DNA from: a virus
Taxonomy: Duplodnaviria; Caudoviricetes
DNA: 62,494 nt
Reading direction: 5' to 3' (one strand)
IMG/VR virus record: IMGVR_UViG_3300046786_000191
Span: 1-62,494 of that record
A model generated the notes under the pieces. That model saw only the letters and a program-made list of their open reading frames with translations. It was not told the origin of the DNA and ran no database searches. Below are positions 1-62,494 of the stretch, in pieces; the first letter of the stretch is position 1; each line of letters begins with the position of its first letter. Made by a program: the position numbers and the translations under genes.

Positions 1-97
1 TAACTTGCTTGGTGTAAGCCATAGCACGAGCCAATGACTTGGTGTAACGAGCAGACAAGCTGTCGTACAAGTTATCTTCAATCGCTTCTTCAGTGAT
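1..97. repeat. Terminal direct repeat, left copy (assembly overlap of a circular contig)
   Basis: 1-97 is identical to 62398-62494 and lies mid-gene in the capsid ORF. Confidence 0.95.
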
Positions 98-361
98 TGA
101 GAAACCCAAGGCAATGGTTTCGTGTGTGTATCGAGTAGACCATGCCTCTTGTGCATTGTCATAAGCGATGGCTGAGCCCTCGTTTTTGACTGGTGCAGCA
201 GAGAAGCCAGAAAGCTTGGTCTCTTCTTCGAATGAACGCTCAGAGGTCTCTGTTTCGTAGATCTCTTTGTGTTCTTCGCCGTAGCGAGCGTACTCCATAC
301 CGAACAAAGCGTTCAGACCGGGGAGCAACTCTTTCAGCAGTTGTGCGCGTGAAATAGCCAT
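1..361 (-). CDS. Major capsid protein, 5' part (Mu gpT-like); continues across the junction into 62397-61847, 303 aa in total
   Basis: ATG at 361 after an AAGGAG RBS reads MAISRAQLLKELLPGLNALFGMEYARYGEEHKEIYETETSERSFEEE... and is in frame with the 61847 ORF through the overlap (912 nt). Confidence 0.9.
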   Translation of the reverse strand, partial: MAISRAQLLKELLPGLNALFGMEYARYGEEHKEIYETETSERSFEEETKLSGFSAAPVKNEGSAIAYDNAQEAWSTRYTHETIALGFSITEEAIEDNLYDSLSARYTKSLARAMAYTKQV

Positions 362-376
362 GATTTAGCTCCTTGA

Positions 377-1033
377 TTAAACGCCAGAAGCGATAGTGGT
401 TGTATGAATCTCAAAGTTCCAACGAACGATGATCTCGGGGTACACGACGTTACCAGAACCGTTAACGTATGAAGTCTCGGGGACAACATCGACAACGTTC
501 ATAGGTAATGTACCTGTAGTAGCAGAAGAAGCAACTGCAACTTTACTGTCGCCAGTAGAAGTAGAGCCGGTGTTCTGCACCAATGCTACGTTAGTACCAA
601 CAACTGTGTACTGTGTAGTAGAGGAAGGCAACAAGCCAGAAGTAGCGTCGTTAGCAGTAGCACCTGCAGCGATAACAACTTTGAACAACGTGTTGGGGTC
701 ATTACACACGAAAGCGGTAATAGTTGTACCCGTTGGCGCTGCTGTGTTAGCGGGGAAGTACTGTGCAAAAATGGTTTGACCTTGCGCGTTAACGTAAGAG
801 CAACCCAAGAAAACACCGATCACTTGCGACGTTGTAACAGTTGCACGAGCTGTAGTAATGGCGGACTTGATAATAGTACCGTCATTAATCATCTCAACAA
901 CATCACCGTAGAAAATGCTGGTGTTGTAGCCAGAAGCAATCTGATACTGGCGAGTTGCGCCTGCGAAGGGCGTACCACCGTACAGATTGATCGGCTTGAG
1001 CCCGTAAGGGGCGTTTACCGTTGGATAAGCCAT
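377..1033 (-). CDS. Putative head decoration/minor capsid protein
   Basis: 218 aa, beta-rich and T/S/G-rich, directly upstream of the capsid gene, with RBS. Confidence 0.55.
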   Translation of the reverse strand: MAYPTVNAPYGLKPINLYGGTPFAGATRQYQIASGYNTSIFYGDVVEMINDGTIIKSAITTARATVTTSQVIGVFLGCSYVNAQGQTIFAQYFPANTAAPTGTTITAFVCNDPNTLFKVVIAAGATANDATSGLLPSSTTQYTVVGTNVALVQNTGSTSTGDSKVAVASSATTGTLPMNVVDVVPETSYVNGSGNVVYPEIIVRWNFEIHTTTIASGV

Positions 1034-1047
1034 AAAAGACTCCTAAT

Positions 1048-1521
1048 TTATGAACCAGAACCGAAAGTGACCTTGGTTTTCTTTTCTGAGAAAAGGGGCA
1101 TCCGAGGATCGCTTTCACGAAGGAAATTGTTGTCCACCGAGTCCATCTGAGCTTTGTTTTGGTTGGAGTAATAGTCCATCCGTTGTTTCAAGAACTCTTC
1201 AGGGATGCGGCAAAGCAACAGACCGCCCACTTCAATACCGCCCTTAAAGCGGCCTTCCGTGGTAGCGTGCATCATGAGCTCAGGATAGTCTTCACCTTTA
1301 CAGGGTTCGTATCCTTCGCGTAACTTAGAAGAGATATTGCTTGGATCAGCTGTTCCTAAAGTGCTTGTACGCACCCAACGATGTGCCCAGCCCGGACGTG
1401 GATCAGGACTTGGTAGGACTTCAGGTGGACGCCACGCCTCGGGGCGCTGCATTACCTGACGTGTATCGTGTTCACGTGCAGTACGATTTTGACCTTTAGA
1501 AGCCATTTGAGCTTGTTCCAT
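1048..1521 (-). CDS. Hypothetical head-module protein
   Basis: 157 aa, coupled to the scaffold gene; WRPPEVLPSP..HRWVR motif. Confidence 0.6.
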   Translation of the reverse strand: MEQAQMASKGQNRTAREHDTRQVMQRPEAWRPPEVLPSPDPRPGWAHRWVRTSTLGTADPSNISSKLREGYEPCKGEDYPELMMHATTEGRFKGGIEVGGLLLCRIPEEFLKQRMDYYSNQNKAQMDSVDNNFLRESDPRMPLFSEKKTKVTFGSGS

Positions 1522-2513
1522 TATTCACCTCTTTTCAGTTGAGCAACCTGTTTAGCGTAGAGTTCAATCGGCACCCCAAGACGGCGAGCAATCGCTGCTT
1601 CTGATGCTTTTAACTTCACGCGGTTAGGCGGAGTACTACGGGAGGCCGGAGCCACAACCGTAGAAGGTTTTGTTGCACGGCGCGGAGGTTCTTCCTCGTA
1701 AGCCGGTTCTGATGTCTTTTTAGAAGGTACATCATCTTCGTCGCTCTGAGCATCATCAAAATACTCAGGAAATCGTTTACGCATGGTAGCGTCTACTCGT
1801 TTGTAGTAATCATCGGAACCGATGAACTCAGCACCTTGCTCCTTAGCCAGCTTTTGATGCAACCCGAGGGCGGAAGCTGTCATTTCAGGATCAGTGCCAA
1901 ACCACGTATTCTTTGACATCCAGCGTTGATCGCGGTCTGTCACAGGCGCAGTGGTACTACGTTGTGGTTGTGTTTGTACACTTTTTTCTTCAACTTGTAA
2001 AGGCCTCATGTTTTGAACCTTATCAAGGTTCATAGTTGCCTTCGCAATTTCTACTTGCGCTTCAGTCTGCGCATCGTAGTCGCCAGCCTCAACAGCATCT
2101 TTAAAACGCTTTTTGGCTGTCTCAAACTCAATTTGGGCAGCGCTCTTAGACTGCTCAATATAGGCCTTGGAGCCTAGCTCCACCTGCTCCTGCAGCTTGC
2201 GGTTTTGCTCCCACAACTGCTTAGCAAGTGACTCAGCGGCCTCACGCTCACGCAACGCTTCTTCTTTAGCGCGTCGCTCGTCGTGGTAACCACGTGTAAA
2301 TTTCTTAATGCGCTGCTGGACCTTCTCGTCGTACGAGGACAACTCGTCTTCGGTAGGCTCCTCAACAGGCTCCTTCATAGGCTTGCGGCCCCTGTCGGGT
2401 TCAGGCGTATCGTCTTCGATCTCTATCTCTAGCTCATCGGACTTAGCCTCTTCTTTGGTTCCCTTCTCATCAGGAAACTCAAACTCTTCACCTTTAAACT
2501 CAGTTTGTGCCAT
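1521..2513 (-). CDS. Putative capsid scaffolding protein
   Basis: 330 aa; acidic N-terminus, long coiled coil, basic helical C-terminus; sits between portal and capsid genes. Confidence 0.7.
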   Translation of the reverse strand: MAQTEFKGEEFEFPDEKGTKEEAKSDELEIEIEDDTPEPDRGRKPMKEPVEEPTEDELSSYDEKVQQRIKKFTRGYHDERRAKEEALREREAAESLAKQLWEQNRKLQEQVELGSKAYIEQSKSAAQIEFETAKKRFKDAVEAGDYDAQTEAQVEIAKATMNLDKVQNMRPLQVEEKSVQTQPQRSTTAPVTDRDQRWMSKNTWFGTDPEMTASALGLHQKLAKEQGAEFIGSDDYYKRVDATMRKRFPEYFDDAQSDEDDVPSKKTSEPAYEEEPPRRATKPSTVVAPASRSTPPNRVKLKASEAAIARRLGVPIELYAKQVAQLKRGE

Positions 2514-2523
2514 ATATCACTCC

Positions 2524-2934
2524 TTATGATGCACGTGTAATGCCACGGGGGTCTTCCACGACTGCCTCAATCGAATCATCGTTGATGATGCGAAATTCGC
2601 GGCCATGAATCTTCAGGCGTGTACCTGAATTGGGTCGGACGATGACAAAGTCACCCTCCTTACAGCTCGGCCCGCTGGGGAACCGGGTAGTGTCTTTGTA
2701 CGCATCTGGGCCAACTTTGACCACAAACAAGACAGGCGTTAGCACTTCTTCGTAGTGCATAGCTTGGCTAGACTTAACAAGTCCAACTTCGCTATCGGCA
2801 TACTCCTGCATAGCTTCGGGAACTACACAGAGCAGGTGGAAGGTTTTAGGGTCAGGCAACTGCTTGGCTTTGTCTTCGGCAGGCTTATTAAGAATGCCAG
2901 ACAGGTCCACAGCAGCGACGTCAAATTCAGTCAT
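2524..2934 (-). CDS. groES: GroES/Cpn10-like co-chaperonin
   Basis: LPDPKTFHLL...VVKVGP...CKEGDFVIV...GTRLKIHGREFRIINDDSIEAVV matches the Cpn10 pattern; likely start is ATG 2934. Confidence 0.75.
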   Translation of the reverse strand: MTEFDVAAVDLSGILNKPAEDKAKQLPDPKTFHLLCVVPEAMQEYADSEVGLVKSSQAMHYEEVLTPVLFVVKVGPDAYKDTTRFPSGPSCKEGDFVIVRPNSGTRLKIHGREFRIINDDSIEAVVEDPRGITRAS

Positions 2935-3124
2935 CAGATTTCTCCAAGTTTTGCACGAGCTCATTAATTACGTTCTCTGCGAGGTTGAGGCCTCGGATGA
3001 CCCCGCAGACTTGGCGATACTCCTCGATGTGGTCGGCCCTGCCCGCTGCCACATAAGCTTCTCGCTCTTGTTTCAACTTCTCAATCTCTTTGACGACATG
3101 CGCCAACAGTTTGTAGTCGTTCAA
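2927..3124 (-). CDS. Hypothetical protein
   Basis: 65 aa helical ORF packed between the portal and GroES-like genes. Confidence 0.7.
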   Translation of the reverse strand: MNDYKLLAHVVKEIEKLKQEREAYVAAGRADHIEEYRQVCGVIRGLNLAENVINELVQNLEKSDD

Positions 3125-3126
3125 CG

Positions 3127-5607
3127 TTACTCCTTCTTGGTGGGTTTATTGGAAACTCTTTGCGCCGCTTGCACGGCCATTTGAGCTTTGTGCTTGGCGA
3201 TATCAGCGCCAATCTTGGTCCCTTCAATAAGCTGTTGCTTCTGAAGTTTGTCCTTCGCAGCGGCTGCGCTTGCACCCACCTGCATAGCCGCGATCTCTTT
3301 CTGGGCCGCAATGCGAGCCTCCTCGATGCGAAGCTGGTCTGCCTTGGCAGCGGCCTCGATCTGTTGTTTCTGCGCTTTGAGCTGGAGCTCCTGCATCTTG
3401 ATCTGCAGCTCCTGCTGCTGCATCTGGATGATGGGGTCCTGCGCCTGCTGCATCGCCTGCTGCTGCGCAGCTTGCGCTTGGGCCTGCTGGCTCATACGCA
3501 TCGACGCTTGTGCAGACAGTTGTGCAACTTGTGCAGCCACCTCTGGCTCCATGTTCTTCTCCTGCTTCTCAGTTGGCAAGAGCAGGCCAATAGTCTTCTC
3601 GACTTCTGTGCGGTAAGCGAACGCCAAGTGCTCGTTGATGTGCGCCTGCATAGCAGCGATGATTGCTTGGCCTTGCGGTGTCTGCTGAATGAGCCCCATG
3701 ACTTTGGGGTTCTGCAGCATGCTTGTGTGCACAGCAATGTGAGCTTGGTGGTCCTGCTCGAGGAACGCCTTTGTAGGTTTGCCAGTGAGCACGTTCTGGT
3801 TCTCTTGAACTGGATCGGTCGGTGTGGCGTCGTCCTCAACAGGCACAAGCTTCGCAGCGTTCTTGATGCCGAGCACCTCGATCATCTGGCGGTGCAAGAG
3901 TGGTAAGTTGTAGAGCTGCGGCGCTGTCTGCGCCAACTGCAAGGCAGCTTGATACTGCACGATCTTCTGCGCCATGGTTGCGGCGTTTGGATCGCTAACA
4001 GGAATGACGGCGACCATGTCGTAGTCGTCCTTCTTCGCCTTGCGTGATCCCTCGATGGGGTCGTAGTCATACTCTTCTGGTGTGTAGTCCGCGATGATCG
4101 CTTTCAAGAGGCGGAACTCTTGACGCATCGAGTAGTGCATACGCGCCTGCACAGCACCCATCACCTTCAACGTACGCTCAAGAATAGCCAGAGTTGTACC
4201 CACGGGTGCTTGCGCACTCATGTCACTGACCTTCATGTCTCCTGCGGAAGCGAATTGCCGACCCTCCTGCACAATGTTCTGGAACAAGGCGAAGAGAACC
4301 TGACTGGGTTCTTTGTAAGGCAGAGGCAAGATATTGTCTCTAATGGAACCGCTGGGTACGTCGACATCACGAAACTCTCCGGGGGCAATCGGCGTGTCAT
4401 CGCCCTTGACTCGTAGCCCTCTTGACTTGAGTCCGCCCGGTAAATTAGAGAGCGTACCTGCATCAACGAGCTGCCTGATGAGCATGGTCGCGCTCTTCGC
4501 ATATCCGCCGATAAGGTGAATTAGACCATAGCCATAGAAGCCAAACCCCGGAATGTATTGGTAATGAACAAAGTGCTGGCGCTTCATGTGCAACTCATCG
4601 CCCTCGTACCAATTACGGCGAATGGCCAGCACCTTCTGCGTACCCTTCTCAACAGTCACCACGTATGGAAGCGCGATGCCTGTCTTCTCACCCTTCTTGT
4701 CCTTGTGCTCATAGCCCTTGAGGTCAAGGTCCACGTGCATCTCGAGGATACGGAAGCGGTCATCCTGAATCGCAGACATGCCCATCTCTTCGGCCTTCTG
4801 CTTCTCAATGTCGTCCAACTCGTAAGAGGGATCACCCAAATCCACATCACTGTAGAACCCAGCCTCTTGGAGCTTCAAGACCTCGTTCTCAGTCTTGCGC
4901 ATGACGTGCGTGACACGCTCGGCCCGCTCAAGATTACTCGCGCCGTAGGGCACAACGATGTCTTCAGCGGGGATGAACATGGCAACTTGACGTCCCAGCG
5001 ATGGGTCGTAGTACACCTTCTTGAACGCACTGCCCGCAATCGGCAAGTTCCACAATAACTTCTCGTGCTCAGGGCGATACTCGAGCATCACCTCAGTGAG
5101 CTGGTAGTTCATGTCCTCCCGCACGCGGGTGGCTGCATCTTCTTTAGCTGGCGTGTCGTCACCAAGAATCTGCGTCTTCACGGGGCCCGAAGCAGGGAAT
5201 GTCTCCATGATGCCTTCTGACTGGAAGCGCACCACAGACTCCGTCAGCATAGGATGAAAGACACCGCAAGCGCCTTGCCATGGCTCTGTTCTGTCTTCAT
5301 ATTTGAGGCCTAATAATTTTAAGCCGTCAACATAAGTCTGTATCCATTCTTTGCGATCACCAATGTCTTTAGTGAAGTCGTCGACCAACTCTTTGCCCAG
5401 CGTATCAAGCGCGCTGTCGTCCATGAAGTCCGCAAGGTTGGCATCAAAGTCCTCATCTGTGCCTTCACGCACAGGCTCAAGATCAATCTCAATATCACCC
5501 ATGCCAATCTTTACTGACTCTGGGTCCTCGATTTCAATCTCGATGGGCTCCATTTCCTCTTCTTCAATACCCAAGGGGGCCGCGTATAAACCTTTGTCGA
5601 TACTCAT
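3127..5607 (-). CDS. Portal protein
   Basis: 826 aa directly after the terminase; AFKKVYYD, HFVHYQYIPGFGFYGYGL; Q-rich coiled-coil C-terminus as in podovirus portals. Confidence 0.85.
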   Translation of the reverse strand: MSIDKGLYAAPLGIEEEEMEPIEIEIEDPESVKIGMGDIEIDLEPVREGTDEDFDANLADFMDDSALDTLGKELVDDFTKDIGDRKEWIQTYVDGLKLLGLKYEDRTEPWQGACGVFHPMLTESVVRFQSEGIMETFPASGPVKTQILGDDTPAKEDAATRVREDMNYQLTEVMLEYRPEHEKLLWNLPIAGSAFKKVYYDPSLGRQVAMFIPAEDIVVPYGASNLERAERVTHVMRKTENEVLKLQEAGFYSDVDLGDPSYELDDIEKQKAEEMGMSAIQDDRFRILEMHVDLDLKGYEHKDKKGEKTGIALPYVVTVEKGTQKVLAIRRNWYEGDELHMKRQHFVHYQYIPGFGFYGYGLIHLIGGYAKSATMLIRQLVDAGTLSNLPGGLKSRGLRVKGDDTPIAPGEFRDVDVPSGSIRDNILPLPYKEPSQVLFALFQNIVQEGRQFASAGDMKVSDMSAQAPVGTTLAILERTLKVMGAVQARMHYSMRQEFRLLKAIIADYTPEEYDYDPIEGSRKAKKDDYDMVAVIPVSDPNAATMAQKIVQYQAALQLAQTAPQLYNLPLLHRQMIEVLGIKNAAKLVPVEDDATPTDPVQENQNVLTGKPTKAFLEQDHQAHIAVHTSMLQNPKVMGLIQQTPQGQAIIAAMQAHINEHLAFAYRTEVEKTIGLLLPTEKQEKNMEPEVAAQVAQLSAQASMRMSQQAQAQAAQQQAMQQAQDPIIQMQQQELQIKMQELQLKAQKQQIEAAAKADQLRIEEARIAAQKEIAAMQVGASAAAAKDKLQKQQLIEGTKIGADIAKHKAQMAVQAAQRVSNKPTKKE

Positions 5608-5616
5608 ATAAAATCC

Positions 5617-7158
5617 TTACACTGTGTAGAACCGCTCTCGGCGGTGACTTCTGAAAAACTGAACCTCTTCGGGCTCGTCGATCGGTAGACGGAGGAACCC
5701 ACCTTGGCGGAACCGCATCAGCGCCAGCGTCGTCGCGTCGACCAAGTCATCGTGCTCCCCAGATGGGAACGCAGCAATCTCATCGACCAACTCCTCGGCC
5801 CAGCGCGTACGAGGCACCCATACCTTGCCACTGGCAATTATGTCTGAGACTGAGTTCAAGCGGGCAATTTTGTCTTGGCCCTTACTAGGCGTGTATTCCT
5901 GAACTGGAATACCCATCGAGCGCAGCTCGTAGATAAGCGGAGCGCCCGACGCTTTCTTCTCGATCAACAGGCCATCAGGCTCATACTCGTTGTACTCATT
6001 GAGCACGTCCCTTTTCAGCTCCACCCACTCAACACGCTTTTTGTACGTATTCAAGAGAATAATGTGCGAAGAGTTGTTGTCCTCCTCGTTCTTGAATATC
6101 CCCCACGTCGTGCCCGCTGAGTAGTCGGCCCGGTTGTTCTTCTCAAACGCAGTGTCCCATGTCTGCAAGATGTACTCACAGCGGGGTGGGTCCTCTTTGT
6201 CCCACCACTGCCACCAATCGCGCTTCACAATCGCTGACTCATTACCCACTGGGTTCTGCTGATACTGCGCTTGCCACTTGCTATTGGGTAACTCCTCACG
6301 CAGAGCTGTAAGTTCGCCCAACGTCCAGAACTCTGGCCATAAGGGTTTACCCGAGGGTAGGATAGCGGGGAACTCGATCACATCCCACTGCTCACCACCG
6401 CGGGCAGCGGCAGCTTTCATCACCTGACCGGTCAAATCCCGCTGCGCCCACCGCGTCATCACGATCACGATCGACCCGCCCGGCTGCAAACGCTGACGCG
6501 GACCTGACGTATACCACTCATACACCTTGTCGAACACATCTGGGTTGCTGGCGGCCAGCGCAGCTTCCTGTTCTGAGTGCGGATCGTCAATAATGAGGAT
6601 GTCAGCGCCCTTACCGGTCACCGTACCACCCACACCAATCGCAAAATAGTCACCATTCTTGCTGGTATTCCACCGTCCGGCAGCTTTTGAGTCCGCACGC
6701 AGCTCCAAATTGGGGAAAAGGTCCTTGTAAACCTCCGAATCCACCAAATTTCGCACTTTTCGACCGAAACCCACCGCCAATTCAGCTGTATTCGAGCACT
6801 GAATGACCTTTTTATTAGGGAATTTACCTAGAAACCACGCTGGCAGCAGGTAACTAGCGAACTCTGACTTGGTATGGCGGGGAGGCATGTTGATAATCAG
6901 CCTCTTACACTCACCATTTGCTACTCTTTCGAACGCTTTGGCCATCTTTGCGTGGTGACGCCCGCCGATAAAGTCCGGCCAGACCTTGCCGACGAACTCC
7001 ATGAACTCATTGCGGGCTTTGTCCTTCTCGCCAAGCTCCACTCGACTGGCCAATTTCTGCAAAACCTTGGCTTTCTCCTCGGGCGGGAGATGCGGAAGAC
7101 TCGCAATGAGCGCTTCCAGCTCTGCTTCGATGCTTAGGACTTGCGTCTCTTCACGCAT
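5617..7158 (-). CDS. terL: Terminase large subunit
   Basis: Walker A-like MPPRHTKS, Walker B ILIIDDP, VMTRW, nuclease WDTA...HDDLVDA. Confidence 0.95.
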   Translation of the reverse strand: MREETQVLSIEAELEALIASLPHLPPEEKAKVLQKLASRVELGEKDKARNEFMEFVGKVWPDFIGGRHHAKMAKAFERVANGECKRLIINMPPRHTKSEFASYLLPAWFLGKFPNKKVIQCSNTAELAVGFGRKVRNLVDSEVYKDLFPNLELRADSKAAGRWNTSKNGDYFAIGVGGTVTGKGADILIIDDPHSEQEAALAASNPDVFDKVYEWYTSGPRQRLQPGGSIVIVMTRWAQRDLTGQVMKAAAARGGEQWDVIEFPAILPSGKPLWPEFWTLGELTALREELPNSKWQAQYQQNPVGNESAIVKRDWWQWWDKEDPPRCEYILQTWDTAFEKNNRADYSAGTTWGIFKNEEDNNSSHIILLNTYKKRVEWVELKRDVLNEYNEYEPDGLLIEKKASGAPLIYELRSMGIPVQEYTPSKGQDKIARLNSVSDIIASGKVWVPRTRWAEELVDEIAAFPSGEHDDLVDATTLALMRFRQGGFLRLPIDEPEEVQFFRSHRRERFYTV

Positions 7159-7846
7159 CGGGGGTGTCCTCAGCGGGCGGGGCTGGCTCGATGGGCGTAA
7201 CGTCCTCGGCCATCTCTAACTCCAGTGTTGGCCCAAACTCTTTGTCCAGATCGACGTCTACTGCAGTTTCACGCCCGCCGTAGAGACGCATCAATTTGCG
7301 TACATTATCCTTAATCGCCTGATCCAGATCTGCACTATTGTTGTACGTAACGCTGATCTCGGTCTTCTCGGAAAAGAGCCCGACGTCACTAATCTTGCCA
7401 AGCATCTCAGTGGCTTTGATCTCGATCTTCGGGTCGCCGCATGATGCAAGGTCCAATAACTTGTTGGTCACAACCTGTCTTAGTTGTGAGGCATCGGCCA
7501 CGAACTCGTTGTTGTACTCGCGCAACATGTTGCCGATACGTTCTGCGACTGGCAGCTCGTACAGGGTGGGCGGAGAGGCGGGGGTTTCTTTGCGGGGTCG
7601 GCCCGGTCCGCGTTTCGCGGGGGTCAGGTCTTCGAACTGTTGCTTCGCCCGTTCGGCGAAAGCTTTGAATACATCGTCCGCTTTGTCTTGGGCTTCGGGA
7701 TCATCGTCGACTTGGGCACCCAAGCCCTTTAACACCTCGGCGGTGTTTGACGCAATCTGCATGTTCTCACGAAGTGTCGAAGCCACCTCCGGCTCTAGCG
7801 ATTCCGGATACGGCACGGTTTTGTCAGGCGTAATGTGCATGCTCAT
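7151..7846 (-). CDS. Putative terminase small subunit
   Basis: 231 aa overlapping the terL start; helical core IKATEMLGKISDVGLF; assigned by position. Confidence 0.55.
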   Translation of the reverse strand: MSMHITPDKTVPYPESLEPEVASTLRENMQIASNTAEVLKGLGAQVDDDPEAQDKADDVFKAFAERAKQQFEDLTPAKRGPGRPRKETPASPPTLYELPVAERIGNMLREYNNEFVADASQLRQVVTNKLLDLASCGDPKIEIKATEMLGKISDVGLFSEKTEISVTYNNSADLDQAIKDNVRKLMRLYGGRETAVDVDLDKEFGPTLELEMAEDVTPIEPAPPAEDTPDA

Positions 7847-7880
7847 GGAGGAAAAAAGGCACTCCAGTTGGTATGCGCGA

Positions 7881-7910
7881 ACTGTAGCAGAAAATATACA
7901 CCCCGTGCAA
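7881..7910 (-). promoter_or_regulatory. Candidate sigma70 promoter for the packaging/late operon
   Basis: Minus strand TTGCAC-18 nt-TACAGT with an extended TG, upstream of the 7846 start. Confidence 0.4.
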
Positions 7911-8313
7911 ATTTATTTTTGGGTCCCCTTACCGGGGGGTTGTCTAGGGGGAAGAAGTCCGGACTTATCCCCCCCAAAAAATATGCCCCCTCGCCCCACT
8001 TTTAAATTTTGCTAACCGGGTGTGCATCACACAGTGTATGGGCCTGGGACTCCTACCTTGTATGTTTTGGGGGGTGGGGTCTTGGTTTACCAAGGGTTTT
8101 TGTTTTTGCATGGGTCTCCCCGCGAATTTTTTTCGATACGCGAGGTCTAGACGGAGGAAGGGAAAATTTTTTTGACATAAGCCAGCATTGATTGAGGCTT
8201 TGATTTTCATCGCGGGCTTTGCTCAATCATGCGTTTGTGCGTGTGCGGTTTTCCCCCTTTTTCTGTGGTTTGTTTATAGTTCAACCATGGCAAGGCGATT
8301 AGCGCGTGTCATT

Positions 8314-8342
8314 GGAAATACCCTCTGGTCAAGGGTTTTTCC
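8314..8342. repeat. 29-bp 11-7-11 site, copy 1 (orientation A)
   Basis: GGAAATACCCT-CTGGTCA-AGGGTTTTTCC. Confidence 0.9.
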
Positions 8343-8378
8343 ACTTCATTCTGACCACTTCTTTATTGGAGTTTCGCT

Positions 8379-9056
8379 ATGACTAAAACAAGTCAAGCCG
8401 TTGCTACTGCGGTCAATTCAGTAGTTGCCTCTGCCTCTGCAGAGAATGTCCTCGTGTTGCATGGTAAGCCTGCAAGCGAATGGAACGAGACAATCATTCA
8501 GTTGGGTTTCGATTCCTGCAAGGCTCACACTGCGGGCGAGGAAGCGGCTCGCACCATGGCTCAATGCCAGACTTCGTTGTTCGACCTTGTGAAAGGCTTG
8601 AACTACTTGGAGTTTCAGTACATTCGCAGTCAATTCATCATTGGTGGTGTTGACTCGGGTAAGACTGCGGGCGCGTCTGAGCAAGTCTGGGACAAGCAAG
8701 TCAATGCGATTGTCAAATCCTTTGGCTTTGTTCGTCCTAAGTCTGAGTCGAAAGATGCGATTCGCAAGGCTGAGGCTGAGGCTAAGCGTAGGGCTGAGTT
8801 CGAAAAGCTCTCTGACGCTGAGTTGCAGGAAAAGGCGGAGGCTCTTACTCGTAAGGGCGACACCAAATCCTACAAGGAAGCGGCAAAGATCAGCGCTGAG
8901 TTGGACAAGCGCAACAAGCCTGTGATTGACGCTGAGCAAGTAGCACGCAAGGCGGTCGTTGACAAGATCATCACTCGGGTGCGGGATGTGGCAAAAGCCA
9001 AAACCGCTGATGGTGATGCCCTGCTGACGCAAGTTGCGTTGTTACTGGGCGAATAA
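8379..9056 (+). CDS. Hypothetical early protein
   Basis: 225 aa, GGAG RBS, coiled-coil C-terminal half, followed by a terminator. Confidence 0.8.
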   Translation: MTKTSQAVATAVNSVVASASAENVLVLHGKPASEWNETIIQLGFDSCKAHTAGEEAARTMAQCQTSLFDLVKGLNYLEFQYIRSQFIIGGVDSGKTAGASEQVWDKQVNAIVKSFGFVRPKSESKDAIRKAEAEAKRRAEFEKLSDAELQEKAEALTRKGDTKSYKEAAKISAELDKRNKPVIDAEQVARKAVVDKIITRVRDVAKAKTADGDALLTQVALLLGE

Positions 9057-9066
9057 GCCCGCTAAG

Positions 9067-9102
9067 CCCGTCATGCAATTCTGCATGGCGGGTTTCTTTC
9101 TT
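9067..9102 (+). terminator. Rho-independent terminator
   Basis: CCCGTCATGCA-ATTC-TGCATGGCGGG followed by TTTCTTTCTT. Confidence 0.7.
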
Positions 9103-9122
9103 AACCTTTATTGGAGTTCATT

Positions 9123-9356
9123 ATGGACAATGATGTCTTTGGTCAATTGTGCTTCTACACTTTTGTAGATGTTCCTAAAATCGAGTTTTACGAAGGTAAG
9201 AATTCGAATTACAGTACCCGCCCAAAGCGGGTCAAGCTGGCGACAATTTACTGTCGTCGTTCTGAGTCTGCTGAATACTTTTCGGAATTCAAGTCCGCGA
9301 ATCCTATGGTGTTCAAGCGTCTTTGTGCTGAGTTCAGTTTTACAGAGACGCTGTAA
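9123..9356 (+). CDS. Hypothetical protein (77 aa)
   Basis: TTGGAG RBS, ATG 9123, followed by a terminator. Confidence 0.65.
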   Translation: MDNDVFGQLCFYTFVDVPKIEFYEGKNSNYSTRPKRVKLATIYCRRSESAEYFSEFKSANPMVFKRLCAEFSFTETL

Positions 9357-9361
9357 AACCT

Positions 9362-9397
9362 CGCCCGCTGTGCTTCGGCATGGCGGGCGGTTTTTTT
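9362..9397 (+). terminator. Rho-independent terminator
   Basis: CGCCCGCTGTGC-TTCG-GCATGGCGGGCG followed by a T7 run. Confidence 0.85.
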
Positions 9398-9435
9398 GTG
9401 TCCAAAATTTTTTGGCTTTGAAGCCAGTTCCCACA

Positions 9436-9486
9436 ATGATCGGGCGAGTCGCGTGCATGATCGGGTTAGGCTTGGTCATGATCGGA
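9436..9486 (+). repeat. Three phased ATGATCGG repeats, 21-bp period (iteron-like)
   Basis: ATGATCGG at 9436, 9457 and 9478 inside a ~760-bp region without a convincing gene. Confidence 0.6.
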
Positions 9487-9599
9487 GTAGTCTCGCGGGC
9501 GTGGTTCTTTCGTATCGCGTGACGCTTAAGACGCGGCGCTTAACCCGCTCTGCCCGCGATGCCAGTTCCTAGTAGGAACGGAGTAGGCACGGCGGGCGG

Positions 9600-9628
9600 G
9601 GAAATACCCTGACATAAAGGGTTTTTCC
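9600..9628. repeat. 29-bp 11-7-11 site, copy 2 (orientation A)
   Basis: GGAAATACCCT-GACATAA-AGGGTTTTTCC. Confidence 0.9.
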
Positions 9629-10091
9629 GCGTTTTTTTTGACGCACGGTCGCCTCGCCCGCCCACTTAGTGCGGGCATAGCGGGCTACGCAACGATAAAC
9701 GCACAAAGCCAGCCAAATACGCATACATAGGTAGTACATACATAGCTAATATCGTAAGACTCTTGCAGAAGCCAGCACAAGGTTTTGTAAAATAACACGG
9801 CAGGCTTACATAACCACCCACTTTACCTTACACAATTTTTGCAAGCCTGCAAGCGCAGGTCGTTGATTTTATTGGGCTTCTTCTTTATATATATATCTTT
9901 AAAATAAATAATAAAAGACAGCTTCAGAAAATGATACACAGGGAGAGCGGGTCTAGGAATTACCCCTTCATCATCCTATTCTCAACTTTTTCTATGTTTG
10001 GCAACGCCACCGCTTCACCTCTTCCCCTGTACTCCAAAATGCCAAGCGGTTCATTATTTATTATCTTAACCCCCCACAACCCGCATGGTTA

Positions 10092-10120
10092 TTGACATCT
10101 ACACTTTTTTAATGTAAGAT
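10092..10120 (+). promoter_or_regulatory. sigma70 promoter
   Basis: TTGACA-17 nt-TAAGAT upstream of the 10163 gene. Confidence 0.7.
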
Positions 10121-10162
10121 AAACACCCTAGTTCTGTAATTTATATTCTAAAAGGAGTCACC

Positions 10163-10819
10163 ATGTCCCGCCCCATCAAGTACCGTAACGCTGACGACCT
10201 GATCGAGAACTGCACAATCAAAGAGGGTTGCATCATTTGGCCCGAGACCGATTCAAGTGCATCGCCCGTCATCAGTCCCGCAAGCCCACTTGCCAAAACC
10301 ATGCGCACCAACTCAGTTGCTCGTATGTTGTTCATCTTGTGCCGACACCTGCCCGCGAGTACGCGTCTTGTGAAAAGGTGCAACACCGAGTCGTGCGTCA
10401 ACCCATGGCATTACACCGAAGCCAACGCAGTAGTCCGCAAGCGGGCAACGCTTAGTGATAACGGGCTCGACCCAACAAGCCTGCTACCCAAGCAAGAATC
10501 GGTCAGGCATCTTGCGTTTCCAACTGACGAGGAAATCAACATGCTCAAACCCAAGAACCCTGAGATTCTTGGTGCGCTGATGATGTCTGCAAGCGTGGCG
10601 GGCTTTGACGCCAAGGGTCTGCCATACGGCAAGAAGCACAAGTTTGACGGTCCAATGGCATCGCCCGACAAGCCCGTACTGGTGATTCGCAAGCGTGAGG
10701 AAGCCAAGCCCGAGGTGCAACCCGAGGAAAAAGAGGAGAGCATTGACGACTTCTTCGATATGTTAGAGCGTGGATTCGCGGCAAGGAAGAATCCCCAAAA
10801 GGGCGGAATGAGTGCCTAA
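10163..10819 (+). CDS. HNH-like (His-Me finger) protein, probably catalytically degenerate
   Basis: GCIIWP...VKRCNTESCVNPWH resembles phage HNH C-W-x-W...H-x-C-xxx-CVNPxH but lacks the first His; AAGGAG RBS. Confidence 0.55.
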   Translation: MSRPIKYRNADDLIENCTIKEGCIIWPETDSSASPVISPASPLAKTMRTNSVARMLFILCRHLPASTRLVKRCNTESCVNPWHYTEANAVVRKRATLSDNGLDPTSLLPKQESVRHLAFPTDEEINMLKPKNPEILGALMMSASVAGFDAKGLPYGKKHKFDGPMASPDKPVLVIRKREEAKPEVQPEEKEESIDDFFDMLERGFAARKNPQKGGMSA

Positions 10820-10833
10820 AACACGGAATGCCC

Positions 10834-10863
10834 CTTGACAAAGTCAAGTTTCTGTGGTACAAT
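10834..10863 (+). promoter_or_regulatory. sigma70 promoter with a palindrome over the -35 box
   Basis: TTGACA(10835)-17 nt-TACAAT(10858); CTTGAC-AAA-GTCAAG palindrome at 10834-10848. Confidence 0.8.
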
Positions 10864-10917
10864 GTACGCAGTACATTAGTTAATCAGGGCTGTGTACTGC
10901 ACGCAATCTTGCGTTAG

Positions 10918-10946
10918 GGAATTACCCTTTACCCAAGGGTTTTTCC
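10918..10946. repeat. 29-bp 11-7-11 site, copy 3 (orientation A)
   Basis: GGAATTACCCT-TTACCCA-AGGGTTTTTCC. Confidence 0.9.
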
Positions 10947-10973
10947 TCAATCTCTTTTATTGGAGTCTGTTTT

Positions 10974-11069
10974 ATGCACAACCTTACGCCATGGCAACGC
11001 ACCGAGCGCGTTGTGTTGCTACTTGCAGTCATGGTACTGCTTCTCGATCTCTTTTACTGGAGACCATGA
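10974..11069 (+). CDS. Small hydrophobic peptide (31 aa), not in the ORF track
   Basis: TTGGAG RBS; MHNLTPWQRTERVVLLLAVMVLLLDLFYWRP; ATGA overlap with the next gene. Confidence 0.6.
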   Translation: MHNLTPWQRTERVVLLLAVMVLLLDLFYWRP

Positions 11070-11242
11070 TGCAGATGTTCAACCAAGGCTTTCGCAATCC
11101 TGTCCCCTTCAACCGCTTTGCTCTCAGTTGGCTTCAAGCCTTCGATGAGTGTGTGCGTGACGGGCGTGACTACACCGAGCTTCATTTCTATCGTCACCCC
11201 GAGACGGGCGAGATCATCATCACCTACTGGGAGATCAATTGA
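11066..11242 (+). CDS. Hypothetical protein (58 aa)
   Basis: CTGGAG RBS, coupled start; MMQMFNQGFRNP... Confidence 0.6.
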   Translation: MMQMFNQGFRNPVPFNRFALSWLQAFDECVRDGRDYTELHFYRHPETGEIIITYWEIN

Positions 11243-11499
11243 TGACTCACATTTCTAAAGAATACGATGACGATCATCACGCGTGGCACAGCTGTGTTCA
11301 CTGTGGTGATGATGTCCACCACGAGCGGTACGCCCTTGGCTATCGCCTGTGTATGCATTGTGGCAATCAAGCCGCGATCTCCGCACGCCAGTCATGGTGT
11401 GTGGTGCAACCCTACGGCAAAGGTCCTTATATGTTGGTGACCGAAGCAAGCGCACCCAAGACGCTTCTCGACACCAACCAAAAGTACCCGCGTTCGTAA
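11242..11499 (+). CDS. C4 zinc-finger protein (DksA/TraR finger-like)
   Basis: CVHCGDDVHHERYALGYRLCMHCG. Confidence 0.6.
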   Translation: MTHISKEYDDDHHAWHSCVHCGDDVHHERYALGYRLCMHCGNQAAISARQSWCVVQPYGKGPYMLVTEASAPKTLLDTNQKYPRS

Positions 11500-11500
11500 C

Positions 11501-11529
11501 GGAGAAACCCTGATGGTCAGGGTATTTCC
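11501..11529. repeat. 29-bp 11-7-11 site, copy 4 (orientation B)
   Basis: GGAGAAACCCT-GATGGTC-AGGGTATTTCC. Confidence 0.9.
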
Positions 11530-11560
11530 TTTTCTCTTTTCTTCTTATCAAGGAACTTAA

Positions 11561-12640
11561 ATGTCTAAAGAACTATCTTTCAATCGCACAGTCAACTTCA
11601 CAGAAACCGTTGACATCATTCTTAACTCTGGTGCGAACTCAGTACACCTTACTGGCGAACCAGGCGTTGGCAAGACTGCGATTCAGAATGTGCTTGTCGA
11701 GCGCACAGGCTACCGCAAGGTCTACATTGACGGACCGAACACCGATGTCGGTCAATCGGGTATGCCCATTCCCAATCATGCGACTCGCACCTTGGACTTC
11801 TATCCTGCTGACTACTATGGTCTGCACTTGAACGAACCGCAAGTCATCATGATTGACGAGTGGACTAAGACCGATGACTATGTGCGTAACACCCTGCACC
11901 CACTATTGCACGAGAGACGCCTCGGCACATTCGAACTGCACCCCGATACCATCGTGTTCACGACGGGCAACATGGACGGTGATGGTGTGGGTGACTATGC
12001 GAAGGCGCATACGCGCAATCGTCAGACATGGCTCACTTACATGAAGCCAACTGCGAGCGAGTGGCTCGTGTGGGCATCGAACAACGGAGTTGCCGCTGAG
12101 ATTCAGGCGTGGGTGAAAGAGTATCCCCATTCCCTCGCATCGTACATGGACGGTGGGCAGAAGGAGAACCCATACATCTTCAACCCAACTGACGCATCAC
12201 AGACTGCGTTCGTATCACCTCGTTCGTTGTTCAAGGCATCGCATTGGGTAACTATCCGTGATCGCATCACCGAGAATGCATTGATCGCTACGCTTGACGG
12301 TACGCTCGGTATCGCGGCATCGCGTGATCTGCAAGCATACATCTCGCTTGCCGATCAGTTGCCTACATCCGAGTCAATCGAGAAGTCACCCGATACTGCG
12401 CCAATACCTAGCAGTCCAGCGGCTCAATGTATCTTGGCATTCAAGGCGGTGTCTGTCTGCACACGCGAGACATTCGCTACATGGCTACGCTACCTCAAGC
12501 GTATGCCCAAAGAGACTCAAGCTGTGTTTGTCAACACCATTCTTGAGAACCGTGTGAAGAAGGACTGGGTGCTTGTGCATCCTGCGTTCGTTACATGGGC
12601 GCGTGAGAACCAGTACATGTTCTCAGGCTTAAAAGGATAA
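11561..12640 (+). CDS. MoxR/dynein-related AAA+ ATPase
   Basis: Walker A GEPGVGKT, Walker B IMIDE, TGN sensor, SPRS motif. Confidence 0.85.
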   Translation: MSKELSFNRTVNFTETVDIILNSGANSVHLTGEPGVGKTAIQNVLVERTGYRKVYIDGPNTDVGQSGMPIPNHATRTLDFYPADYYGLHLNEPQVIMIDEWTKTDDYVRNTLHPLLHERRLGTFELHPDTIVFTTGNMDGDGVGDYAKAHTRNRQTWLTYMKPTASEWLVWASNNGVAAEIQAWVKEYPHSLASYMDGGQKENPYIFNPTDASQTAFVSPRSLFKASHWVTIRDRITENALIATLDGTLGIAASRDLQAYISLADQLPTSESIEKSPDTAPIPSSPAAQCILAFKAVSVCTRETFATWLRYLKRMPKETQAVFVNTILENRVKKDWVLVHPAFVTWARENQYMFSGLKG

Positions 12641-12663
12641 ACCCTTTGGTCAAGGGTAATTCC
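12635..12663. repeat. 29-bp 11-7-11 site, copy 5 (orientation B)
   Basis: GGATAAACCCT-TTGGTCA-AGGGTAATTCC, overlapping the AAA stop codon. Confidence 0.9.
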
Positions 12664-12688
12664 ATTCATCAACTATCAGGAGAGAGTT

Positions 12689-12952
12689 ATGACTAAAACT
12701 GTAAAGATCGGTGCGCCTGTTTCTTATAAGAACTGCTACATCGTGCCTGTCAACGAGGGCTTTGATCTGGTCGACAAGACCACGGGTCGGTGGATTCATT
12801 TACCAAGTCAACGCTTGGCTAAGTGGAACGCAACTGTGTGGACACGCTTGTCTATGGAGTTCGATACATCCAACCCTTTGTCCAACACCAAGCTCACCAA
12901 GCTTGAGGTTACGGCAGTCGTTATTGATAAACAACCAAAGGAAAAGAAATGA
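12689..12952 (+). CDS. Hypothetical protein
   Basis: 87 aa, AGGAG RBS. Confidence 0.7.
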   Translation: MTKTVKIGAPVSYKNCYIVPVNEGFDLVDKTTGRWIHLPSQRLAKWNATVWTRLSMEFDTSNPLSNTKLTKLEVTAVVIDKQPKEKK

Positions 12953-13194
12953 GAAGTATATGGATTGCAATCGGTCGTAGCGATGACCCCGAAGATCGCT
13001 CAGTTCAACATCTGTATGTATTCGAATCATCGTTCGATGCACACGGGTTTGTTAACCGCATACCAAGGTACGACCACTTACCTGAAGAGGCTCGCAACAT
13101 CATGTGGTCGGTGACTGAGCATGCTATCAACGAGAGCAAAGTTCGGGCGTTGACCGACTACTGCTCGGTGTACGAGGAGCAGTGCGATGAGTGA
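12949..13194 (+). CDS. Hypothetical protein
   Basis: 81 aa, ATGA-coupled. Confidence 0.65.
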   Translation: MRSIWIAIGRSDDPEDRSVQHLYVFESSFDAHGFVNRIPRYDHLPEEARNIMWSVTEHAINESKVRALTDYCSVYEEQCDE

Positions 13195-13387
13195 CAACGA
13201 TCTGCTGACATTCATCCTGCTCGTATGGGCGGGCGTGGCTACGGGTCTGTGGCTTGACGCTAGGCGTGAAACCAAGCTGACCAAGAAGATCATCATCCAT
13301 CTCGTTCAGAACAAGGACGAGCGTGAGAAGTTCTTCTCGGGCGCTGACCTGATGATTCAATCAAGAGGTGACTTCGATGCACGATAA
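13187..13387 (+). CDS. Small membrane protein
   Basis: 66 aa with an N-terminal hydrophobic helix. Confidence 0.65.
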   Translation: MSDNDLLTFILLVWAGVATGLWLDARRETKLTKKIIIHLVQNKDEREKFFSGADLMIQSRGDFDAR

Positions 13388-13532
13388 GAAAACATTGAAC
13401 AACCTTTACCACGCGGGCATGGCGTTCGCGGCTCAACTACGACTGGTCGGTGAACATGAAGCCGCCCACGACATCGAAGTGTATGTGTTAGATATTAAGA
13501 AGGAGTTAGAAGATGCTAGTACTGAAGAATAG
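13377..13532 (+). CDS. Hypothetical protein (51 aa), not in the ORF track
   Basis: GAGGTG RBS; MHDKKTLNNLYHAGMAFAAQLRLVGEHE...; fills the gap in the operon. Confidence 0.5.
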   Translation: MHDKKTLNNLYHAGMAFAAQLRLVGEHEAAHDIEVYVLDIKKELEDASTEE

Positions 13533-14748
13533 ATTGACCGCTGAACAGCGGGTCGAGCTTGTCCATGTGAGTCTCATGCGCAACAAGGCGTTTGCTTTGT
13601 TCGCTGGTCTGTTCATGGTCGGCAAGACAACAGTTGAGGACAACAAGATGACTGCGGCTACCAACGGGCGAGACGCTCGGTATGGTCGTGAGTTCGTTGA
13701 CTCGTTGTCTGACAAAGAGTTGGCGTTTCTCATCATGCACGAGAACATGCACAAGTGCTATCGTCACTTGACTGTGTGGCGTTCTCTGTATGAGGAGGAT
13801 CATCGCCTTGCTAACCTCGCGTGTGACTATGTCATCAACATCCAGTTGGTTGATATGGATCCGAACGAGGACATCATCGCGTTCCCACGCGACAAGAAGA
13901 CTGGCAAGCCTATCGGTGTAGTCGATGCACGATTCCGTGGTATGGATAGCAAGCAGGTGTTCGACATCCTCAAGCAAGAAGGCGAAGATGGTGGCGAAGG
14001 TGGCGATGGGAATAACCCTGACGGTGAGGGTAATTCCGATGGCGGGCTTGACTCACATGATTGGGAGAACGCTATCAACGGCATGAGTGAGACCGAGAAG
14101 AAAGACCTCGAGCGTGAGATTCAACAAGCCTTGCGTCAAGGTGGCATCTATGCGGGCAAGGTTGGCGCGAACATGCCACGCGAGATTGGTGAACTGCTCA
14201 AGCCCAAGGTTGACTGGCGTTCAGTCTTGCGTAAGTTCGTTCGCACATCTCTCAAGGACAGAGACTCTGTGTCATGGCGTAAGGCTCATAAGAACTTCTT
14301 ATGGCAGGATGTAATTCTTCCCAGTATTCTAGGGAAACGGATGAAGCATCTCGTCATCGCTATGGATACATCTGGCTCTATTCAGGGTGAGTTGTTGACG
14401 GCGTTCTTATCTGAGATGAATCAGATCGTCAAAGATGTGGGGGCTGATCGCATCGACATTCTGTATTGGGATACCGAAGTGGCGGGTCACGAAACCTACA
14501 AGGGTACAGACACAGCCATTGTGCATCGCACGAATCCCAAGGGTGGCGGTGGCACAAACCCCGATGTAGTCGTGGCGTACATGAACGAACATAAGCTCAG
14601 CCCTGATGCTCTCGTGATGCTGACGGATGGGTACATGCACACCAACAAGCCTGCATGGGCTTCTCTTACCAAGCCCACATTGTGGTGCATCTTGGGCAAC
14701 GATGGGTACGAAGTACCTTGTGGTCAAAAACTTGTTATCAAGGAGTAA
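13513..14748 (+). CDS. Metallopeptidase-like plus vWA domain protein (DUF2201-type architecture)
   Basis: TAATNG, HENMH (HExxH), acidic G-rich linker, MIDAS motif DTSGS...GGGT...TDG. Confidence 0.85.
   Translation: MLVLKNRLTAEQRVELVHVSLMRNKAFALFAGLFMVGKTTVEDNKMTAATNGRDARYGREFVDSLSDKELAFLIMHENMHKCYRHLTVWRSLYEEDHRLANLACDYVINIQLVDMDPNEDIIAFPRDKKTGKPIGVVDARFRGMDSKQVFDILKQEGEDGGEGGDGNNPDGEGNSDGGLDSHDWENAINGMSETEKKDLEREIQQALRQGGIYAGKVGANMPREIGELLKPKVDWRSVLRKFVRTSLKDRDSVSWRKAHKNFLWQDVILPSILGKRMKHLVIAMDTSGSIQGELLTAFLSEMNQIVKDVGADRIDILYWDTEVAGHETYKGTDTAIVHRTNPKGGGGTNPDVVVAYMNEHKLSPDALVMLTDGYMHTNKPAWASLTKPTLWCILGNDGYEVPCGQKLVIKE
14009..14037. repeat. 29-bp 11-7-11 site, copy 6 (orientation B), inside a CDS
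   Basis: GGAATAACCCT-GACGGTG-AGGGTAATTCC encodes the GNNPDGEGNS linker. Confidence 0.9.
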
Positions 14749-14750
14749 TC

Positions 14751-14996
14751 ATGTCTGAAGAATTTATCTTGTGTATCGGGGACTCGAAGTTCCTGCTCAG
14801 CTTGGACGAGGCGATGCAGATTGCCACGGCACTTAACTCTGCTCAGTACATTGGTACTGAGTGGCTCAACGGTGTAACCAACGGGCGTAACCATGTAGTG
14901 AAACGCCCGAACTATCAGTCAGCAGTGGTCAGCCCAATGACTGCGATCTTTCGCATGGAGCTGGACGCCAACCAAAAACTATTGGAGCAGAAATGA
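14751..14996 (+). CDS. Hypothetical protein (81 aa)
   Basis: AAGGAG RBS, ATG 14751. Confidence 0.7.
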   Translation: MSEEFILCIGDSKFLLSLDEAMQIATALNSAQYIGTEWLNGVTNGRNHVVKRPNYQSAVVSPMTAIFRMELDANQKLLEQK

Positions 14997-15163
14997 ATAA
15001 AGCAGCGGGTTATTCCGTAATCCTTAACAAAGAAACCTTTGATCTTCTTCGTGATGTCAAGGTTGATCTTACAAAGCGATTGGGCTTTGAACCAACCAAC
15101 GGTCAGGCGATTCGTCATCTGATCGCTGTGTTCTACGGGGAGGCGGAAATATCCTCTAAGTGA
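14993..15163 (+). CDS. Small putative ribbon-helix-helix DNA-binding protein (56 aa), not in the ORF track
   Basis: MNKAAGYSVILNKETFDLLRDVKVDLTKRLGFEPTNGQAIRHLIAVFYGEAEISSK; strand-helix-helix pattern; GGAG RBS, ATGA overlap. Confidence 0.5.
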   Translation: MNKAAGYSVILNKETFDLLRDVKVDLTKRLGFEPTNGQAIRHLIAVFYGEAEISSK

Positions 15164-15173
15164 GGGTAATTCC
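15145..15173. repeat. 29-bp 11-7-11 site, copy 7 (orientation B)
   Basis: GGAAATATCCT-CTAAGTG-AGGGTAATTCC. Confidence 0.85.
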
Positions 15174-15181
15174 GTGGGCTT

Positions 15182-15361
15182 ATGCCATTAGTCATATTAG
15201 CTAAAGGTAAGGTCGTGCATCAGCGCGAGCCATTCCCAACTATTGGTTGTCGTGCAAACGAGAACCGTATTACTCAGCAGAACAAGAATCTGCTGGCATC
15301 CCACATGCTCTCCAAGAGTATGTCCATTATTCAACAGTCTTTATTGAAGGAAACAAAATGA
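15182..15361 (+). CDS. Possible hypothetical protein (59 aa)
   Basis: Open frame MPLVILAKGKVVHQRE... ending in an ATGA overlap with 15358; weak RBS. Confidence 0.35.
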   Translation: MPLVILAKGKVVHQREPFPTIGCRANENRITQQNKNLLASHMLSKSMSIIQQSLLKETK

Positions 15362-16398
15362 GTTACAACACAGTAGGCGTAGCGCCGATCAACAGCTACA
15401 TGGAAGCGGTGCAGAGATACGAGAACACAAAGCCCATCCGTGGCAAGACCGTTCGCCCCTTGGGTGCGAGGCGTTACCACAGTCGCTCTGACATCACAAT
15501 GCCAGAGAATATTGTGCGCCTTAACTATTACGGTCAGGCGTTCGTAGAGTGGTATCCCGATGACACATTCATCGTGTATGTACCCAAGTGGCATTCAGCG
15601 TTCATGATTGGAGACTTGTCTGCGTATCTACCGCTCAACATGTATGTCGAGTGGGATAGCGGGCGGTATGTTCTAAGCATTCGTGCCGACAATCAGTCGC
15701 GCAAGTACTTCCTTGACCAACCACTTCAATTCCATCGCGTACCTAACGAAGATAGGTATAGCGCACAGTTCGATCTTGTGGAGAAGCCCAGTGCTTACCA
15801 CACAAGACTGCGCCCTAACGCGTACAAGAAATACATGGCTGAGTTCGAACCATTCTTTGCATGGTGCGATCTCGTCAAAGACTTTGAGAACAAAGACAAC
15901 AACATTGTCATGGAGGGCAAGGAAGCACAAGCGTCCCTGCGTAAGGCTTGCGGGATTCCTGTTAGCGAAGAATGGTGGCAGAAGGTGTACACCGAAATCT
16001 ATAAGCTGGACCCGAATGATCCAGTCAGAACTCAGATGCAAGCGGATTACAACATGCACGACTGCATGCCACGAGGCGGGCGTTGGAAGCGCAACATCTT
16101 TCACACGGCTAGTGCTACGACGATTCTCAACTGGTTGAAAGATACCACGGGTGAGCATTGGGTCAAGGCTAGAACCATCATCATCACGCAAGCTGGGACT
16201 TACAACTTCAGCATGGGCGGAATGATTATTAGCACCGAGGACGCTAAGGAATTCCTGCGTGAACTCGTGCTTCATGTGCATCGTGACGAATGTTTCATTC
16301 GTACCAAAACCAAGGACGGAGAAGTGCCTACAAAGCGCAACTACGAATACTTCAACTCGTTTGCTTTTTCAATGGAGAAACCCTTGGCTCAAGGGTAA
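15358..16398 (+). CDS. Hypothetical early protein
   Basis: GAAGGA RBS before ATG 15358; YENTKPIRG..RPLGARR N-terminal motif. Confidence 0.75.
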   Translation: MSYNTVGVAPINSYMEAVQRYENTKPIRGKTVRPLGARRYHSRSDITMPENIVRLNYYGQAFVEWYPDDTFIVYVPKWHSAFMIGDLSAYLPLNMYVEWDSGRYVLSIRADNQSRKYFLDQPLQFHRVPNEDRYSAQFDLVEKPSAYHTRLRPNAYKKYMAEFEPFFAWCDLVKDFENKDNNIVMEGKEAQASLRKACGIPVSEEWWQKVYTEIYKLDPNDPVRTQMQADYNMHDCMPRGGRWKRNIFHTASATTILNWLKDTTGEHWVKARTIIITQAGTYNFSMGGMIISTEDAKEFLRELVLHVHRDECFIRTKTKDGEVPTKRNYEYFNSFAFSMEKPLAQG

Positions 16399-16402
16399 TT
16401 CC
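16374..16402. repeat. 29-bp 11-7-11 site, copy 8 (orientation B)
   Basis: GGAGAAACCCT-TGGCTCA-AGGGTAATTCC, overlapping the stop of the 15358 gene. Confidence 0.9.
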
Positions 16403-16425
16403 AACATCATCAAGGAGAACATACT

Positions 16426-17298
16426 ATGCTAGACAATACAACACCAATCATGTCGCTGTCATCAATGGCGATGCTCGTCGAACTGCGCATCAGCACATGG
16501 ACTGCACGCAAGCGTGACAAGGAAACCACATCTGATCTGAACACTTCCAAGAACGCAGACCAAGATGCTTCCTCTGTTTACAAGTACCTCATGGCGGGCA
16601 GTAATCATCTCGAGAAGATAGAGAAGTACGCGGCTAAGTGCCGTGCGTGGAACAACCAACAGACCTTGCCTTGGATGAAGGGCGTGGGCTTGTTGCCCAT
16701 GGAGAACTTCTTCAAGTATCGCGAGCAACTAGGAACGATGGAGGCTAACTTCAACACGCTAGTCAATGAGTTCGTAGTAGCTTATCCGTCGTTGGTTAGT
16801 GCGCAGGCGTTCAAGCTCGGGGATTACTTCGATGCCTCTGAGTTCCCCGATGCTGACACATTACCTCGTCGGTTTAAGTTCGCGTACAACTTCCTGCCCG
16901 TGCCTGAGAGCGGTGACTTCCGCATCAACTGCGAGGCTCGAGTCAAAGCTGATCTGCAAGAACAGTACGACAAGATGTACAACGAGAAGCTGGTCGATGC
17001 TATGCGTGACCCATGGGACAGACTGCACAAGATGCTGATAAAGATCAGCGAGACCTTGACAGATGCGCCCGATGGTAAGCGCAGTATCTTCCGCGATTCG
17101 TTGGTGACTAACGCAGTAACCCTGTGTGAGCTACTGACTGTATTGAATGTGACCAAAGACCCCGAGCTTGAGAAAGCTAGGCGTCTGCTCGAGCAAGCTA
17201 TCACAAGCATTGATGCAGATGATCTGCGCAAGATGCCTGAAGCACGGCTCGAGTTGAAGACATCCGTTGACGACATCCTTAACAAATTTAACTTCTGA
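16426..17298 (+). CDS. DUF3150-like protein
   Basis: LVELRISTWTARKRD...TLPW...F..AY....FPD....RRFKF pattern, recalled from AAA/vWA-associated proteins; strong RBS. Confidence 0.55.
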   Translation: MLDNTTPIMSLSSMAMLVELRISTWTARKRDKETTSDLNTSKNADQDASSVYKYLMAGSNHLEKIEKYAAKCRAWNNQQTLPWMKGVGLLPMENFFKYREQLGTMEANFNTLVNEFVVAYPSLVSAQAFKLGDYFDASEFPDADTLPRRFKFAYNFLPVPESGDFRINCEARVKADLQEQYDKMYNEKLVDAMRDPWDRLHKMLIKISETLTDAPDGKRSIFRDSLVTNAVTLCELLTVLNVTKDPELEKARRLLEQAITSIDADDLRKMPEARLELKTSVDDILNKFNF

Positions 17299-17303
17299 AC
17301 AAC

Positions 17304-18170
17304 ATGACACAACTTACTAATATCAGAATCCCAAGCGACTGCGTTTTAGACCCGCTGCTCGAACCGTTAGCCAATAAGCTAGCATTGGATAGACCTAAGT
17401 GGGTATTCAAAGCTAAGTCTACGAACAAGCACAACCGCTGGCGTCATACATCAGCGGTGCATGAGGGTCCGAGCTTGCAACCAAACACTTTCTATATCAG
17501 AGAGTTGGATGTGTTCGAGAGCGACGAAGAGCTAGGCACTATCGGTGTGGACTGGGCGTATCGCCGTAGCCAAGCGCAACGCTACCATTGGTATTTAGAA
17601 TCGTGGCGTATCGTGCGTGAGCGTGGCTCAGCCAACACCAAGACGAGCATGAAGATGGACATCATCGTGCGTGAAGCCAAGAAGCAGTTCAAACCCAAGG
17701 GCTTGACCGAGCTTATGGAGACCGCCAAGCCCAAGATAAATGGTGCTTGGTATCACGCTGTACGCGATCTGATCTACCCGTTCGAGAGGATGCAGGGCAT
17801 CAAGTCAGGGACGGACTTGCAGTTGTATGCGTTCTGCTTAGCCAACAACCGTGATGTTGACATGAGTAAGTTCGATCACTTACTCAAGCAATTGCGGTCG
17901 CCTGAGTACGAGACGATCATTGCCAACTACGAGTTAGGTAGGCACTTGGAGGAGCAGGTAACCAATAACAATGTACTGGATGTGATAGTACATGATGGTA
18001 TGTTTGTTATGGCAGAACCTAACACCGACATTCCTAGACGCATGGCGTATGAGGAGATGCCCATACCTTGGCAAGAGCGTATCGCTGTGCTACAGTTAGT
18101 CAGCGATGGTGAGCTAGTTCGTGACACGGGCTTCCGAGTCAACGAGAATTGGTACCGTATCATCAAATGA
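17304..18170 (+). CDS. Hypothetical early protein
   Basis: 288 aa, last gene before the terminator. Confidence 0.75.
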   Translation: MTQLTNIRIPSDCVLDPLLEPLANKLALDRPKWVFKAKSTNKHNRWRHTSAVHEGPSLQPNTFYIRELDVFESDEELGTIGVDWAYRRSQAQRYHWYLESWRIVRERGSANTKTSMKMDIIVREAKKQFKPKGLTELMETAKPKINGAWYHAVRDLIYPFERMQGIKSGTDLQLYAFCLANNRDVDMSKFDHLLKQLRSPEYETIIANYELGRHLEEQVTNNNVLDVIVHDGMFVMAEPNTDIPRRMAYEEMPIPWQERIAVLQLVSDGELVRDTGFRVNENWYRIIK

Positions 18171-18191
18171 TTGTTTGTTGAGACTTGCCTT

Positions 18192-18216
18192 GACCCGCTT
18201 CGGCGGGTCTTTTTTT
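18192..18216 (+). terminator. Rho-independent terminator ending the early region
   Basis: GACCCGC-TTCG-GCGGGTC followed by a T7 run. Confidence 0.9.
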
Positions 18217-18221
18217 GCCTT

Positions 18222-18250
18222 GGAAAAACCCTTGCTCAAAGGGTAATTCC
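18222..18250. repeat. 29-bp 11-7-11 site, copy 9 (orientation B)
   Basis: GGAAAAACCCT-TGCTCAA-AGGGTAATTCC. Confidence 0.9.
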
Positions 18251-18279
18251 GAGTAGGTATTTCCCCTAATAAAAAAGGA

Positions 18280-18309
18280 CTTGACATAGTCCAGTATTGC
18301 CACTACATT
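18280..18309 (+). promoter_or_regulatory. sigma70 promoter of the replication operon with shared palindrome
   Basis: TTGACA(18281)-17 nt-TACATT(18304); CTTGAC-ATA-GTCCAG. Confidence 0.75.
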
Positions 18310-18330
18310 ATCTACTCATTAGGAGTAAAT

Positions 18331-18675
18331 GTGGCATCTACACCAGAGCGCAAAGTTAAAGAGAAGGTGGTTACCGTTCTCAAAGAATACGGCGCATACT
18401 ATTTCTTCCCCGCTACCTACGGGCTAGGTCGTGCGGGCGTTCCCGACATCATAGCTTGTTACAACGGCTTCTTCGTAGCCATTGAATGCAAGGCGGGCAA
18501 GGGAACAACAACAGCACTACAAGAACGAGAACTCCACCGCATACGCATGGCGGGCGGATTAGCACTCGTCATCAATGAAACCAACATAGATTTGGTACAC
18601 GAGAATTTAGAATTTATCAAGGAGTTAACAAATGAAGTTGAAAGACAAGTTCTTAAGATACCCACTGGCTCCTGA
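18331..18675 (+). CDS. VRR-NUC nuclease (Holliday junction resolvase-like)
   Basis: TPE.KVK...GVPDII....F..IECKA..G....LQ. Confidence 0.85.
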   Translation: MASTPERKVKEKVVTVLKEYGAYYFFPATYGLGRAGVPDIIACYNGFFVAIECKAGKGTTTALQERELHRIRMAGGLALVINETNIDLVHENLEFIKELTNEVERQVLKIPTGS

Positions 18676-19060
18676 AGTCCTCGCGCTTCTTGAGAAGATT
18701 GATTCCATTGAATCAGTTTTTGATACCAGTTACTACCCCATCAAAAAAGTTTTAAACCTCGACGGTTTCAGCCGCTATGAACGGTGGATGCTTGTGCGTA
18801 GCTTTAGCCAAATTGAGAAGCGTCATGCCTACTCATGCGCCATGCATGTGGTGGTAAAGAATGAGATGCCCGAAGACCCCGACAAGGTAGTCAAGAGTAG
18901 TATTTTGACTCGTGGTGCAATTATTAAAGCGGCTCAGCAAGAGTTTAATAAAGCTTTCGCGGCTCAGCAAGCATCAAACTTGGCAAATAACCACGGGGGG
19001 ATCGCCCACGGCTTACATTCAAGCACCCCGTACGACATATACAAAAACACTCCGCAATGA
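18632..19060 (+). CDS. Hypothetical protein
   Basis: 142 aa, AAGGAG RBS, coupled to the polymerase gene. Confidence 0.7.
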   Translation: MKLKDKFLRYPLAPEVLALLEKIDSIESVFDTSYYPIKKVLNLDGFSRYERWMLVRSFSQIEKRHAYSCAMHVVVKNEMPEDPDKVVKSSILTRGAIIKAAQQEFNKAFAAQQASNLANNHGGIAHGLHSSTPYDIYKNTPQ

Positions 19061-20883
19061 TAACGATCGACTTCGAAACCTACTACGCCACGGACTACAG
19101 TCTGACCCGACTGACGACCGAGGAGTATGTACGGGGTGACCAATTCCAAGTGATCGGAGTAGCCGTGAAGGTGAACGATGCGCCTGCGGAATGGTTTACT
19201 GGCACGCACGATGAGACCGCTGAATGGCTTGCTCAGTTCGACTGGGGCAACCACTTCGTGTTAGCCCACAACGCTATCTTTGATGCGGCAATCATGACTT
19301 GGGTTTTTGGACAGCGCCCTAAAGCGTGGCTCGATACTATGTCTATGGCTCGTGCAGTCCTTGGACCCAACGCATCGGTCAGCCTTGAGAAGTTGTCCAA
19401 CCACTTCGGGTTAGGCACTAAAGGTACAGAAGTCATAAATGCCAAGGGCTTGCGTCGTGAGGACTTTCCCGCAGATCAGTTAGCGCAGTATGGCGAGTAC
19501 TGCAAGAACGATGTGGAGCTGACCTACAAGTTGTATGCAGAACTCAATGGCACATTCCCCGTCAAAGAGAAGCGACTTATCGACATCACCATCCGCATGT
19601 TCAGCGACCCGTTGATTGAACTGGACACCGAGCGTCTTGAGGAACATCTGCGTGGCGTGCGTGAACGCAAGGAGAAGTTGTTCACTGACTCAGGCATTAC
19701 GAAAGAAGTGCTTAACAGCAGTGCCAAGTTTGCTGAACTGTTACTGGCAAACCATGTGTATCCCCCAGTGAAGATTAGCCCCGCGACGGGCAAGGAGACC
19801 TACGCCTTTGCTAAGAGTGACGCTGACTTCGTAGCCCTGCTTGAACACCCGAACGAAACGGTGCAGGCTATTGTTGCCGCTCGGCTTGGCGCAAAGAGTA
19901 CGCTTGAGGAGACACGCACCGAACGATTCATCGCCATCGCTAAGCGTGGTCCCATTTTGGGATCATTGCGTCGCATGCCTATTCCGTTGAAGTACTACGC
20001 GGCTCACACAGGTCGATGGGGTGGCTCGGATAAGGTTAACCTACAGAACCTGCCTAGCCGTGGCGCAGAGGGTGGCAAACTCAAGCGGTGCATCGTTGCA
20101 CCTCGCGGGCATGTCATTATTGACTGTGACTCGTCACAGATTGAGGCTCGTGTATTGGCATGGCTGGCAGGGCAGAACGACATCTTGGACATGTTCGCAA
20201 AACAACAAGATGTGTACAAGTACATGGCGGGCATGATCTACAACGTCCGCGACGATCAAGTCAGTCCTGAGCAACGCTTCATTGGCAAGACCACGGTGCT
20301 TGGTGCAGGCTATGGCATGGGGGCTATCAAGTTTCAAGCGCAGTTGAAGAACATGGGCAAGGACTTGGACTACGATACATGTCGCCACATCATTAAACAA
20401 TATCGGAATGTGAATCACCGCATCTCCGACTGGTGGAACCACCTGAACATGGTGCTTCTGCATATCGCTAATCAAAAGCCAATTGAAGTTGATCGCGTGG
20501 GCTTGCTGACTACAACACCCTTCACGGGCATAGCCCTTCCGAATGGTCTGTATCTAAACTATCCTGAGTTGGAACGCCACACGAATGGCGACATCACATA
20601 CTTTACACGCCAAGGACCAAACAAGATTTACGGCGGTAAGGTTGCAGAAAATATTTGTCAGGCGGTTGCTCGTTGCATCATCGGAGAACAGATGATTCAA
20701 ATTGAAAAACGCTATCGAGTCGTGCTCACCGTCCACGATGCGATAGCTTGTGTTGTGCCGCAAGACGAGGCAGACGAAGCTCGTGCGTACATTGAACAGT
20801 GTATGCGTACATCACCATCATGGGCTAAGAACCTACCCCTCAACTGCGAGTCAGGCATGGCTCAGAACTACGGAGATTGTTAA
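19057..20883 (+). CDS. polA: DNA polymerase family A (3'-5' exonuclease plus polymerase)
   Basis: Exo motifs IDFET, AHNAIFD, YCKND; HTGRW; motif A DSSQIEAR, motif B RFIGKTTVLGAGYG, motif C VHD. Confidence 0.95.
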   Translation: MITIDFETYYATDYSLTRLTTEEYVRGDQFQVIGVAVKVNDAPAEWFTGTHDETAEWLAQFDWGNHFVLAHNAIFDAAIMTWVFGQRPKAWLDTMSMARAVLGPNASVSLEKLSNHFGLGTKGTEVINAKGLRREDFPADQLAQYGEYCKNDVELTYKLYAELNGTFPVKEKRLIDITIRMFSDPLIELDTERLEEHLRGVRERKEKLFTDSGITKEVLNSSAKFAELLLANHVYPPVKISPATGKETYAFAKSDADFVALLEHPNETVQAIVAARLGAKSTLEETRTERFIAIAKRGPILGSLRRMPIPLKYYAAHTGRWGGSDKVNLQNLPSRGAEGGKLKRCIVAPRGHVIIDCDSSQIEARVLAWLAGQNDILDMFAKQQDVYKYMAGMIYNVRDDQVSPEQRFIGKTTVLGAGYGMGAIKFQAQLKNMGKDLDYDTCRHIIKQYRNVNHRISDWWNHLNMVLLHIANQKPIEVDRVGLLTTTPFTGIALPNGLYLNYPELERHTNGDITYFTRQGPNKIYGGKVAENICQAVARCIIGEQMIQIEKRYRVVLTVHDAIACVVPQDEADEARAYIEQCMRTSPSWAKNLPLNCESGMAQNYGDC

Positions 20884-21560
20884 TGTCTAAACCGATCACA
20901 TGGTCGTACAGTAGCTTGTCGCTATACCAACAGTGCCCAAAGAAGTACTACCACCTCAAGGTAGCCAAGGATGTCAAGGAAGAGATGGGTGAAGCCATCA
21001 CCTTCGGCAACGAGATTCATAAGATAGCTCACCTATACGTTGAACAGCATCATCCTATTCCTGAGAAGTACGCGTCCATCGAACCAGCTATCAAGGCGTT
21101 GAAAGATATGCCGGGTCGTAAATTGTGCGAGAACAAGCTGGGCTTGACCGCTGACCTCAAGCCATGTGGCTTCTTTGATAAGAACGTATGGTGGCGTGGC
21201 ATCGCCGACATCATCATCTTGCAGGGCGACACAGCTCTGACAGTTGATTACAAGACTGGCAAGAAGAGCCAGTACGCTGATCTGAAACAGCTTGAGATTC
21301 TTGCGCTTGCAATGTTCAAGCACTTCCCTGAAGTTAAGAAAGTCAAAGCGGGCTTGTTGTTCCTGTTCGCTGATGACTTCGTTAAGACTGCCTATTCAGC
21401 CGACTCGCAGAGCGATCTGTGGACCGACTGGATGTCAGATGTTGGTCAACTTGAGGCATCTGTACACAACGATGTATGGAACCCCAAGCCCAACTTTACT
21501 TGTCGTGGCTGGTGTCCAGTCACATCGTGTGACCATAATCAAGGAGCTAGAAATGGTTAA
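20883..21560 (+). CDS. PD-(D/E)XK exonuclease (RecB/Cas4-like)
   Basis: WSYSSL..Y.QCP, RGIAD, VDYKTGK, QL, C-terminal CRGWCPVTSC. Confidence 0.85.
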   Translation: MSKPITWSYSSLSLYQQCPKKYYHLKVAKDVKEEMGEAITFGNEIHKIAHLYVEQHHPIPEKYASIEPAIKALKDMPGRKLCENKLGLTADLKPCGFFDKNVWWRGIADIIILQGDTALTVDYKTGKKSQYADLKQLEILALAMFKHFPEVKKVKAGLLFLFADDFVKTAYSADSQSDLWTDWMSDVGQLEASVHNDVWNPKPNFTCRGWCPVTSCDHNQGARNG

Positions 21561-22080
21561 AAGAAAGCAAACTAAGTCCGCAAAAATTCGTTCGTTCATT
21601 GCGGCAAACCCCAACGCAACCGCTAAGTACGTTGCTGAGCAACTGAATGTTGACGTGCAACTTGTGTACAACGTGAAACACAAACTGCGTAACCCAGTGA
21701 GCAAGCCTAAGATTGTTACTCTCATGGGCAGTTCGGATAAAAGTATCATGGAGCACATGAACCCTGACATCCCAGTCTACGATGACTCAGTTACGAGAGT
21801 ATCGTCCAAGCGGCTTTCCGAGATTAAGAAAAAGTTAATCATGGAGTACTTTCCACCAGCCGACCCAGTCAACAATCCTGCACACTACACCGATGGTGGC
21901 ATCGAGACAATCGACTACATCGAGGCGAAGGGCTTGGGCTACCACCTCGGTAACGCGGTGAAGTACATCAGCAGAGCGGGCAAGAAGGGCACGAACCAAG
22001 GACTCGAGGACTTGCGTAAAGCCCAGTGGTACTTGGCACGAGCCATCGAGAAGAACGAGTACGCCTCGCCTAACCGATGA
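21553..22080 (+). CDS. DUF3310 (SaV-like) protein with an N-terminal HTH-like segment
   Basis: DPVNNPAHY..GGIETIDYI...GNAVKYISRAGKK...EDLRKAQWYL; RBS before ATG 21553. Confidence 0.8.
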   Translation: MVKRKQTKSAKIRSFIAANPNATAKYVAEQLNVDVQLVYNVKHKLRNPVSKPKIVTLMGSSDKSIMEHMNPDIPVYDDSVTRVSSKRLSEIKKKLIMEYFPPADPVNNPAHYTDGGIETIDYIEAKGLGYHLGNAVKYISRAGKKGTNQGLEDLRKAQWYLARAIEKNEYASPNR

Positions 22081-22280
22081 AAGCCGTTCTGGAATTTATG
22101 TATCCAGACGACGAGCGCAAACTACTGTACGCCCTCAAGGGCCAAGACATGTACGTTGCGCTCGCCGAAATACGGATGCAGATCAACGACGAGTTCCATC
22201 ACAACGCAGACCCCATAGCTGTGCTAATGCGTGTGAGGAACATAACAGAAGACATCTTTCGTGAATTGGGGGACGCATGA
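22077..22280 (+). CDS. Hypothetical protein
   Basis: 67 aa, coupled. Confidence 0.65.
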   Translation: MKAVLEFMYPDDERKLLYALKGQDMYVALAEIRMQINDEFHHNADPIAVLMRVRNITEDIFRELGDA

Positions 22281-22486
22281 CCGAAGATAGAAAGCCAACA
22301 AAGATTGAGTTTGCTGAAGGTTGCTTTGACGACTTTGAGGGTACGCAAGAAGAACTAAATGCGCTGATTGCGGACCTGAAAAACATGGTTGCGGATGGCT
22401 CGTTTTGGGAAAACACAGCACCTGTGGACGATGCTGACGAAGAAGAGCTGATTAAGTTACTCGCAAAGAAACAAAAACGGCAATGA
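22277..22486 (+). CDS. Hypothetical acidic protein
   Basis: 69 aa, coupled. Confidence 0.65.
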   Translation: MTEDRKPTKIEFAEGCFDDFEGTQEELNALIADLKNMVADGSFWENTAPVDDADEEELIKLLAKKQKRQ

Positions 22487-22574
22487 CTTGGCCCTTCCCC
22501 CTATTTCCGAACCCCAAGGACAAGGGTACTAAACAACCCAAGTTCAACCCTGACAACCACGAGGACGCACCGCT

Positions 22575-22823
22575 ATGCCAAAAGGTTTGCTAGACGACAT
22601 ACCAATCTACAACAAAGCCCGTGACAAAGCATGGGAGGCGTTCATCAAACGCAAGGATGTAAAGAAGTCAGGCATGTTCAGCCAAGGCTTTCCTCTTGAG
22701 CGTGGGTACTACGAACTGTGGTGTCAGGCTTGGGATCGTGCATGGACTGCGGGATTTAAAGATGGTTGGGATTCAGGCCATGGCTGGGCTAAGTTAATGA
22801 ACAAAAAGGAGAAGAAAACATGA
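22575..22823 (+). CDS. Hypothetical protein
   Basis: 82 aa, Trp-rich, GAGG RBS. Confidence 0.6.
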   Translation: MPKGLLDDIPIYNKARDKAWEAFIKRKDVKKSGMFSQGFPLERGYYELWCQAWDRAWTAGFKDGWDSGHGWAKLMNKKEKKT

Positions 22824-23011
22824 AAGAACCAACAGCATGGCTGAACAAGGAACGTGATGTGATTACGTTTGACAACTTATTTCCTGAGATGACACCACTG
22901 TACAAGCGTAACGACGTGCTTGAAGAAGTTGCTAAAGAGTTTGACAAGATGACATCTCTGGGCGACACATCGGCTAGTTTTGCGCAGTATGTAAGGGATA
23001 TGAAAAAATGA
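22820..23011 (+). CDS. Hypothetical protein
   Basis: 63 aa, AAGGAG RBS. Confidence 0.65.
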   Translation: MKEPTAWLNKERDVITFDNLFPEMTPLYKRNDVLEEVAKEFDKMTSLGDTSASFAQYVRDMKK

Positions 23012-23256
23012 AAGCACTCAACCCATGGGAAGAACTTGCACAGGTCGACCGACCAAGCATCTTTATGAAGGACCCCTACTTCCGTGCACGCAACCCAAGC
23101 AACCAAATTAAAAATGAAGAAGACTTAGGTTACAAGCAATTCGGCGTGTTCACCCGCGCCAAAGAGAGACAACCCAACAAGCATGAAGGAGTACTTGTAC
23201 ATGCCGAGGCCAAAGCCCCCCGCCCCCCTAAAGGCACGATACGTACGTTTAAGTGA
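23008..23256 (+). CDS. Hypothetical protein
   Basis: 82 aa, coupled. Confidence 0.55.
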   Translation: MKALNPWEELAQVDRPSIFMKDPYFRARNPSNQIKNEEDLGYKQFGVFTRAKERQPNKHEGVLVHAEAKAPRPPKGTIRTFK

Positions 23257-23419
23257 CAAGCAGTTTATTATTTTCAACCATCTTGGCGGTGCTGAATGGT
23301 TGAGAGAGTTACTAGAAAAGAAAGACCCATTTCCTAAAAAATACTATGATGCAATTTTGAAAACAGGAGGCCCAAATGCCATACGTGAACAAACCCCGCC
23401 CATACAAGAAAGAATATGA
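23201..23419 (+). CDS. Small putative DNA-binding protein (ribbon-helix-helix-like)
   Basis: AAGGAG RBS; MPRPKPP...YVRLSDKQ...LGGAEWLRELL. Confidence 0.5.
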   Translation: MPRPKPPAPLKARYVRLSDKQFIIFNHLGGAEWLRELLEKKDPFPKKYYDAILKTGGPNAIREQTPPIQERI

Positions 23420-23657
23420 CCAACAGAAAGCCAGAGGAGAACTTGACGAACGAATGGAGCGCCAACGCGCCCGTCGAAAGATCGACAAGACAGGCAGAGA
23501 TAGCGACCACGACGGCAAAGCAGACCGCCGTGAAGGAAAAGATGTTGCTCATATCAAAGCACTATCTAAAGGTGGGTCGAACAAAGATGGGGTCAAGATT
23601 CAATCAGCCCATAAGAACCGATCCTTTAAACGAAACCCAGACGGCTCAATGAAATAA
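23376..23657 (+). CDS. Small basic HNH-like protein
   Basis: GKDVAHIKALSKGGSN...NRS resembles an HNH motif. Confidence 0.6.
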   Translation: MPYVNKPRPYKKEYDQQKARGELDERMERQRARRKIDKTGRDSDHDGKADRREGKDVAHIKALSKGGSNKDGVKIQSAHKNRSFKRNPDGSMK

Positions 23658-23658
23658 C

Positions 23659-25227
23659 ATGCAAGTATTGAAAGACCGCACCCTAGTGGTCAGAACCCGC
23701 TTCCCAGCTCGCATCACCGAGACCATACCCACAAGCAATGTGGTGAAGGACCTTGGCGAAGAGCGGTACGAAGTGGCAGTACCATGGGACTGGACTAACG
23801 CTGAGAAGCTGACGCACATGCGTATCAAAGGCGTGCCTTCACCCATACAGCGTGACTACAAGTGGCCTCGTCCTATGGGCTTCGAGCCATTTGACCATCA
23901 GCGAGATACGGCATCGTTCTTGTCACTGCGTCGTCGCGCCTTCTGCTTCAACGAGCAGGGCACAGGCAAAACAGCATCAGTGATCTGGGCGGCTGACTAT
24001 CTAATGACGTTGGGTTTAATCAAACGCGTTCTTGTTGTATGCCCTCTGTCTATCATGCAGTCCGCATGGCAGGCTGATCTGTTCAAGTTCGCAGTGCACC
24101 GTTCAGTTGACGTAGCCTATGGCGATGCCAACAAGCGGGCGAAGATTATCAGTGGTCCCGCTGAGTTCATCGTCATCAACTACGACGGCATAGCCACCAT
24201 TGCAGATCACATGCTGAACCACGGCAAGTTTGATTTGATTGTGATTGACGAGGCGAACGCCTATAAGAACGTACAGACTAAGCGTTGGAAGTTGATGAAC
24301 AAGTTTGTCACGCCCAGCACTTGGATGTGGATGCTTACTGGCACGCCAGCCGCGCAATCTCCTGTGGATGCTTACGGGCTTGGCAGGCTGTGCGTACCTA
24401 ACCGCGCACCGCGTTTCTTCGGTGACTTCCGCGAGGCAGTCATGCAGAAGTTTGGGATGTTCCGTTGGGAACCACGCCCAGACGCAGAGAAGCAGGTGTT
24501 CGAGATGTTGCAGCCAGCCATTCGCTATGAGAAAGCGCAGTGCTTGGATTTGCCAGAGGTGACGTTTGTTAACCGCATCGCGCCGCTTACACCTTCGCAG
24601 AAGAAATACTACAAGGAGCTGAAGAATCAGATGCTTCTTGAGATGGCGGGCGAAGAGGTCAGCACGGTCAACGCCGCCGCGAAGATGAACAAGCTGCTAC
24701 AGATTTCTTGTGGCGCTGTGTATTCAGACAGCGGTGCAACAATCGAGTTCGATGTATCAGACAGACTGCGTGTTGTGCAGGAAGTGATTGACGAGTCAAG
24801 CCACAAGGTGCTGGTGTTTGTTCCGTTCCGCCATACGATTGAGTTGCTTCGTGATTACCTTACGAAGAACGGTACAACGTGCGATCTGATTCACGGCGAG
24901 GTCCCTGTACAGAAGCGTACTGCTATCTTCAAGGACTTCCAAGAGAAGCAGAACATCAAGGTGCTTATCATTCAACCGCAAGCCGCCGCTCACGGGGTTA
25001 CCCTTACAGCCGCTGACACCATCATTTGGTATGCTCCTGTTACGTCCACCGAGACGTACCTCCAAGCGAACGCCCGCATTGACAGGCCCGGACAGAAGAA
25101 CGCGATGACCATCGTGCATATCGAAGGCAGTCCTGTTGAGAAGCGGTTGTACGCTATGTTGCAAGGCAACATCAACAACCACGAAAAAGTTGTAGATTTA
25201 TACAAAAAAGAGTTGACTGAGACTTGA
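23659..25227 (+). CDS. SNF2-family SF2 helicase
   Basis: QGTGKT, DEAN, LTGTP, HGVTLT, QANARIDRPGQ. Confidence 0.9.
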   Translation: MQVLKDRTLVVRTRFPARITETIPTSNVVKDLGEERYEVAVPWDWTNAEKLTHMRIKGVPSPIQRDYKWPRPMGFEPFDHQRDTASFLSLRRRAFCFNEQGTGKTASVIWAADYLMTLGLIKRVLVVCPLSIMQSAWQADLFKFAVHRSVDVAYGDANKRAKIISGPAEFIVINYDGIATIADHMLNHGKFDLIVIDEANAYKNVQTKRWKLMNKFVTPSTWMWMLTGTPAAQSPVDAYGLGRLCVPNRAPRFFGDFREAVMQKFGMFRWEPRPDAEKQVFEMLQPAIRYEKAQCLDLPEVTFVNRIAPLTPSQKKYYKELKNQMLLEMAGEEVSTVNAAAKMNKLLQISCGAVYSDSGATIEFDVSDRLRVVQEVIDESSHKVLVFVPFRHTIELLRDYLTKNGTTCDLIHGEVPVQKRTAIFKDFQEKQNIKVLIIQPQAAAHGVTLTAADTIIWYAPVTSTETYLQANARIDRPGQKNAMTIVHIEGSPVEKRLYAMLQGNINNHEKVVDLYKKELTET

Positions 25228-25252
25228 CAAAGTCCAGAACAGCCCATACAAT
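25223..25252 (+). promoter_or_regulatory. sigma70 promoter with shared palindrome
   Basis: TTGACA(25224)-17 nt-TACAAT(25247); CTTGAC-AAA-GTCCAG. Confidence 0.8.
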
Positions 25253-25274
25253 ATTCGTTCATCAAGGAGAAAAT

Positions 25275-25676
25275 ATGGAAGATCAATCCATGGATAAACT
25301 GTCCGACGCGTACATGAAAATACGCTTGGAAAGAGACCAGCTTAAGCTGGCATACGAAGCTGACGATGCAGTACTCAGCGAAGCAATGGCTGGCATTGAA
25401 CACCAAATGCTAGACATTATGAACACGACAAATGCAGATAGCATTTCGACGAAAGGCGCAACAGTAATTCGTTCTGTTCGCAAACGCTACAACCCAACTA
25501 ATTGGGATGCAGTCTACAAAATGATTGCAAAGCACGATGCCTATGGACTGCTTGAGAAGCGCATCCACAACGGCAACATGAAAGATTTTTTAGAGCAACA
25601 TCCAGATGAGTACCCTGCTGGTCTGAATGTAGATAGTCGTTACGCGGTAACAGTACGCCGCAAATCATCAACCTGA
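25275..25676 (+). CDS. Hypothetical replication-module protein
   Basis: AAGGAG RBS, ATG 25275; N-terminal coiled coil. Confidence 0.7.
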   Translation: MEDQSMDKLSDAYMKIRLERDQLKLAYEADDAVLSEAMAGIEHQMLDIMNTTNADSISTKGATVIRSVRKRYNPTNWDAVYKMIAKHDAYGLLEKRIHNGNMKDFLEQHPDEYPAGLNVDSRYAVTVRRKSST

Positions 25677-25685
25677 GAGAAAACC

Positions 25686-26579
25686 ATGAGCAACATTACA
25701 ACATTCCGCGCTGACCTTCCCGCCCACCTGCAAAACGTAGAGCTGGACGACTTCACCAAATCCTTCACCTCCTCTGGCGGTAGCGTCAAGCGCATCACAC
25801 TGCGCGGGCGTGTCTTCCGTCTCGTGGATGGTGGCAAGGAGATCGCCAAGAACACTGACCCACACATGGATGTGGTGATTGTCAATGGCTCCAAAACTGT
25901 ACAGAAATCTTACTATGGACAAGAATACAACCCTGACGAGACCTCAGTGCCAGACTGCTGGTCAAGCAACGGCGAGCGACCCGACGCTGACGTTGAAAAC
26001 CCACAAGGACACAACTGCAAAGAGTGCCCTAAAGCTATTAAAGGTTCTGGCGGTTCTGGTCGTGCAGCTTGCCGCTTTTCTATGCGCTTGGCTGTGGTCC
26101 TTCGTAACAACCCCGCCGGTGACATTTATCAACTGATCCTGCCTCAGAAGTCTATCTTCGGTCAGGGCAACGTTGAGAGCATGCCCTTCCTGCAGTACGC
26201 CAAGTACGTCGGTCAATCAGGCTACAACCTGAACATGTTGACTACACGTCTGACCTTTGACACTGACAGTGACTTCCCCAAGCTGGTGTTCACAAACGCT
26301 GAGTTCTTGGATAAGGAAACATACGCAACTTGCGTAGAGCAGGGCCAGTCACAGATCGCCATCAATGCAGGCAGGCTCAACTTTACGAAAAAGGCTGAGC
26401 CCCAACTGCCCAAGTTGGTTGCCCCTGCTGGTTCTGCCGCCGCCGCTTTAGCCGCGCCTGCTAAAGAAGAAGCGGTCTCTGAGCCAACCGTGCGTGCTGA
26501 GAAGAAGAAAGAATCTACCCCGCCCAAGCCCAAGCAAAATCTTGCCGCCATGGTGGATGAGTGGGGAGACGACGAGTGA
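25686..26579 (+). CDS. Putative single-stranded DNA-binding protein
   Basis: Four-Cys motif (PDCWS..CKECP..ACR), A/P-rich linker, acidic-aromatic tail VDEWGDDE. Confidence 0.6.
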   Translation: MSNITTFRADLPAHLQNVELDDFTKSFTSSGGSVKRITLRGRVFRLVDGGKEIAKNTDPHMDVVIVNGSKTVQKSYYGQEYNPDETSVPDCWSSNGERPDADVENPQGHNCKECPKAIKGSGGSGRAACRFSMRLAVVLRNNPAGDIYQLILPQKSIFGQGNVESMPFLQYAKYVGQSGYNLNMLTTRLTFDTDSDFPKLVFTNAEFLDKETYATCVEQGQSQIAINAGRLNFTKKAEPQLPKLVAPAGSAAAALAAPAKEEAVSEPTVRAEKKKESTPPKPKQNLAAMVDEWGDDE

Positions 26580-26797
26580 TCGGTTACACGTACCGCATTC
26601 GTAAACTCAACCGTAGCGCCGATAAGAAGAACATTGGCGTTCGGTTGGGCAGGCACTGCATTGACGAGAACATCTCTGTCACTGAGCTTGTAGAACTGCT
26701 GGGTGTAAGCAAGCAGACCATCTACAACTGGTTCATGGGAGTGCATACCCCGGGACCAAAACAATCTTCAAAGATTCGAGAGCTCTTCGCTCTATAA
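26576..26797 (+). CDS. Cro/C1-type HTH protein
   Basis: ISVTELVELLGVSKQTIYNWFMG. Confidence 0.75.
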   Translation: MIGYTYRIRKLNRSADKKNIGVRLGRHCIDENISVTELVELLGVSKQTIYNWFMGVHTPGPKQSSKIRELFAL

Positions 26798-26803
26798 CGG
26801 TTC

Positions 26804-26858
26804 GGGGGTAACTAGCTCGACGGAGCGAACGGGGTATCCGTCAGCCCCCGTTACCCCC
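26804..26858 (+). ncRNA. Candidate structured leader RNA (three-way junction, kissing loops) before the primase
   Basis: P1 GGGGGTAAC/GTTACCCCC, P2 GCTC-GACG-GAGC, P3 GGGG/CCCC with a loop containing CGTC complementary to the P2 loop. Confidence 0.5.
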
Positions 26859-26885
26859 ATTTTTATTGACGTGTTTGGAAATATC

Positions 26886-29717
26886 ATGGCGGATATTCAA
26901 CTGCTACGGCGGGTAGTAGCCCCTAACGACGGCTGGTACTGCATATTCTCTCTGCTGAATGGCAAGGGGCCGCGACAAGATCACTACAAGACTCTCGAAG
27001 AAATACAGCAAGAAGCTGAGAGTCTGGTTGCTGAAGGGCGTGATGTCTACTTCAGCTTGGGCAAGTTTGTAACTAATGAAAACCGCGAAGCTGAGAACTG
27101 CGGTTGGATGCAGGCTTTCTTCTTGGACATTGACTGTGGCATCGACAAGGCTACACCGGATAAGTATGGGCGCATCAAGGGCTATGTAGATCAGGCTACT
27201 GGTATGCAAGCACTCAAGGACTTGTGCAAGGCTATGAGCCTGCCACGTCCAACGATTGTAAACTCGGGCCGTGGTTGGCACGTGTACTGGCCGCTGACTG
27301 AGGCGGTCGAGAAAGACAAGTGGTTGCCTGTTGCCGAAGCATTCAAGGCGCAGTGCGCGAAGCACAAGTTCATTGGCGATCCTGCTGTGCCAGCGGATGC
27401 CGCACGTGTGTTGCGTATCCCCGACACCACTAACTTCAAAGATGGGTCAACCGTCACGCTGATGAACGAGACCGATCCTATCTCGTTCGAAGACTTTGCC
27501 AAGTTGATGGGGCCGATTGCACCGCCCAAGCCAATCCATAAGCCAGCACAGTTAGATGAGTTAACACGCGCACTGATGGGCAACCGCCAGTCTCGCTTCA
27601 AGACTATCTTCGACAAGACCCTAGAGGGCAACGGTTGCGAGCAGTTGCGCAACATTATGGAGAACCAAAACGACATCGAGGAACCTCTATGGCGGGCGGG
27701 GCTGTCCATCGCCAAGTTCTGTGTGGACGGCGGCAAGGCTATACACATCATCTCCAAGCAGCACCACAAGTACGACCCACAAAGAACCGAAGCCAAAGCT
27801 GATACGGTCAAGGGACCCTACACTTGCGAGACATTTGATTCTATAGCCCCGAATATCTGTAGCAACTGCCAGTACAAGGGTAAGTTCAAATCCCCTATTG
27901 TCTTGGGTCACGAGATTGCCAAGGCCGCTGAGGGCACAGTGATTGAGTACGTTGTGCAGGAGGACGAAGAAGCCGCGCCAGTGCCAGCGTTCATTGTCCC
28001 CAAGCTACCTAATCGCTACTTCCGTGGCAAGACGGGCGGCATCTACAAGTACCTCAAGGAGGACGAAGATGGCGATGCAAGCGTAGCCCTCGTCTACGAG
28101 TACGACCTGTTTGTCACCAAGCGTTTGTTCGACCCGGGTCAGGGTGAGACAGTGCTGATTAGGTTGTCCTTGCCACGTGATGGCATTAAAGAATTCTCAC
28201 TGACGCTGGTCGATGCGCTGAGCAAAGACGAGCTTCGCAAGGCGCTGTCGTTCCACGGCGTGATTGCCCTGCAACCACAGATGCTCTTGATTCTTGACTA
28301 TTTGGTGCAATGTGCAAAAGAACTACAAATAACACAAGAGGTTGAAATGATGAGACAACAACTAGGCTGGGCTGACGACGACCGGAAGTTTATTCTGGGC
28401 GACCGTGAGATTGGCGCGGACTACATCCGCTACAGCCCGCCATCCAAGGCTACTCGTGATGTGGCGCATGCGCTTCGTCCCATGGGCTCGTTTGAAGAGT
28501 GGAAAGAGATCATCAACGTTTACGACATGCCCGGCTTCGAGCCGCATGCGTTTGCTGTATTCACTGCATTTGGCGCACCGTTGATTAAGTTCATGGGCAT
28601 CAAGGGCGGCATCATCAACCTGATTAACAACCGCTCTGGCACAGGTAAGTCCACCATCCTACAGGTCATGAACAGTGTATGGGGCCACCCCGATGAGCTG
28701 ATGATTCAGTGGCGTGACACACTTAACGTCAAGCTGCACCGCATGGCTGTAATGTGCAACCTGCCCTTGGGCGTGGATGAGATCACAAAGATGAGCGGCG
28801 ATGACTTCTCAGACTTAGCGTACAGCGTTACGCAGGGCGCACCCCGCCGCAGGATGAAGTCCTCCACTAATGAGGAGCGCGAGTCCCAAGGCTACTGGGC
28901 GACCATGATGGTGGCTACATCCAACGCCAGTATGACTGACAAGCTCGAGTCCTTGAAGTCCACTGCCGAGGGCGAGCTTATGCGTTTGATGCAGTACCGC
29001 ATCGACCCAACCAACAACTTGGATAAGGCAACTGCCAAACACATCTTCGGCAGACTGCACAGTAACTACGGTCATGCGGGTGGCCCATACGCTCAGTTCT
29101 TGGTGCAGAACTTGGAGGAGATTATTGATGCAACCCTCAAGCTACAGATCAAGCTTGACAAGGCAGTGAACATTGAGACACGTGAGCGCTTTTGGTCCGG
29201 CATGGCTGCGGCTAACCTTGCGGGCGGTATGTTTGCCCACAAGCTGGGCCTGCACGATATTAACTACAAACGTGTGTTCGACTGGTCGGTCGAGGAGATC
29301 AAGTCCATGCAGGGCTCCGTGCGTTTGAACTTCAATGACTATGCTACTGTGGTCGGTGAGTTCTTACTCAAACACAACATGAACATCCTCGTGGTCAACA
29401 AGTACAGCACGTCCAAGGCGGGCATAGCTGCCGCGCCTCTGCTGACACCACGTGGTGCGCTGATCGTACGCTATGAGCCAGATACCAAGAAGATATTCAT
29501 TGTCCGTCAGGCGCTCAAAGACTACTGCGCATCCAAGCAGATCACCTTTACAGACCTGTTGGCTGGGTTAAACAGCACTGGGGCGTTCATTGCAGAGGTC
29601 CGCACCCGTCTGGACATCGGCACAGAGATCACTGCGCCCCCTGTTGTAGCCTTGGAGTTTGATGCTGACCTGCTGGGTGTCGAGCCAGACACAGGCATTA
29701 CGGGCGATGCGGATTGA
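26886..29717 (+). CDS. Primase-helicase (AEP-like primase, DUF927-like domain, P-loop ATPase)
   Basis: FFLDID, SGRGWHVYW, DAARVLRIP.T.N, Cys cluster, SGTGKST, VDEIT. Confidence 0.85.
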   Translation: MADIQLLRRVVAPNDGWYCIFSLLNGKGPRQDHYKTLEEIQQEAESLVAEGRDVYFSLGKFVTNENREAENCGWMQAFFLDIDCGIDKATPDKYGRIKGYVDQATGMQALKDLCKAMSLPRPTIVNSGRGWHVYWPLTEAVEKDKWLPVAEAFKAQCAKHKFIGDPAVPADAARVLRIPDTTNFKDGSTVTLMNETDPISFEDFAKLMGPIAPPKPIHKPAQLDELTRALMGNRQSRFKTIFDKTLEGNGCEQLRNIMENQNDIEEPLWRAGLSIAKFCVDGGKAIHIISKQHHKYDPQRTEAKADTVKGPYTCETFDSIAPNICSNCQYKGKFKSPIVLGHEIAKAAEGTVIEYVVQEDEEAAPVPAFIVPKLPNRYFRGKTGGIYKYLKEDEDGDASVALVYEYDLFVTKRLFDPGQGETVLIRLSLPRDGIKEFSLTLVDALSKDELRKALSFHGVIALQPQMLLILDYLVQCAKELQITQEVEMMRQQLGWADDDRKFILGDREIGADYIRYSPPSKATRDVAHALRPMGSFEEWKEIINVYDMPGFEPHAFAVFTAFGAPLIKFMGIKGGIINLINNRSGTGKSTILQVMNSVWGHPDELMIQWRDTLNVKLHRMAVMCNLPLGVDEITKMSGDDFSDLAYSVTQGAPRRRMKSSTNEERESQGYWATMMVATSNASMTDKLESLKSTAEGELMRLMQYRIDPTNNLDKATAKHIFGRLHSNYGHAGGPYAQFLVQNLEEIIDATLKLQIKLDKAVNIETRERFWSGMAAANLAGGMFAHKLGLHDINYKRVFDWSVEEIKSMQGSVRLNFNDYATVVGEFLLKHNMNILVVNKYSTSKAGIAAAPLLTPRGALIVRYEPDTKKIFIVRQALKDYCASKQITFTDLLAGLNSTGAFIAEVRTRLDIGTEITAPPVVALEFDADLLGVEPDTGITGDAD

Positions 29718-29913
29718 GGGGATTAATTACGAGCTGGACTGGCAGGAGTTCACTGTTGGCAGCTCGTTCTTTGTACCGTGCTTGGACGACGCCAAGGCTC
29801 GGGAACGCATAGAAAGCAAGATGAGCCGCCTTGGTTACGCAGTAATCGTTAAGCTAGTAATAGAAGACGGCATCAGGGGTTTGCGTGTTTGGCGAACTAG
29901 ACGTACAATTTGA
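29707..29913 (+). CDS. Hypothetical protein (68 aa)
   Basis: MRIEGINYELDWQEFTVGSSFFVPCL...GLRVWR, overlapping the primase end. Confidence 0.65.
   Translation: MRIEGINYELDWQEFTVGSSFFVPCLDDAKARERIESKMSRLGYAVIVKLVIEDGIRGLRVWRTRRTI
29881..29909 (+). promoter_or_regulatory. sigma70 promoter for the candidate sRNA
   Basis: TTGCGT-17 nt-TACAAT with no credible downstream plus-strand gene. Confidence 0.65.
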
Positions 29914-29915
29914 GT

Positions 29916-29978
29916 GCAACTAGCAGTTGCTTCTCTCCTTGATATATTAGCCCCGCCTAAACAGCGGGGCTCTTTTTT
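29916..29978 (+). ncRNA. Candidate small RNA with an anti-RBS core
   Basis: 5' hairpin GCAACT-AGC-AGTTGC at the predicted +1, unpaired TTCTCTCCTTGATATATT, terminator hairpin. Confidence 0.55.
29949..29978 (+). terminator. Terminator at the convergence of both genome arms
   Basis: AGCCCCGC-CTAAACA-GCGGGGCT followed by CTTTTTT. Confidence 0.85.
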
Positions 29979-32900
29979 CAGTGGAACTGATCGAAGTAGT
30001 TGGCCTTCTTCTCAGCGGGCTTGGACTCTTTCTTCAGTTTGTCCACATAGTCTTGCGTCACGATATGGCGTAGCTTGTCGTCAATGTACAGACCTTGGTC
30101 AGTTTTTGCAGACTTCTGCATCTTCTTCTCAATTGAGCTCACGAGACCATCAACGTCAATTGCATCAGTTGGGTGGCGCTCATTGAAGTCTACGATTTGC
30201 TTCAGAGCTTTATCTACACCATCAGCATCACCAGTCATGAAGTACAGACCAAACAGGTTCAATGCTTCAGTGCGTTTCTTAGTAATGCCTTCAGCCTGAC
30301 CCTTCTTCGTGATGTTGAAGTACTGACGCTCGGCAAGTTCTGATGTACGGAAACCAAGTGACTGCATGGCCAACTCAAATGGGCTGAACTCGTCCACAAT
30401 CTTGTCGCCCGCTAAGTTCGTCGCGCCCTCTTTGCTGTAGCGGAAGGCTACCAGCGGCTGACGAACAAACGCTGGCATGATGGCTTCAAGTGCACGATCA
30501 CCATGGCCGGTCTTAAACAGGTTATATGCCCGTGCACCCTGTTGCGCCATTCCAACAAATGGACCAAGAACTTTAGTAATGGCGTCATTAAGAGCAGTCT
30601 CAGCATCTACGTTCTGACGCATGTCTGGAATCCACATGCCATCAAGTTTGAGCTTGCTGGCAAAGTCGTAGCCCAGTGCGTTAAACGCGCCACGGCCAAG
30701 CAGCATGCCTGCTTCTTTACCTAGCGTGTTGACTGCCCAGTTCATGAACTCAAGCTCAAAGTCCAAGCGATCTTCATCATCCGGGGCCATACCAAAATTA
30801 AATACAGCCTCAATGATGGCCGCTACGGTTGAGAAACCCCAGAGACCAGTTACCCCCGACATGATCCCCGCCATGCCCATGGTTCCAATAAAACGCGCAC
30901 GCGCTTCGCGTCGGTCGGCTTCGGTCAAACCTTTGAACGAGTTGTACGCGTTGCGTGCCAAGAAAAACGTCATCTGCTGCGGGAACTGCTTGAACTGCAA
31001 AACCACGCGAGCAACTGGGTGCTGCATGTAGCGGGGCTTATTTGGTGCAGAGTAATCAAACATAGACCGGTTGGTCACGTCCTTGGCTTCTGCAATAGCT
31101 TCAGCAAACGCTTGCTGTTGGTTTGCGTAGCCAGCACGTTTCTCCATAGCTGCGCGGAACGCAGACATGGCCGTCACCTCACGGTTCAAACGCTCAGCAT
31201 GGTGGAACAAGAACGAGATCACCTGCATCGACTTATTGGGGATGCCAGAGTAATCTTCTGTTGGCTTAGAAGCCAGACCAGATTGGTCGTATGCAGCGGT
31301 AATGTCAATCAAGCCGTCAGCTACGAAACGTTTGTACGCAGCCATCTCTGCACCCGTAAGATTTTTAGAGCGCTCCAGAGACGGAGTCAACAAGCGGAAA
31401 TCACGAATACGACCGCCGGTCTCAACACCAAAACCCGTAAGGCCAATGTCTGCAACCGTTTTAGATATTTGTGCCATAACGTTGGCAACTGCACGGGTGT
31501 AACCCATCTTAGGGTTTGCCCTAACTTGCTGGCCCACCAGTGTAGGCACGCCAATCATGATGCCGCCCAAGACGTTGGTTACGGCAGATGCCACAGACGT
31601 CAGGTAATAGATGAAGCCAATGTTAGAGAAGTAGCTAACCCATGCGCCATCATCAGGTGGGTTCAGCATCGCATTCAGACGAAGCTCAGTCTCTTTAATA
31701 AAGTCACGCAGTTCGTCATTCTCAGCAGCCAGCACTGGATCGTAGTTTGCGCCAGCAGGTGTACGGCGTTTAACTTGTGACCGGGCTGCATCCATCTGAG
31801 AGAACATCTCGGGTGAATACTCAAAGCGAGCCAGCTGATACGCCATATTGAATGACGTACTAGCAAAGTTACGCAAGGCGTCTTGTGAGAAACCTTCCAC
31901 GCTGTTACGGTGGATGAACTGATTGCGCATACTGCGGTCAGGTTGGTTCTGCAAGAACGTTTGGTAGAAGCTGTCTTTCAACTCATGCTTACGATCGTTG
32001 GCTTCTTTAGTCGATAACCCCGCAAAGTCAGCGTTGTCCACGGCAGCAAACACTTCTTTCAAGAAGGCTGACTGCTGTGCGTGCAAGTCCATCTGCTTGG
32101 CGTAGTCGTTACCAATGTTGTCGCCAATAGTTTGAGACAAGTATGGGTCACGTTTTAAACGCTCTTCCACGTGAGCATCCCGTGCACCTTGAGACTCAAA
32201 CATGTAGTACTCACGGCTCGCGCCTCGACCAATCTGATACCAGAAGCGGCCATGACGCATCAGCGGGAAGTACGGGCCTTTGAGTGCGCCCTTCTCAAAC
32301 TCGTTACGAATCTCAAGGATCGTCGCTTCAGACACGCCAAGCTGACGCATCTGAATGATGCGGCGGTTCATCAAGCGCTTGTAGTTAGCGTAACGACGTT
32401 GGAAGAAGTTACGCACTTCACGGTAAATAGCTTTGGCCTCTGGGTCTAGAGCGTTCCAATCCAGCATCAACTGCACGTTGGCGTTGCGCTGGGCTGTATT
32501 AGCTTTATCAGGGTCCACCTCTGCAATAGTCGCTGAGTGCATAACCGCACCCAACTGGCGAGACATGTCAGGGTCTTTGGATTGCAGTAGTTCCCAACGG
32601 CGGGAAATCTTGGCAGACTCCTCAAGGATGTTGCTCTTGCGGGCAAGGAAGTCCTCGGTCACTTTAATGAAGTTGCTAATCTGCGGGATGCGACCAGCAA
32701 CCAAGTCATCAATCTGGCGCAGTGTCAACACACCCAAGAAGGCGGGACGCAGCGCGGAGTCAATGTTTCTAAACTCACGTTTAACTTGATTCCAATTGCG
32801 CACCTGCATCCAGCGACGCAAGGTTGACGGCTGGTTCGGCATACCCTTGGGCATGATCTTGGGTTTTCTTTTCCCAGTAGCCATGGCCTTGGGGCCAGTG

Positions 32901-35900
32901 GTTACCGTCATACCCTCAATGGACATCGTGCCAGCCATCATCGCATCAGCAGCAAGCATGGCCTCTGCCATGACGTTGCTTTCGTAGCCCTTCTTAACAT
33001 TAAAGAGCCTGCGAATAGCATCAGTGAAGCGGTTCTGCAATGAGTAAGGCGCTGCCTTGTAGCGATACGCACGCAGCTTGGCTTGGAAGACTGGATTAGT
33101 CAGAGCTTCAGACACAAATTCGTGCAAGTCTTTAAGGCCGTAGATAGCACCGATGTCAGCGCCATCTTGTTGCAGTTGTGTCTTGGCGTACTCATACAGC
33201 TCGACCAGACGATCGTAGCCTTGGCGTTGGAAGCCACTAAGTCGCTCTGGGTTGTCAAGCAAGTGTGAAGCCGCAGCGTGAATAGTCTCGTGCAGCAGCA
33301 AGTGGTTAGTTAGTTTGCCAACACCACGGCGCATGACAATAGTGTCAGTCGCTGGGTCATACTTGCCGCTCCATGCGTACTGCGTGTTGACCAGATCAAT
33401 CAGACTCTGAAGCACCTGCTTGTTGGATTCAGATGCATTCACCTGATCCATGGATGATTCAATCTGCGCCAGCGCAGACAGAATAGTGCGAAGCTTGCCA
33501 GAACGAAGGTCAGCAATCAGTGTGCCCTGCTGGTCCGTTGGGTAGATGGCGGTAATAACATCGCGCAGAGCGTCAATACGCTCTTGCAAAGACTTGGCTA
33601 TGTTGGGGTCGTTAGACAGCGACTCCATCGTGTCGGCATCAACCAGTCGAGTCTGAGCCGTAAAGTTTGTGTCGAGCAGACGTTGAGCCAACTCCGCATA
33701 GTACGGGTTGCCTTTCATTTGAGCCATCAACTCTAACGCGCCACGTGCATCGCCAGCCTCCAGCATGCGTACCATGTCTGGGTGCAGCTCAGTAAGCATC
33801 TGAACTGTAGGCAGGTTCTTAGTCGACACTTCCACATCGGGGGTGGCTTCACCTTCCTCCGTTGCGGTTTCAGTCACGCGTTCAGAGATGCGTTTGAGCT
33901 TACGCTCAACTTTCTTCTGCTCAATCGTGGCCCGTTCTTTGGCCTCTTTTGCGAGCCGCTCTTCATATCTCTTAAGCGACTCGTGATAGTCTGTTATTGC
34001 TTTACTGTAAGCAACGTTGGCTTCGTGAGTACGCTTGTGCTCTTCGACCATCTCGTCAAGCACAGCCAGAGTACCGGGGGACAGATTCTCTTTAATCCAC
34101 TCACGGAAGTTCTTGGCGTAGCGCCCGCCTTCGCCAAAGTAACCGTAGTTGGCATTGAAGTATTTAGGGTCGAGCTCGTAGTACGCTAAGTCATACGCCA
34201 GTGCAGACAAGGCCTGACCGAAAGTATCGCGGTTCAGGTTGTTCAAATAAGTCATGGCCGCAGACATTTGCGGTGACATCTTCACGCCAGCAGCAAACGC
34301 TTGTTTGATAGCCAGCACTGCGCCACGCAGCTTACTGTCGGCAATCACGTGCTCGTTCTCTGTTACACCTTGGCTGGGTCGACGTGGCTTGCCTTCGGCT
34401 GTCTTACCAAACTTCTGCGTAACCGCAGTGCCAGTAGTAACACGCTCTGCGTAGACGCCAGACTTGGGCATCCCCACACCAACACCCTTGCCGGACAGTT
34501 GACTAATATACTCACGCACCTCGTCACTGAACTGCTCAACGCCACGGCGGGTCGTGAGATCAGGGAGACCAGCTTTAGTGTACAGACGGCCCTTCTCTTC
34601 AGGTGACGCACGGCGCAGCGAGTCCATCAAAGCACGGAACGAGTCCAATCCGCCAACACGTGCGGTCAAGTACTTGAGCATGGTCCTAGCGCCAAGGCTT
34701 GTGCCTTCACCGGGTGCAGCAATGTCGTACTGCAGCATGGCTTTAGCGGCAACGTTCTTGGAACTGTTGTGGCGTTCTTGTTCTGTTGGTGTTTCTGCAA
34801 CAGGCTCGATTAGGTCAAAGAAGTCCTTGACCTCTTCGCCTTCAGATGTCTGAGCTACGTGCTCAGTGCTGATGTCAGGGGCCTTAATTGGCTCGCCCTT
34901 CTGGTCGTACTGTACAGGTTCTGGCGCGGCGGGCGTTTCTTCTTCGCCTTCAACTTCCGCACCAAACATGTCGCGTTCAGATTTGGTTTTACGTTGAGTC
35001 TTGCCTTCAAGGGCAGCCATCAATTTATAGACATCGCCTTCGTCTTGATTGCCGAACAGGTCACCCTGCATGGCTTTAGGCTGGCGTTGTAACTGTGCAA
35101 CAGCCTGATCTATCTGCTCTGACAATCTGTTGACGTGCTGCTCAGCCAACTGTTGACGGGATTTGATAGCCTCACCCGCAGTCATGCCTTCACCAGCTTG
35201 TGTGATGGCCCAGTTCTCGTCGTAACCACCAGCCTCCAGCTTGGCTATGTAGCGTTGCTTTGTAGCTTGCAGGTTGGCAATGGCCTTGTTGACATCACCG
35301 CCCGCCATAGCCATGGCATCGCGGGCCATCTGTGCCACCCGCTTTACCGTACCAAACATGTCGCTCTGCATGCCCCGAGCTTCACCAGCACCTTGAGATG
35401 CAAGCGCATCAAGCACGGGCGTGCCGTTGAACATGGGGTTCTTTAACTGCTGAATCAGGTTCCTGTCTTTGATGATGTCAGTGTTGGCATCTACGACATC
35501 ACTTAAGTCCTGCGACACGATCTTCATCCTGCGCAAGTCAGCATCCGTTGGGCGTTGGATGCTAATTAAATCAGCAAGCTCAGTACGCAACTCATCGTAC
35601 TGGCGGCGGAACTCGTCTAATGTACTCGGCTGCTGTCTTTCTCCTCCAGCAGCTGTGTCAGCATCCTGTCGAGTAGAAACCATTCCATCTGGTTCAGGTC
35701 CAGCAATTCCTCCGGCGGGGCCTCCTGCACCGGGCTCGCCAGCCAAGCCAGCGCTTTCTCCACCTGCTGGGGGGATAACTTGTCCAACATCTTCTTCCTC
35801 CGTGAGTCGATCTAAAACTGATTTGCCAGTTTTCTTTTCATCGCCTCGCAGATATTTGTCCGCGATGCCTTCTTTCAAGCCACGGTATCCGCCGGGACCT

Positions 35901-36973
35901 GCGCCGCCCAACGCACCAAGGATCAAGTTGGCCGCTGAGTCTTCACCAATCTCTTTACTCTTAACAACGTTTTTAACGCCGATGTCTGAGGCTACGCCTT
36001 CAGTTACTTCCTGTACACCCTCTTCAAGTGATGATAGACCAGCGCCAGCGCCTGTACGTGCAATGACTGATTTGCCAGCCACCTTTTTGAGCATGTCATC
36101 AAATGCGCCCGTTACTAGCTTACCGGTAAATCGGTCACCAAATGTAGCTACAAGACCCTGCAAGACCGCACCGGTCTCAGCGGCTTTCTTGATAGTCAGG
36201 TCTCGTGCCTCTTCTTCGGATGCGCCGCCTTCAATCATAGAAGCGTAGAAGGGGCTATCCGCCATCAGCTTATCGTGAGGCAGCTTACCAATGTACTCAG
36301 CGGCGCTAGTGCCAGCTTCTTCTGCGGCCATCGCGCCGCCAGCCAAACCGCCAGCAGTAGGGCTTTTGGTTATTACAGCGGTAGCAATAACAGGGGCTAA
36401 CGAACCAAACACACTTGCGGCCTGCATTGCATAGCCACGCACGGTTGGGTTGGAGCCAAAATCAAGCTCCCCCTTAAAAATATTGCCCGTGACTTCAGAC
36501 TCTTTGATAGCCTTCTTAGTCTTCTCAGATACGCTATCTTCAATGCTCTGTTGTACGCCTTTACCAATTTTGTTCAGGGCGTTAGCACCGGGAATCTCAG
36601 GAATAGAAGCAACTGCACGTTGAGCCTGCAGCTTGCGGCGTGCTTTTTGTTCATCGGTCTCTGGACCAAATAAAATCTCTTCCGTGTCCAGACCCGGCTG
36701 GTACACAGATGAAGGCATGAGGGCTTCTGGTTCGCCCTCCATGGATTTACGTGCGGCCCCTTTGAGTCCTTTTTCTACACCCTCGGGGATGCCAGCAACT
36801 CCGCTGATTGCGGAACCTAATACCTTCTTAGTAAAGTCGGCGGCAGTTGTCCAAATACTGTCTGACTCGGGCTCAGCTTTTTTCTTTTCTGAGGCTTTAT
36901 CAAACTGATCGAAGAAGTTTCCAGACGGTTCTTTTTCTTTCGCAGTATCAAACTGGTCGAAAAAATTAGCCAT
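29978..36973 (-). CDS. Large internal virion/ejection protein (polyvalent-protein-like) with a zincin motif
   Basis: 2331 aa, last late gene; LLHETIHAA (HExxH) plus EFVSEAL; hydrophobic C-terminal region. Confidence 0.7.
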   Translation of the reverse strand: MANFFDQFDTAKEKEPSGNFFDQFDKASEKKKAEPESDSIWTTAADFTKKVLGSAISGVAGIPEGVEKGLKGAARKSMEGEPEALMPSSVYQPGLDTEEILFGPETDEQKARRKLQAQRAVASIPEIPGANALNKIGKGVQQSIEDSVSEKTKKAIKESEVTGNIFKGELDFGSNPTVRGYAMQAASVFGSLAPVIATAVITKSPTAGGLAGGAMAAEEAGTSAAEYIGKLPHDKLMADSPFYASMIEGGASEEEARDLTIKKAAETGAVLQGLVATFGDRFTGKLVTGAFDDMLKKVAGKSVIARTGAGAGLSSLEEGVQEVTEGVASDIGVKNVVKSKEIGEDSAANLILGALGGAGPGGYRGLKEGIADKYLRGDEKKTGKSVLDRLTEEEDVGQVIPPAGGESAGLAGEPGAGGPAGGIAGPEPDGMVSTRQDADTAAGGERQQPSTLDEFRRQYDELRTELADLISIQRPTDADLRRMKIVSQDLSDVVDANTDIIKDRNLIQQLKNPMFNGTPVLDALASQGAGEARGMQSDMFGTVKRVAQMARDAMAMAGGDVNKAIANLQATKQRYIAKLEAGGYDENWAITQAGEGMTAGEAIKSRQQLAEQHVNRLSEQIDQAVAQLQRQPKAMQGDLFGNQDEGDVYKLMAALEGKTQRKTKSERDMFGAEVEGEEETPAAPEPVQYDQKGEPIKAPDISTEHVAQTSEGEEVKDFFDLIEPVAETPTEQERHNSSKNVAAKAMLQYDIAAPGEGTSLGARTMLKYLTARVGGLDSFRALMDSLRRASPEEKGRLYTKAGLPDLTTRRGVEQFSDEVREYISQLSGKGVGVGMPKSGVYAERVTTGTAVTQKFGKTAEGKPRRPSQGVTENEHVIADSKLRGAVLAIKQAFAAGVKMSPQMSAAMTYLNNLNRDTFGQALSALAYDLAYYELDPKYFNANYGYFGEGGRYAKNFREWIKENLSPGTLAVLDEMVEEHKRTHEANVAYSKAITDYHESLKRYEERLAKEAKERATIEQKKVERKLKRISERVTETATEEGEATPDVEVSTKNLPTVQMLTELHPDMVRMLEAGDARGALELMAQMKGNPYYAELAQRLLDTNFTAQTRLVDADTMESLSNDPNIAKSLQERIDALRDVITAIYPTDQQGTLIADLRSGKLRTILSALAQIESSMDQVNASESNKQVLQSLIDLVNTQYAWSGKYDPATDTIVMRRGVGKLTNHLLLHETIHAAASHLLDNPERLSGFQRQGYDRLVELYEYAKTQLQQDGADIGAIYGLKDLHEFVSEALTNPVFQAKLRAYRYKAAPYSLQNRFTDAIRRLFNVKKGYESNVMAEAMLAADAMMAGTMSIEGMTVTTGPKAMATGKRKPKIMPKGMPNQPSTLRRWMQVRNWNQVKREFRNIDSALRPAFLGVLTLRQIDDLVAGRIPQISNFIKVTEDFLARKSNILEESAKISRRWELLQSKDPDMSRQLGAVMHSATIAEVDPDKANTAQRNANVQLMLDWNALDPEAKAIYREVRNFFQRRYANYKRLMNRRIIQMRQLGVSEATILEIRNEFEKGALKGPYFPLMRHGRFWYQIGRGASREYYMFESQGARDAHVEERLKRDPYLSQTIGDNIGNDYAKQMDLHAQQSAFLKEVFAAVDNADFAGLSTKEANDRKHELKDSFYQTFLQNQPDRSMRNQFIHRNSVEGFSQDALRNFASTSFNMAYQLARFEYSPEMFSQMDAARSQVKRRTPAGANYDPVLAAENDELRDFIKETELRLNAMLNPPDDGAWVSYFSNIGFIYYLTSVASAVTNVLGGIMIGVPTLVGQQVRANPKMGYTRAVANVMAQISKTVADIGLTGFGVETGGRIRDFRLLTPSLERSKNLTGAEMAAYKRFVADGLIDITAAYDQSGLASKPTEDYSGIPNKSMQVISFLFHHAERLNREVTAMSAFRAAMEKRAGYANQQQAFAEAIAEAKDVTNRSMFDYSAPNKPRYMQHPVARVVLQFKQFPQQMTFFLARNAYNSFKGLTEADRREARARFIGTMGMAGIMSGVTGLWGFSTVAAIIEAVFNFGMAPDDEDRLDFELEFMNWAVNTLGKEAGMLLGRGAFNALGYDFASKLKLDGMWIPDMRQNVDAETALNDAITKVLGPFVGMAQQGARAYNLFKTGHGDRALEAIMPAFVRQPLVAFRYSKEGATNLAGDKIVDEFSPFELAMQSLGFRTSELAERQYFNITKKGQAEGITKKRTEALNLFGLYFMTGDADGVDKALKQIVDFNERHPTDAIDVDGLVSSIEKKMQKSAKTDQGLYIDDKLRHIVTQDYVDKLKKESKPAEKKANYFDQFH

Positions 36974-36974
36974 C

Positions 36975-38429
36975 TTACGCTCCTAGTATTCTTGCTGCTG
37001 CACCTGCTCCGTATTTTGCATCAAATTGGGCTTTTAATGAAGGGTCTGCCTTCAATGCCTGAATAGCCGCTGGAGGCGGTGTTACTGCGCTACCTGCAAC
37101 TGACGTATCAGGAGTAACAGCCGCAACGCCTACATTCTTAGATACGTTCTTGCCCTTCTCTTTGCGGAGTTCTTCAAGACGTGTATCAATGTCGGCCAAA
37201 GCTTCAGTGGATTTTGCATCCTTTTTACCAACAAGAGTAGAGCGACGCAGCTTGAGCAGTTGGCCTTCTTTGTCGGCGTCTACTAACTTCTCAATAGCAA
37301 TCGCACGTTCTTGGGATTTATCAGGGCCAGTGTAACGAACGCCCATGCGGGCTTCGTTGACATCGCGATACTGCTGCATATAAGCATCTGCCGCCGCATC
37401 GCCGTCTTTGGCGCGAATTGCTGCGGCCTCGCGCATAACGCGTTCAGCTTCTCCGGGCTTGTTCTGACCTTCACGTTGGACTTGATGTCCTTCGCGGGCA
37501 ACTTGAGCTTGAAGCTGGGCCACTTCAATACCCTTCTCAATCTCAGCGCCTTTGACGCTAACTTCGGCTTTGAGCTTCTGGGCGTCACGTTTCTGTGTAT
37601 CGTATTTGTCAAACAGGGAGACGGCCTTGTCTGTCTGGCCATCATTACGTGCTTGTTGTGCAGCGGCCAAAGTCATTTCAGACTGGCGAAGTGCGCGGTT
37701 AGCTTCACGTGTCTCTTTGTCCAACTTCTGCAACTCTGTACCAAACGCTGCGCCAGCGGCAGCAAGACCCGGCACGATCGCACCGAGGCCTTTGCCAGTA
37801 GAAGGCTTCTCAACAGCGGCTTTAGCCGCAGCCAGCAAAGCGTACCCCGTGTTCTCATCTTTTTTGCCAGCAAGTTCTTTGCGCTCTCTGGCAATGTCTT
37901 CAAGATACGGGGCCATACGGTCCGCGCCATACAGTTTGCTAACAAATTCTCGCTGCCCAGTTATGCCAGCTTCACGGTCTGCAAAAGATGTTGGGTCTTG
38001 AATGCTGGTAAAAGCGTCTTTAAGGTAATCAGAACTAGATTTGCCGCCGCTTGCAAACGCAACGATGCCGCCTTCTGCGTAATCGTGATCCGGTGTTGGC
38101 ATGCCCGCCAAGCCACCAGAGGCGGCTCCTACTGGCGCAGGTGCTGCTGCTTGCTGCGCCATAACAGGCTGACCAGCCATGGCCGCCAAGCCCATAGGCT
38201 GAGCAGGAGTAACAGCATCTTCTGCAAGAGAAGGCATCTCACCAGAGAACCCTCTGGCTTGCTGCGCCATGGCTGTGCGATCTGACTCTTTCAATAACTG
38301 AAGCGCACGCAGAGCACTGAACGCGTCAAGTTCTTGATCGCGTACAGGCTGGCCCATTAACACGGCCATCAAGGGTGATCGGTCTTGCTTGTAACGCTCG
38401 GCAAGAATGGAGGCCTTATCAATTCCCAT
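36975..38429 (-). CDS. Putative internal virion/ejection protein
   Basis: 484 aa, helical and A/K/E-rich; YAEGG/FASGG motifs. Confidence 0.6.
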   Translation of the reverse strand: MGIDKASILAERYKQDRSPLMAVLMGQPVRDQELDAFSALRALQLLKESDRTAMAQQARGFSGEMPSLAEDAVTPAQPMGLAAMAGQPVMAQQAAAPAPVGAASGGLAGMPTPDHDYAEGGIVAFASGGKSSSDYLKDAFTSIQDPTSFADREAGITGQREFVSKLYGADRMAPYLEDIARERKELAGKKDENTGYALLAAAKAAVEKPSTGKGLGAIVPGLAAAGAAFGTELQKLDKETREANRALRQSEMTLAAAQQARNDGQTDKAVSLFDKYDTQKRDAQKLKAEVSVKGAEIEKGIEVAQLQAQVAREGHQVQREGQNKPGEAERVMREAAAIRAKDGDAAADAYMQQYRDVNEARMGVRYTGPDKSQERAIAIEKLVDADKEGQLLKLRRSTLVGKKDAKSTEALADIDTRLEELRKEKGKNVSKNVGVAAVTPDTSVAGSAVTPPPAAIQALKADPSLKAQFDAKYGAGAAARILGA

Positions 38430-38438
38430 GATTATTCC

Positions 38439-39488
38439 TTAGACCAAGTTGTTCAGGGCTAATGCGCCCAAGCCACCAGAGCGAGTCGTACCGCCTTCAG
38501 CCATGCCTGCCAGTTTGCTTATGCCCGCTGCACCAAGGCCAAGAGACATAATGTTCTGCGCAGTTGATGGCGGCGCTTGATACAAAGCTGAGCCAGTCTG
38601 AGTCAGAGGCACGCCACGAATAATGTCGGACATGAAGCCCAGTTGTTTGTACGGGTAGTTCTGGTAGTTCAAGAAATCTTGATACTTGGTATCAATATCC
38701 TTCTGCATCTGCGCTTGCTGCTGCAGACCGTACTGGTTCTGCAACGCATTGATGCCCATGTTCTGTTGATACTGCTGGCCGCCCAAAGCGCCCAGTGCGT
38801 TAGACGCAGTCAACGCTGTTTGCAGACCTTGCAAACCCAGACCCGCGCCAAACTGACCTTGTTGCGCGTTTAGTTGAGCTGCGTTCTGTGTCGCAGCTTG
38901 CTCAGCGTTAAACTGACCCATGCCTTGTTGGTAGGCGGCTTGCTGGCCTTGCGCCATGATGTCGCCTTTTTGACGGGCCAAGTTACCTGCGGCTTGCGCA
39001 CGCATGAGGTAATCACCACTGCCACCAAAAGCGCCGGAACGAGCAGCCTGTGCGCCTTGAGCCTGACGAGCGATGTCAGCTTGACGTTGGGCATCAGCTT
39101 GTTGGCGCTGCACCACATTAGCCATGTACGGAGACATGTAGCTCTCGGCCATGCCGGGACTAGTGAACGACTTGGTTTGGTATGGGTTGTACGTGTAGTT
39201 GGTGTTCAACGCACCAAGGCCAGCCGAGCCCGCCATAGCAGTTGCGTCTTGCAACTGAGGCTGAGTTTGCATTAATGCCGCGTTCTCAAACGACATTTGC
39301 TGCAATGGAGAGAACTGAGCAACACGCTCTCCCTGATACTGCATGTATGGGTTGGTGGAAGTATCAGTAACCGCCTGTGCCTGACCCAGCAACTGCTGTG
39401 CGTAGGGCGCAACTTCCGGCGCAAAGCCGTACTGTGTTTGCTGTACTTGCGTAGGTTCTGTATAACCAAGTGTTGGATCGTATGCCAT
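38439..39488 (-). CDS. Putative ejection/DNA transfer protein
   Basis: 349 aa, Q/A/G-rich; SGAFGGSG motif. Confidence 0.6.
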   Translation of the reverse strand: MAYDPTLGYTEPTQVQQTQYGFAPEVAPYAQQLLGQAQAVTDTSTNPYMQYQGERVAQFSPLQQMSFENAALMQTQPQLQDATAMAGSAGLGALNTNYTYNPYQTKSFTSPGMAESYMSPYMANVVQRQQADAQRQADIARQAQGAQAARSGAFGGSGDYLMRAQAAGNLARQKGDIMAQGQQAAYQQGMGQFNAEQAATQNAAQLNAQQGQFGAGLGLQGLQTALTASNALGALGGQQYQQNMGINALQNQYGLQQQAQMQKDIDTKYQDFLNYQNYPYKQLGFMSDIIRGVPLTQTGSALYQAPPSTAQNIMSLGLGAAGISKLAGMAEGGTTRSGGLGALALNNLV

Positions 39489-39497
39489 GTCTTTTCC

Positions 39498-42293
39498 TTA
39501 TGCGGGAAGATATTTGTCGGCGCGGCTGTTCTTAGCCACTTTGCCTTTGCCAATTGAGTGACGGCGCGCTGACTGAACTCTGTCCATCATTGCGTATAAC
39601 TTACGTGCGCCAGCTTCGGTTGAGCCGTTACCTAACTCAGACACAATACGTGCGGGTACTACGAATTCACCGTCGGCTAAACGTGCAGGACGTCTGTCGC
39701 CAATTGTTGCTGGGATGGAATCAGATACGCCATCACCGGGGCCACGAAGCAGCCGACCGCCATCAGAGTAACCACCAAGATTAAACTGCTCAGCCATTCC
39801 GCCACCAGCTAACGCCATCAAGCCGCCTTCTTTGGCTTTCTTGGTATATGCACGTCCTTGTGGTTTGCCGTAGGATATGTAGTGGTTCCACGCAGCGGCG
39901 GCAAGATCAGATTTGCTACCAAAGTTAGCTTTACCAGCATCTAGCTCAGCTTGCACATCTGGGTTAGCCTTTAAGTATGCGGCATAGTCGAAGTTAGCTT
40001 TTTCATCCGCAGCTTCTTGGTCCGCAACCTTTGTGGGGTCTAGCTTACCGGAGGAATCAGTCAATGATTGCGCAGAAGAATACAGCTTGCTGACCTCATT
40101 AATAGGTTTGCCCGACGCAGTTGCAATCTGTTCAGGCGACAAGTTATTTGTAGTCGCCCATTCGTAGAACGCAGTGTTAGATGGGTTAGTAGCCATAAAG
40201 CTAGACACATCTTTATTAGTCAAAGCGTAAGACACTTTGCCCTTTGAATCCCGAGTTGGAATGGCGTAGTCAGGATTGATCTTGTACTGTTTAGTAGCAG
40301 GATCAAACAAGTACATCTTCTTAGAAGAAGACGTTGGGATGCCCAGAACCGACTCGGCGTAGGGCTTCATTATTTCACCGGTAGGTGTAACAGGCGTTGC
40401 AGAGTACGGGGTTTTACCCATCAGGTAATCAAGCGCAGCTTTAGAACCACCGGTGTTTTTGTACTTAGCGTTAAATTCGTCAATTGTCTTGGGTGTGTAA
40501 GACGTAAAGCCTAAATTACCACCACCTTTAGTGTACGCATCACGCAGGCTTTCCATTCCAGTAAACCCACCTTCTGGAATACCGGGAATGTTAGGGCGAG
40601 TTGTGATTGTGCCGTTGGGGTTGACAGTTGTAATACCTGCACCGCTTACACCGACTGGTAGTGCTGTTTTGTCCGCTGTAGCAATGTCAGTTGGTGTAGT
40701 TACAGTAGTAGTTGTGTTTTGCGTTGCACTAATATTTGGCACGCATGAAAGGCCGTCCGCGCTTAAATGATACCCAGTTGGGCAAGTAATTGCGTCTGGT
40801 TTTTTTACTACTGGTTTAGCTGTAAACAGGTTACCAAAGTCTTTACCTGTTGCTGCTTTAACATCTGCTACGCTAACACCAGTGCGAGCCAATTCAGCAA
40901 GCGCTGCATTTTGTGCATCGGCAACGGATATTTTTCCAGCGTTGATGTTGTTTTGCAGGCCACTTGTAACATAGTTAATGTTGCCGTACAGACCTTCTAA
41001 ACCACCTTTGTCGCCGGGCAAAGCGCCCGCTGTATATCCAATGTCTTGATACAACGTAAGTGGTTTACCTTGCGCATCTACAAGACCATTCTTAAGGTCA
41101 AGGTCATTCATAGAATGCGTCAAAGCGTATTGAGCACCTTGAGACAGCCCTGCATTCTGCATAGCCGCTGCTAATCCTTGATCCTGCAAACCAACAGCTT
41201 TTGTGGCTGCCAAAAATTCATTTGCGTCTGTACCGGGGGCAACAAGCGTGTTTACAAAACGTTTTTCGTAGTCGGCCTGCTGGTTTTGCGTACCAGTAGC
41301 ACGAGCAATGTCGGCAGCAGACACACCAAACTTTTGCATGTCAGCGGCAATCTGAGTATCAGAAAGGTTGGGGGTCTGGAAGTACTTAAAAATATCTGCA
41401 TCGGTGGGCTTATAGCCACCATCTGCGTAGCCGGGTACGCCGCCTTCAGCCATACGCACAACAGGCTCACTCTTCTGAGTAAAGTCCAACATGCCGGGGC
41501 TGTAGCCGCCGTCAGCCATGCCCATCAACCCACCTTCAGCAGCGCGATATGGAGTAGCGGCAGTATATGTACCGCTGTATGGGTCGAACGAATAAGGCGT
41601 AATCATGCCGGGACGAGTAACTGTCTTGGGCATGTTTTCTTTGGCACTTAACTCAGCCATGATAGCTGGGCCAGCGGCGTACAACAAAGGTTTGGCGTTG
41701 TCTTTAAGGTACTGCATAGGGTTTTTTGATGCGGTATCAAACCCTTTAGATAGCAGTTCACCAGAGGTTGTTTTGCCGGTTATTTCTGACATGCCTTGTT
41801 GCATTGCGCCTTCATCAATAGCTTGGCGCTTTAACACATCAATTGCTTCTGGAGAAAAACCTTGAGCTGCCCCATAAGCAGCAGCTTCTGATCCAGCTAA
41901 TGCTCCGGCTTCGTTTGCCAAAGTTGTACTGCCCGCGGTTGTCAAACCACTAGTTAAACTTGCGCCGCCGTAAGCTCCAAGACCCGCACTAATGCCGCGA
42001 CCTAAATCCCCAGTTCGCGCCGTCTCTACACCACCAACAATAGTAGCCGCAGTCATCGGGTCAATAGTGCCACCCGAGAAAAAGCTAATACCCGCGCCAA
42101 TAATGGTCGGTAACAATTTCTCTAAAAAGTTAGCTTCGGGTAAACCCGTATCTGGGTTGATGGTCAACGTGCCGCCATGTTTCATGGCCAAAGCTTGTAG
42201 CCCCTGCACTTCGCTGGGGGTCATGTGAACAAGCATCGAATCGCCGTTGCGACCCTTTGATGCCATGTGGTCGGCTAGTACTGCAAGGCTCAT
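39498..42293 (-). CDS. Putative internal virion protein
   Basis: 931 aa; GRNGDSMLVHM..INPDTGLPEA N-terminus and GPGDGVSDSIPA..ARLADGEFV C-terminal domain. Confidence 0.65.
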   Translation of the reverse strand: MSLAVLADHMASKGRNGDSMLVHMTPSEVQGLQALAMKHGGTLTINPDTGLPEANFLEKLLPTIIGAGISFFSGGTIDPMTAATIVGGVETARTGDLGRGISAGLGAYGGASLTSGLTTAGSTTLANEAGALAGSEAAAYGAAQGFSPEAIDVLKRQAIDEGAMQQGMSEITGKTTSGELLSKGFDTASKNPMQYLKDNAKPLLYAAGPAIMAELSAKENMPKTVTRPGMITPYSFDPYSGTYTAATPYRAAEGGLMGMADGGYSPGMLDFTQKSEPVVRMAEGGVPGYADGGYKPTDADIFKYFQTPNLSDTQIAADMQKFGVSAADIARATGTQNQQADYEKRFVNTLVAPGTDANEFLAATKAVGLQDQGLAAAMQNAGLSQGAQYALTHSMNDLDLKNGLVDAQGKPLTLYQDIGYTAGALPGDKGGLEGLYGNINYVTSGLQNNINAGKISVADAQNAALAELARTGVSVADVKAATGKDFGNLFTAKPVVKKPDAITCPTGYHLSADGLSCVPNISATQNTTTTVTTPTDIATADKTALPVGVSGAGITTVNPNGTITTRPNIPGIPEGGFTGMESLRDAYTKGGGNLGFTSYTPKTIDEFNAKYKNTGGSKAALDYLMGKTPYSATPVTPTGEIMKPYAESVLGIPTSSSKKMYLFDPATKQYKINPDYAIPTRDSKGKVSYALTNKDVSSFMATNPSNTAFYEWATTNNLSPEQIATASGKPINEVSKLYSSAQSLTDSSGKLDPTKVADQEAADEKANFDYAAYLKANPDVQAELDAGKANFGSKSDLAAAAWNHYISYGKPQGRAYTKKAKEGGLMALAGGGMAEQFNLGGYSDGGRLLRGPGDGVSDSIPATIGDRRPARLADGEFVVPARIVSELGNGSTEAGARKLYAMMDRVQSARRHSIGKGKVAKNSRADKYLPA

Positions 42294-42327
42294 ATTTGCC
42301 TCTCAAAATGGGGGTTGTTTGATAATA

Positions 42328-42978
42328 TCATGTTGGTAGCGCAGACACAAATGAAAGTGTGGCTACGACCGACTGTGTGGATGGGCGGGTTGGCCCTGTT
42401 AAAGTTGGGTACGCCTGAATGGTCACAGATGCAAGCGTGGCTGACCAATAGATTTGAATGTAGTCGCCTGCATTCATTGACACATAGTAGTTCCAACCAA
42501 TGATTTCATGGGCTTCTTCGCCCGCTGACGCGCTTTTACGGGCAGGGATTGATACATACCCAGTTGATCCGGGAATGTCTGTGCCGTTCTGTCGCAGCCA
42601 AATACTGATGTCTTGAATCTGATTGTCTGTGTTTTGGAACTGCGTGCTAAACTGCAAGTTGTACACACCGGCGTTGTCCACAATAATTTTTGAAGAGCTG
42701 ATGCTTACACCATTGGCAAAGTCTGTGGTGTTCAGCGTCATCAACGTAGCGGTATTGGCAGTTGTTGTCTGGTCTACGCTACTGGAAAACGCTCCGTGAG
42801 GAAACGCCAAATACCTGCCGCCTGCATTACCAAGCAGTTCTGCCAGTGAATTGCGCAGTTGGTTGAAGTACAAGCGCAAAACGTTGGAATATTGATCCTG
42901 AAAGCGGCGCTCGTACTCTTGCGTACCCAACGGTAAGTTGGGGGGTGCTGGGTTAATAATCCGGTTGGTCGTTGCCAT
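42328..42978 (-). CDS. Virion protein with a C1q/TNF-like jelly-roll domain
   Basis: HGAF...AGVYNLQFSTQF...MNAGDYIQIYW. Confidence 0.5.
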   Translation of the reverse strand: MATTNRIINPAPPNLPLGTQEYERRFQDQYSNVLRLYFNQLRNSLAELLGNAGGRYLAFPHGAFSSSVDQTTTANTATLMTLNTTDFANGVSISSSKIIVDNAGVYNLQFSTQFQNTDNQIQDISIWLRQNGTDIPGSTGYVSIPARKSASAGEEAHEIIGWNYYVSMNAGDYIQIYWSATLASVTIQAYPTLTGPTRPSTQSVVATLSFVSALPT

Positions 42979-45038
42979 CAACGTCTGCCGTCAGGACGGA
43001 TGTCAATACGAGGAGCGCCAAGCTGCCACGTAGTATTGATTTGGTTAGAGCTAATCTTAAAGATCATCTGGCGACCGCGCATACGCGTGAAGATCATGCC
43101 GGAGAACTCTTCGGTAATGTAGTATGCGGATGACTTGCGTACCGGCTGGCTTGCATCGCTTGTAACGCCCGAGCCTGAGTTAGCCAAACCATACAACTCC
43201 ATAGTCACCGTAGCCTGATCGCCGGTTGGTGATGTGGTAGCGTTCTCAAAAGTCAAGTCCGGAAGGATACGCCAGACAAAACCAAAGTTATGGCCGTCAC
43301 CAATATCGAACTCAGACGAGCTAATATAAGCGTTGATTGCAGCAGTTGTAGCGGTCTCGTTGTTGTTAATACCTTGTTCGTGGTTGACCAAGTTATTGCT
43401 GTACGTAGCTGCCAACGGATAATCACGCAAACCAGAATCTAACCAAGCTGTTCTAGCCAACGTGCCGTAGTACCAGATTTTTTCTGCGTAGTTGTAGATA
43501 GCGTATCGGTCAACCGTAAAACTACCGGCGGAGCAATAGAACCACCACACCTCGTTAAAGCCTTCACTTGTGCCACAGAAAACTTGTGCGGCTTGCTCTT
43601 GGTTAATGTCTTGGAAAATGTAACGACGTAGGTCACAGTTAAGCGTTTGCACACGACCGTCATAGGAGTAGAACTTGTCCACGCCCATCCAGTACACAAT
43701 ACCAGAAGCAATTACAGCGGCGTTAGGACTAATGATAGAGATGTTGTCACCCAGCAACTGAGGTGCCCACACATACGGAGGGCCAAGGTACTGGAGCGAA
43801 TAGACGCTGGAATCTGTAAACACCACAATCTCTTGACGAGTCTGAACTGTTGTAACAATCTCAGAGCCATGGGATAACCGCACAAAACCTGCTTGGTTGG
43901 TAGGGTCTGGCGTCCAGTTGTAAATATCGTCTTGCGCTGACCAGCGAATCAACATCGGGTCGATGGTTGAACTGCCGTAATCGTTTGTGCCAAACACAAT
44001 CAAGAAGCGCGAAGTGTCAGACACAGTAAATGTGTTTTGAATGGTAGGCGCATCAACAATTTTGGATACAGAACCAGAACCGGAAGAAGATGTGTTGACC
44101 TCTGCGCCAGCGCCATCGAGTAGGTTAAAAGTCAGGCCATTGACTTGGTACGCATAGTACGTAGTTCCCGCAGTAATACCTGTGGGTAAAGAACCGCCAG
44201 AGAACTGGAGTGCTGCGCCTTCGGTGTAAAGTATGGTGGAGGTGACCAACGTGGGAGAAGCATTGGTAAATGTAACTGTGCCGCCAAGGGTGTTTAGTGC
44301 AGTCCCGCGTACAGTTAGACCGGCAGTAGCGTCCCAGTAATAGATATTGCCACCACGAGGGCCGTAGATTAAGTCTTCGCCGTAGTTGATTTGGTTCCAC
44401 AACTGAAGACCGATTGTCGAAGTTCCACCTGTGCCCCATACACCAGAACCCCAAGCACCCGCGCCCCATCCAGTAAGCGGTACAGCATAAGCAGGACCAG
44501 CGTTTACCTGATATGCAGCAACAACCGCAGAGCCACCATAAGAGCCAGCGGTCAACGCTGTAGGTACAGTAATTGTGTACGAGTTAGCGTTGACTACCGT
44601 GATTTGGTATTCGGCATTAAATGTGGAAGCGTACGTGCCTGTTGCACCACTAAACGTAACAAAAGAGCCAGTAGTTGCACCGTGACTTGCAGATGTAACA
44701 GTAACTGTGGTTGTGCCGTTGGCCGTAAAAGGGTTTGTGCCAAGCGTTACAGTTGAGCGAATTGGGGTAACGTCATAGTACGCACCACCATTTTGAATGT
44801 AGAACTTAGTATTAGTTCCAACACCAACAAGATTTAAATTGCCAAGCGTTACCCAGTTCCACAATGAGCGACACACACCGTTGTAGGTATAGCCTGAGAT
44901 ACGCTGCCAGCCGCCAATAACTTCTGGATTGCCTTGGCGGAAACGGATTTTGTCGCACTCATACCAACCACCTTCCGTGGTGTAGCGCGTGTTCTCCCGG
45001 TTGACGCCCGGCTTAAACAGAATTTTTTGTAATGGCAT
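42978..45038 (-). CDS. Putative tail nozzle/tubular protein B-like
   Basis: 686 aa, beta-rich; LIRWS.QD, EVWWFY motifs; precedes the ejection genes. Confidence 0.6.
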   Translation of the reverse strand: MPLQKILFKPGVNRENTRYTTEGGWYECDKIRFRQGNPEVIGGWQRISGYTYNGVCRSLWNWVTLGNLNLVGVGTNTKFYIQNGGAYYDVTPIRSTVTLGTNPFTANGTTTVTVTSASHGATTGSFVTFSGATGTYASTFNAEYQITVVNANSYTITVPTALTAGSYGGSAVVAAYQVNAGPAYAVPLTGWGAGAWGSGVWGTGGTSTIGLQLWNQINYGEDLIYGPRGGNIYYWDATAGLTVRGTALNTLGGTVTFTNASPTLVTSTILYTEGAALQFSGGSLPTGITAGTTYYAYQVNGLTFNLLDGAGAEVNTSSSGSGSVSKIVDAPTIQNTFTVSDTSRFLIVFGTNDYGSSTIDPMLIRWSAQDDIYNWTPDPTNQAGFVRLSHGSEIVTTVQTRQEIVVFTDSSVYSLQYLGPPYVWAPQLLGDNISIISPNAAVIASGIVYWMGVDKFYSYDGRVQTLNCDLRRYIFQDINQEQAAQVFCGTSEGFNEVWWFYCSAGSFTVDRYAIYNYAEKIWYYGTLARTAWLDSGLRDYPLAATYSNNLVNHEQGINNNETATTAAINAYISSSEFDIGDGHNFGFVWRILPDLTFENATTSPTGDQATVTMELYGLANSGSGVTSDASQPVRKSSAYYITEEFSGMIFTRMRGRQMIFKISSNQINTTWQLGAPRIDIRPDGRR

Positions 45039-45046
45039 CGGCAGTC

Positions 45047-45550
45047 CTAGGATAGAAACAGTGCTTTTTCAGCGTCCCTGCGCTTTTTTAGCCCTGCAAG
45101 TATTTTGCCACCGCCCATGCAATACAGCAAGAGTGCATCGGCTGCGCCTTCCCAATCACCACGGTTTATCTTCATCCGAATAGAAGACCGCTGAAAACCG
45201 CCCAGTCCGGCGTTGAAGGCAAAACTGACGCACGCGTCGAAAGCCCCTTGACGACTAGATAGAGGGGGAGCAAGTCTAAGAACACCGCGTTCAGTAGGGC
45301 CGACGTCATCCTCGAATAGTTTAATGATCTCTTCTTTTGACCAAACACGGTTGTCCTCCGGTTTTAATGGGTATTCACTACGCAGCATACCTGTGTAACC
45401 ATTTACACGTATCACGGGCAGTTTGATCTGATCTTGATAAAGTACGTGCCCGTAGCCAATCGTCCAGATATGAGCAGGGCACAGGTATGGTTTGTTCCTG
45501 TACCCCTCGTACTGGTGCATCAGTTTAGCGCCAGCTTCGCTCAGTTTCAC
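45047..45550 (-). CDS. Endolysin (GH24 lysozyme)
   Basis: YEG....YLCPAHIWTIGYGH, FDACVSFAFNAG, GLKKRRDAEKALF. Confidence 0.9.
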   Translation of the reverse strand: MKLSEAGAKLMHQYEGYRNKPYLCPAHIWTIGYGHVLYQDQIKLPVIRVNGYTGMLRSEYPLKPEDNRVWSKEEIIKLFEDDVGPTERGVLRLAPPLSSRQGAFDACVSFAFNAGLGGFQRSSIRMKINRGDWEGAADALLLYCMGGGKILAGLKKRRDAEKALFLS

Positions 45551-46050
45551 TTCTTGCTCCAGCTGCGTGAGCCAAACCAGAAACCAATAATACCGCCAAG
45601 CATTGCCATTTCGTCCGTGGAAAAGATAATGTCAGATAGGCGAACCAAGTCATCCATATTGATGACCAACTGCGGGTTGTTGTAAACGTAGAACGCTAGC
45701 CAAGCATTGATGGCACAGAGTTCAAGGATAAAAATGTAAGTTACTGTTGGGCGAACCGTGCCGATGTAGCTGGCCACCCAAGTACTAGCTTTAGCCAAGA
45801 CAGCTTTGTCATGGTCATACGCAGCTACCGTCATCTGGGCATCTGTCTGCATGGAAATCTGATCCGTGCGCAGTTCTTCAATCTTTTGCTGGGAGGCAAA
45901 GCCTTGCGCCAGCATCTGAAGTTCTTTGTCTGCCTGTACACGGGCAAGTGCAAGCTCATGGGCTTGGTCAGATTTATTCTGGAAGTACGCCAGTAGTTTA
46001 GGCAAACCTGAAATCAGCAGGCCACCAAGGGTTGAAAATAATGAAAGCAT
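45547..46050 (-). CDS. Putative holin-like membrane protein
   Basis: Three hydrophobic segments; VRPTVTY, IIGFWFGSR; coupled to the lysozyme gene. Confidence 0.65.
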   Translation of the reverse strand: MLSLFSTLGGLLISGLPKLLAYFQNKSDQAHELALARVQADKELQMLAQGFASQQKIEELRTDQISMQTDAQMTVAAYDHDKAVLAKASTWVASYIGTVRPTVTYIFILELCAINAWLAFYVYNNPQLVINMDDLVRLSDIIFSTDEMAMLGGIIGFWFGSRSWSKK

Positions 46051-46199
46051 TACAGTCCTAACATCTTTAAAAATTTACCAACAATTTTGTCTGACAAATC
46101 GTTGGGCAGGAAGCGGAGAAACCCAAGCACCCACCAAGCCACGCACATACGCACAAAGATCTTGAGGAAGAGGTCAAACTGTTTCTGGTACTCATTCAC
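46050..46199 (-). CDS. Small membrane protein (49 aa), not in the ORF track
   Basis: GTG start; MNEYQKQFDLFLKIFVRMCVAWWVLGFLRFLPNDLSDKIVGKFLKMLGL; coupled on both sides. Confidence 0.6.
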   Translation of the reverse strand: MNEYQKQFDLFLKIFVRMCVAWWVLGFLRFLPNDLSDKIVGKFLKMLGL

Positions 46200-46696
46200 C
46201 GACCGCACCTTGCTTTGGCGCACATATCGCCAATCTCAGATATGCCAAACGCTACCAACGCAACCACAAACACCATAGCCAGACCACCGATCAGCCATGC
46301 CATCTGTTCTTCTTCGGCTTCCTTGGCTTTCTGCGCTTCCAGCTTCAACGCCTTCATTTCTTTAGCGTCGGCCAAATCCATCTCAGCTTGACGGGCTTTG
46401 ATCTTGTTCCAGACATCAATCTTGCCGGTCTGCATAAACAGCATCTTCAGCTCTTCTTCAAACGCACGAGCCTGCTCAAGCGCCATCTCAATCTGAAGCG
46501 CGGTTCCCATGTTGGAACCCTTTTTATCCGCCTTTGCTTGGAGCATTGCCTTGGTAGCTTGGCTCTTCGCATCAAACATCTTGCCCAGCATAGGGGCAAG
46601 ACCGCCTAGGTCATTGGCAACCTTGCTTGCCTTCTTGACCATGTTGATGGCACTTTGAAGTCCATCTAATGCTGCTATGGGATCTATTGGGATCAT
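46196..46696 (-). CDS. Coiled-coil protein with a C-terminal transmembrane helix
   Basis: MIPIDPIAALD...; hydrophobic C-terminal segment. Confidence 0.7.
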   Translation of the reverse strand: MIPIDPIAALDGLQSAINMVKKASKVANDLGGLAPMLGKMFDAKSQATKAMLQAKADKKGSNMGTALQIEMALEQARAFEEELKMLFMQTGKIDVWNKIKARQAEMDLADAKEMKALKLEAQKAKEAEEEQMAWLIGGLAMVFVVALVAFGISEIGDMCAKARCGR

Positions 46697-46785
46697 GACC
46701 ACATCCAAAGAATCGTGAATGCCCCCCACGCAATGAAGGCGACAATACAGGCTGCAACGATTACCGCTTCAGCCCAGTACTGCAT
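46693..46785 (-). CDS. Small membrane peptide (30 aa), not in the ORF track
   Basis: MQYWAEAVIVAACIVAFIAWGAFTILWMWS; ATGA overlap. Confidence 0.5.
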   Translation of the reverse strand: MQYWAEAVIVAACIVAFIAWGAFTILWMWS

Positions 46786-46787
46786 GA

Positions 46788-47129
46788 TTATGCGTTCAGT
46801 GCATCCAAACGATCCCATGCCCAGTCAGCCGCAGCAGACGGATCAAAAGGGATTGTGGCCGTAGGATCACCGGGGTTTGCTGGGTCAGGTTGTGTCCAGT
46901 TTGCACCCACTGTTGTCAAATACGCCAACAGGTCAGCTTTGGTTGCAATAGCTTCAGCGTCACCGATGTCATCGGTTTCAGAGATGCCAACCATAACCAT
47001 GTCACGGGGGCTAGGGGTGCTAGGGTCAGCAACCACATACACACCGCCAACACCTTCAGCGTGTAAGCAGAGGAATGTAGGGACTGTGCCGTCAGCGGCC
47101 AAACGATACTTCATCATGCGATGTGCCAT
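46788..47129 (-). CDS. Hypothetical protein
   Basis: 113 aa, AAGGAG RBS. Confidence 0.7.
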   Translation of the reverse strand: MAHRMMKYRLAADGTVPTFLCLHAEGVGGVYVVADPSTPSPRDMVMVGISETDDIGDAEAIATKADLLAYLTTVGANWTQPDPANPGDPTATIPFDPSAAADWAWDRLDALNA

Positions 47130-47131
47130 TT

Positions 47132-47842
47132 TTATGCTCCTTGGGCGTACTGCCCGCTAAAAAGATATGCGCCAAAGTGTCCAAGTTCGCACCAAGGTGC
47201 AGCCCAGACGGTTCCACCGTGTTCACGGTACAAGTGGCAGAAGTTGTAGTCCTCAGACAGAAGCTCGTGGTCGTAGTTCTGTACCTTGAAGTAGTCGTAC
47301 ACCTTCTCGCCTTTGGGGATAGTTACACCCCCGTTGTCATACCAGCCCACATGAGGCTGTAGTTTCTCAAAAACATCGCGGCGGATCAACATAAATCCAG
47401 TGCCAATATGCTTTACTTGAAACGGCAAGTCTGGGCTAATCATCTCGTGACCGTCCAGCTTGTTTAAATTGAAAATGCCCGTCAGCTTGTGCAGGGCAGG
47501 ATGGTTCAGAACAGCGCCTTGACGAACCCTGTCCCAGTTAATCCCCTTCATAGGGACTGGGCCACCCACAATACCTTTGTCAGCTTTAATCATTCGGGCA
47601 ATGTCGTTTGCCAAGAACTTCTGGTCAGCGTCAATAAAGATCAGGTGGGTTGCGTCCTGCATCTGCATGAAGTGGTGCGCGATGGTGTTTCTGCCACGTT
47701 GCACCAAACTTTCGTTCCCAAGGAATATGCACGTTAGCTTGATGTTGTTCATCAGGCAGGCTTCCTTGAGCGCCAGCAGGGACTCCGTGTACTCAGTACA
47801 CATCATCCCCCCATAACATGGTGTGCCGACAACTAGGTGCAT
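47132..47842 (-). CDS. Glycosyltransferase-like protein (GT-A fold)
   Basis: VGTPCYGG, RGRN, THLIFIDAD (DxD), GTGFMLIRR, LSEDYNFC. Confidence 0.7.
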   Translation of the reverse strand: MHLVVGTPCYGGMMCTEYTESLLALKEACLMNNIKLTCIFLGNESLVQRGRNTIAHHFMQMQDATHLIFIDADQKFLANDIARMIKADKGIVGGPVPMKGINWDRVRQGAVLNHPALHKLTGIFNLNKLDGHEMISPDLPFQVKHIGTGFMLIRRDVFEKLQPHVGWYDNGGVTIPKGEKVYDYFKVQNYDHELLSEDYNFCHLYREHGGTVWAAPWCELGHFGAYLFSGQYAQGA

Positions 47843-48660
47843 TATTTGTTTTCCAACTGAGGTGTGTTGGTCAGGGACGTAGGATCAAACACAGAGAAGC
47901 CACGGCGAGCGGCAAACGTCTCAGGGTCTTTTTCCCACTTGTCAGCACAAGCTTCTAACCAGCGCATGGTCATCTCGTGCGTTGGGGCTTGGCCGTTGGA
48001 GATAAGCTGGTTCTCCATGTTCAGGTAGGCAAACACTTCTGCCTGCGCTTGAGCAGCGTTGATACCCAAGTCAAACAAATAGATTAGGTTGCCTTCGTCA
48101 ATCATGCCGTTGCGTGAACGTGCAGCGTTTAAAGCCTGCTTCATACAGGTCATGATGTGATAACGAGCTTCTTCCTTCTCGTAGTCTTCCTCGGTGATTT
48201 CGTTTTTGCCAACCGCTTCCAGCAACTGGGAGTGTTGGTTGACCATGAAGTTCATCTTACGGATAGCGCCATTGACTGCATTCTGTGTGCCGTCAAGGTG
48301 TGAGCCAAGCTCAAGAATCTCAATCTCAAGCATTTCGCGGTCAAGTGCGTCAGTGCAGGCATCCAGTTCGGCCTGCTTCTTTTTCATCTCAACCTGCTTT
48401 TTACGCATATTGATGTAGGCTTCTTGCAGGGCTGCTCGAGTGCGATCAATTTCAGCAAGTGTGTGTTTTATGCTACGGATTGGGGTGATGGCAGTAACGT
48501 CCAAGGTCACTTGCATGAACTGCGAATGGCTCTTATGGAAGTTGCTGGTGTCACGCACCACCGCTGGCATCTTAGCGTCAATGTTGCTCAACATGACGTT
48601 GTACTCAGGCTTTACAGTGGTTAAAGCCGTGTTGATGTTGCTGATGATTAAGTCGTTCAA
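47842..48660 (-). CDS. Coiled-coil hypothetical protein
   Basis: 272 aa, TTG start after AAGGAG; heptad-rich centre. Confidence 0.75.
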   Translation of the reverse strand: MNDLIISNINTALTTVKPEYNVMLSNIDAKMPAVVRDTSNFHKSHSQFMQVTLDVTAITPIRSIKHTLAEIDRTRAALQEAYINMRKKQVEMKKKQAELDACTDALDREMLEIEILELGSHLDGTQNAVNGAIRKMNFMVNQHSQLLEAVGKNEITEEDYEKEEARYHIMTCMKQALNAARSRNGMIDEGNLIYLFDLGINAAQAQAEVFAYLNMENQLISNGQAPTHEMTMRWLEACADKWEKDPETFAARRGFSVFDPTSLTNTPQLENK

Positions 48661-48689
48661 GTGCTTCTCCTTTGTTGTTGGGAGTTACA

Positions 48690-50630
48690 TCATATCCCAC
48701 CGTGGCAGTTAGATGTGCATCCGGGTAACGAGTAAAGGCCCGGACTTAAGTCGCCAAAGTCCGTAGCATCGCCTGCTGAAGCAATTGTGATGTAGTTGAT
48801 TACATTAGCTTGACTAGAGCCAAAACCACCCATAAACAAACCACGGGTTGGGGAAGAAGTGCCAGCAAGTGAGTAGTTTGCAACGGGTAGATCACCAAAG
48901 TCAGTAGAATTGCCCGTAGAAGCAATTGTGACGTACTCCATTACATTTAGCGTGGTACCCCCAGTGGCAAAACCTGCACCAAACACGCCCCTAGTAGAAG
49001 AAGAGCATCCCGCAAAACGTGTTGTACCGTTGGAAAGATCACCAAAATAGGTTGAGTTTCCTGTCGATGCAATTGTTACGTACTGGATTACGTTGGAATA
49101 CCCACCATCATATCCGCCAGCTACAAGCCCACGAGTTGGGGATGCGCACCCAGCAGAGAAATTAACGGGGTTTAGCAAATCACCAAAGTCTGTGGCATTT
49201 CCAGCAGAAGCTATGGTTGCGTAATCAATAACATTTGTACGTGTTCCTGTAGAGCCGCCAGCAAACACGCCTCTTGTATCAGAAGAGAAGCTTGTTAACG
49301 TATCCCGCGCTACTGTTAAATCGCCAAAGTCGGTAGCATTACCCACAGAAGCAATGGTCACATAATCAATTACATTTGTAACAGGGCCATCAGCGTACCC
49401 GCCAGCAAACAACCCTCTGGTTGATGAGCCGCAAGCAGTCAAGCTGTACCGAGCTAAAGACAAGTTGCCAAACAAATACGAATTGCCTGTGGTAGCAATG
49501 TTGATGTACTGGAGTACCGATGTTGTAGTGTTTGTTGTAGATTGCTCACCACCACCCACAATTGCTATCTGTGAACTTGTTGGTGTGGGCTGAACCGCTT
49601 CAGCGGTTGAAGAGCACCCTGCTAAATATCGTGTTCCTGATAACAAATCTCCAAAGTCTGTACCATTACCAGTAGAAGCAATGGTTACGTACTGAATAGT
49701 GTTGTATAACACAAACTCTGATCCACCGGCAAAATATCCGTTAGTAGAAGATGCGCAACTTGCGCCTGCAAATGGTTTGGTTATTAAATCCCCAAAATCA
49801 GTGGCATTACCAGTAGAGGCAATGGTTACGTAATCTATGGTATTTTCGTAAGATGAGCCGTTAAAACCGCCGCCAAACAAACCCCTTGTATTAGAAGAAC
49901 ATCCAGCCGCACCTCCACGCGCTACCGTTAAATCTCCAAAGTCTGTAGAGTTGCCAGTAGATGCAATCGTGACGTACTCAATAGTGTTGGAAACGCCGGG
50001 CGAGCTTGTGTAATACCCTGCCGCCAATGCACGAGTACTAGATGATGCGGAAGCAGAATAAGCCCAGTTTGTAGAACTCAATCTGCCAAAATTTGTGGCA
50101 TTACCAGTGGTTGAAATAGTGATGTATTGAATTACACAACTGTATGTCCCCTGTTCTCCACCAAACACAAGCCCACGAACATTGTTGCCTGATGCAGAAA
50201 TTTGTGTACCTGTATTAGTAATCAAATCACCAAAGTCGGTAGCGTTGCCTGCGGTAGAAAAAGTTGAATAGTCAATAACGTTAGAGGTACTTCCACCTGT
50301 GTTTTGACCACCAAACCACACTGCGCGAATATTTGAAGATGCTGCGCCTAAATATTTTTTTCCTTCAGTAAGGTCGCCAAAATCTGTTGCATTGCCAGAA
50401 GTTGCCAACACAATACTTTGAATCACATTAAGCGTTGACGATCCATCGTTTCCTCCAGCAAACAAGCCAAGCGGCGCAAGATTACCAGCAGTGGGCCACA
50501 GCCCTTGCTTCTGCCAAAAGGCTACCTGATCCAGCGTCCACACACCGGGAGCCGCTCCGTTTTGATACGGCCCAGCAGGAGGTACAGGGACGGGTCTGAT
50601 GATGCCCGCGTTCCATGAAGATATTGACAT
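48690..50630 (-). CDS. Kelch-like repeat protein, 12 repeats (two beta-propellers)
   Basis: 12 copies of GLFAGG...IDYVTIASTGNATDFGDL. Confidence 0.75.
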   Translation of the reverse strand: MSISSWNAGIIRPVPVPPAGPYQNGAAPGVWTLDQVAFWQKQGLWPTAGNLAPLGLFAGGNDGSSTLNVIQSIVLATSGNATDFGDLTEGKKYLGAASSNIRAVWFGGQNTGGSTSNVIDYSTFSTAGNATDFGDLITNTGTQISASGNNVRGLVFGGEQGTYSCVIQYITISTTGNATNFGRLSSTNWAYSASASSSTRALAAGYYTSSPGVSNTIEYVTIASTGNSTDFGDLTVARGGAAGCSSNTRGLFGGGFNGSSYENTIDYVTIASTGNATDFGDLITKPFAGASCASSTNGYFAGGSEFVLYNTIQYVTIASTGNGTDFGDLLSGTRYLAGCSSTAEAVQPTPTSSQIAIVGGGEQSTTNTTTSVLQYINIATTGNSYLFGNLSLARYSLTACGSSTRGLFAGGYADGPVTNVIDYVTIASVGNATDFGDLTVARDTLTSFSSDTRGVFAGGSTGTRTNVIDYATIASAGNATDFGDLLNPVNFSAGCASPTRGLVAGGYDGGYSNVIQYVTIASTGNSTYFGDLSNGTTRFAGCSSSTRGVFGAGFATGGTTLNVMEYVTIASTGNSTDFGDLPVANYSLAGTSSPTRGLFMGGFGSSQANVINYITIASAGDATDFGDLSPGLYSLPGCTSNCHGGI

Positions 50631-51583
50631 TACGAAACTCCTCCGTGTGCATTGGATGTACCTGTGTTGCCATTTACAGCAAGGGTAAGATCACCAAAGT
50701 CAACAGCATTACCGGTGCTGTCAATTGTCACATATTCCATTGTGTTGTTGTAACTGCTAGGCAAAGCGCCGCCAGCAAATACCGCCCGTGTTGTGCTTGC
50801 ACTTGCACCAAAACGATACTGCGCAATAGAAAGATCGCCAAAGTCTGTGGCATTCCCCGTGGTTGCAATAGTTACATACTGAATGACATTTGTTGGTGTT
50901 GATCCACCAGCAATCAACGCTCTTGTACTATTTGAGCAACCTTCACAGTAAGTTAAGCTAGTCAATAAATCGCCAAAATCTGTTGCGTTGCCTGTTGTTG
51001 CAATTGTTACATAGTCGATAACGTTACTTGTGCCGCCAGAAAATAAACCTCTTGTAGACGAGCTACCTCCCGCGCCCGTGTAACGAGCAGAGGTTAATTC
51101 ACCAAAATTAGTTGTATCGCCAGTAGTGGCAATTGTGACGTAATAGATTGTATTGATTACACCACCGGCGGGGATGGAGTAGCCGCCACCAAACAAAGCT
51201 CTGGTTTGATTGGATAAACCAACCATGTCAAAAACAGCGGCGCTGTAGTTGCCAAAATTTGTTGCGCTTCCAGTAGAGGCAAAAGTGACATAGCACATGG
51301 CTCTAGTTATGCCAACAACGTTATCGTCACCACCAGTAAATATTGCCCTTGTAGAAGAAGATGCCGATGCCAAACTGGTTACAGCCGACAGCATATCTCC
51401 AAAGTCAGTTGCATTACCTGTACTGTCAATGTTAATGTAGTTAATAACATTTGTAGCCGTACCATACGATGGCGATCCGCCAGCAAAAAGCCCAATAGGA
51501 GCTACATAGTTAGGAGGCCATGTTCCCGCACCAACGGCTTGGTACTGCGCAGTGAGTGTCCATACACCTGAATAACTTGGCAT
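50630..51583 (-). CDS. Kelch-like repeat protein, 6 repeats
   Basis: 6 copies of the same repeat; N-terminal SGVWTL..WP module. Confidence 0.75.
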   Translation of the reverse strand: MPSYSGVWTLTAQYQAVGAGTWPPNYVAPIGLFAGGSPSYGTATNVINYINIDSTGNATDFGDMLSAVTSLASASSSTRAIFTGGDDNVVGITRAMCYVTFASTGSATNFGNYSAAVFDMVGLSNQTRALFGGGYSIPAGGVINTIYYVTIATTGDTTNFGELTSARYTGAGGSSSTRGLFSGGTSNVIDYVTIATTGNATDFGDLLTSLTYCEGCSNSTRALIAGGSTPTNVIQYVTIATTGNATDFGDLSIAQYRFGASASTTRAVFAGGALPSSYNNTMEYVTIDSTGNAVDFGDLTLAVNGNTGTSNAHGGVS

Positions 51584-52813
51584 TTATAAACCCCCGTGGC
51601 AGTTTGATGTGCCGCCTAAAAACTGAACAGCACTTATTAGATCACCAAAGTCTGTGGCGTTACCTTCAGAGGCAATCGTTACATAGTCCATAGTGTTTAT
51701 TTGTGTGCCAGATGAGTTTGTACCGCCAGCAAAAACACCTCTTGTTGGAGAAGAAGCGGTTCCCATTCTTATAACAAGCGTATTTAAATCACCAAAGTCT
51801 GTCGTATTGCCCGTGGACGCAATCGTGATGTACTCAATGTTGTTAACCGCCGCAGTAGTTGTGGCGCTAGTTGCGCCTCCTGCAAACAAACCTCTGGTGT
51901 TATTAGAGCAACCTGCAACCCATACTACAGATGGGCTTAAAGTACCAAACGATGTTGAATTTCCGGTTGAGGCAATAGTCACATACCCCATACCAGAAAG
52001 TGGAGAACTACCTTGATAGCCCCCAGCATACACGGCGCGGGTTGTTGAAGAGCAAGCACCCATGTCAGATAGCGTAACGCTAGTATCACCAAAATCAGTG
52101 GCGTTACCGGTTGTTGCGATGGTGACGTAGTCAATTACGTTTGTAAATCCGGGGCCGGTACTAGCGTTGTACCCAGCAAACTGCAAGCCTCTAGTCTCGT
52201 TTGAAGCACCGGACAAGCTGTATCTACCGTTAGCAGTCAATGTGCCAAAGTTAGTAGCGTTGCCCGTTGTTGTAATGGTGACGTAGTCAATTACATTAAA
52301 GAATACATTTCCGTATTCGCCACCAGCCCAGATAGCGCGAGTACTAGACGCATAGCACGCCAGCCCGTAACGCGCCACTGTTAAATCGCCAAAGTACTGT
52401 GTGTTACCTGTTGAACTTATTGAAACATACGATATGGTGTTAGATCGCGTACTTCCACCGGTCTGGCCGCCACCAAACATACCTCGCTGTAAAGATGGTG
52501 TTACGCTTCCACTTGATGCGCTGTACGCAGAAGGCCCGTAGCTGTTTGTAGCCCACACCGCAAAAGTGTAAGCTGTGCCGTTGGTCAATCCTGTGACTGT
52601 TACAGGGGAAGATGCCGCAGAACCTGTAAATGCACCGGGCGTTGAAATGGCCGTGTACGAGGTAATAGCCGAACCGCCCACATTTGACGGGGCAGTAAAG
52701 GCAACAGAAGCTGCCTCATTATCGCCCGTAGCCGTCCCAATGGTCGGTGCATTAGGGTTCTTCAGCGGATCATAGAAGGCTGAGATAAACCCAGCAGGAG
52801 GACGTAGTGGCAT
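51584..52813 (-). CDS. Fibronectin type III domain plus Kelch-like repeats (6)
   Basis: PNAPTIGTAT...VTGLTNGTAYTFAVWATN FN3 signature followed by 6 repeats. Confidence 0.8.
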   Translation of the reverse strand: MPLRPPAGFISAFYDPLKNPNAPTIGTATGDNEAASVAFTAPSNVGGSAITSYTAISTPGAFTGSAASSPVTVTGLTNGTAYTFAVWATNSYGPSAYSASSGSVTPSLQRGMFGGGQTGGSTRSNTISYVSISSTGNTQYFGDLTVARYGLACYASSTRAIWAGGEYGNVFFNVIDYVTITTTGNATNFGTLTANGRYSLSGASNETRGLQFAGYNASTGPGFTNVIDYVTIATTGNATDFGDTSVTLSDMGACSSTTRAVYAGGYQGSSPLSGMGYVTIASTGNSTSFGTLSPSVVWVAGCSNNTRGLFAGGATSATTTAAVNNIEYITIASTGNTTDFGDLNTLVIRMGTASSPTRGVFAGGTNSSGTQINTMDYVTIASEGNATDFGDLISAVQFLGGTSNCHGGL

Positions 52814-52825
52814 GATGCCCCCCTT

Positions 52826-53212
52826 TTATGGTGCGAGAGTTTCGTAGCTTACTGTGAAAGTCAACTTACTTGCTGTACCGCTGGTTGCCCACAATGTGCT
52901 TGCTTCGCCAGATACAGTGGTATCGAGCAAATACAACATCGTAGTCTTGTCGAGCATAATCAGAGTAGCGTCGGCTGGCACAGAGATTGTTGAGCCAAGA
53001 GCGCGGTAAGTTGTTCCATCAGCCAAGCGCAACTCAACTGTTGCGTCATACGCCGCAGTGCCGTCAATGTTGGACACTGTGATCTGGTTGATTTTTTGTA
53101 CAGCTCCAGTAGCTGGCGCAGTCACCAACGCGTTACGAGAAGTATCCGCAGGAGTGATTGAAACTGTGTGAGGCGTTGCTGTTGTGCAAGCGAGAATATT
53201 TGGTGCAGCCAT
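52826..53212 (-). CDS. Putative tail-associated protein
   Basis: 128 aa, beta-rich, in the tail module. Confidence 0.55.
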   Translation of the reverse strand: MAAPNILACTTATPHTVSITPADTSRNALVTAPATGAVQKINQITVSNIDGTAAYDATVELRLADGTTYRALGSTISVPADATLIMLDKTTMLYLLDTTVSGEASTLWATSGTASKLTFTVSYETLAP

Positions 53213-53221
53213 GATTGCTCC

Positions 53222-54007
53222 TTAGATGCTGTATAACATTGCGATTGTTGTGACCTGTGCTCTGGTCAGACCAGAAGCAGGCAGTGCTTGGAATGTGGGT
53301 AATGCGCCTGCGCCATTACTTGTCAACACGTATGTAGCTGTACCGGGGCCAGCCGAGGCTTGGAATGCTCCAGTACCTGTAGTGCCTGAAAACACCACGC
53401 TATAAGGCGTTGTTGAAGTGAGTCCAGTACCGCCGTATGCTGCACCCAAAGCGTTTGTGGGCGTCAGTGTGTTAGCAGTTAAGTTAGTACCATCAAAAGT
53501 CAAGTTGGCAGAACCTGCCAAGTTACCTGAACTGTTGTACTGAACCTGTGTGTTTGAACCGCCAGCCGATGCGCCTACGCGCACGTAATCTGTACCGTTG
53601 TACGCCACCAGAGCTTTATCGCCTACGGCAATCGTGACACCTGTTTGGCCGCTTGCTTTGATTGTGACTGAGCCACCTGTGGCGTCGTTAATCACCACAT
53701 ACGTTTTGCTGTAGCTTGGGCCTGTGATGACCTTAGTTGTAGTCAGCGTACCCGTCACACGAACAATCGCATGCTGAGCAGTCACTGTACCAGCGCCGGT
53801 CAGTGTAGACGTGATGTTAGAAGCCGCCGCATCGCCAGTAGTGTTTGCCAGAGTAACCGCGCCGTCGTTTGTCAGTGTCAGCGTAGCCGCAATAGCAAGG
53901 TTGGTGTATTGCGTAATACCGTTATTGACGGTATCGCCCCATGTGCCGGACAGCTCACCCTGTACTGGTAGAGCAAGTCCTAGTTGTCCCGTTGCGCCTG
54001 TAGTCAT
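53222..54007 (-). CDS. Putative tail fibre protein
   Basis: GELSGTWG, GGSNTQVQYN..G.LAGSANLTFDG, YGGTG fibre-like motifs. Confidence 0.6.
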   Translation of the reverse strand: MTTGATGQLGLALPVQGELSGTWGDTVNNGITQYTNLAIAATLTLTNDGAVTLANTTGDAAASNITSTLTGAGTVTAQHAIVRVTGTLTTTKVITGPSYSKTYVVINDATGGSVTIKASGQTGVTIAVGDKALVAYNGTDYVRVGASAGGSNTQVQYNSSGNLAGSANLTFDGTNLTANTLTPTNALGAAYGGTGLTSTTPYSVVFSGTTGTGAFQASAGPGTATYVLTSNGAGALPTFQALPASGLTRAQVTTIAMLYSI

Positions 54008-54016
54008 TTAAAACTC

Positions 54017-54814
54017 CTATGTCGTTGCAACCGGAGTCCAAGCTGCCGTTTGCGTGTTACCAATATTCTGCCAGTTTGCAGTCTGCGTGTCATCAATAAT
54101 TTCCCAAAAAGGTCGTGCAGTTATTGCGTCTGTGCCAGTTGCCAACTCAGTGATCGAAGAAATAAACACCGCTGCCGCTGTCAAAGTCTCTGCGCTTACC
54201 GCACTTTCCGTTACCGACGCATTAAAACCTGCTACCGCCGTTACTGCTTCTGTTCCCGTTGCGCTTTCAGTGACTGCCGCACTAATAGACAGACTGCCTA
54301 CTACCGTATCCGAACCTGTCGCTGACTCCGTAACAGTTCCAAAGAACGTGTAGCTCGACCCTGTAGCGTCAGTACCTGTGGCGCTCTCAGCAATTGCCGC
54401 TGCATAAACTGGCAAACTAGACACCGCATCCGATGCCGTCCCCGCCTCAGTTATTGTTGCAGGATATGTAGGTACGGATGTGTATGCCTCGCTACCTGTA
54501 GCCGCCTCAACTAACTGCGCTAAAACAACACTTCCGGTAAGTAGGAAGTCTGAACCTGTAGCTGTCTCAGTAACCGATACGCTAATTGTCAGCGCAGAAG
54601 TTACCGCATCTGTGATAACTGCCGATTCACCAAGACCGCCCCAAGAACCAGAACCCCATCCGCCGGAACCCCACGCCCCTCCAGCAACTTCAGCATTTAC
54701 TGTCCTCGTTGCTGAAACTACATCCGCGCCTGTGGCGTTCTCGTCAATGGAAGTATCGTAGCCGGAACCGCCCCAGCTTGATGCCCCCCAAGAACCAGAA
54801 CCCCACCCGGCCAT
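54017..54814 (-). CDS. Low-complexity repeat virion protein
   Basis: WGSGSWG repeats and ~19-aa VTESATGSD repeats. Confidence 0.65.
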   Translation of the reverse strand: MAGWGSGSWGASSWGGSGYDTSIDENATGADVVSATRTVNAEVAGGAWGSGGWGSGSWGGLGESAVITDAVTSALTISVSVTETATGSDFLLTGSVVLAQLVEAATGSEAYTSVPTYPATITEAGTASDAVSSLPVYAAAIAESATGTDATGSSYTFFGTVTESATGSDTVVGSLSISAAVTESATGTEAVTAVAGFNASVTESAVSAETLTAAAVFISSITELATGTDAITARPFWEIIDDTQTANWQNIGNTQTAAWTPVATT

Positions 54815-54815
54815 A

Positions 54816-55394
54816 TTAAGCCGCCAAGCTGAACTGGTAAGTCACAGACAAGGTGTCGCCGTTAACCACAGAGCGGTCGCCGGGAGAGCCAAAATCTGCC
54901 GCAGAGAATAAAGTACCCGTTGTGCCACCCTTGGTGTTGTTGCTTGTCAAGAACGCGCCGCCAACAGTCGTTGTGCCGTTGATGTTGAACGCTGCAGGTG
55001 AAGCGGCATTTGTGACAATAGAAGGATTAGCTGTTGTAGCCGTTGCAAAAGTAGCGGTAACGCGAGTCGCATTGCTGTACGCTGTGACTTCTGTCCAACC
55101 TGTGTGCGAAGACATGGTATCGCTAGCTGCAGGGGTGTTGGAAGCGCCAGCGCCATACAAGCCCAGATACCAAGTAGTAATTTGGGATACAGAAGTCAGC
55201 GCAGTGCCCGCCATATACTGAAGGCCGACGTTTACAACCAAGTTTTTAGACTCAGCAGTCCACTTCAAGTTGCCGTCTTTATCATGGCACTCGACATAGT
55301 ATTTACCGGTAGCTTGTGCAGCTTCGCCTGTTTTGGTGCCGCAAGTCAGACCACTAGAAACAACGTCAGTGGCTTTGGTTTTTTCAATAGTCAT
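54816..55394 (-). CDS. Putative tail-associated structural protein
   Basis: 192 aa; KNLVVNVG, WYLGL, WTEVTAY, GDTLSVTY. Confidence 0.6.
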   Translation of the reverse strand: MTIEKTKATDVVSSGLTCGTKTGEAAQATGKYYVECHDKDGNLKWTAESKNLVVNVGLQYMAGTALTSVSQITTWYLGLYGAGASNTPAASDTMSSHTGWTEVTAYSNATRVTATFATATTANPSIVTNAASPAAFNINGTTTVGGAFLTSNNTKGGTTGTLFSAADFGSPGDRSVVNGDTLSVTYQFSLAA

Positions 55395-55403
55395 GTTGAC
55401 TCC

Positions 55404-55820
55404 TTAAGTGATGCGAATGATCGCGTTAGTGCTATTGGCGGTCGGAAACTGCACAGTAAGCGAAGTGATGGATGTTTTATCTGAACCAAAGTCCAATACA
55501 CAAACTGTTGGGTTAGAACCACCAGATTGGTAAATCAAAGCGCCACGTGCCGTGATAGAACCATACCAAGTTACGTTGGCAAATGAAATGTATGTAACAT
55601 TGTTGGCCGATATTGGTGCAACGGAAACAGGCAGCGCTTCACCACCCGCTGTGTATCCTGTGGCTACAACTTCGTTTAGGCTTGTATAGACAGATGTGTC
55701 AGGGCCCAGTGTTGCTGAGCCTGTGTACAACGCGATCTTGAAAGAGCCGGACGTAAAGTTATATGTACCGTTCATCAAACCGGTTTTGAACGCGTCAGTA
55801 GCACCTTGTTGGAGAGCCAT
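55404..55820 (-). CDS. Putative structural protein
   Basis: 138 aa; FKIALY, GYTAGG, TARGALIY, VLDFG.DK. Confidence 0.6.
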   Translation of the reverse strand: MALQQGATDAFKTGLMNGTYNFTSGSFKIALYTGSATLGPDTSVYTSLNEVVATGYTAGGEALPVSVAPISANNVTYISFANVTWYGSITARGALIYQSGGSNPTVCVLDFGSDKTSITSLTVQFPTANSTNAIIRIT

Positions 55821-56503
55821 TAGGTCACCGCCTGTCTAAATTGACCAGAACGATAAGCGTCTTGACGCTCCATACCATCGCCCAGACGTTTAGCCAACGC
55901 AAGTGCTTCTTGATATTTGCCGTTGTATAACGCCATCATGTCCTGCTCACCCTTCATATAAGTGTAAGCCTCAACAAGCGAACCATACAACAGCACAGAA
56001 TCAAAATTATCACCAAGCCATGTACGACCATCTGCAGCCACTGTAATTGACTCTGGATAAAAGTAGTAATGCAGTTCTGTGTAGTAGGAAGAATCGGGTG
56101 TTGGGCCAAGAATGAATGTTAGCTCATCAGCGTTGTCAGATCGAGGACCAAACAAAGCGTAGTACTTAGGAATACCTGTATCGTTTGGTGTTGGGTACGC
56201 CTGACGAATAAAGTTAACGTCTTTGTTTAACAAGTATTCATACGTACCCGTATTCATGTCACCGCCGGTAACACCGGTCACGATAGCTATTGAATACACC
56301 GCCAAAAAATCTGTGGGGCACTGCAAGTACTTATTGCCCGATGTTACTTGACCATACACATTTTTTCGAATAGATGGAAACTGTACGGTGTTATAAATAC
56401 GCTGCTCAGCTTGCTGAACGAACACAGGTATTTCAGCGATAAAGTTCGCTTCTGTATTTTCCGTGTACGCTTGAATAGCGTTGCTGAGTTCAGTGTAGTT
56501 CAT
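55820..56503 (-). CDS. Putative head-tail adaptor/tubular protein A-like
   Basis: 227 aa; MNYTEL...AEQRI, G.PKYYA, GPTPD, LLYGSLVEA. Confidence 0.6.
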   Translation of the reverse strand: MNYTELSNAIQAYTENTEANFIAEIPVFVQQAEQRIYNTVQFPSIRKNVYGQVTSGNKYLQCPTDFLAVYSIAIVTGVTGGDMNTGTYEYLLNKDVNFIRQAYPTPNDTGIPKYYALFGPRSDNADELTFILGPTPDSSYYTELHYYFYPESITVAADGRTWLGDNFDSVLLYGSLVEAYTYMKGEQDMMALYNGKYQEALALAKRLGDGMERQDAYRSGQFRQAVT

Positions 56504-56751
56504 GCAGATGGCCCGCGAAACTTAGTACCCTTGGTAGCTGCACCGGTACCACGAATCTTTTCACCAGATGTCTTAGTTGGCTTATAAGCTTGGCTACGTG
56601 AGTTAGCTACGCTAGTGGGCGTCTCTCTCAAGTACTTATCGTTGTCTTCTTCGCCAACAACAACTGATGCGTACACTTTGGGTTGTACGTATTTACCAAT
56701 TGGGTCTTTGGTATTTGCGTCGAAGTATTTAAATTCGTCTTGGCTGTGCAT
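56500..56751 (-). CDS. Small hypothetical protein
   Basis: 83 aa; C-terminal RGTGAATKG motif. Confidence 0.65.
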   Translation of the reverse strand: MHSQDEFKYFDANTKDPIGKYVQPKVYASVVVGEEDNDKYLRETPTSVANSRSQAYKPTKTSGEKIRGTGAATKGTKFRGPSA

Positions 56752-56752
56752 A

Positions 56753-56929
56753 TCAACCTCCGCGACCAGAAGAACGCTGGTTCATGATTTTGGCCATGTT
56801 ACGGCCATACTTTAACATCTGCGCATTGGTTTTACCGCCCGCAGCCATTTTCTTAGCTCCGGCGTGCATACGCTTTTCGTGGGCCTTCACTTCAGTGTCG
56901 GCGATCTTCTTAACTGTCTTCTTGTCCAT
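56753..56929 (-). CDS. Small basic protein (58 aa)
   Basis: AAGGAG RBS, ATG 56929; KKMAAGG motif. Confidence 0.7.
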   Translation of the reverse strand: MDKKTVKKIADTEVKAHEKRMHAGAKKMAAGGKTNAQMLKYGRNMAKIMNQRSSGRGG

Positions 56930-56939
56930 GTTCGACTCC

Positions 56940-57368
56940 TTATGTCGTTGTAACCGTAACTGTACCAATTTCTACGTTTAAAACCAAGTAATTTGGTGTT
57001 AAACCATCATCAGGGCCACGTGCCCCACCAACAGGGTTCCACCCCCACTGAAAGACTCGACTACCCTGTTCTGGATAGCCATCAGCATCGGGTGCTGTGC
57101 TGTTAGTATTTGCAATCTGCAAACCACTTAGACCAGATTGGTAGTAGCTTCGATCTGGACGAGGATTCCTCAAACCTTGCGGGTCATCTACTGGGTACAT
57201 ACCCAGTTGCAACTGTGGCTGGTCGGGGTCCCAGCACTCGGGGCATACCAACAAGTCGTAGTTCTTCGTCTTGATGATCTCTTTGCGCAATACTTTTAGC
57301 TTGAACCGTTGATCGCAACGGTCGCACTGCGCAATTGCCCACTTGCCGGAAGCAAACCGATTACCCAT
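56940..57368 (-). CDS. Zinc-finger (CxxC...CxxC) protein
   Basis: MGNRFASGK...CDRC...CPEC; start coupled to the upstream stop. Confidence 0.7.
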   Translation of the reverse strand: MGNRFASGKWAIAQCDRCDQRFKLKVLRKEIIKTKNYDLLVCPECWDPDQPQLQLGMYPVDDPQGLRNPRPDRSYYQSGLSGLQIANTNSTAPDADGYPEQGSRVFQWGWNPVGGARGPDDGLTPNYLVLNVEIGTVTVTTT

Positions 57369-58315
57369 CAGGTGCCCCCAATAAACTGCTGACGGGGTAC
57401 AAAGCGAATAGCTGCTTTCTCCCGGTCTTCTGTTGCGGCCAACTCCCAAGCGTCGTCATACTGCTGCTTTAATACAGGCAAACGCTCAGCGCCACCGGCA
57501 ATCTTCAAAGCCAAATAGTACGACAGGCCAGCGGCCAAGCAAGGGATAAATCTGAACGGTACGTCCATAACATTCACGCCACCACCCGCATCCTGCGTGC
57601 GGCGTAAACGCCAGTAGACAAACGTGTACTGCTGAGCTGAATCCGGAGTTGGCCAAACTGTAACAGCGGGGACTTGCGCCCAGTACACAGTAGTCGTAGC
57701 AGTATGGGGCACTGCAATCGTGTCTTGCTGCCCGCGGAAGCAGTTGTACAAAGTGCCAGACTTGGCATTTGTGTTCTGTGTGATGTAGCTGTAATTGATG
57801 ATCTCGTCATCAATCTTAATAAAGCCAGTAGCAGGCAGGCCTGTTACATCGTTCAAAACAATTGTTGTGGCCGTGGCGTTAATAGCCGTTGTAAGCGTTG
57901 CCGCAACAGGAGAATTCTGCCCGTTGAAGCGTTGAACCCAGACCTGAATTGGTCTAGCTTGCTGAATCTTGTTGGGGATCGTAGCGTATGTAGAAACGCT
58001 GATACGAGTAATTGTCAGGTCGGCTTGAGTGGCGGAAATGTTATTGCCCGTGCGAATAACGTGCTCAATTAAGTCAACTGTGTCGTCTGGCAAAGCGTAT
58101 GTGTTTTGGCCTTGAACAAGAGTAATCTCACCCTGCTCAATCGTCCACATATTGACACCACGATTGGCCCAATCTGCGAACATAATATTCAAACTACGAC
58201 GAGCGGTACGCAAGTCATAGCCAGTACGCAACTCGCCACCGGCGCGTTCAAACGCCTCCTCGACTAATTCATCGAGTTGGAGATTAAAGTTTGATGCGCC
58301 AGAAGTAATCGCCAT
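57368..58315 (-). CDS. Putative head-tail connector/adaptor protein
   Basis: 315 aa; EEAFER.G, ARRSLN, VWPTPD, FRFIPCL. Confidence 0.6.
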   Translation of the reverse strand: MAITSGASNFNLQLDELVEEAFERAGGELRTGYDLRTARRSLNIMFADWANRGVNMWTIEQGEITLVQGQNTYALPDDTVDLIEHVIRTGNNISATQADLTITRISVSTYATIPNKIQQARPIQVWVQRFNGQNSPVAATLTTAINATATTIVLNDVTGLPATGFIKIDDEIINYSYITQNTNAKSGTLYNCFRGQQDTIAVPHTATTTVYWAQVPAVTVWPTPDSAQQYTFVYWRLRRTQDAGGGVNVMDVPFRFIPCLAAGLSYYLALKIAGGAERLPVLKQQYDDAWELAATEDREKAAIRFVPRQQFIGGT

Positions 58316-58548
58316 TATCTAAATCCTGCCGTTTTCTTTGCAATCGTTTTGGGTTGCGCTACGAATTGTTTTCCGGCTTTTTTGCCAGCACGTTTCGCAC
58401 GCGTTGTCGCAGCGTATTCAGCAGGGCTGAGACTTTTAATCGCAGCTTCTGGGAGGTATCGCTCACCTGTTTTATTAGACGGTTTTCCACTTTTGGTTCT
58501 CCATTTCTGGTTACCCCAATCTTTGAGGGATTGCTGGGGGGCTTTCAA
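58315..58548 (-). CDS. Small basic protein
   Basis: 77 aa; QSLKDWGNQKWRT..GERYLP. Confidence 0.7.
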   Translation of the reverse strand: MKAPQQSLKDWGNQKWRTKSGKPSNKTGERYLPEAAIKSLSPAEYAATTRAKRAGKKAGKQFVAQPKTIAKKTAGFR

Positions 58549-58820
58549 TCTCTGTACCCCCCGCCAGCCGCCTTGTACTTCTTGGCAACAAGCTGCGCTT
58601 TACGTGCAGACCACTGGCCTGCTCCGGTGCCTTGGGTTGCCGCGGCTTTTACTTGAGACACAATCCGCTTACGCAGACTAGGTTTTGTGTAATTGCCAGC
58701 AGCGTTAACCTTGCCACCTTCTTTATATTGAGTGAAGTCAGTGTCATCCCTGCGAGCTTTACGCTTCGCATTTGGCATTTTGCTGGCGCGAATAGCGCCC
58801 ATACCACGGGATGCCATCAT
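58545..58820 (-). CDS. Small basic protein
   Basis: 91 aa; NYTKPSLRKRI...GQWSARKAQL..KKYKAAGGGY. Confidence 0.7.
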   Translation of the reverse strand: MMASRGMGAIRASKMPNAKRKARRDDTDFTQYKEGGKVNAAGNYTKPSLRKRIVSQVKAAATQGTGAGQWSARKAQLVAKKYKAAGGGYRD

Positions 58821-58822
58821 GA

Positions 58823-59068
58823 TTACACCATCTTTCCGCGTGTTTTACCTTTGGTGCAGCAGCCATCAGCAGACTTAACATAGCCGCCTTTAGCTTTGCT
58901 CTCAGTGGTCAAAGACTTGTTGTAAGCCGCAGTCGCGTCTTCGGTTTCTTTCATGGCTTTGGCTTCATCCATAGCGGCTTTTTTAGTATCCGAATAGACA
59001 ACGTCGTCCAAAGAACCGGGCTCGCGCCGGGGCTTATATTTTTTAGCTGCTGCTGGTGTCATTGGCAT
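58823..59068 (-). CDS. Small protein
   Basis: 81 aa; KAKGG..SADGCCTKGKTRGKMV. Confidence 0.7.
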   Translation of the reverse strand: MPMTPAAAKKYKPRREPGSLDDVVYSDTKKAAMDEAKAMKETEDATAAYNKSLTTESKAKGGYVKSADGCCTKGKTRGKMV

Positions 59069-59077
59069 GATAGTTCC

Positions 59078-59587
59078 TTAATACATTTTGCACTTGGTCT
59101 TGCCTTTGGTGGCAATACCGTCAGCGCGTTTAGAGGCTGAGGAGGCCATGCCGCCCGAAGCCATCTTTTTAACCGCGCCACCCTTTTTGTAATAGGAATT
59201 ACGGCGTGGAACATTGCTAATACCTATGTCGTATTCAGCGCGTGTCATGGGGCTAGCGTTTGCTTCTTGCATTGAAGCATCCATAGCTGGACTTACTGGA
59301 CGTGATTTGACAACAGGTCTGCGCACCACTGGTTTTTTAGTTGGCGTAACTGTTTCAGAAGTACCGGGGTCACCAAATTCTTTGGCGTTTGGGTTCACCA
59401 ATGTGCGTTCAACACGTCGGTTAGCCGCCTCCATTGGGTCTTCTTCTGTAGTGTCTTCCACTTTGCGTGCGTCTTCGACGTCGTAAACATTAGGTTTAGT
59501 TTCGTCTTTTTTCTTGTCGCCTTTTTTAGACAACATATAGCCCAACGTGCCAAGGGCAGCAAGGGCTGTCAAGTCTTTACGTGCCAT
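59078..59587 (-). CDS. Hypothetical protein
   Basis: 169 aa; YKKGG, MASGG, RADGIATKGKTK. Confidence 0.7.
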   Translation of the reverse strand: MARKDLTALAALGTLGYMLSKKGDKKKDETKPNVYDVEDARKVEDTTEEDPMEAANRRVERTLVNPNAKEFGDPGTSETVTPTKKPVVRRPVVKSRPVSPAMDASMQEANASPMTRAEYDIGISNVPRRNSYYKKGGAVKKMASGGMASSASKRADGIATKGKTKCKMY

Positions 59588-59602
59588 GTTGGGCCCCTCA
59601 AA

Positions 59603-60181
59603 TTAGCAGGACTTGCCGCCGTAAGCCATTTTCTTGGCTGCGCCGCCTTTTTTCATGCCCAAAGGCTTAGAGCCTTTCATGGCAACCATTGTGCCTTTTG
59701 ACAGGCCTTTTGATTGAACAGCGTGCTCGCCTTTACCTTTAAAGCCGCCAGATTTAACAGCGCCCATTTTTGCTGTAGTAATACCGTTACCGGCGCTACC
59801 GCCTTTTGCCATCTTTTTCATACCATGCACTCCTTCAGATTTTTCACCTTTAGCGTACTGCATGGGGGTGATTTTCCCAGATTTAATTGCTTTAGCTTCG
59901 GCAAGCTCTTCCTTCATGGATTCCTTGCCACCAAAAAGTTTCTTAGTAGCCATACGGCCTCCTTTTGAAAAAAGTTCCATCTTGCCTTGGCGGGTTGATG
60001 GGTTGTTTACTTTTTGAAGATCGGGGCGGGACCTGTTAGTGTCTTTACCAAACTTCATACCCTTGCTTGCTTCACTAAAATCTTTAGCGACAGAAACAGG
60101 AACACCCGCAGCTTTTGCAAACTGTGGGTTATGAGCTGCAGCGTCCATGAAACGCTTTTGTTTTTCACTCGTCGCTGGCAT
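59603..60181 (-). CDS. Lys/Gly-rich basic protein
   Basis: 192 aa; MPATSEKQKRFM, several MxxGG motifs; in-frame internal RBS plus ATG at 59953. Confidence 0.7.
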   Translation of the reverse strand: MPATSEKQKRFMDAAAHNPQFAKAAGVPVSVAKDFSEASKGMKFGKDTNRSRPDLQKVNNPSTRQGKMELFSKGGRMATKKLFGGKESMKEELAEAKAIKSGKITPMQYAKGEKSEGVHGMKKMAKGGSAGNGITTAKMGAVKSGGFKGKGEHAVQSKGLSKGTMVAMKGSKPLGMKKGGAAKKMAYGGKSC

Positions 60182-60362
60182 TTGCGCCCCCTTTACGGTT
60201 AGTCAACCCGCGTACGGTGTCAGACTCCCAAATACGGAGGCCAAGATAAATGATTGTGAATAACGATGCCAAAGGTGGAAGCCAAGCGGCTACAACACCA
60301 ACAGTCGTTAAGACTGCTGCGCCATCTGCAACTGCTTTAGCTGTGTCGTGGTGTTCAGTCAT
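60165..60362 (-). CDS. Small membrane protein (holin-like)
   Basis: 65 aa, one to two hydrophobic segments, basic C-terminus. Confidence 0.55.
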   Translation of the reverse strand: MTEHHDTAKAVADGAAVLTTVGVVAAWLPPLASLFTIIYLGLRIWESDTVRGLTNRKGGANASDE

Positions 60363-60363
60363 A

Positions 60364-60609
60364 TCAGCAATTCCAAGCTCTTAAAGATTTATTAATCCGC
60401 GAGTTCGGGTCTTTGGCCGTCTTCTCGCTCGTCAATTTCTTTTTCATGCCAGTCATCCTTGCGCAGAAAGAGTCGCGGCGTGAGCCGCCTTCCGGCTGGG
60501 GAGGTTTCAAGTTCATGCCTTGCTTTTTCGCGGAGGCGCGACCCTTGGCATTCAAGCCACCCTTTGGGTTCTTGCCTTCCTTGCGTTGCCATGCTGGTGA
60601 CTTAGCCAT
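60364..60609 (-). CDS. Small basic protein
   Basis: 81 aa; AWQRKEGKNPKGGLNAKGRAS...RRDSFCARM...RAWNC. Confidence 0.75.
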   Translation of the reverse strand: MAKSPAWQRKEGKNPKGGLNAKGRASAKKQGMNLKPPQPEGGSRRDSFCARMTGMKKKLTSEKTAKDPNSRINKSLRAWNC

Positions 60610-61117
60610 AGAAAACACTCACGGAAGCCACATTAAGCATGTAGGCGTAAACACCGTTGCGTGCCAATATGCCTTCACCGGGGTACAACAACGAGTTGTT
60701 AAACGTGTCATTTGCCGCAACATCAAAAGTTAACAGCCAATTACCTGTTGAATAGACAGCTGCTGGTGAGCCTGTAATGGTGCCAGAGTTAATGTCGGTA
60801 ATGGTAAAACTGTCGGTACTTGCAGTGGCGATTGTGTAGTTTCCGGGTGTAGCCGCTCCGCCTGTACCAACCGAAAAGTCAATACCGATAGTCTGCCCAG
60901 CCACTAGACCGTGTGCCGTTTTAGACACAGTAATGGTTGTACCAGAGCGACCATAAGTTACGCTGCTAAACACAGGCGCTGTAAGTGTGTCAAAAATAGT
61001 AAATTCGCCTGCGGTCGCTGTGCCAACAAAAGCTATAGCTTTAACACGCGTTCTTTGGTTCACCATTAAACCGGACTGGTTTAGGTGCGCTTGTTTTATG
61101 TCATATTGCATTGTCAT
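60602..61117 (-). CDS. Putative virion protein
   Basis: 171 aa, beta-rich, AAGGAG RBS. Confidence 0.6.
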   Translation of the reverse strand: MTMQYDIKQAHLNQSGLMVNQRTRVKAIAFVGTATAGEFTIFDTLTAPVFSSVTYGRSGTTITVSKTAHGLVAGQTIGIDFSVGTGGAATPGNYTIATASTDSFTITDINSGTITGSPAAVYSTGNWLLTFDVAANDTFNNSLLYPGEGILARNGVYAYMLNVASVSVFYG

Positions 61118-61131
61118 AATCAATCTCCTTT

Positions 61132-61151
61132 AAAAATGGGGCCGAAGCCCC
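61132..61151 (-). terminator. Rho-independent terminator
   Basis: Minus strand GGGGC-TTCG-GCCCC followed by ATTTTT. Confidence 0.7.
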
Positions 61152-61160
61152 TTGGGTTGA

Positions 61161-61709
61161 TTAGGAATCTGCGAATGGTGTGGCCACAACGCCAGAGCCG
61201 TTTACAACACCGGTCACCATGTACTTGTTGGCTGCGATTGCAACGATCTGAATCCATGTACCAGCAACACCGCCAGTAGTACCGCCGTTCAAGTTAATGA
61301 AGTCGTTGGAAGAACCGTTAGCAGTAAAACCAACCACAGCGCCAGAAGAATCTGTGTCAACAGAAATCAAAGTGCCAACAAACAAGTCGCTAGAACCGGC
61401 AGTTGTACCGATCTTCAAAGAGCTTGTAGAGATGGTTGTGGGCACCCAGATGGTGTAAGTAACACCTTCGTTGTTAATTGTGTTGGGGTCTTGGCCGGGG
61501 CCAGAAGATGAGGGGTTAGCCGATGTGTTGATTGTAGGCAGAGTCAAAACAACGTTTGCTGCCAGAGAACCACCAACGCTAATAATGCGACCAGCGTAGT
61601 CTTGGGGATTCAATGTGGCGCTAGCTGTAACTTCTACAACAGCGGCTGGGCCTTGTTGATAAATACCGCCCAATGAGCGTACTGGGCCTTGGAATGTAGT
61701 GCGTGCCAT
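61161..61709 (-). CDS. Putative head fibre/decoration protein
   Basis: 182 aa after the capsid gene; MARTTFQGPVRS N-terminus; G/T-rich. Confidence 0.55.
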   Translation of the reverse strand: MARTTFQGPVRSLGGIYQQGPAAVVEVTASATLNPQDYAGRIISVGGSLAANVVLTLPTINTSANPSSSGPGQDPNTINNEGVTYTIWVPTTISTSSLKIGTTAGSSDLFVGTLISVDTDSSGAVVGFTANGSSNDFINLNGGTTGGVAGTWIQIVAIAANKYMVTGVVNGSGVVATPFADS

Positions 61710-61715
61710 GTTTTT

Positions 61716-61797
61716 TCCTTACATGCAAGTTATGGTGTATCAATCTGCATGTCGTCAGCCGGGACTGTTTGATACACCGGAAAGCCCGGATTAAAGA
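61716..61797 (-). ncRNA. Structured RNA downstream of the capsid gene (probable Mu-gpT-DE motif)
   Basis: Two hairpins joined by CTGACG with a 10-bp loop-loop complement GGTGTATCAA/TTGATACACC; position matches the Mu-gpT downstream element as I recall it. Confidence 0.65.
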
Positions 61798-61808
61798 CAA
61801 TATACAAC

Positions 61809-61838
61809 AAAAGAAAAGGGGACACAAGGCCCCCTTCT
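61809..61838 (-). terminator. Terminator after the major capsid gene
   Basis: Minus strand AAGGGGG-CCTTGTG-TCCCCTT followed by TTCTTTT. Confidence 0.7.
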
Positions 61839-61846
61839 CACTTTTA

Positions 61847-62494
61847 TCAGGTTGAACCTGAAGAACCCCACATACCGAGGGGATCAGACCAGCCGAAGCT
61901 ATAACGCTCACGAGCCTTGTAACGAACGTTACCTGTGTCGAAGTCGCCGTCCATGCTGTTTTGCAGCGGTGTACGAACGAAGTGCTTTAGACCGTTAGGC
62001 ACGTCAGTTGTCAAGAACCAAGCGTTTGTGTCTGTCAAGAAGTGGTTGACAGTGTAGCCTTCAGGGATAGCGCCCATCTGCTTGATAGCATTGATGTCGT
62101 TATCCGCTGTAGCTACGCGCAACTCAGTGTCCAACAGGCGTTTGGCCGTGAACATGAGAGCTGGAGGTACAACCAATTTCTTAGGCTTAGCAGCGATCAG
62201 CAAGCCACGCTCATCTGTCCAAGCAGCGATCTGAATAACGGCGGCTTCCAAAGAAGTCTCGTTCAGGTCAACTTGGGTAGTTGGTGTGTTGCTGTTAGTG
62301 CCACCAGAAATCAAGGGGTGAGCTGTGTTGAACAAAGACACACCGTCGCCACCGGGATAGCTAGATGAGAAACCGTTGTTCAAGACTGCAGCAGCCTTAA
62401 CTTGCTTGGTGTAAGCCATAGCACGAGCCAATGACTTGGTGTAACGAGCAGACAAGCTGTCGTACAAGTTATCTTCAATCGCTTCTTCAGTGAT
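61847..62494 (-). CDS. Major capsid protein, 3' part (true start at 361 across the junction)
   Basis: AAVLNNGF..GDGVSLF..AHP, KLVVPPAL, FDTGNVRYKARERYSFGWSD. Confidence 0.9.
   Translation of the reverse strand: MTEEAIEDNLYDSLSARYTKSLARAMAYTKQVKAAAVLNNGFSSSYPGGDGVSLFNTAHPLISGGTNSNTPTTQVDLNETSLEAAVIQIAAWTDERGLLIAAKPKKLVVPPALMFTAKRLLDTELRVATADNDINAIKQMGAIPEGYTVNHFLTDTNAWFLTTDVPNGLKHFVRTPLQNSMDGDFDTGNVRYKARERYSFGWSDPLGMWGSSGST
62398..62494. repeat. Terminal direct repeat, right copy
   Basis: Identical to 1-97. Confidence 0.95.

Follow-up and report, generated by a model that had tools for sequence, protein, structure and literature searches.

Nine dispersed 29-bp symmetric sites in one block of a phage genome, a possible operator array with a candidate phage-encoded reader

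Nine copies of a 29-bp site built of two inverted arms lie within one block of the 62,494-base phage genome analysed here (hereafter the window), and relatives carry the same array in the same positions with other site sequences. We read these sites as an operator array recognised by a two-fold symmetric dimer of a phage-encoded protein, the product of gene 8379-9056, that would throttle or shut off the early block, and we assign this reading a probability of roughly 0.45.

Results

Nine sites in one early block

A pattern search of the whole genome with GGANWWAYCCT-N7-AGGGTWWTTCC returned sites at 8314, 9600, 10918, 11501, 12635, 14009, 15145, 16374 and 18222. This bore out the sequence-only reading, a visual scan that had listed the same nine positions with no full copy elsewhere, and its gaps of 1286, 1318, 583, 1134, 1374, 1136, 1229 and 1848 bp are consistent with the site coordinates. 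Allowing up to 3 mismatches gave zero further matches across the 62,494 bases, and 100 dinucleotide-preserving shuffles of the genome yielded no site match at all. The same reading had correctly placed the array start just before the first early gene, 36 nt ahead of the ATG at 8379, and the array end just past the early terminator, 13 nt beyond the hairpin and T-run at 18192-18209. A promoter match, TTGACA-17-TACATT at 18281-18309, follows about 30-31 nt downstream of the array end. The elements of the block are as follows.

Site 1, 8314..8342, unstranded: 36 nt ahead of the start codon (ATG) of gene 8379-9056
Candidate cognate protein gene, 8379..9056, plus strand: 225 aa, first gene after site 1
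Site 2, 9600..9628, unstranded: in a stretch of about 1.1 kb without conserved ORFs that contains two terminator-like hairpins
Site 3, 10918..10946, unstranded: about 55 nt past the promoter match TTGACA-17-TACAAT (10835-10863) and 27 nt ahead of a 31-codon ORF
Site 4, 11501..11529, unstranded: 31 nt ahead of a MoxR-type AAA ATPase gene
Site 5, 12635..12663, unstranded: overlaps the ATPase stop codon, next ATG 25 nt on
Site 6, 14009..14037, unstranded: within the DUF2201 (VWA-like) gene 13513-14748, where it codes for part of a linker rich in Gly, Asp and Asn
Site 7, 15145..15173, unstranded: overlaps the 3' end (final codons and stop) of the 56-aa ORF 14993-15163
Site 8, 16374..16402, unstranded: overlaps the end of the preceding gene, 23 nt ahead of a DUF3150 gene
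Terminator-like hairpin and T-run, 18192..18209, plus strand: closes the early block
Site 9, 18222..18250, unstranded: after the terminator-like hairpin 18192-18209 and before the promoter match 18281-18309

Eight of the nine sites thus lie between genes and one (14009) within a gene; all are in the transcribed orientation of the block, and six of nine end 8-36 nt ahead of a start codon. No site coincides with a promoter match, in agreement with the earlier remark that most copies stand off promoters. Since no promoter match was found upstream of site 1, autoregulation of 8379-9056 is a guess; the order promoter then site at site 3 is repeated in the relatives L024 and L027. The near-regular spacing noted earlier mirrors gene sizes, and relatives without one of the sites show 2.6-kb gaps. 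The block adjoins the terminase genes. The "direct terminal repeat" of the record is a 97-bp exact overlap located within a coding region and is most likely an assembly overlap, so that the record does not fix the physical genome ends.

Conserved positions with clade-specific sequences

Among viral loci fetched with the VWA protein, 32 of 32 carried 29-bp sites (3-11 per locus, the lower counts coming from loci that stop short of part of the block), and the same geometry was found in syntenic position in 18/18 further viral contigs and in 3 MAG contigs. The array was confined to one block of about 10 kb in all five complete genomes examined, the window included; the four complete relatives contain 5, 8, 9 and 9 sites (≤3 mismatches) within a single segment of 9.3-10.4 kb, and a reversed control pattern gave 0 matches in these four. 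The site within the VWA gene was present in 33/33 genomes, at +492 to +616 from the gene start, and the terminator-site-promoter order at the block end was present in 28/33, the remaining 5 having been removed by an analysis filter.

While geometry and positions are conserved, the site sequence is clade-specific. The classes seen were GAAC..CCGACA, GAAC..CCAACA, GAAC..TCGAAT, GGA(A/C)..TCGACA, GAAG..CCGACA and GGAA..ACCCT, the last being that of the window and of L103 and L104, and the arms are arranged 13-3-13 in most relatives, with a free centre of 3 bp, as against 11-7-11 in the window. In one pair, L007 and L008, the core early proteins are 92-97% identical, yet one base pair per half-site differs in all sites, and this difference is better explained by a co-evolving phage factor than by one from the host. 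Near-identical DNA was absent among GenBank phages, and no comparable repeat family was found in the cultured distant relatives DSL-LC04, 023Pt_psg01 and KPP25, which share terminase or polymerase at 34-55% identity. In the genome collection only three MAG contigs had the array, and their bins belong to three unrelated taxa, which does not point to any one host. The phage itself is uncultured, and its clade consists of abundant freshwater podophages with no sign of lysogeny.

Sites as double-stranded DNA targets

Each half-site of the window has a first read-out block, GGA(A), covering positions 1-4 and a second, ACCCT, covering positions 7-11; in most relatives the second block is NCGACA at positions 8-13. 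Between the blocks lie three A/T-rich bases that vary freely, as does the site centre. Inverted arms could also fold in the early transcripts, where hairpins might act as processing sites, stabilisers or translational-repressor operators near ribosome-binding sites; the shared transcribed orientation, the six sites ending shortly ahead of start codons and the ability of the inner arms to form a 5-7 bp stem are all consistent with this. The pairing pattern, however, argues against it. Among 172 distinct sites, arm positions 5-7 held 69, 48 and 93 Watson-Crick pairs compared with 76, 72 and 92 expected, position 8/22 held 50/172 non-Watson-Crick cells, and G·T and A·C mismatches were about equal, with no strand bias. 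Moreover, the "stems" carry the conserved letters while the "loops" vary freely, site 9 comes after the terminator, and site 6 is part of a coding linker. The lack of excess pairing and the parity of G·T and A·C mismatches thus indicate that the sites are read as double-stranded DNA targets of a symmetric protein, and we hold a hairpin role to be distinctly improbable.

These comparisons make it probable that the sites are phage-specified double-stranded DNA targets for a binding protein. The core of the sequence-only reading, that a dedicated protein-DNA system acts on the early segment, therefore holds: positions are kept, sequences change in concert, a hairpin signature is absent and the 8379-9056 product tracks the site class.

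One early protein tracks the site class

Among ten conserved early proteins, only the 8379-9056 product tracked site class once core divergence was removed. After regression on ATPase identity, its same-class minus different-class identity was +17.6 points, which 0 of 2000 label shuffles reached (maximum 7.4), and the nine other conserved early families gave -1.3 to +2.5 points in the same test; this final test covered 28/50 genomes (an insertion removed the four class B genomes that have an 8379 homologue, and some others), and its genome pairs are not independent. For pairs with ATPase identity <88%, identity of the 8379 protein was 59.8% within classes (n = 79) versus 41.1% between classes (n = 246), and all other families differed by at most 3.3 points. 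The homologue from L104, which has the site class of the window, is 65% identical to that of the window, versus 27-44% in other classes, and the L104 ATPase (86% to the window) is no closer than the ATPase of class A phages. In the first identity matrix, the class A 8379 proteins of L025 and L029 were nearer to class B (47-61%) than to other class A proteins (40-48%). Class changes counted on trees numbered 6 for the 8379 protein, 7 for the ATPase, 8 for two others and 5 for VWA (for 5 classes), and these counts do not single the 8379 protein out.

The 8379-9056 product is predicted to form a homodimer, with a score of 0.79 against 0.00 for the best of 3 controls. Of the proteins solved as same-chain pairs, 20 of 30 reached the 0.79 mark, as did 1 of 23 solved as single chains, counts that hold only roughly because our own alignment was used; the homodimer runs showed at least 84% contact agreement and a partner pLDDT of at least 81. 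The structure model is all-alpha with long helices. Searches of Pfam, PHROGs and, by sequence, PDB returned nothing and thus no DNA-binding fold or family, and Foldseek gave no match at E ≤ 0.001 in PDB or BFVD. Class tracking is strongest in residues 36-118, a stretch that is largely the same as the predicted dimer interface, and the class signal may reflect partner choice rather than base contacts. On balance, the odds lean slightly towards the 8379-9056 protein being the reader of the sites.

The sequence-only reading had proposed several binders, among them the 8379 protein, which tracks class. The HTH_3 protein 26561-26797 has the same recognition helix, SKQT[IV]YNWF, in classes A, B, C and D and in the window. 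The 56-aa protein 14993-15163, a ribbon-helix-helix by eye, found no Pfam or PDB profile-search support, and its strand residues are the same in L007 and L008 despite their different sites, without class tracking. The protein 23183-23419, given earlier as 23201, had no Pfam match and is present in 4/32 loci, one of them partial. Two further kinds of candidate were rejected for showing no class tracking: the protein 10163-10819, whose zinc-site domain has a CxNxxCVNPxH-like motif and which matches HNH PHROGs weakly (model pLDDT 78, no Foldseek match), and the hypervariable proteins 15358-16398 and 17304-18170, which had no family and no PDB sequence match, the latter also no usable Atlas hit.

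Discussion

Proposed operation and alternatives

In the operator-array reading, the 8379-9056 product, encoded by the first gene of the block, would be made as soon as the block is transcribed. Its homodimer would then occupy the site in its own leader, the gene-junction sites, the site within the VWA gene and the site behind the terminator, and the bound dimer would stand in the path of the host RNA polymerase, so that transcription through the block of about 10 kb would be limited or shut off. Concerted change of site and protein between close relatives would leave each lineage blind to the regulators of the others. The placement of the sites fits an elongation block, with site 3 past a strong sigma-70-type promoter match (also in L024 and L027), sites 4, 5, 7 and 8 at operon-internal gene junctions and site 9 behind the terminator. 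One roadblock would suffice for operon shutoff, and nine sites, one of them in-gene in every relative, ask for more. We infer DNA binding by 8379-9056, the repressive direction and the roadblock mechanism, and hold repression or a roadblock as such only tentatively, at clearly less than even odds. Silencing of the early segment, one of the functions suggested earlier, is in this inferred form the reading we prefer; the accompanying description as an undescribed system was too strong, since operator or stoperator arrays of such logic are known in temperate actinophages.

The sites could instead be junctions at which related phages exchange gene cassettes, another function suggested earlier, through ordinary recombination at the short site plus ribosome-site sequence or through an unrecognised site-specific enzyme, with regulation secondary. 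Comparison of relatives gave this some breakpoint support and we keep it as a rival, if an unlikely one. Between L024 and L027, which are about 99% identical elsewhere, two replaced ORFs start 14 and 26 nt past a site, directly past a shared ribosome site and ATG; inserts of 450 bp (L024) and 262 bp (L023) each begin at a site; and of the 41 left boundaries of unalignable stretches in 14 close pairs, 12 fall within -62 to +86 nt of a site end. The other 29 boundaries of this raw count, however, lie away from sites, and the breaks fall past the start codon and not at the site centre, of which just 3 bp are free in most relatives. As the sequence-only reading had stated for recombinases, a scan of 63 window proteins turned up no recombinase or integrase family. 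The deletions or inversions between sites that it had suggested looking for did not appear either: contigs of four sequencing runs, which can hide rare forms, held no site-to-site joint. Exchange also leaves unexplained the site within the VWA gene, the post-terminator site and the concerted change of the sites of a genome. The site-led inserts, the swaps starting right past a site and the class-specific 8379 protein together lead to a more speculative combination, a long shot in our view, in which the dimer and the sites would form an integron-like cassette system of virulent phages: at the sites, co-infecting kin that share a class would capture, lose and swap units of site plus ORF, and classes would be mating or exclusion groups, determining between which phages early genes can be exchanged or silenced.

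Sites that precede genes, change in concert between lineages and measure 29 bp, the span of a -35/-10 pair, might also be promoters or promoter elements of a phage RNA polymerase or sigma factor that escaped recognition, with a specificity that drifts as it does in T7-like phages. This is very unlikely, given that the strict two-fold symmetry of both read-out blocks is unlike a promoter, that no polymerase or sigma family was detected among the window proteins scanned, that ordinary sigma-70-type promoter matches and terminators exist in the block, and that the distance from the post-terminator site to the promoter varies (about 30 nt in the window versus 46 nt in L024). Confinement of the array to one 10-kb block adjoining the terminase genes, with no proven phage binder, would suit sites that bind a host protein, as decoy or for recruitment, or that play a part in DNA entry, in replication or in packaging of the segment that enters first. 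We give such roles very little credence: site class follows one phage protein and switches between phages with 92-97% identical core early proteins, which disfavours the host-regulator decoy proposed earlier, the genome ends are left unfixed by the 97-bp overlap, and sites about 1.2 kb apart are sparse for the DNA-entry ratchet that had been proposed as well.

Comparison with known systems

The operator-array reading has its closest described logic in the stoperators of Cluster A mycobacteriophages (L5, Bxb1, Trixie). As given in two reports (PMC6550527, PMC9283540), these occur in many copies between genes, most off promoters, and bound repressor blocks elongation; their consensus is lineage-specific and varies together with the repressor; and they are 13-bp, asymmetric sites oriented with transcription, 20-30 genome-wide, bound by a monomeric repressor in temperate phages. 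The present sites resemble them in recurring between genes, with none of the nine on a promoter match, and in a consensus that covaries with the candidate reader (8379, +17.6 points, a correlation only). They differ in being 29 bp long and two-fold symmetric, with 5-11 copies gathered in a single 10-kb block. Their candidate reader, which matches no known family, is predicted to form a homodimer, in contrast to the monomeric two-domain repressors of the L5 gp71 type. No integrase or partition gene was found among the window proteins scanned.

The record of Streptomyces phage phiC31 contains the 16-bp palindrome CTACTCACGTGAGTAG 15 times, twice with a single altered letter. By the feature table the copies lie mostly between annotated genes, with one inside gene c, and they are bound by repressor c. 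Recurrence of a palindromic site at gene junctions is shared with the window, but the phiC31 sites are shorter, perfect palindromes spread genome-wide in a temperate phage, and repressor c is unrelated to 8379-9056 (hhalign probability 0.13%, 8379 family alignment against gene c), a result on which an Atlas lead from 8379-9056 to repressor c (score 0.78) was rejected. In KorB/OB of plasmid RK2 and in ParB/parS, a dimeric protein binds palindromic sites scattered on the replicon, some far from promoters, and silences transcription. A dimer, here predicted, and scattered palindromic sites partly away from promoters are common to both, but the present sites are longer and bipartite, and no ParB-like domain was matched in Pfam among the early or middle proteins scanned.

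In T4-type phages, promoter/stem-loop cassettes have been proposed as sites of ordinary recombination. Like them, the present sites are short conserved intergenic elements before small variable ORFs that mark the left junction of swapped cassettes; unlike them, they lack a promoter match, vary between lineages and also occur in-gene and behind a terminator. The core sites of tyrosine recombinases (dif 11-6-11, loxP 13-8-13) had been brought in earlier for their layout; the arms read as 11-7-11 in the window and as 13-3-13 in most relatives. The scanned window proteins included no recombinase match, and the contigs of the four runs showed no recombination product.

Temperate actinophages are known to silence gene blocks through arrays of regulator sites, which also set their immunity groups, and the same logic would here operate in an abundant uncultured clade of freshwater podophages without signs of lysogeny. 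The site type is new, with 29 bp and a bipartite half-site, and its candidate reader is without a known fold. The clade would provide at least seven naturally occurring specificities (site classes), each with matched sites, of use in studying how a DNA-binding specificity changes in step with about ten dispersed targets, and as a source of orthogonal repressor/operator pairs. Should the classes control interference or exchange among co-infecting kin, lytic phages would here show kin discrimination.

Two minor features of the sequence concern the arms. The single arms reported earlier at 9956 and 18254 are both near-matches (1 and 2 mismatches) and not exact arms; with the 18 true arms excluded, arm-like 11-mers with up to 2 mismatches numbered 73 against 59 ± 8 expected, barely over chance, and the near-arm at 18254 is part of a promoter-upstream stretch (GTTTCCCC..TATAAAA) common to relatives of other site classes. 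The A/T triplets of the sites are asymmetric, T-rich upstream and A-rich downstream; we rejected this as a site polarity, as it follows the local AT skew, and read it as composition.

Placement of the nine sites and layout of the genome

All nine 29-bp two-fold symmetric sites, at 8314, 9600, 10918, 11501, 12635, 14009, 15145, 16374 and 18222 (sites 1–9), were recovered by pattern search at the positions given by the sequence-only reading. With up to three mismatches allowed, no tenth copy was found in the window and none in shuffled sequence, confirming that full copies are confined to the array; the single arms reported earlier at 9956 and 18254 proved to be near-matches of the kind expected by chance. 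Six sites end 8–36 nt ahead of a start codon, and three of these extend over the stop codon of the gene before. Site 3 sits in a leader that follows a conserved sigma-70-type promoter match, site 6 falls within the DUF2201/VWA-like gene, where it encodes part of a Gly/Asp/Asn linker, and site 9 has a terminator-like hairpin on one side and a strong sigma-70-type promoter match on the other. The recognizable early-block genes are as follows.

Early-block genes of the window
11561–12640, plus strand: MoxR-type AAA ATPase
13513–14748, plus strand: DUF2201 metallopeptidase-like/VWA protein
16426–17298, plus strand: DUF3150 protein

The VWA protein bears a distant likeness to N4 gp25-type proteins of N4-like phages (26–31% identity). 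The plus-strand genes, from 8379 to about 29900, comprise the early block and then genes for replication (Hjc-like resolvase, family A polymerase, helicase and primase), and the minus strand encodes terminase, portal, ejection and tail proteins together with a 2331-aa polyvalent virion protein. This last protein (29978–36973, minus strand) carries an LPD39 domain, its C-terminal part resembles “DarB-like antirestriction” PHROGs, and its first ~1400 residues were without a match.

The window is an entire IMG/VR virus record, 62,494 bases long, with a 97-bp exact overlap between 1–97 and 62398–62494 that the record calls a “direct terminal repeat”. Because this overlap falls within coding sequence, it most likely arose in the assembly of a circular or permuted map and is not a physical repeat. 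DNA of the window occurs in freshwater metagenomes. Among GenBank phages there was no near relative, and the nearest named phages share only the terminase (~53–55%) or the polymerase (34%).

Related phages carry arrays of the same build

Using the VWA-like protein as query, we obtained 32 viral contigs with 59–75% identity, and an ATPase profile yielded 18 further contigs and 3 contigs from metagenome bins (MAGs). The window's motif was absent from all 32 VWA-fetched contigs, and every one of them (32/32) had a 29-bp motif that shares the build and differs in sequence, in the same gene-relative places; sites were also present in all 18 ATPase-profile contigs and the 3 MAG contigs. In the general form, a half-site has an outer block of GAAC, GGAA, GGAC or GAAG and, after three free A/T-rich bases, an inner block, which is ACCCT in the window's lineage and NCGACA, CCAACA or TCGAAT elsewhere; the two halves mirror each other about a free centre. 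The window's site class, that is, its site-sequence type, was found again in two of the MAG contigs, L103 and L104. The bins holding L103, L104 and the third MAG contig, L105, are named Anaerolinea, Polaromonas and Nanopelagicales, and since they disagree they are poor evidence of a host.

The in-gene site was kept in 33/33 genomes, with varying letters and encoded residues, and 28 of the 33 showed the order terminator, site, promoter; a filter had removed the remaining five. For the window and each of four complete relatives, every site falls within a single segment of 9.3–10.4 kb. These results indicated that the array is real, conserved, lineage-specific and operator-like.

After the last site, at 18251–18316 and in the same place in 27 relatives, lies a conserved CCCCTATAAAA-type A/T stretch, followed by TTGACA, 17 nt and a TAnAnT −10 box ahead of the resolvase and polymerase genes. 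By its sequence, this region resembles a strong promoter of host type that includes an UP-like element.

The product of the first early gene follows site class

In two relatives, L007 and L008, core early proteins are 92–97% identical and one base pair per half-site differs in all their sites; because such near-identical phages have different sites throughout, a host factor is an unlikely site reader. Among the phage-encoded candidates proposed earlier, the HTH_3 protein at 26561–26797, the sole DNA-binding protein recognized by Pfam, was set aside, as it keeps one recognition helix across all site classes. The 56-aa product of 14993–15163, read as a ribbon-helix-helix protein, was likewise dropped: the fold was without database support and the protein does not follow site class. 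It shows a strand-helix-helix pattern, is conserved in all relatives and has its stop codon inside site 7.

Also among those candidates was the 225-aa product of 8379–9056, the first gene after site 1. We compared pairwise identity between same-class and different-class genomes for ten conserved early proteins in up to 47 genomes, adjusting for the ATPase identity of each pair. Only the 8379–9056 family was more alike in same-class pairs, by 14–30 points in every ATPase-identity band. Its regression residual was +17.6 points, compared with a maximum of 7.4 over 2000 label shuffles and −1.3 to +2.5 for the nine other families, in a regression that 28/50 genomes entered, from which class B genomes with a homologue dropped out (insertion) and whose genome pairs are non-independent. 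The clearest case is L104, of the window's class, whose homologue is 65% identical to the window's protein versus 27–44% in other classes, while its ATPase is no closer to the window's than those of other lineages. Two class A homologues are nearer to class B, and tree-based counts of class change do not set this protein apart.

The 8379–9056 product was modelled as all-helical (pLDDT 83) and had no structural match; its relatives, in 275+ metagenomic clusters, include none of known function. A symmetric homodimer was predicted with a score of 0.79, compared with 0.00 for the best of three controls; this mark was attained by 20/30 proteins whose solved structure is a pair of one chain and by 1/23 whose solved structure is a single chain, counts that are rough because our own alignment was used. 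At least 84% of contacts agreed between runs (pLDDT at least 81), and the part of the protein that follows site class (residues 36–118) overlaps the predicted dimer interface; residues 119–135 are a basic stretch. A plausible reading is that this protein, of a new family, is the cognate protein of the sites.

Conservation within the sites and a possible cassette exchange

Pairing within the arms was evaluated in 172 distinct sites of 232. At the three variable arm positions, pairing was no commoner than base composition predicts, the position beside the inner block was unpaired in 50/172 sites, and on the transcribed strand G·T mismatches were not favoured over A·C. Letters of the would-be stem are conserved and those of the would-be loop are free, whereas protein-bound RNA hairpins usually show the reverse. 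The pattern found here would result from a dimer that reads duplex DNA in two grooves of each half-site. At all loci, the A/T triplets at arm positions 5–7 are T-rich (plus strand) in upstream sites and A-rich in downstream sites, and in every lineage the switch sits close to the ATPase gene; the apparent polarity follows local AT skew.

As the leading alternative, the sites may be exchange points for early-gene cassettes, whether as a by-product of a short conserved sequence or as the purpose of the system. In near-identical phages, replaced ORFs begin directly after a site and ribosome site, two inserts start with a site, and 12/41 left boundaries lie near a site (raw count), the remaining 29 lying elsewhere. 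Against exchange, no integrase or recombinase family was found among the window proteins scanned, as had been noted before, the sites of most relatives have no crossover-sized spacer, and no site-to-site joint was found in contigs of four runs.

A proposed role in limiting early transcription

In the leader, at operon junctions, within a gene and behind a terminator, the placement of the sites fits a protein that would obstruct host RNA polymerase. Two papers on Cluster A mycobacteriophages (PMC6550527, PMC9283540) describe stoperators at which bound repressor obstructs RNA polymerase and whose consensus drifts along with the repressor. The window array is alike in that its consensus drifts with the candidate reader, and it would also be alike in the logic of polymerase obstruction. 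The palindromic form of such an array is seen in phiC31, whose repressor binds the palindromes. The 16-bp palindrome CTACTCACGTGAGTAG occurs 15 times across all 41.5 kb of the phiC31 record (NC_001978), twice with a single letter changed; by the feature table, most copies fall between annotated genes and one falls inside gene c. The window array resembles the stoperator and inverted-repeat systems and is a member of neither.

Because of this placement and these parallels, we infer that a dimeric regulator made early has the array as its set of targets. The 8379–9056 dimer would occupy the sites, bound dimer would obstruct host RNA polymerase, and this obstruction would limit or shut off the early block. 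The number of sites and the in-gene site kept in every relative are left unaccounted for by such a regulator. Of the dedicated protein-DNA system that the sequence-only reading had proposed for the early segment, the conserved, lineage-specific array and a class-tracking protein stood, and binding and mechanism are inferred.

Other features of the early block

Four Cys are conserved in the product of 10163–10819 (218 aa), which also has a C-x4-C-V-N-P-x-H motif like HNH_3/His-Me zinc sites; by eye, its alignment shows no conserved His two residues ahead of the motif's first Cys, and its model (pLDDT 78) had no structural match. Upstream of it, about 1.1 kb at 9060–10160 is without an ORF conserved in relatives and could hold small RNAs or an origin.

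Contents of the 9060–10160 stretch
9064–9095: terminator-like hairpin
9361–9390: terminator-like hairpin
Within the stretch: several GCCCGC/GCGGGC hairpins
Within the stretch: site 2

In a 90–95% similar strain from sequencing run X4, 259 bp at 12928–13186 (one small ORF) are swapped for 15 letters, with boundaries away from any site. The divergent intergenic stretch at 7900–8260 contains long runs of each of C, G, A and T, and a 36-bp piece of it (7905–7940) also occurs in other contigs of three runs, between unrelated flanks.
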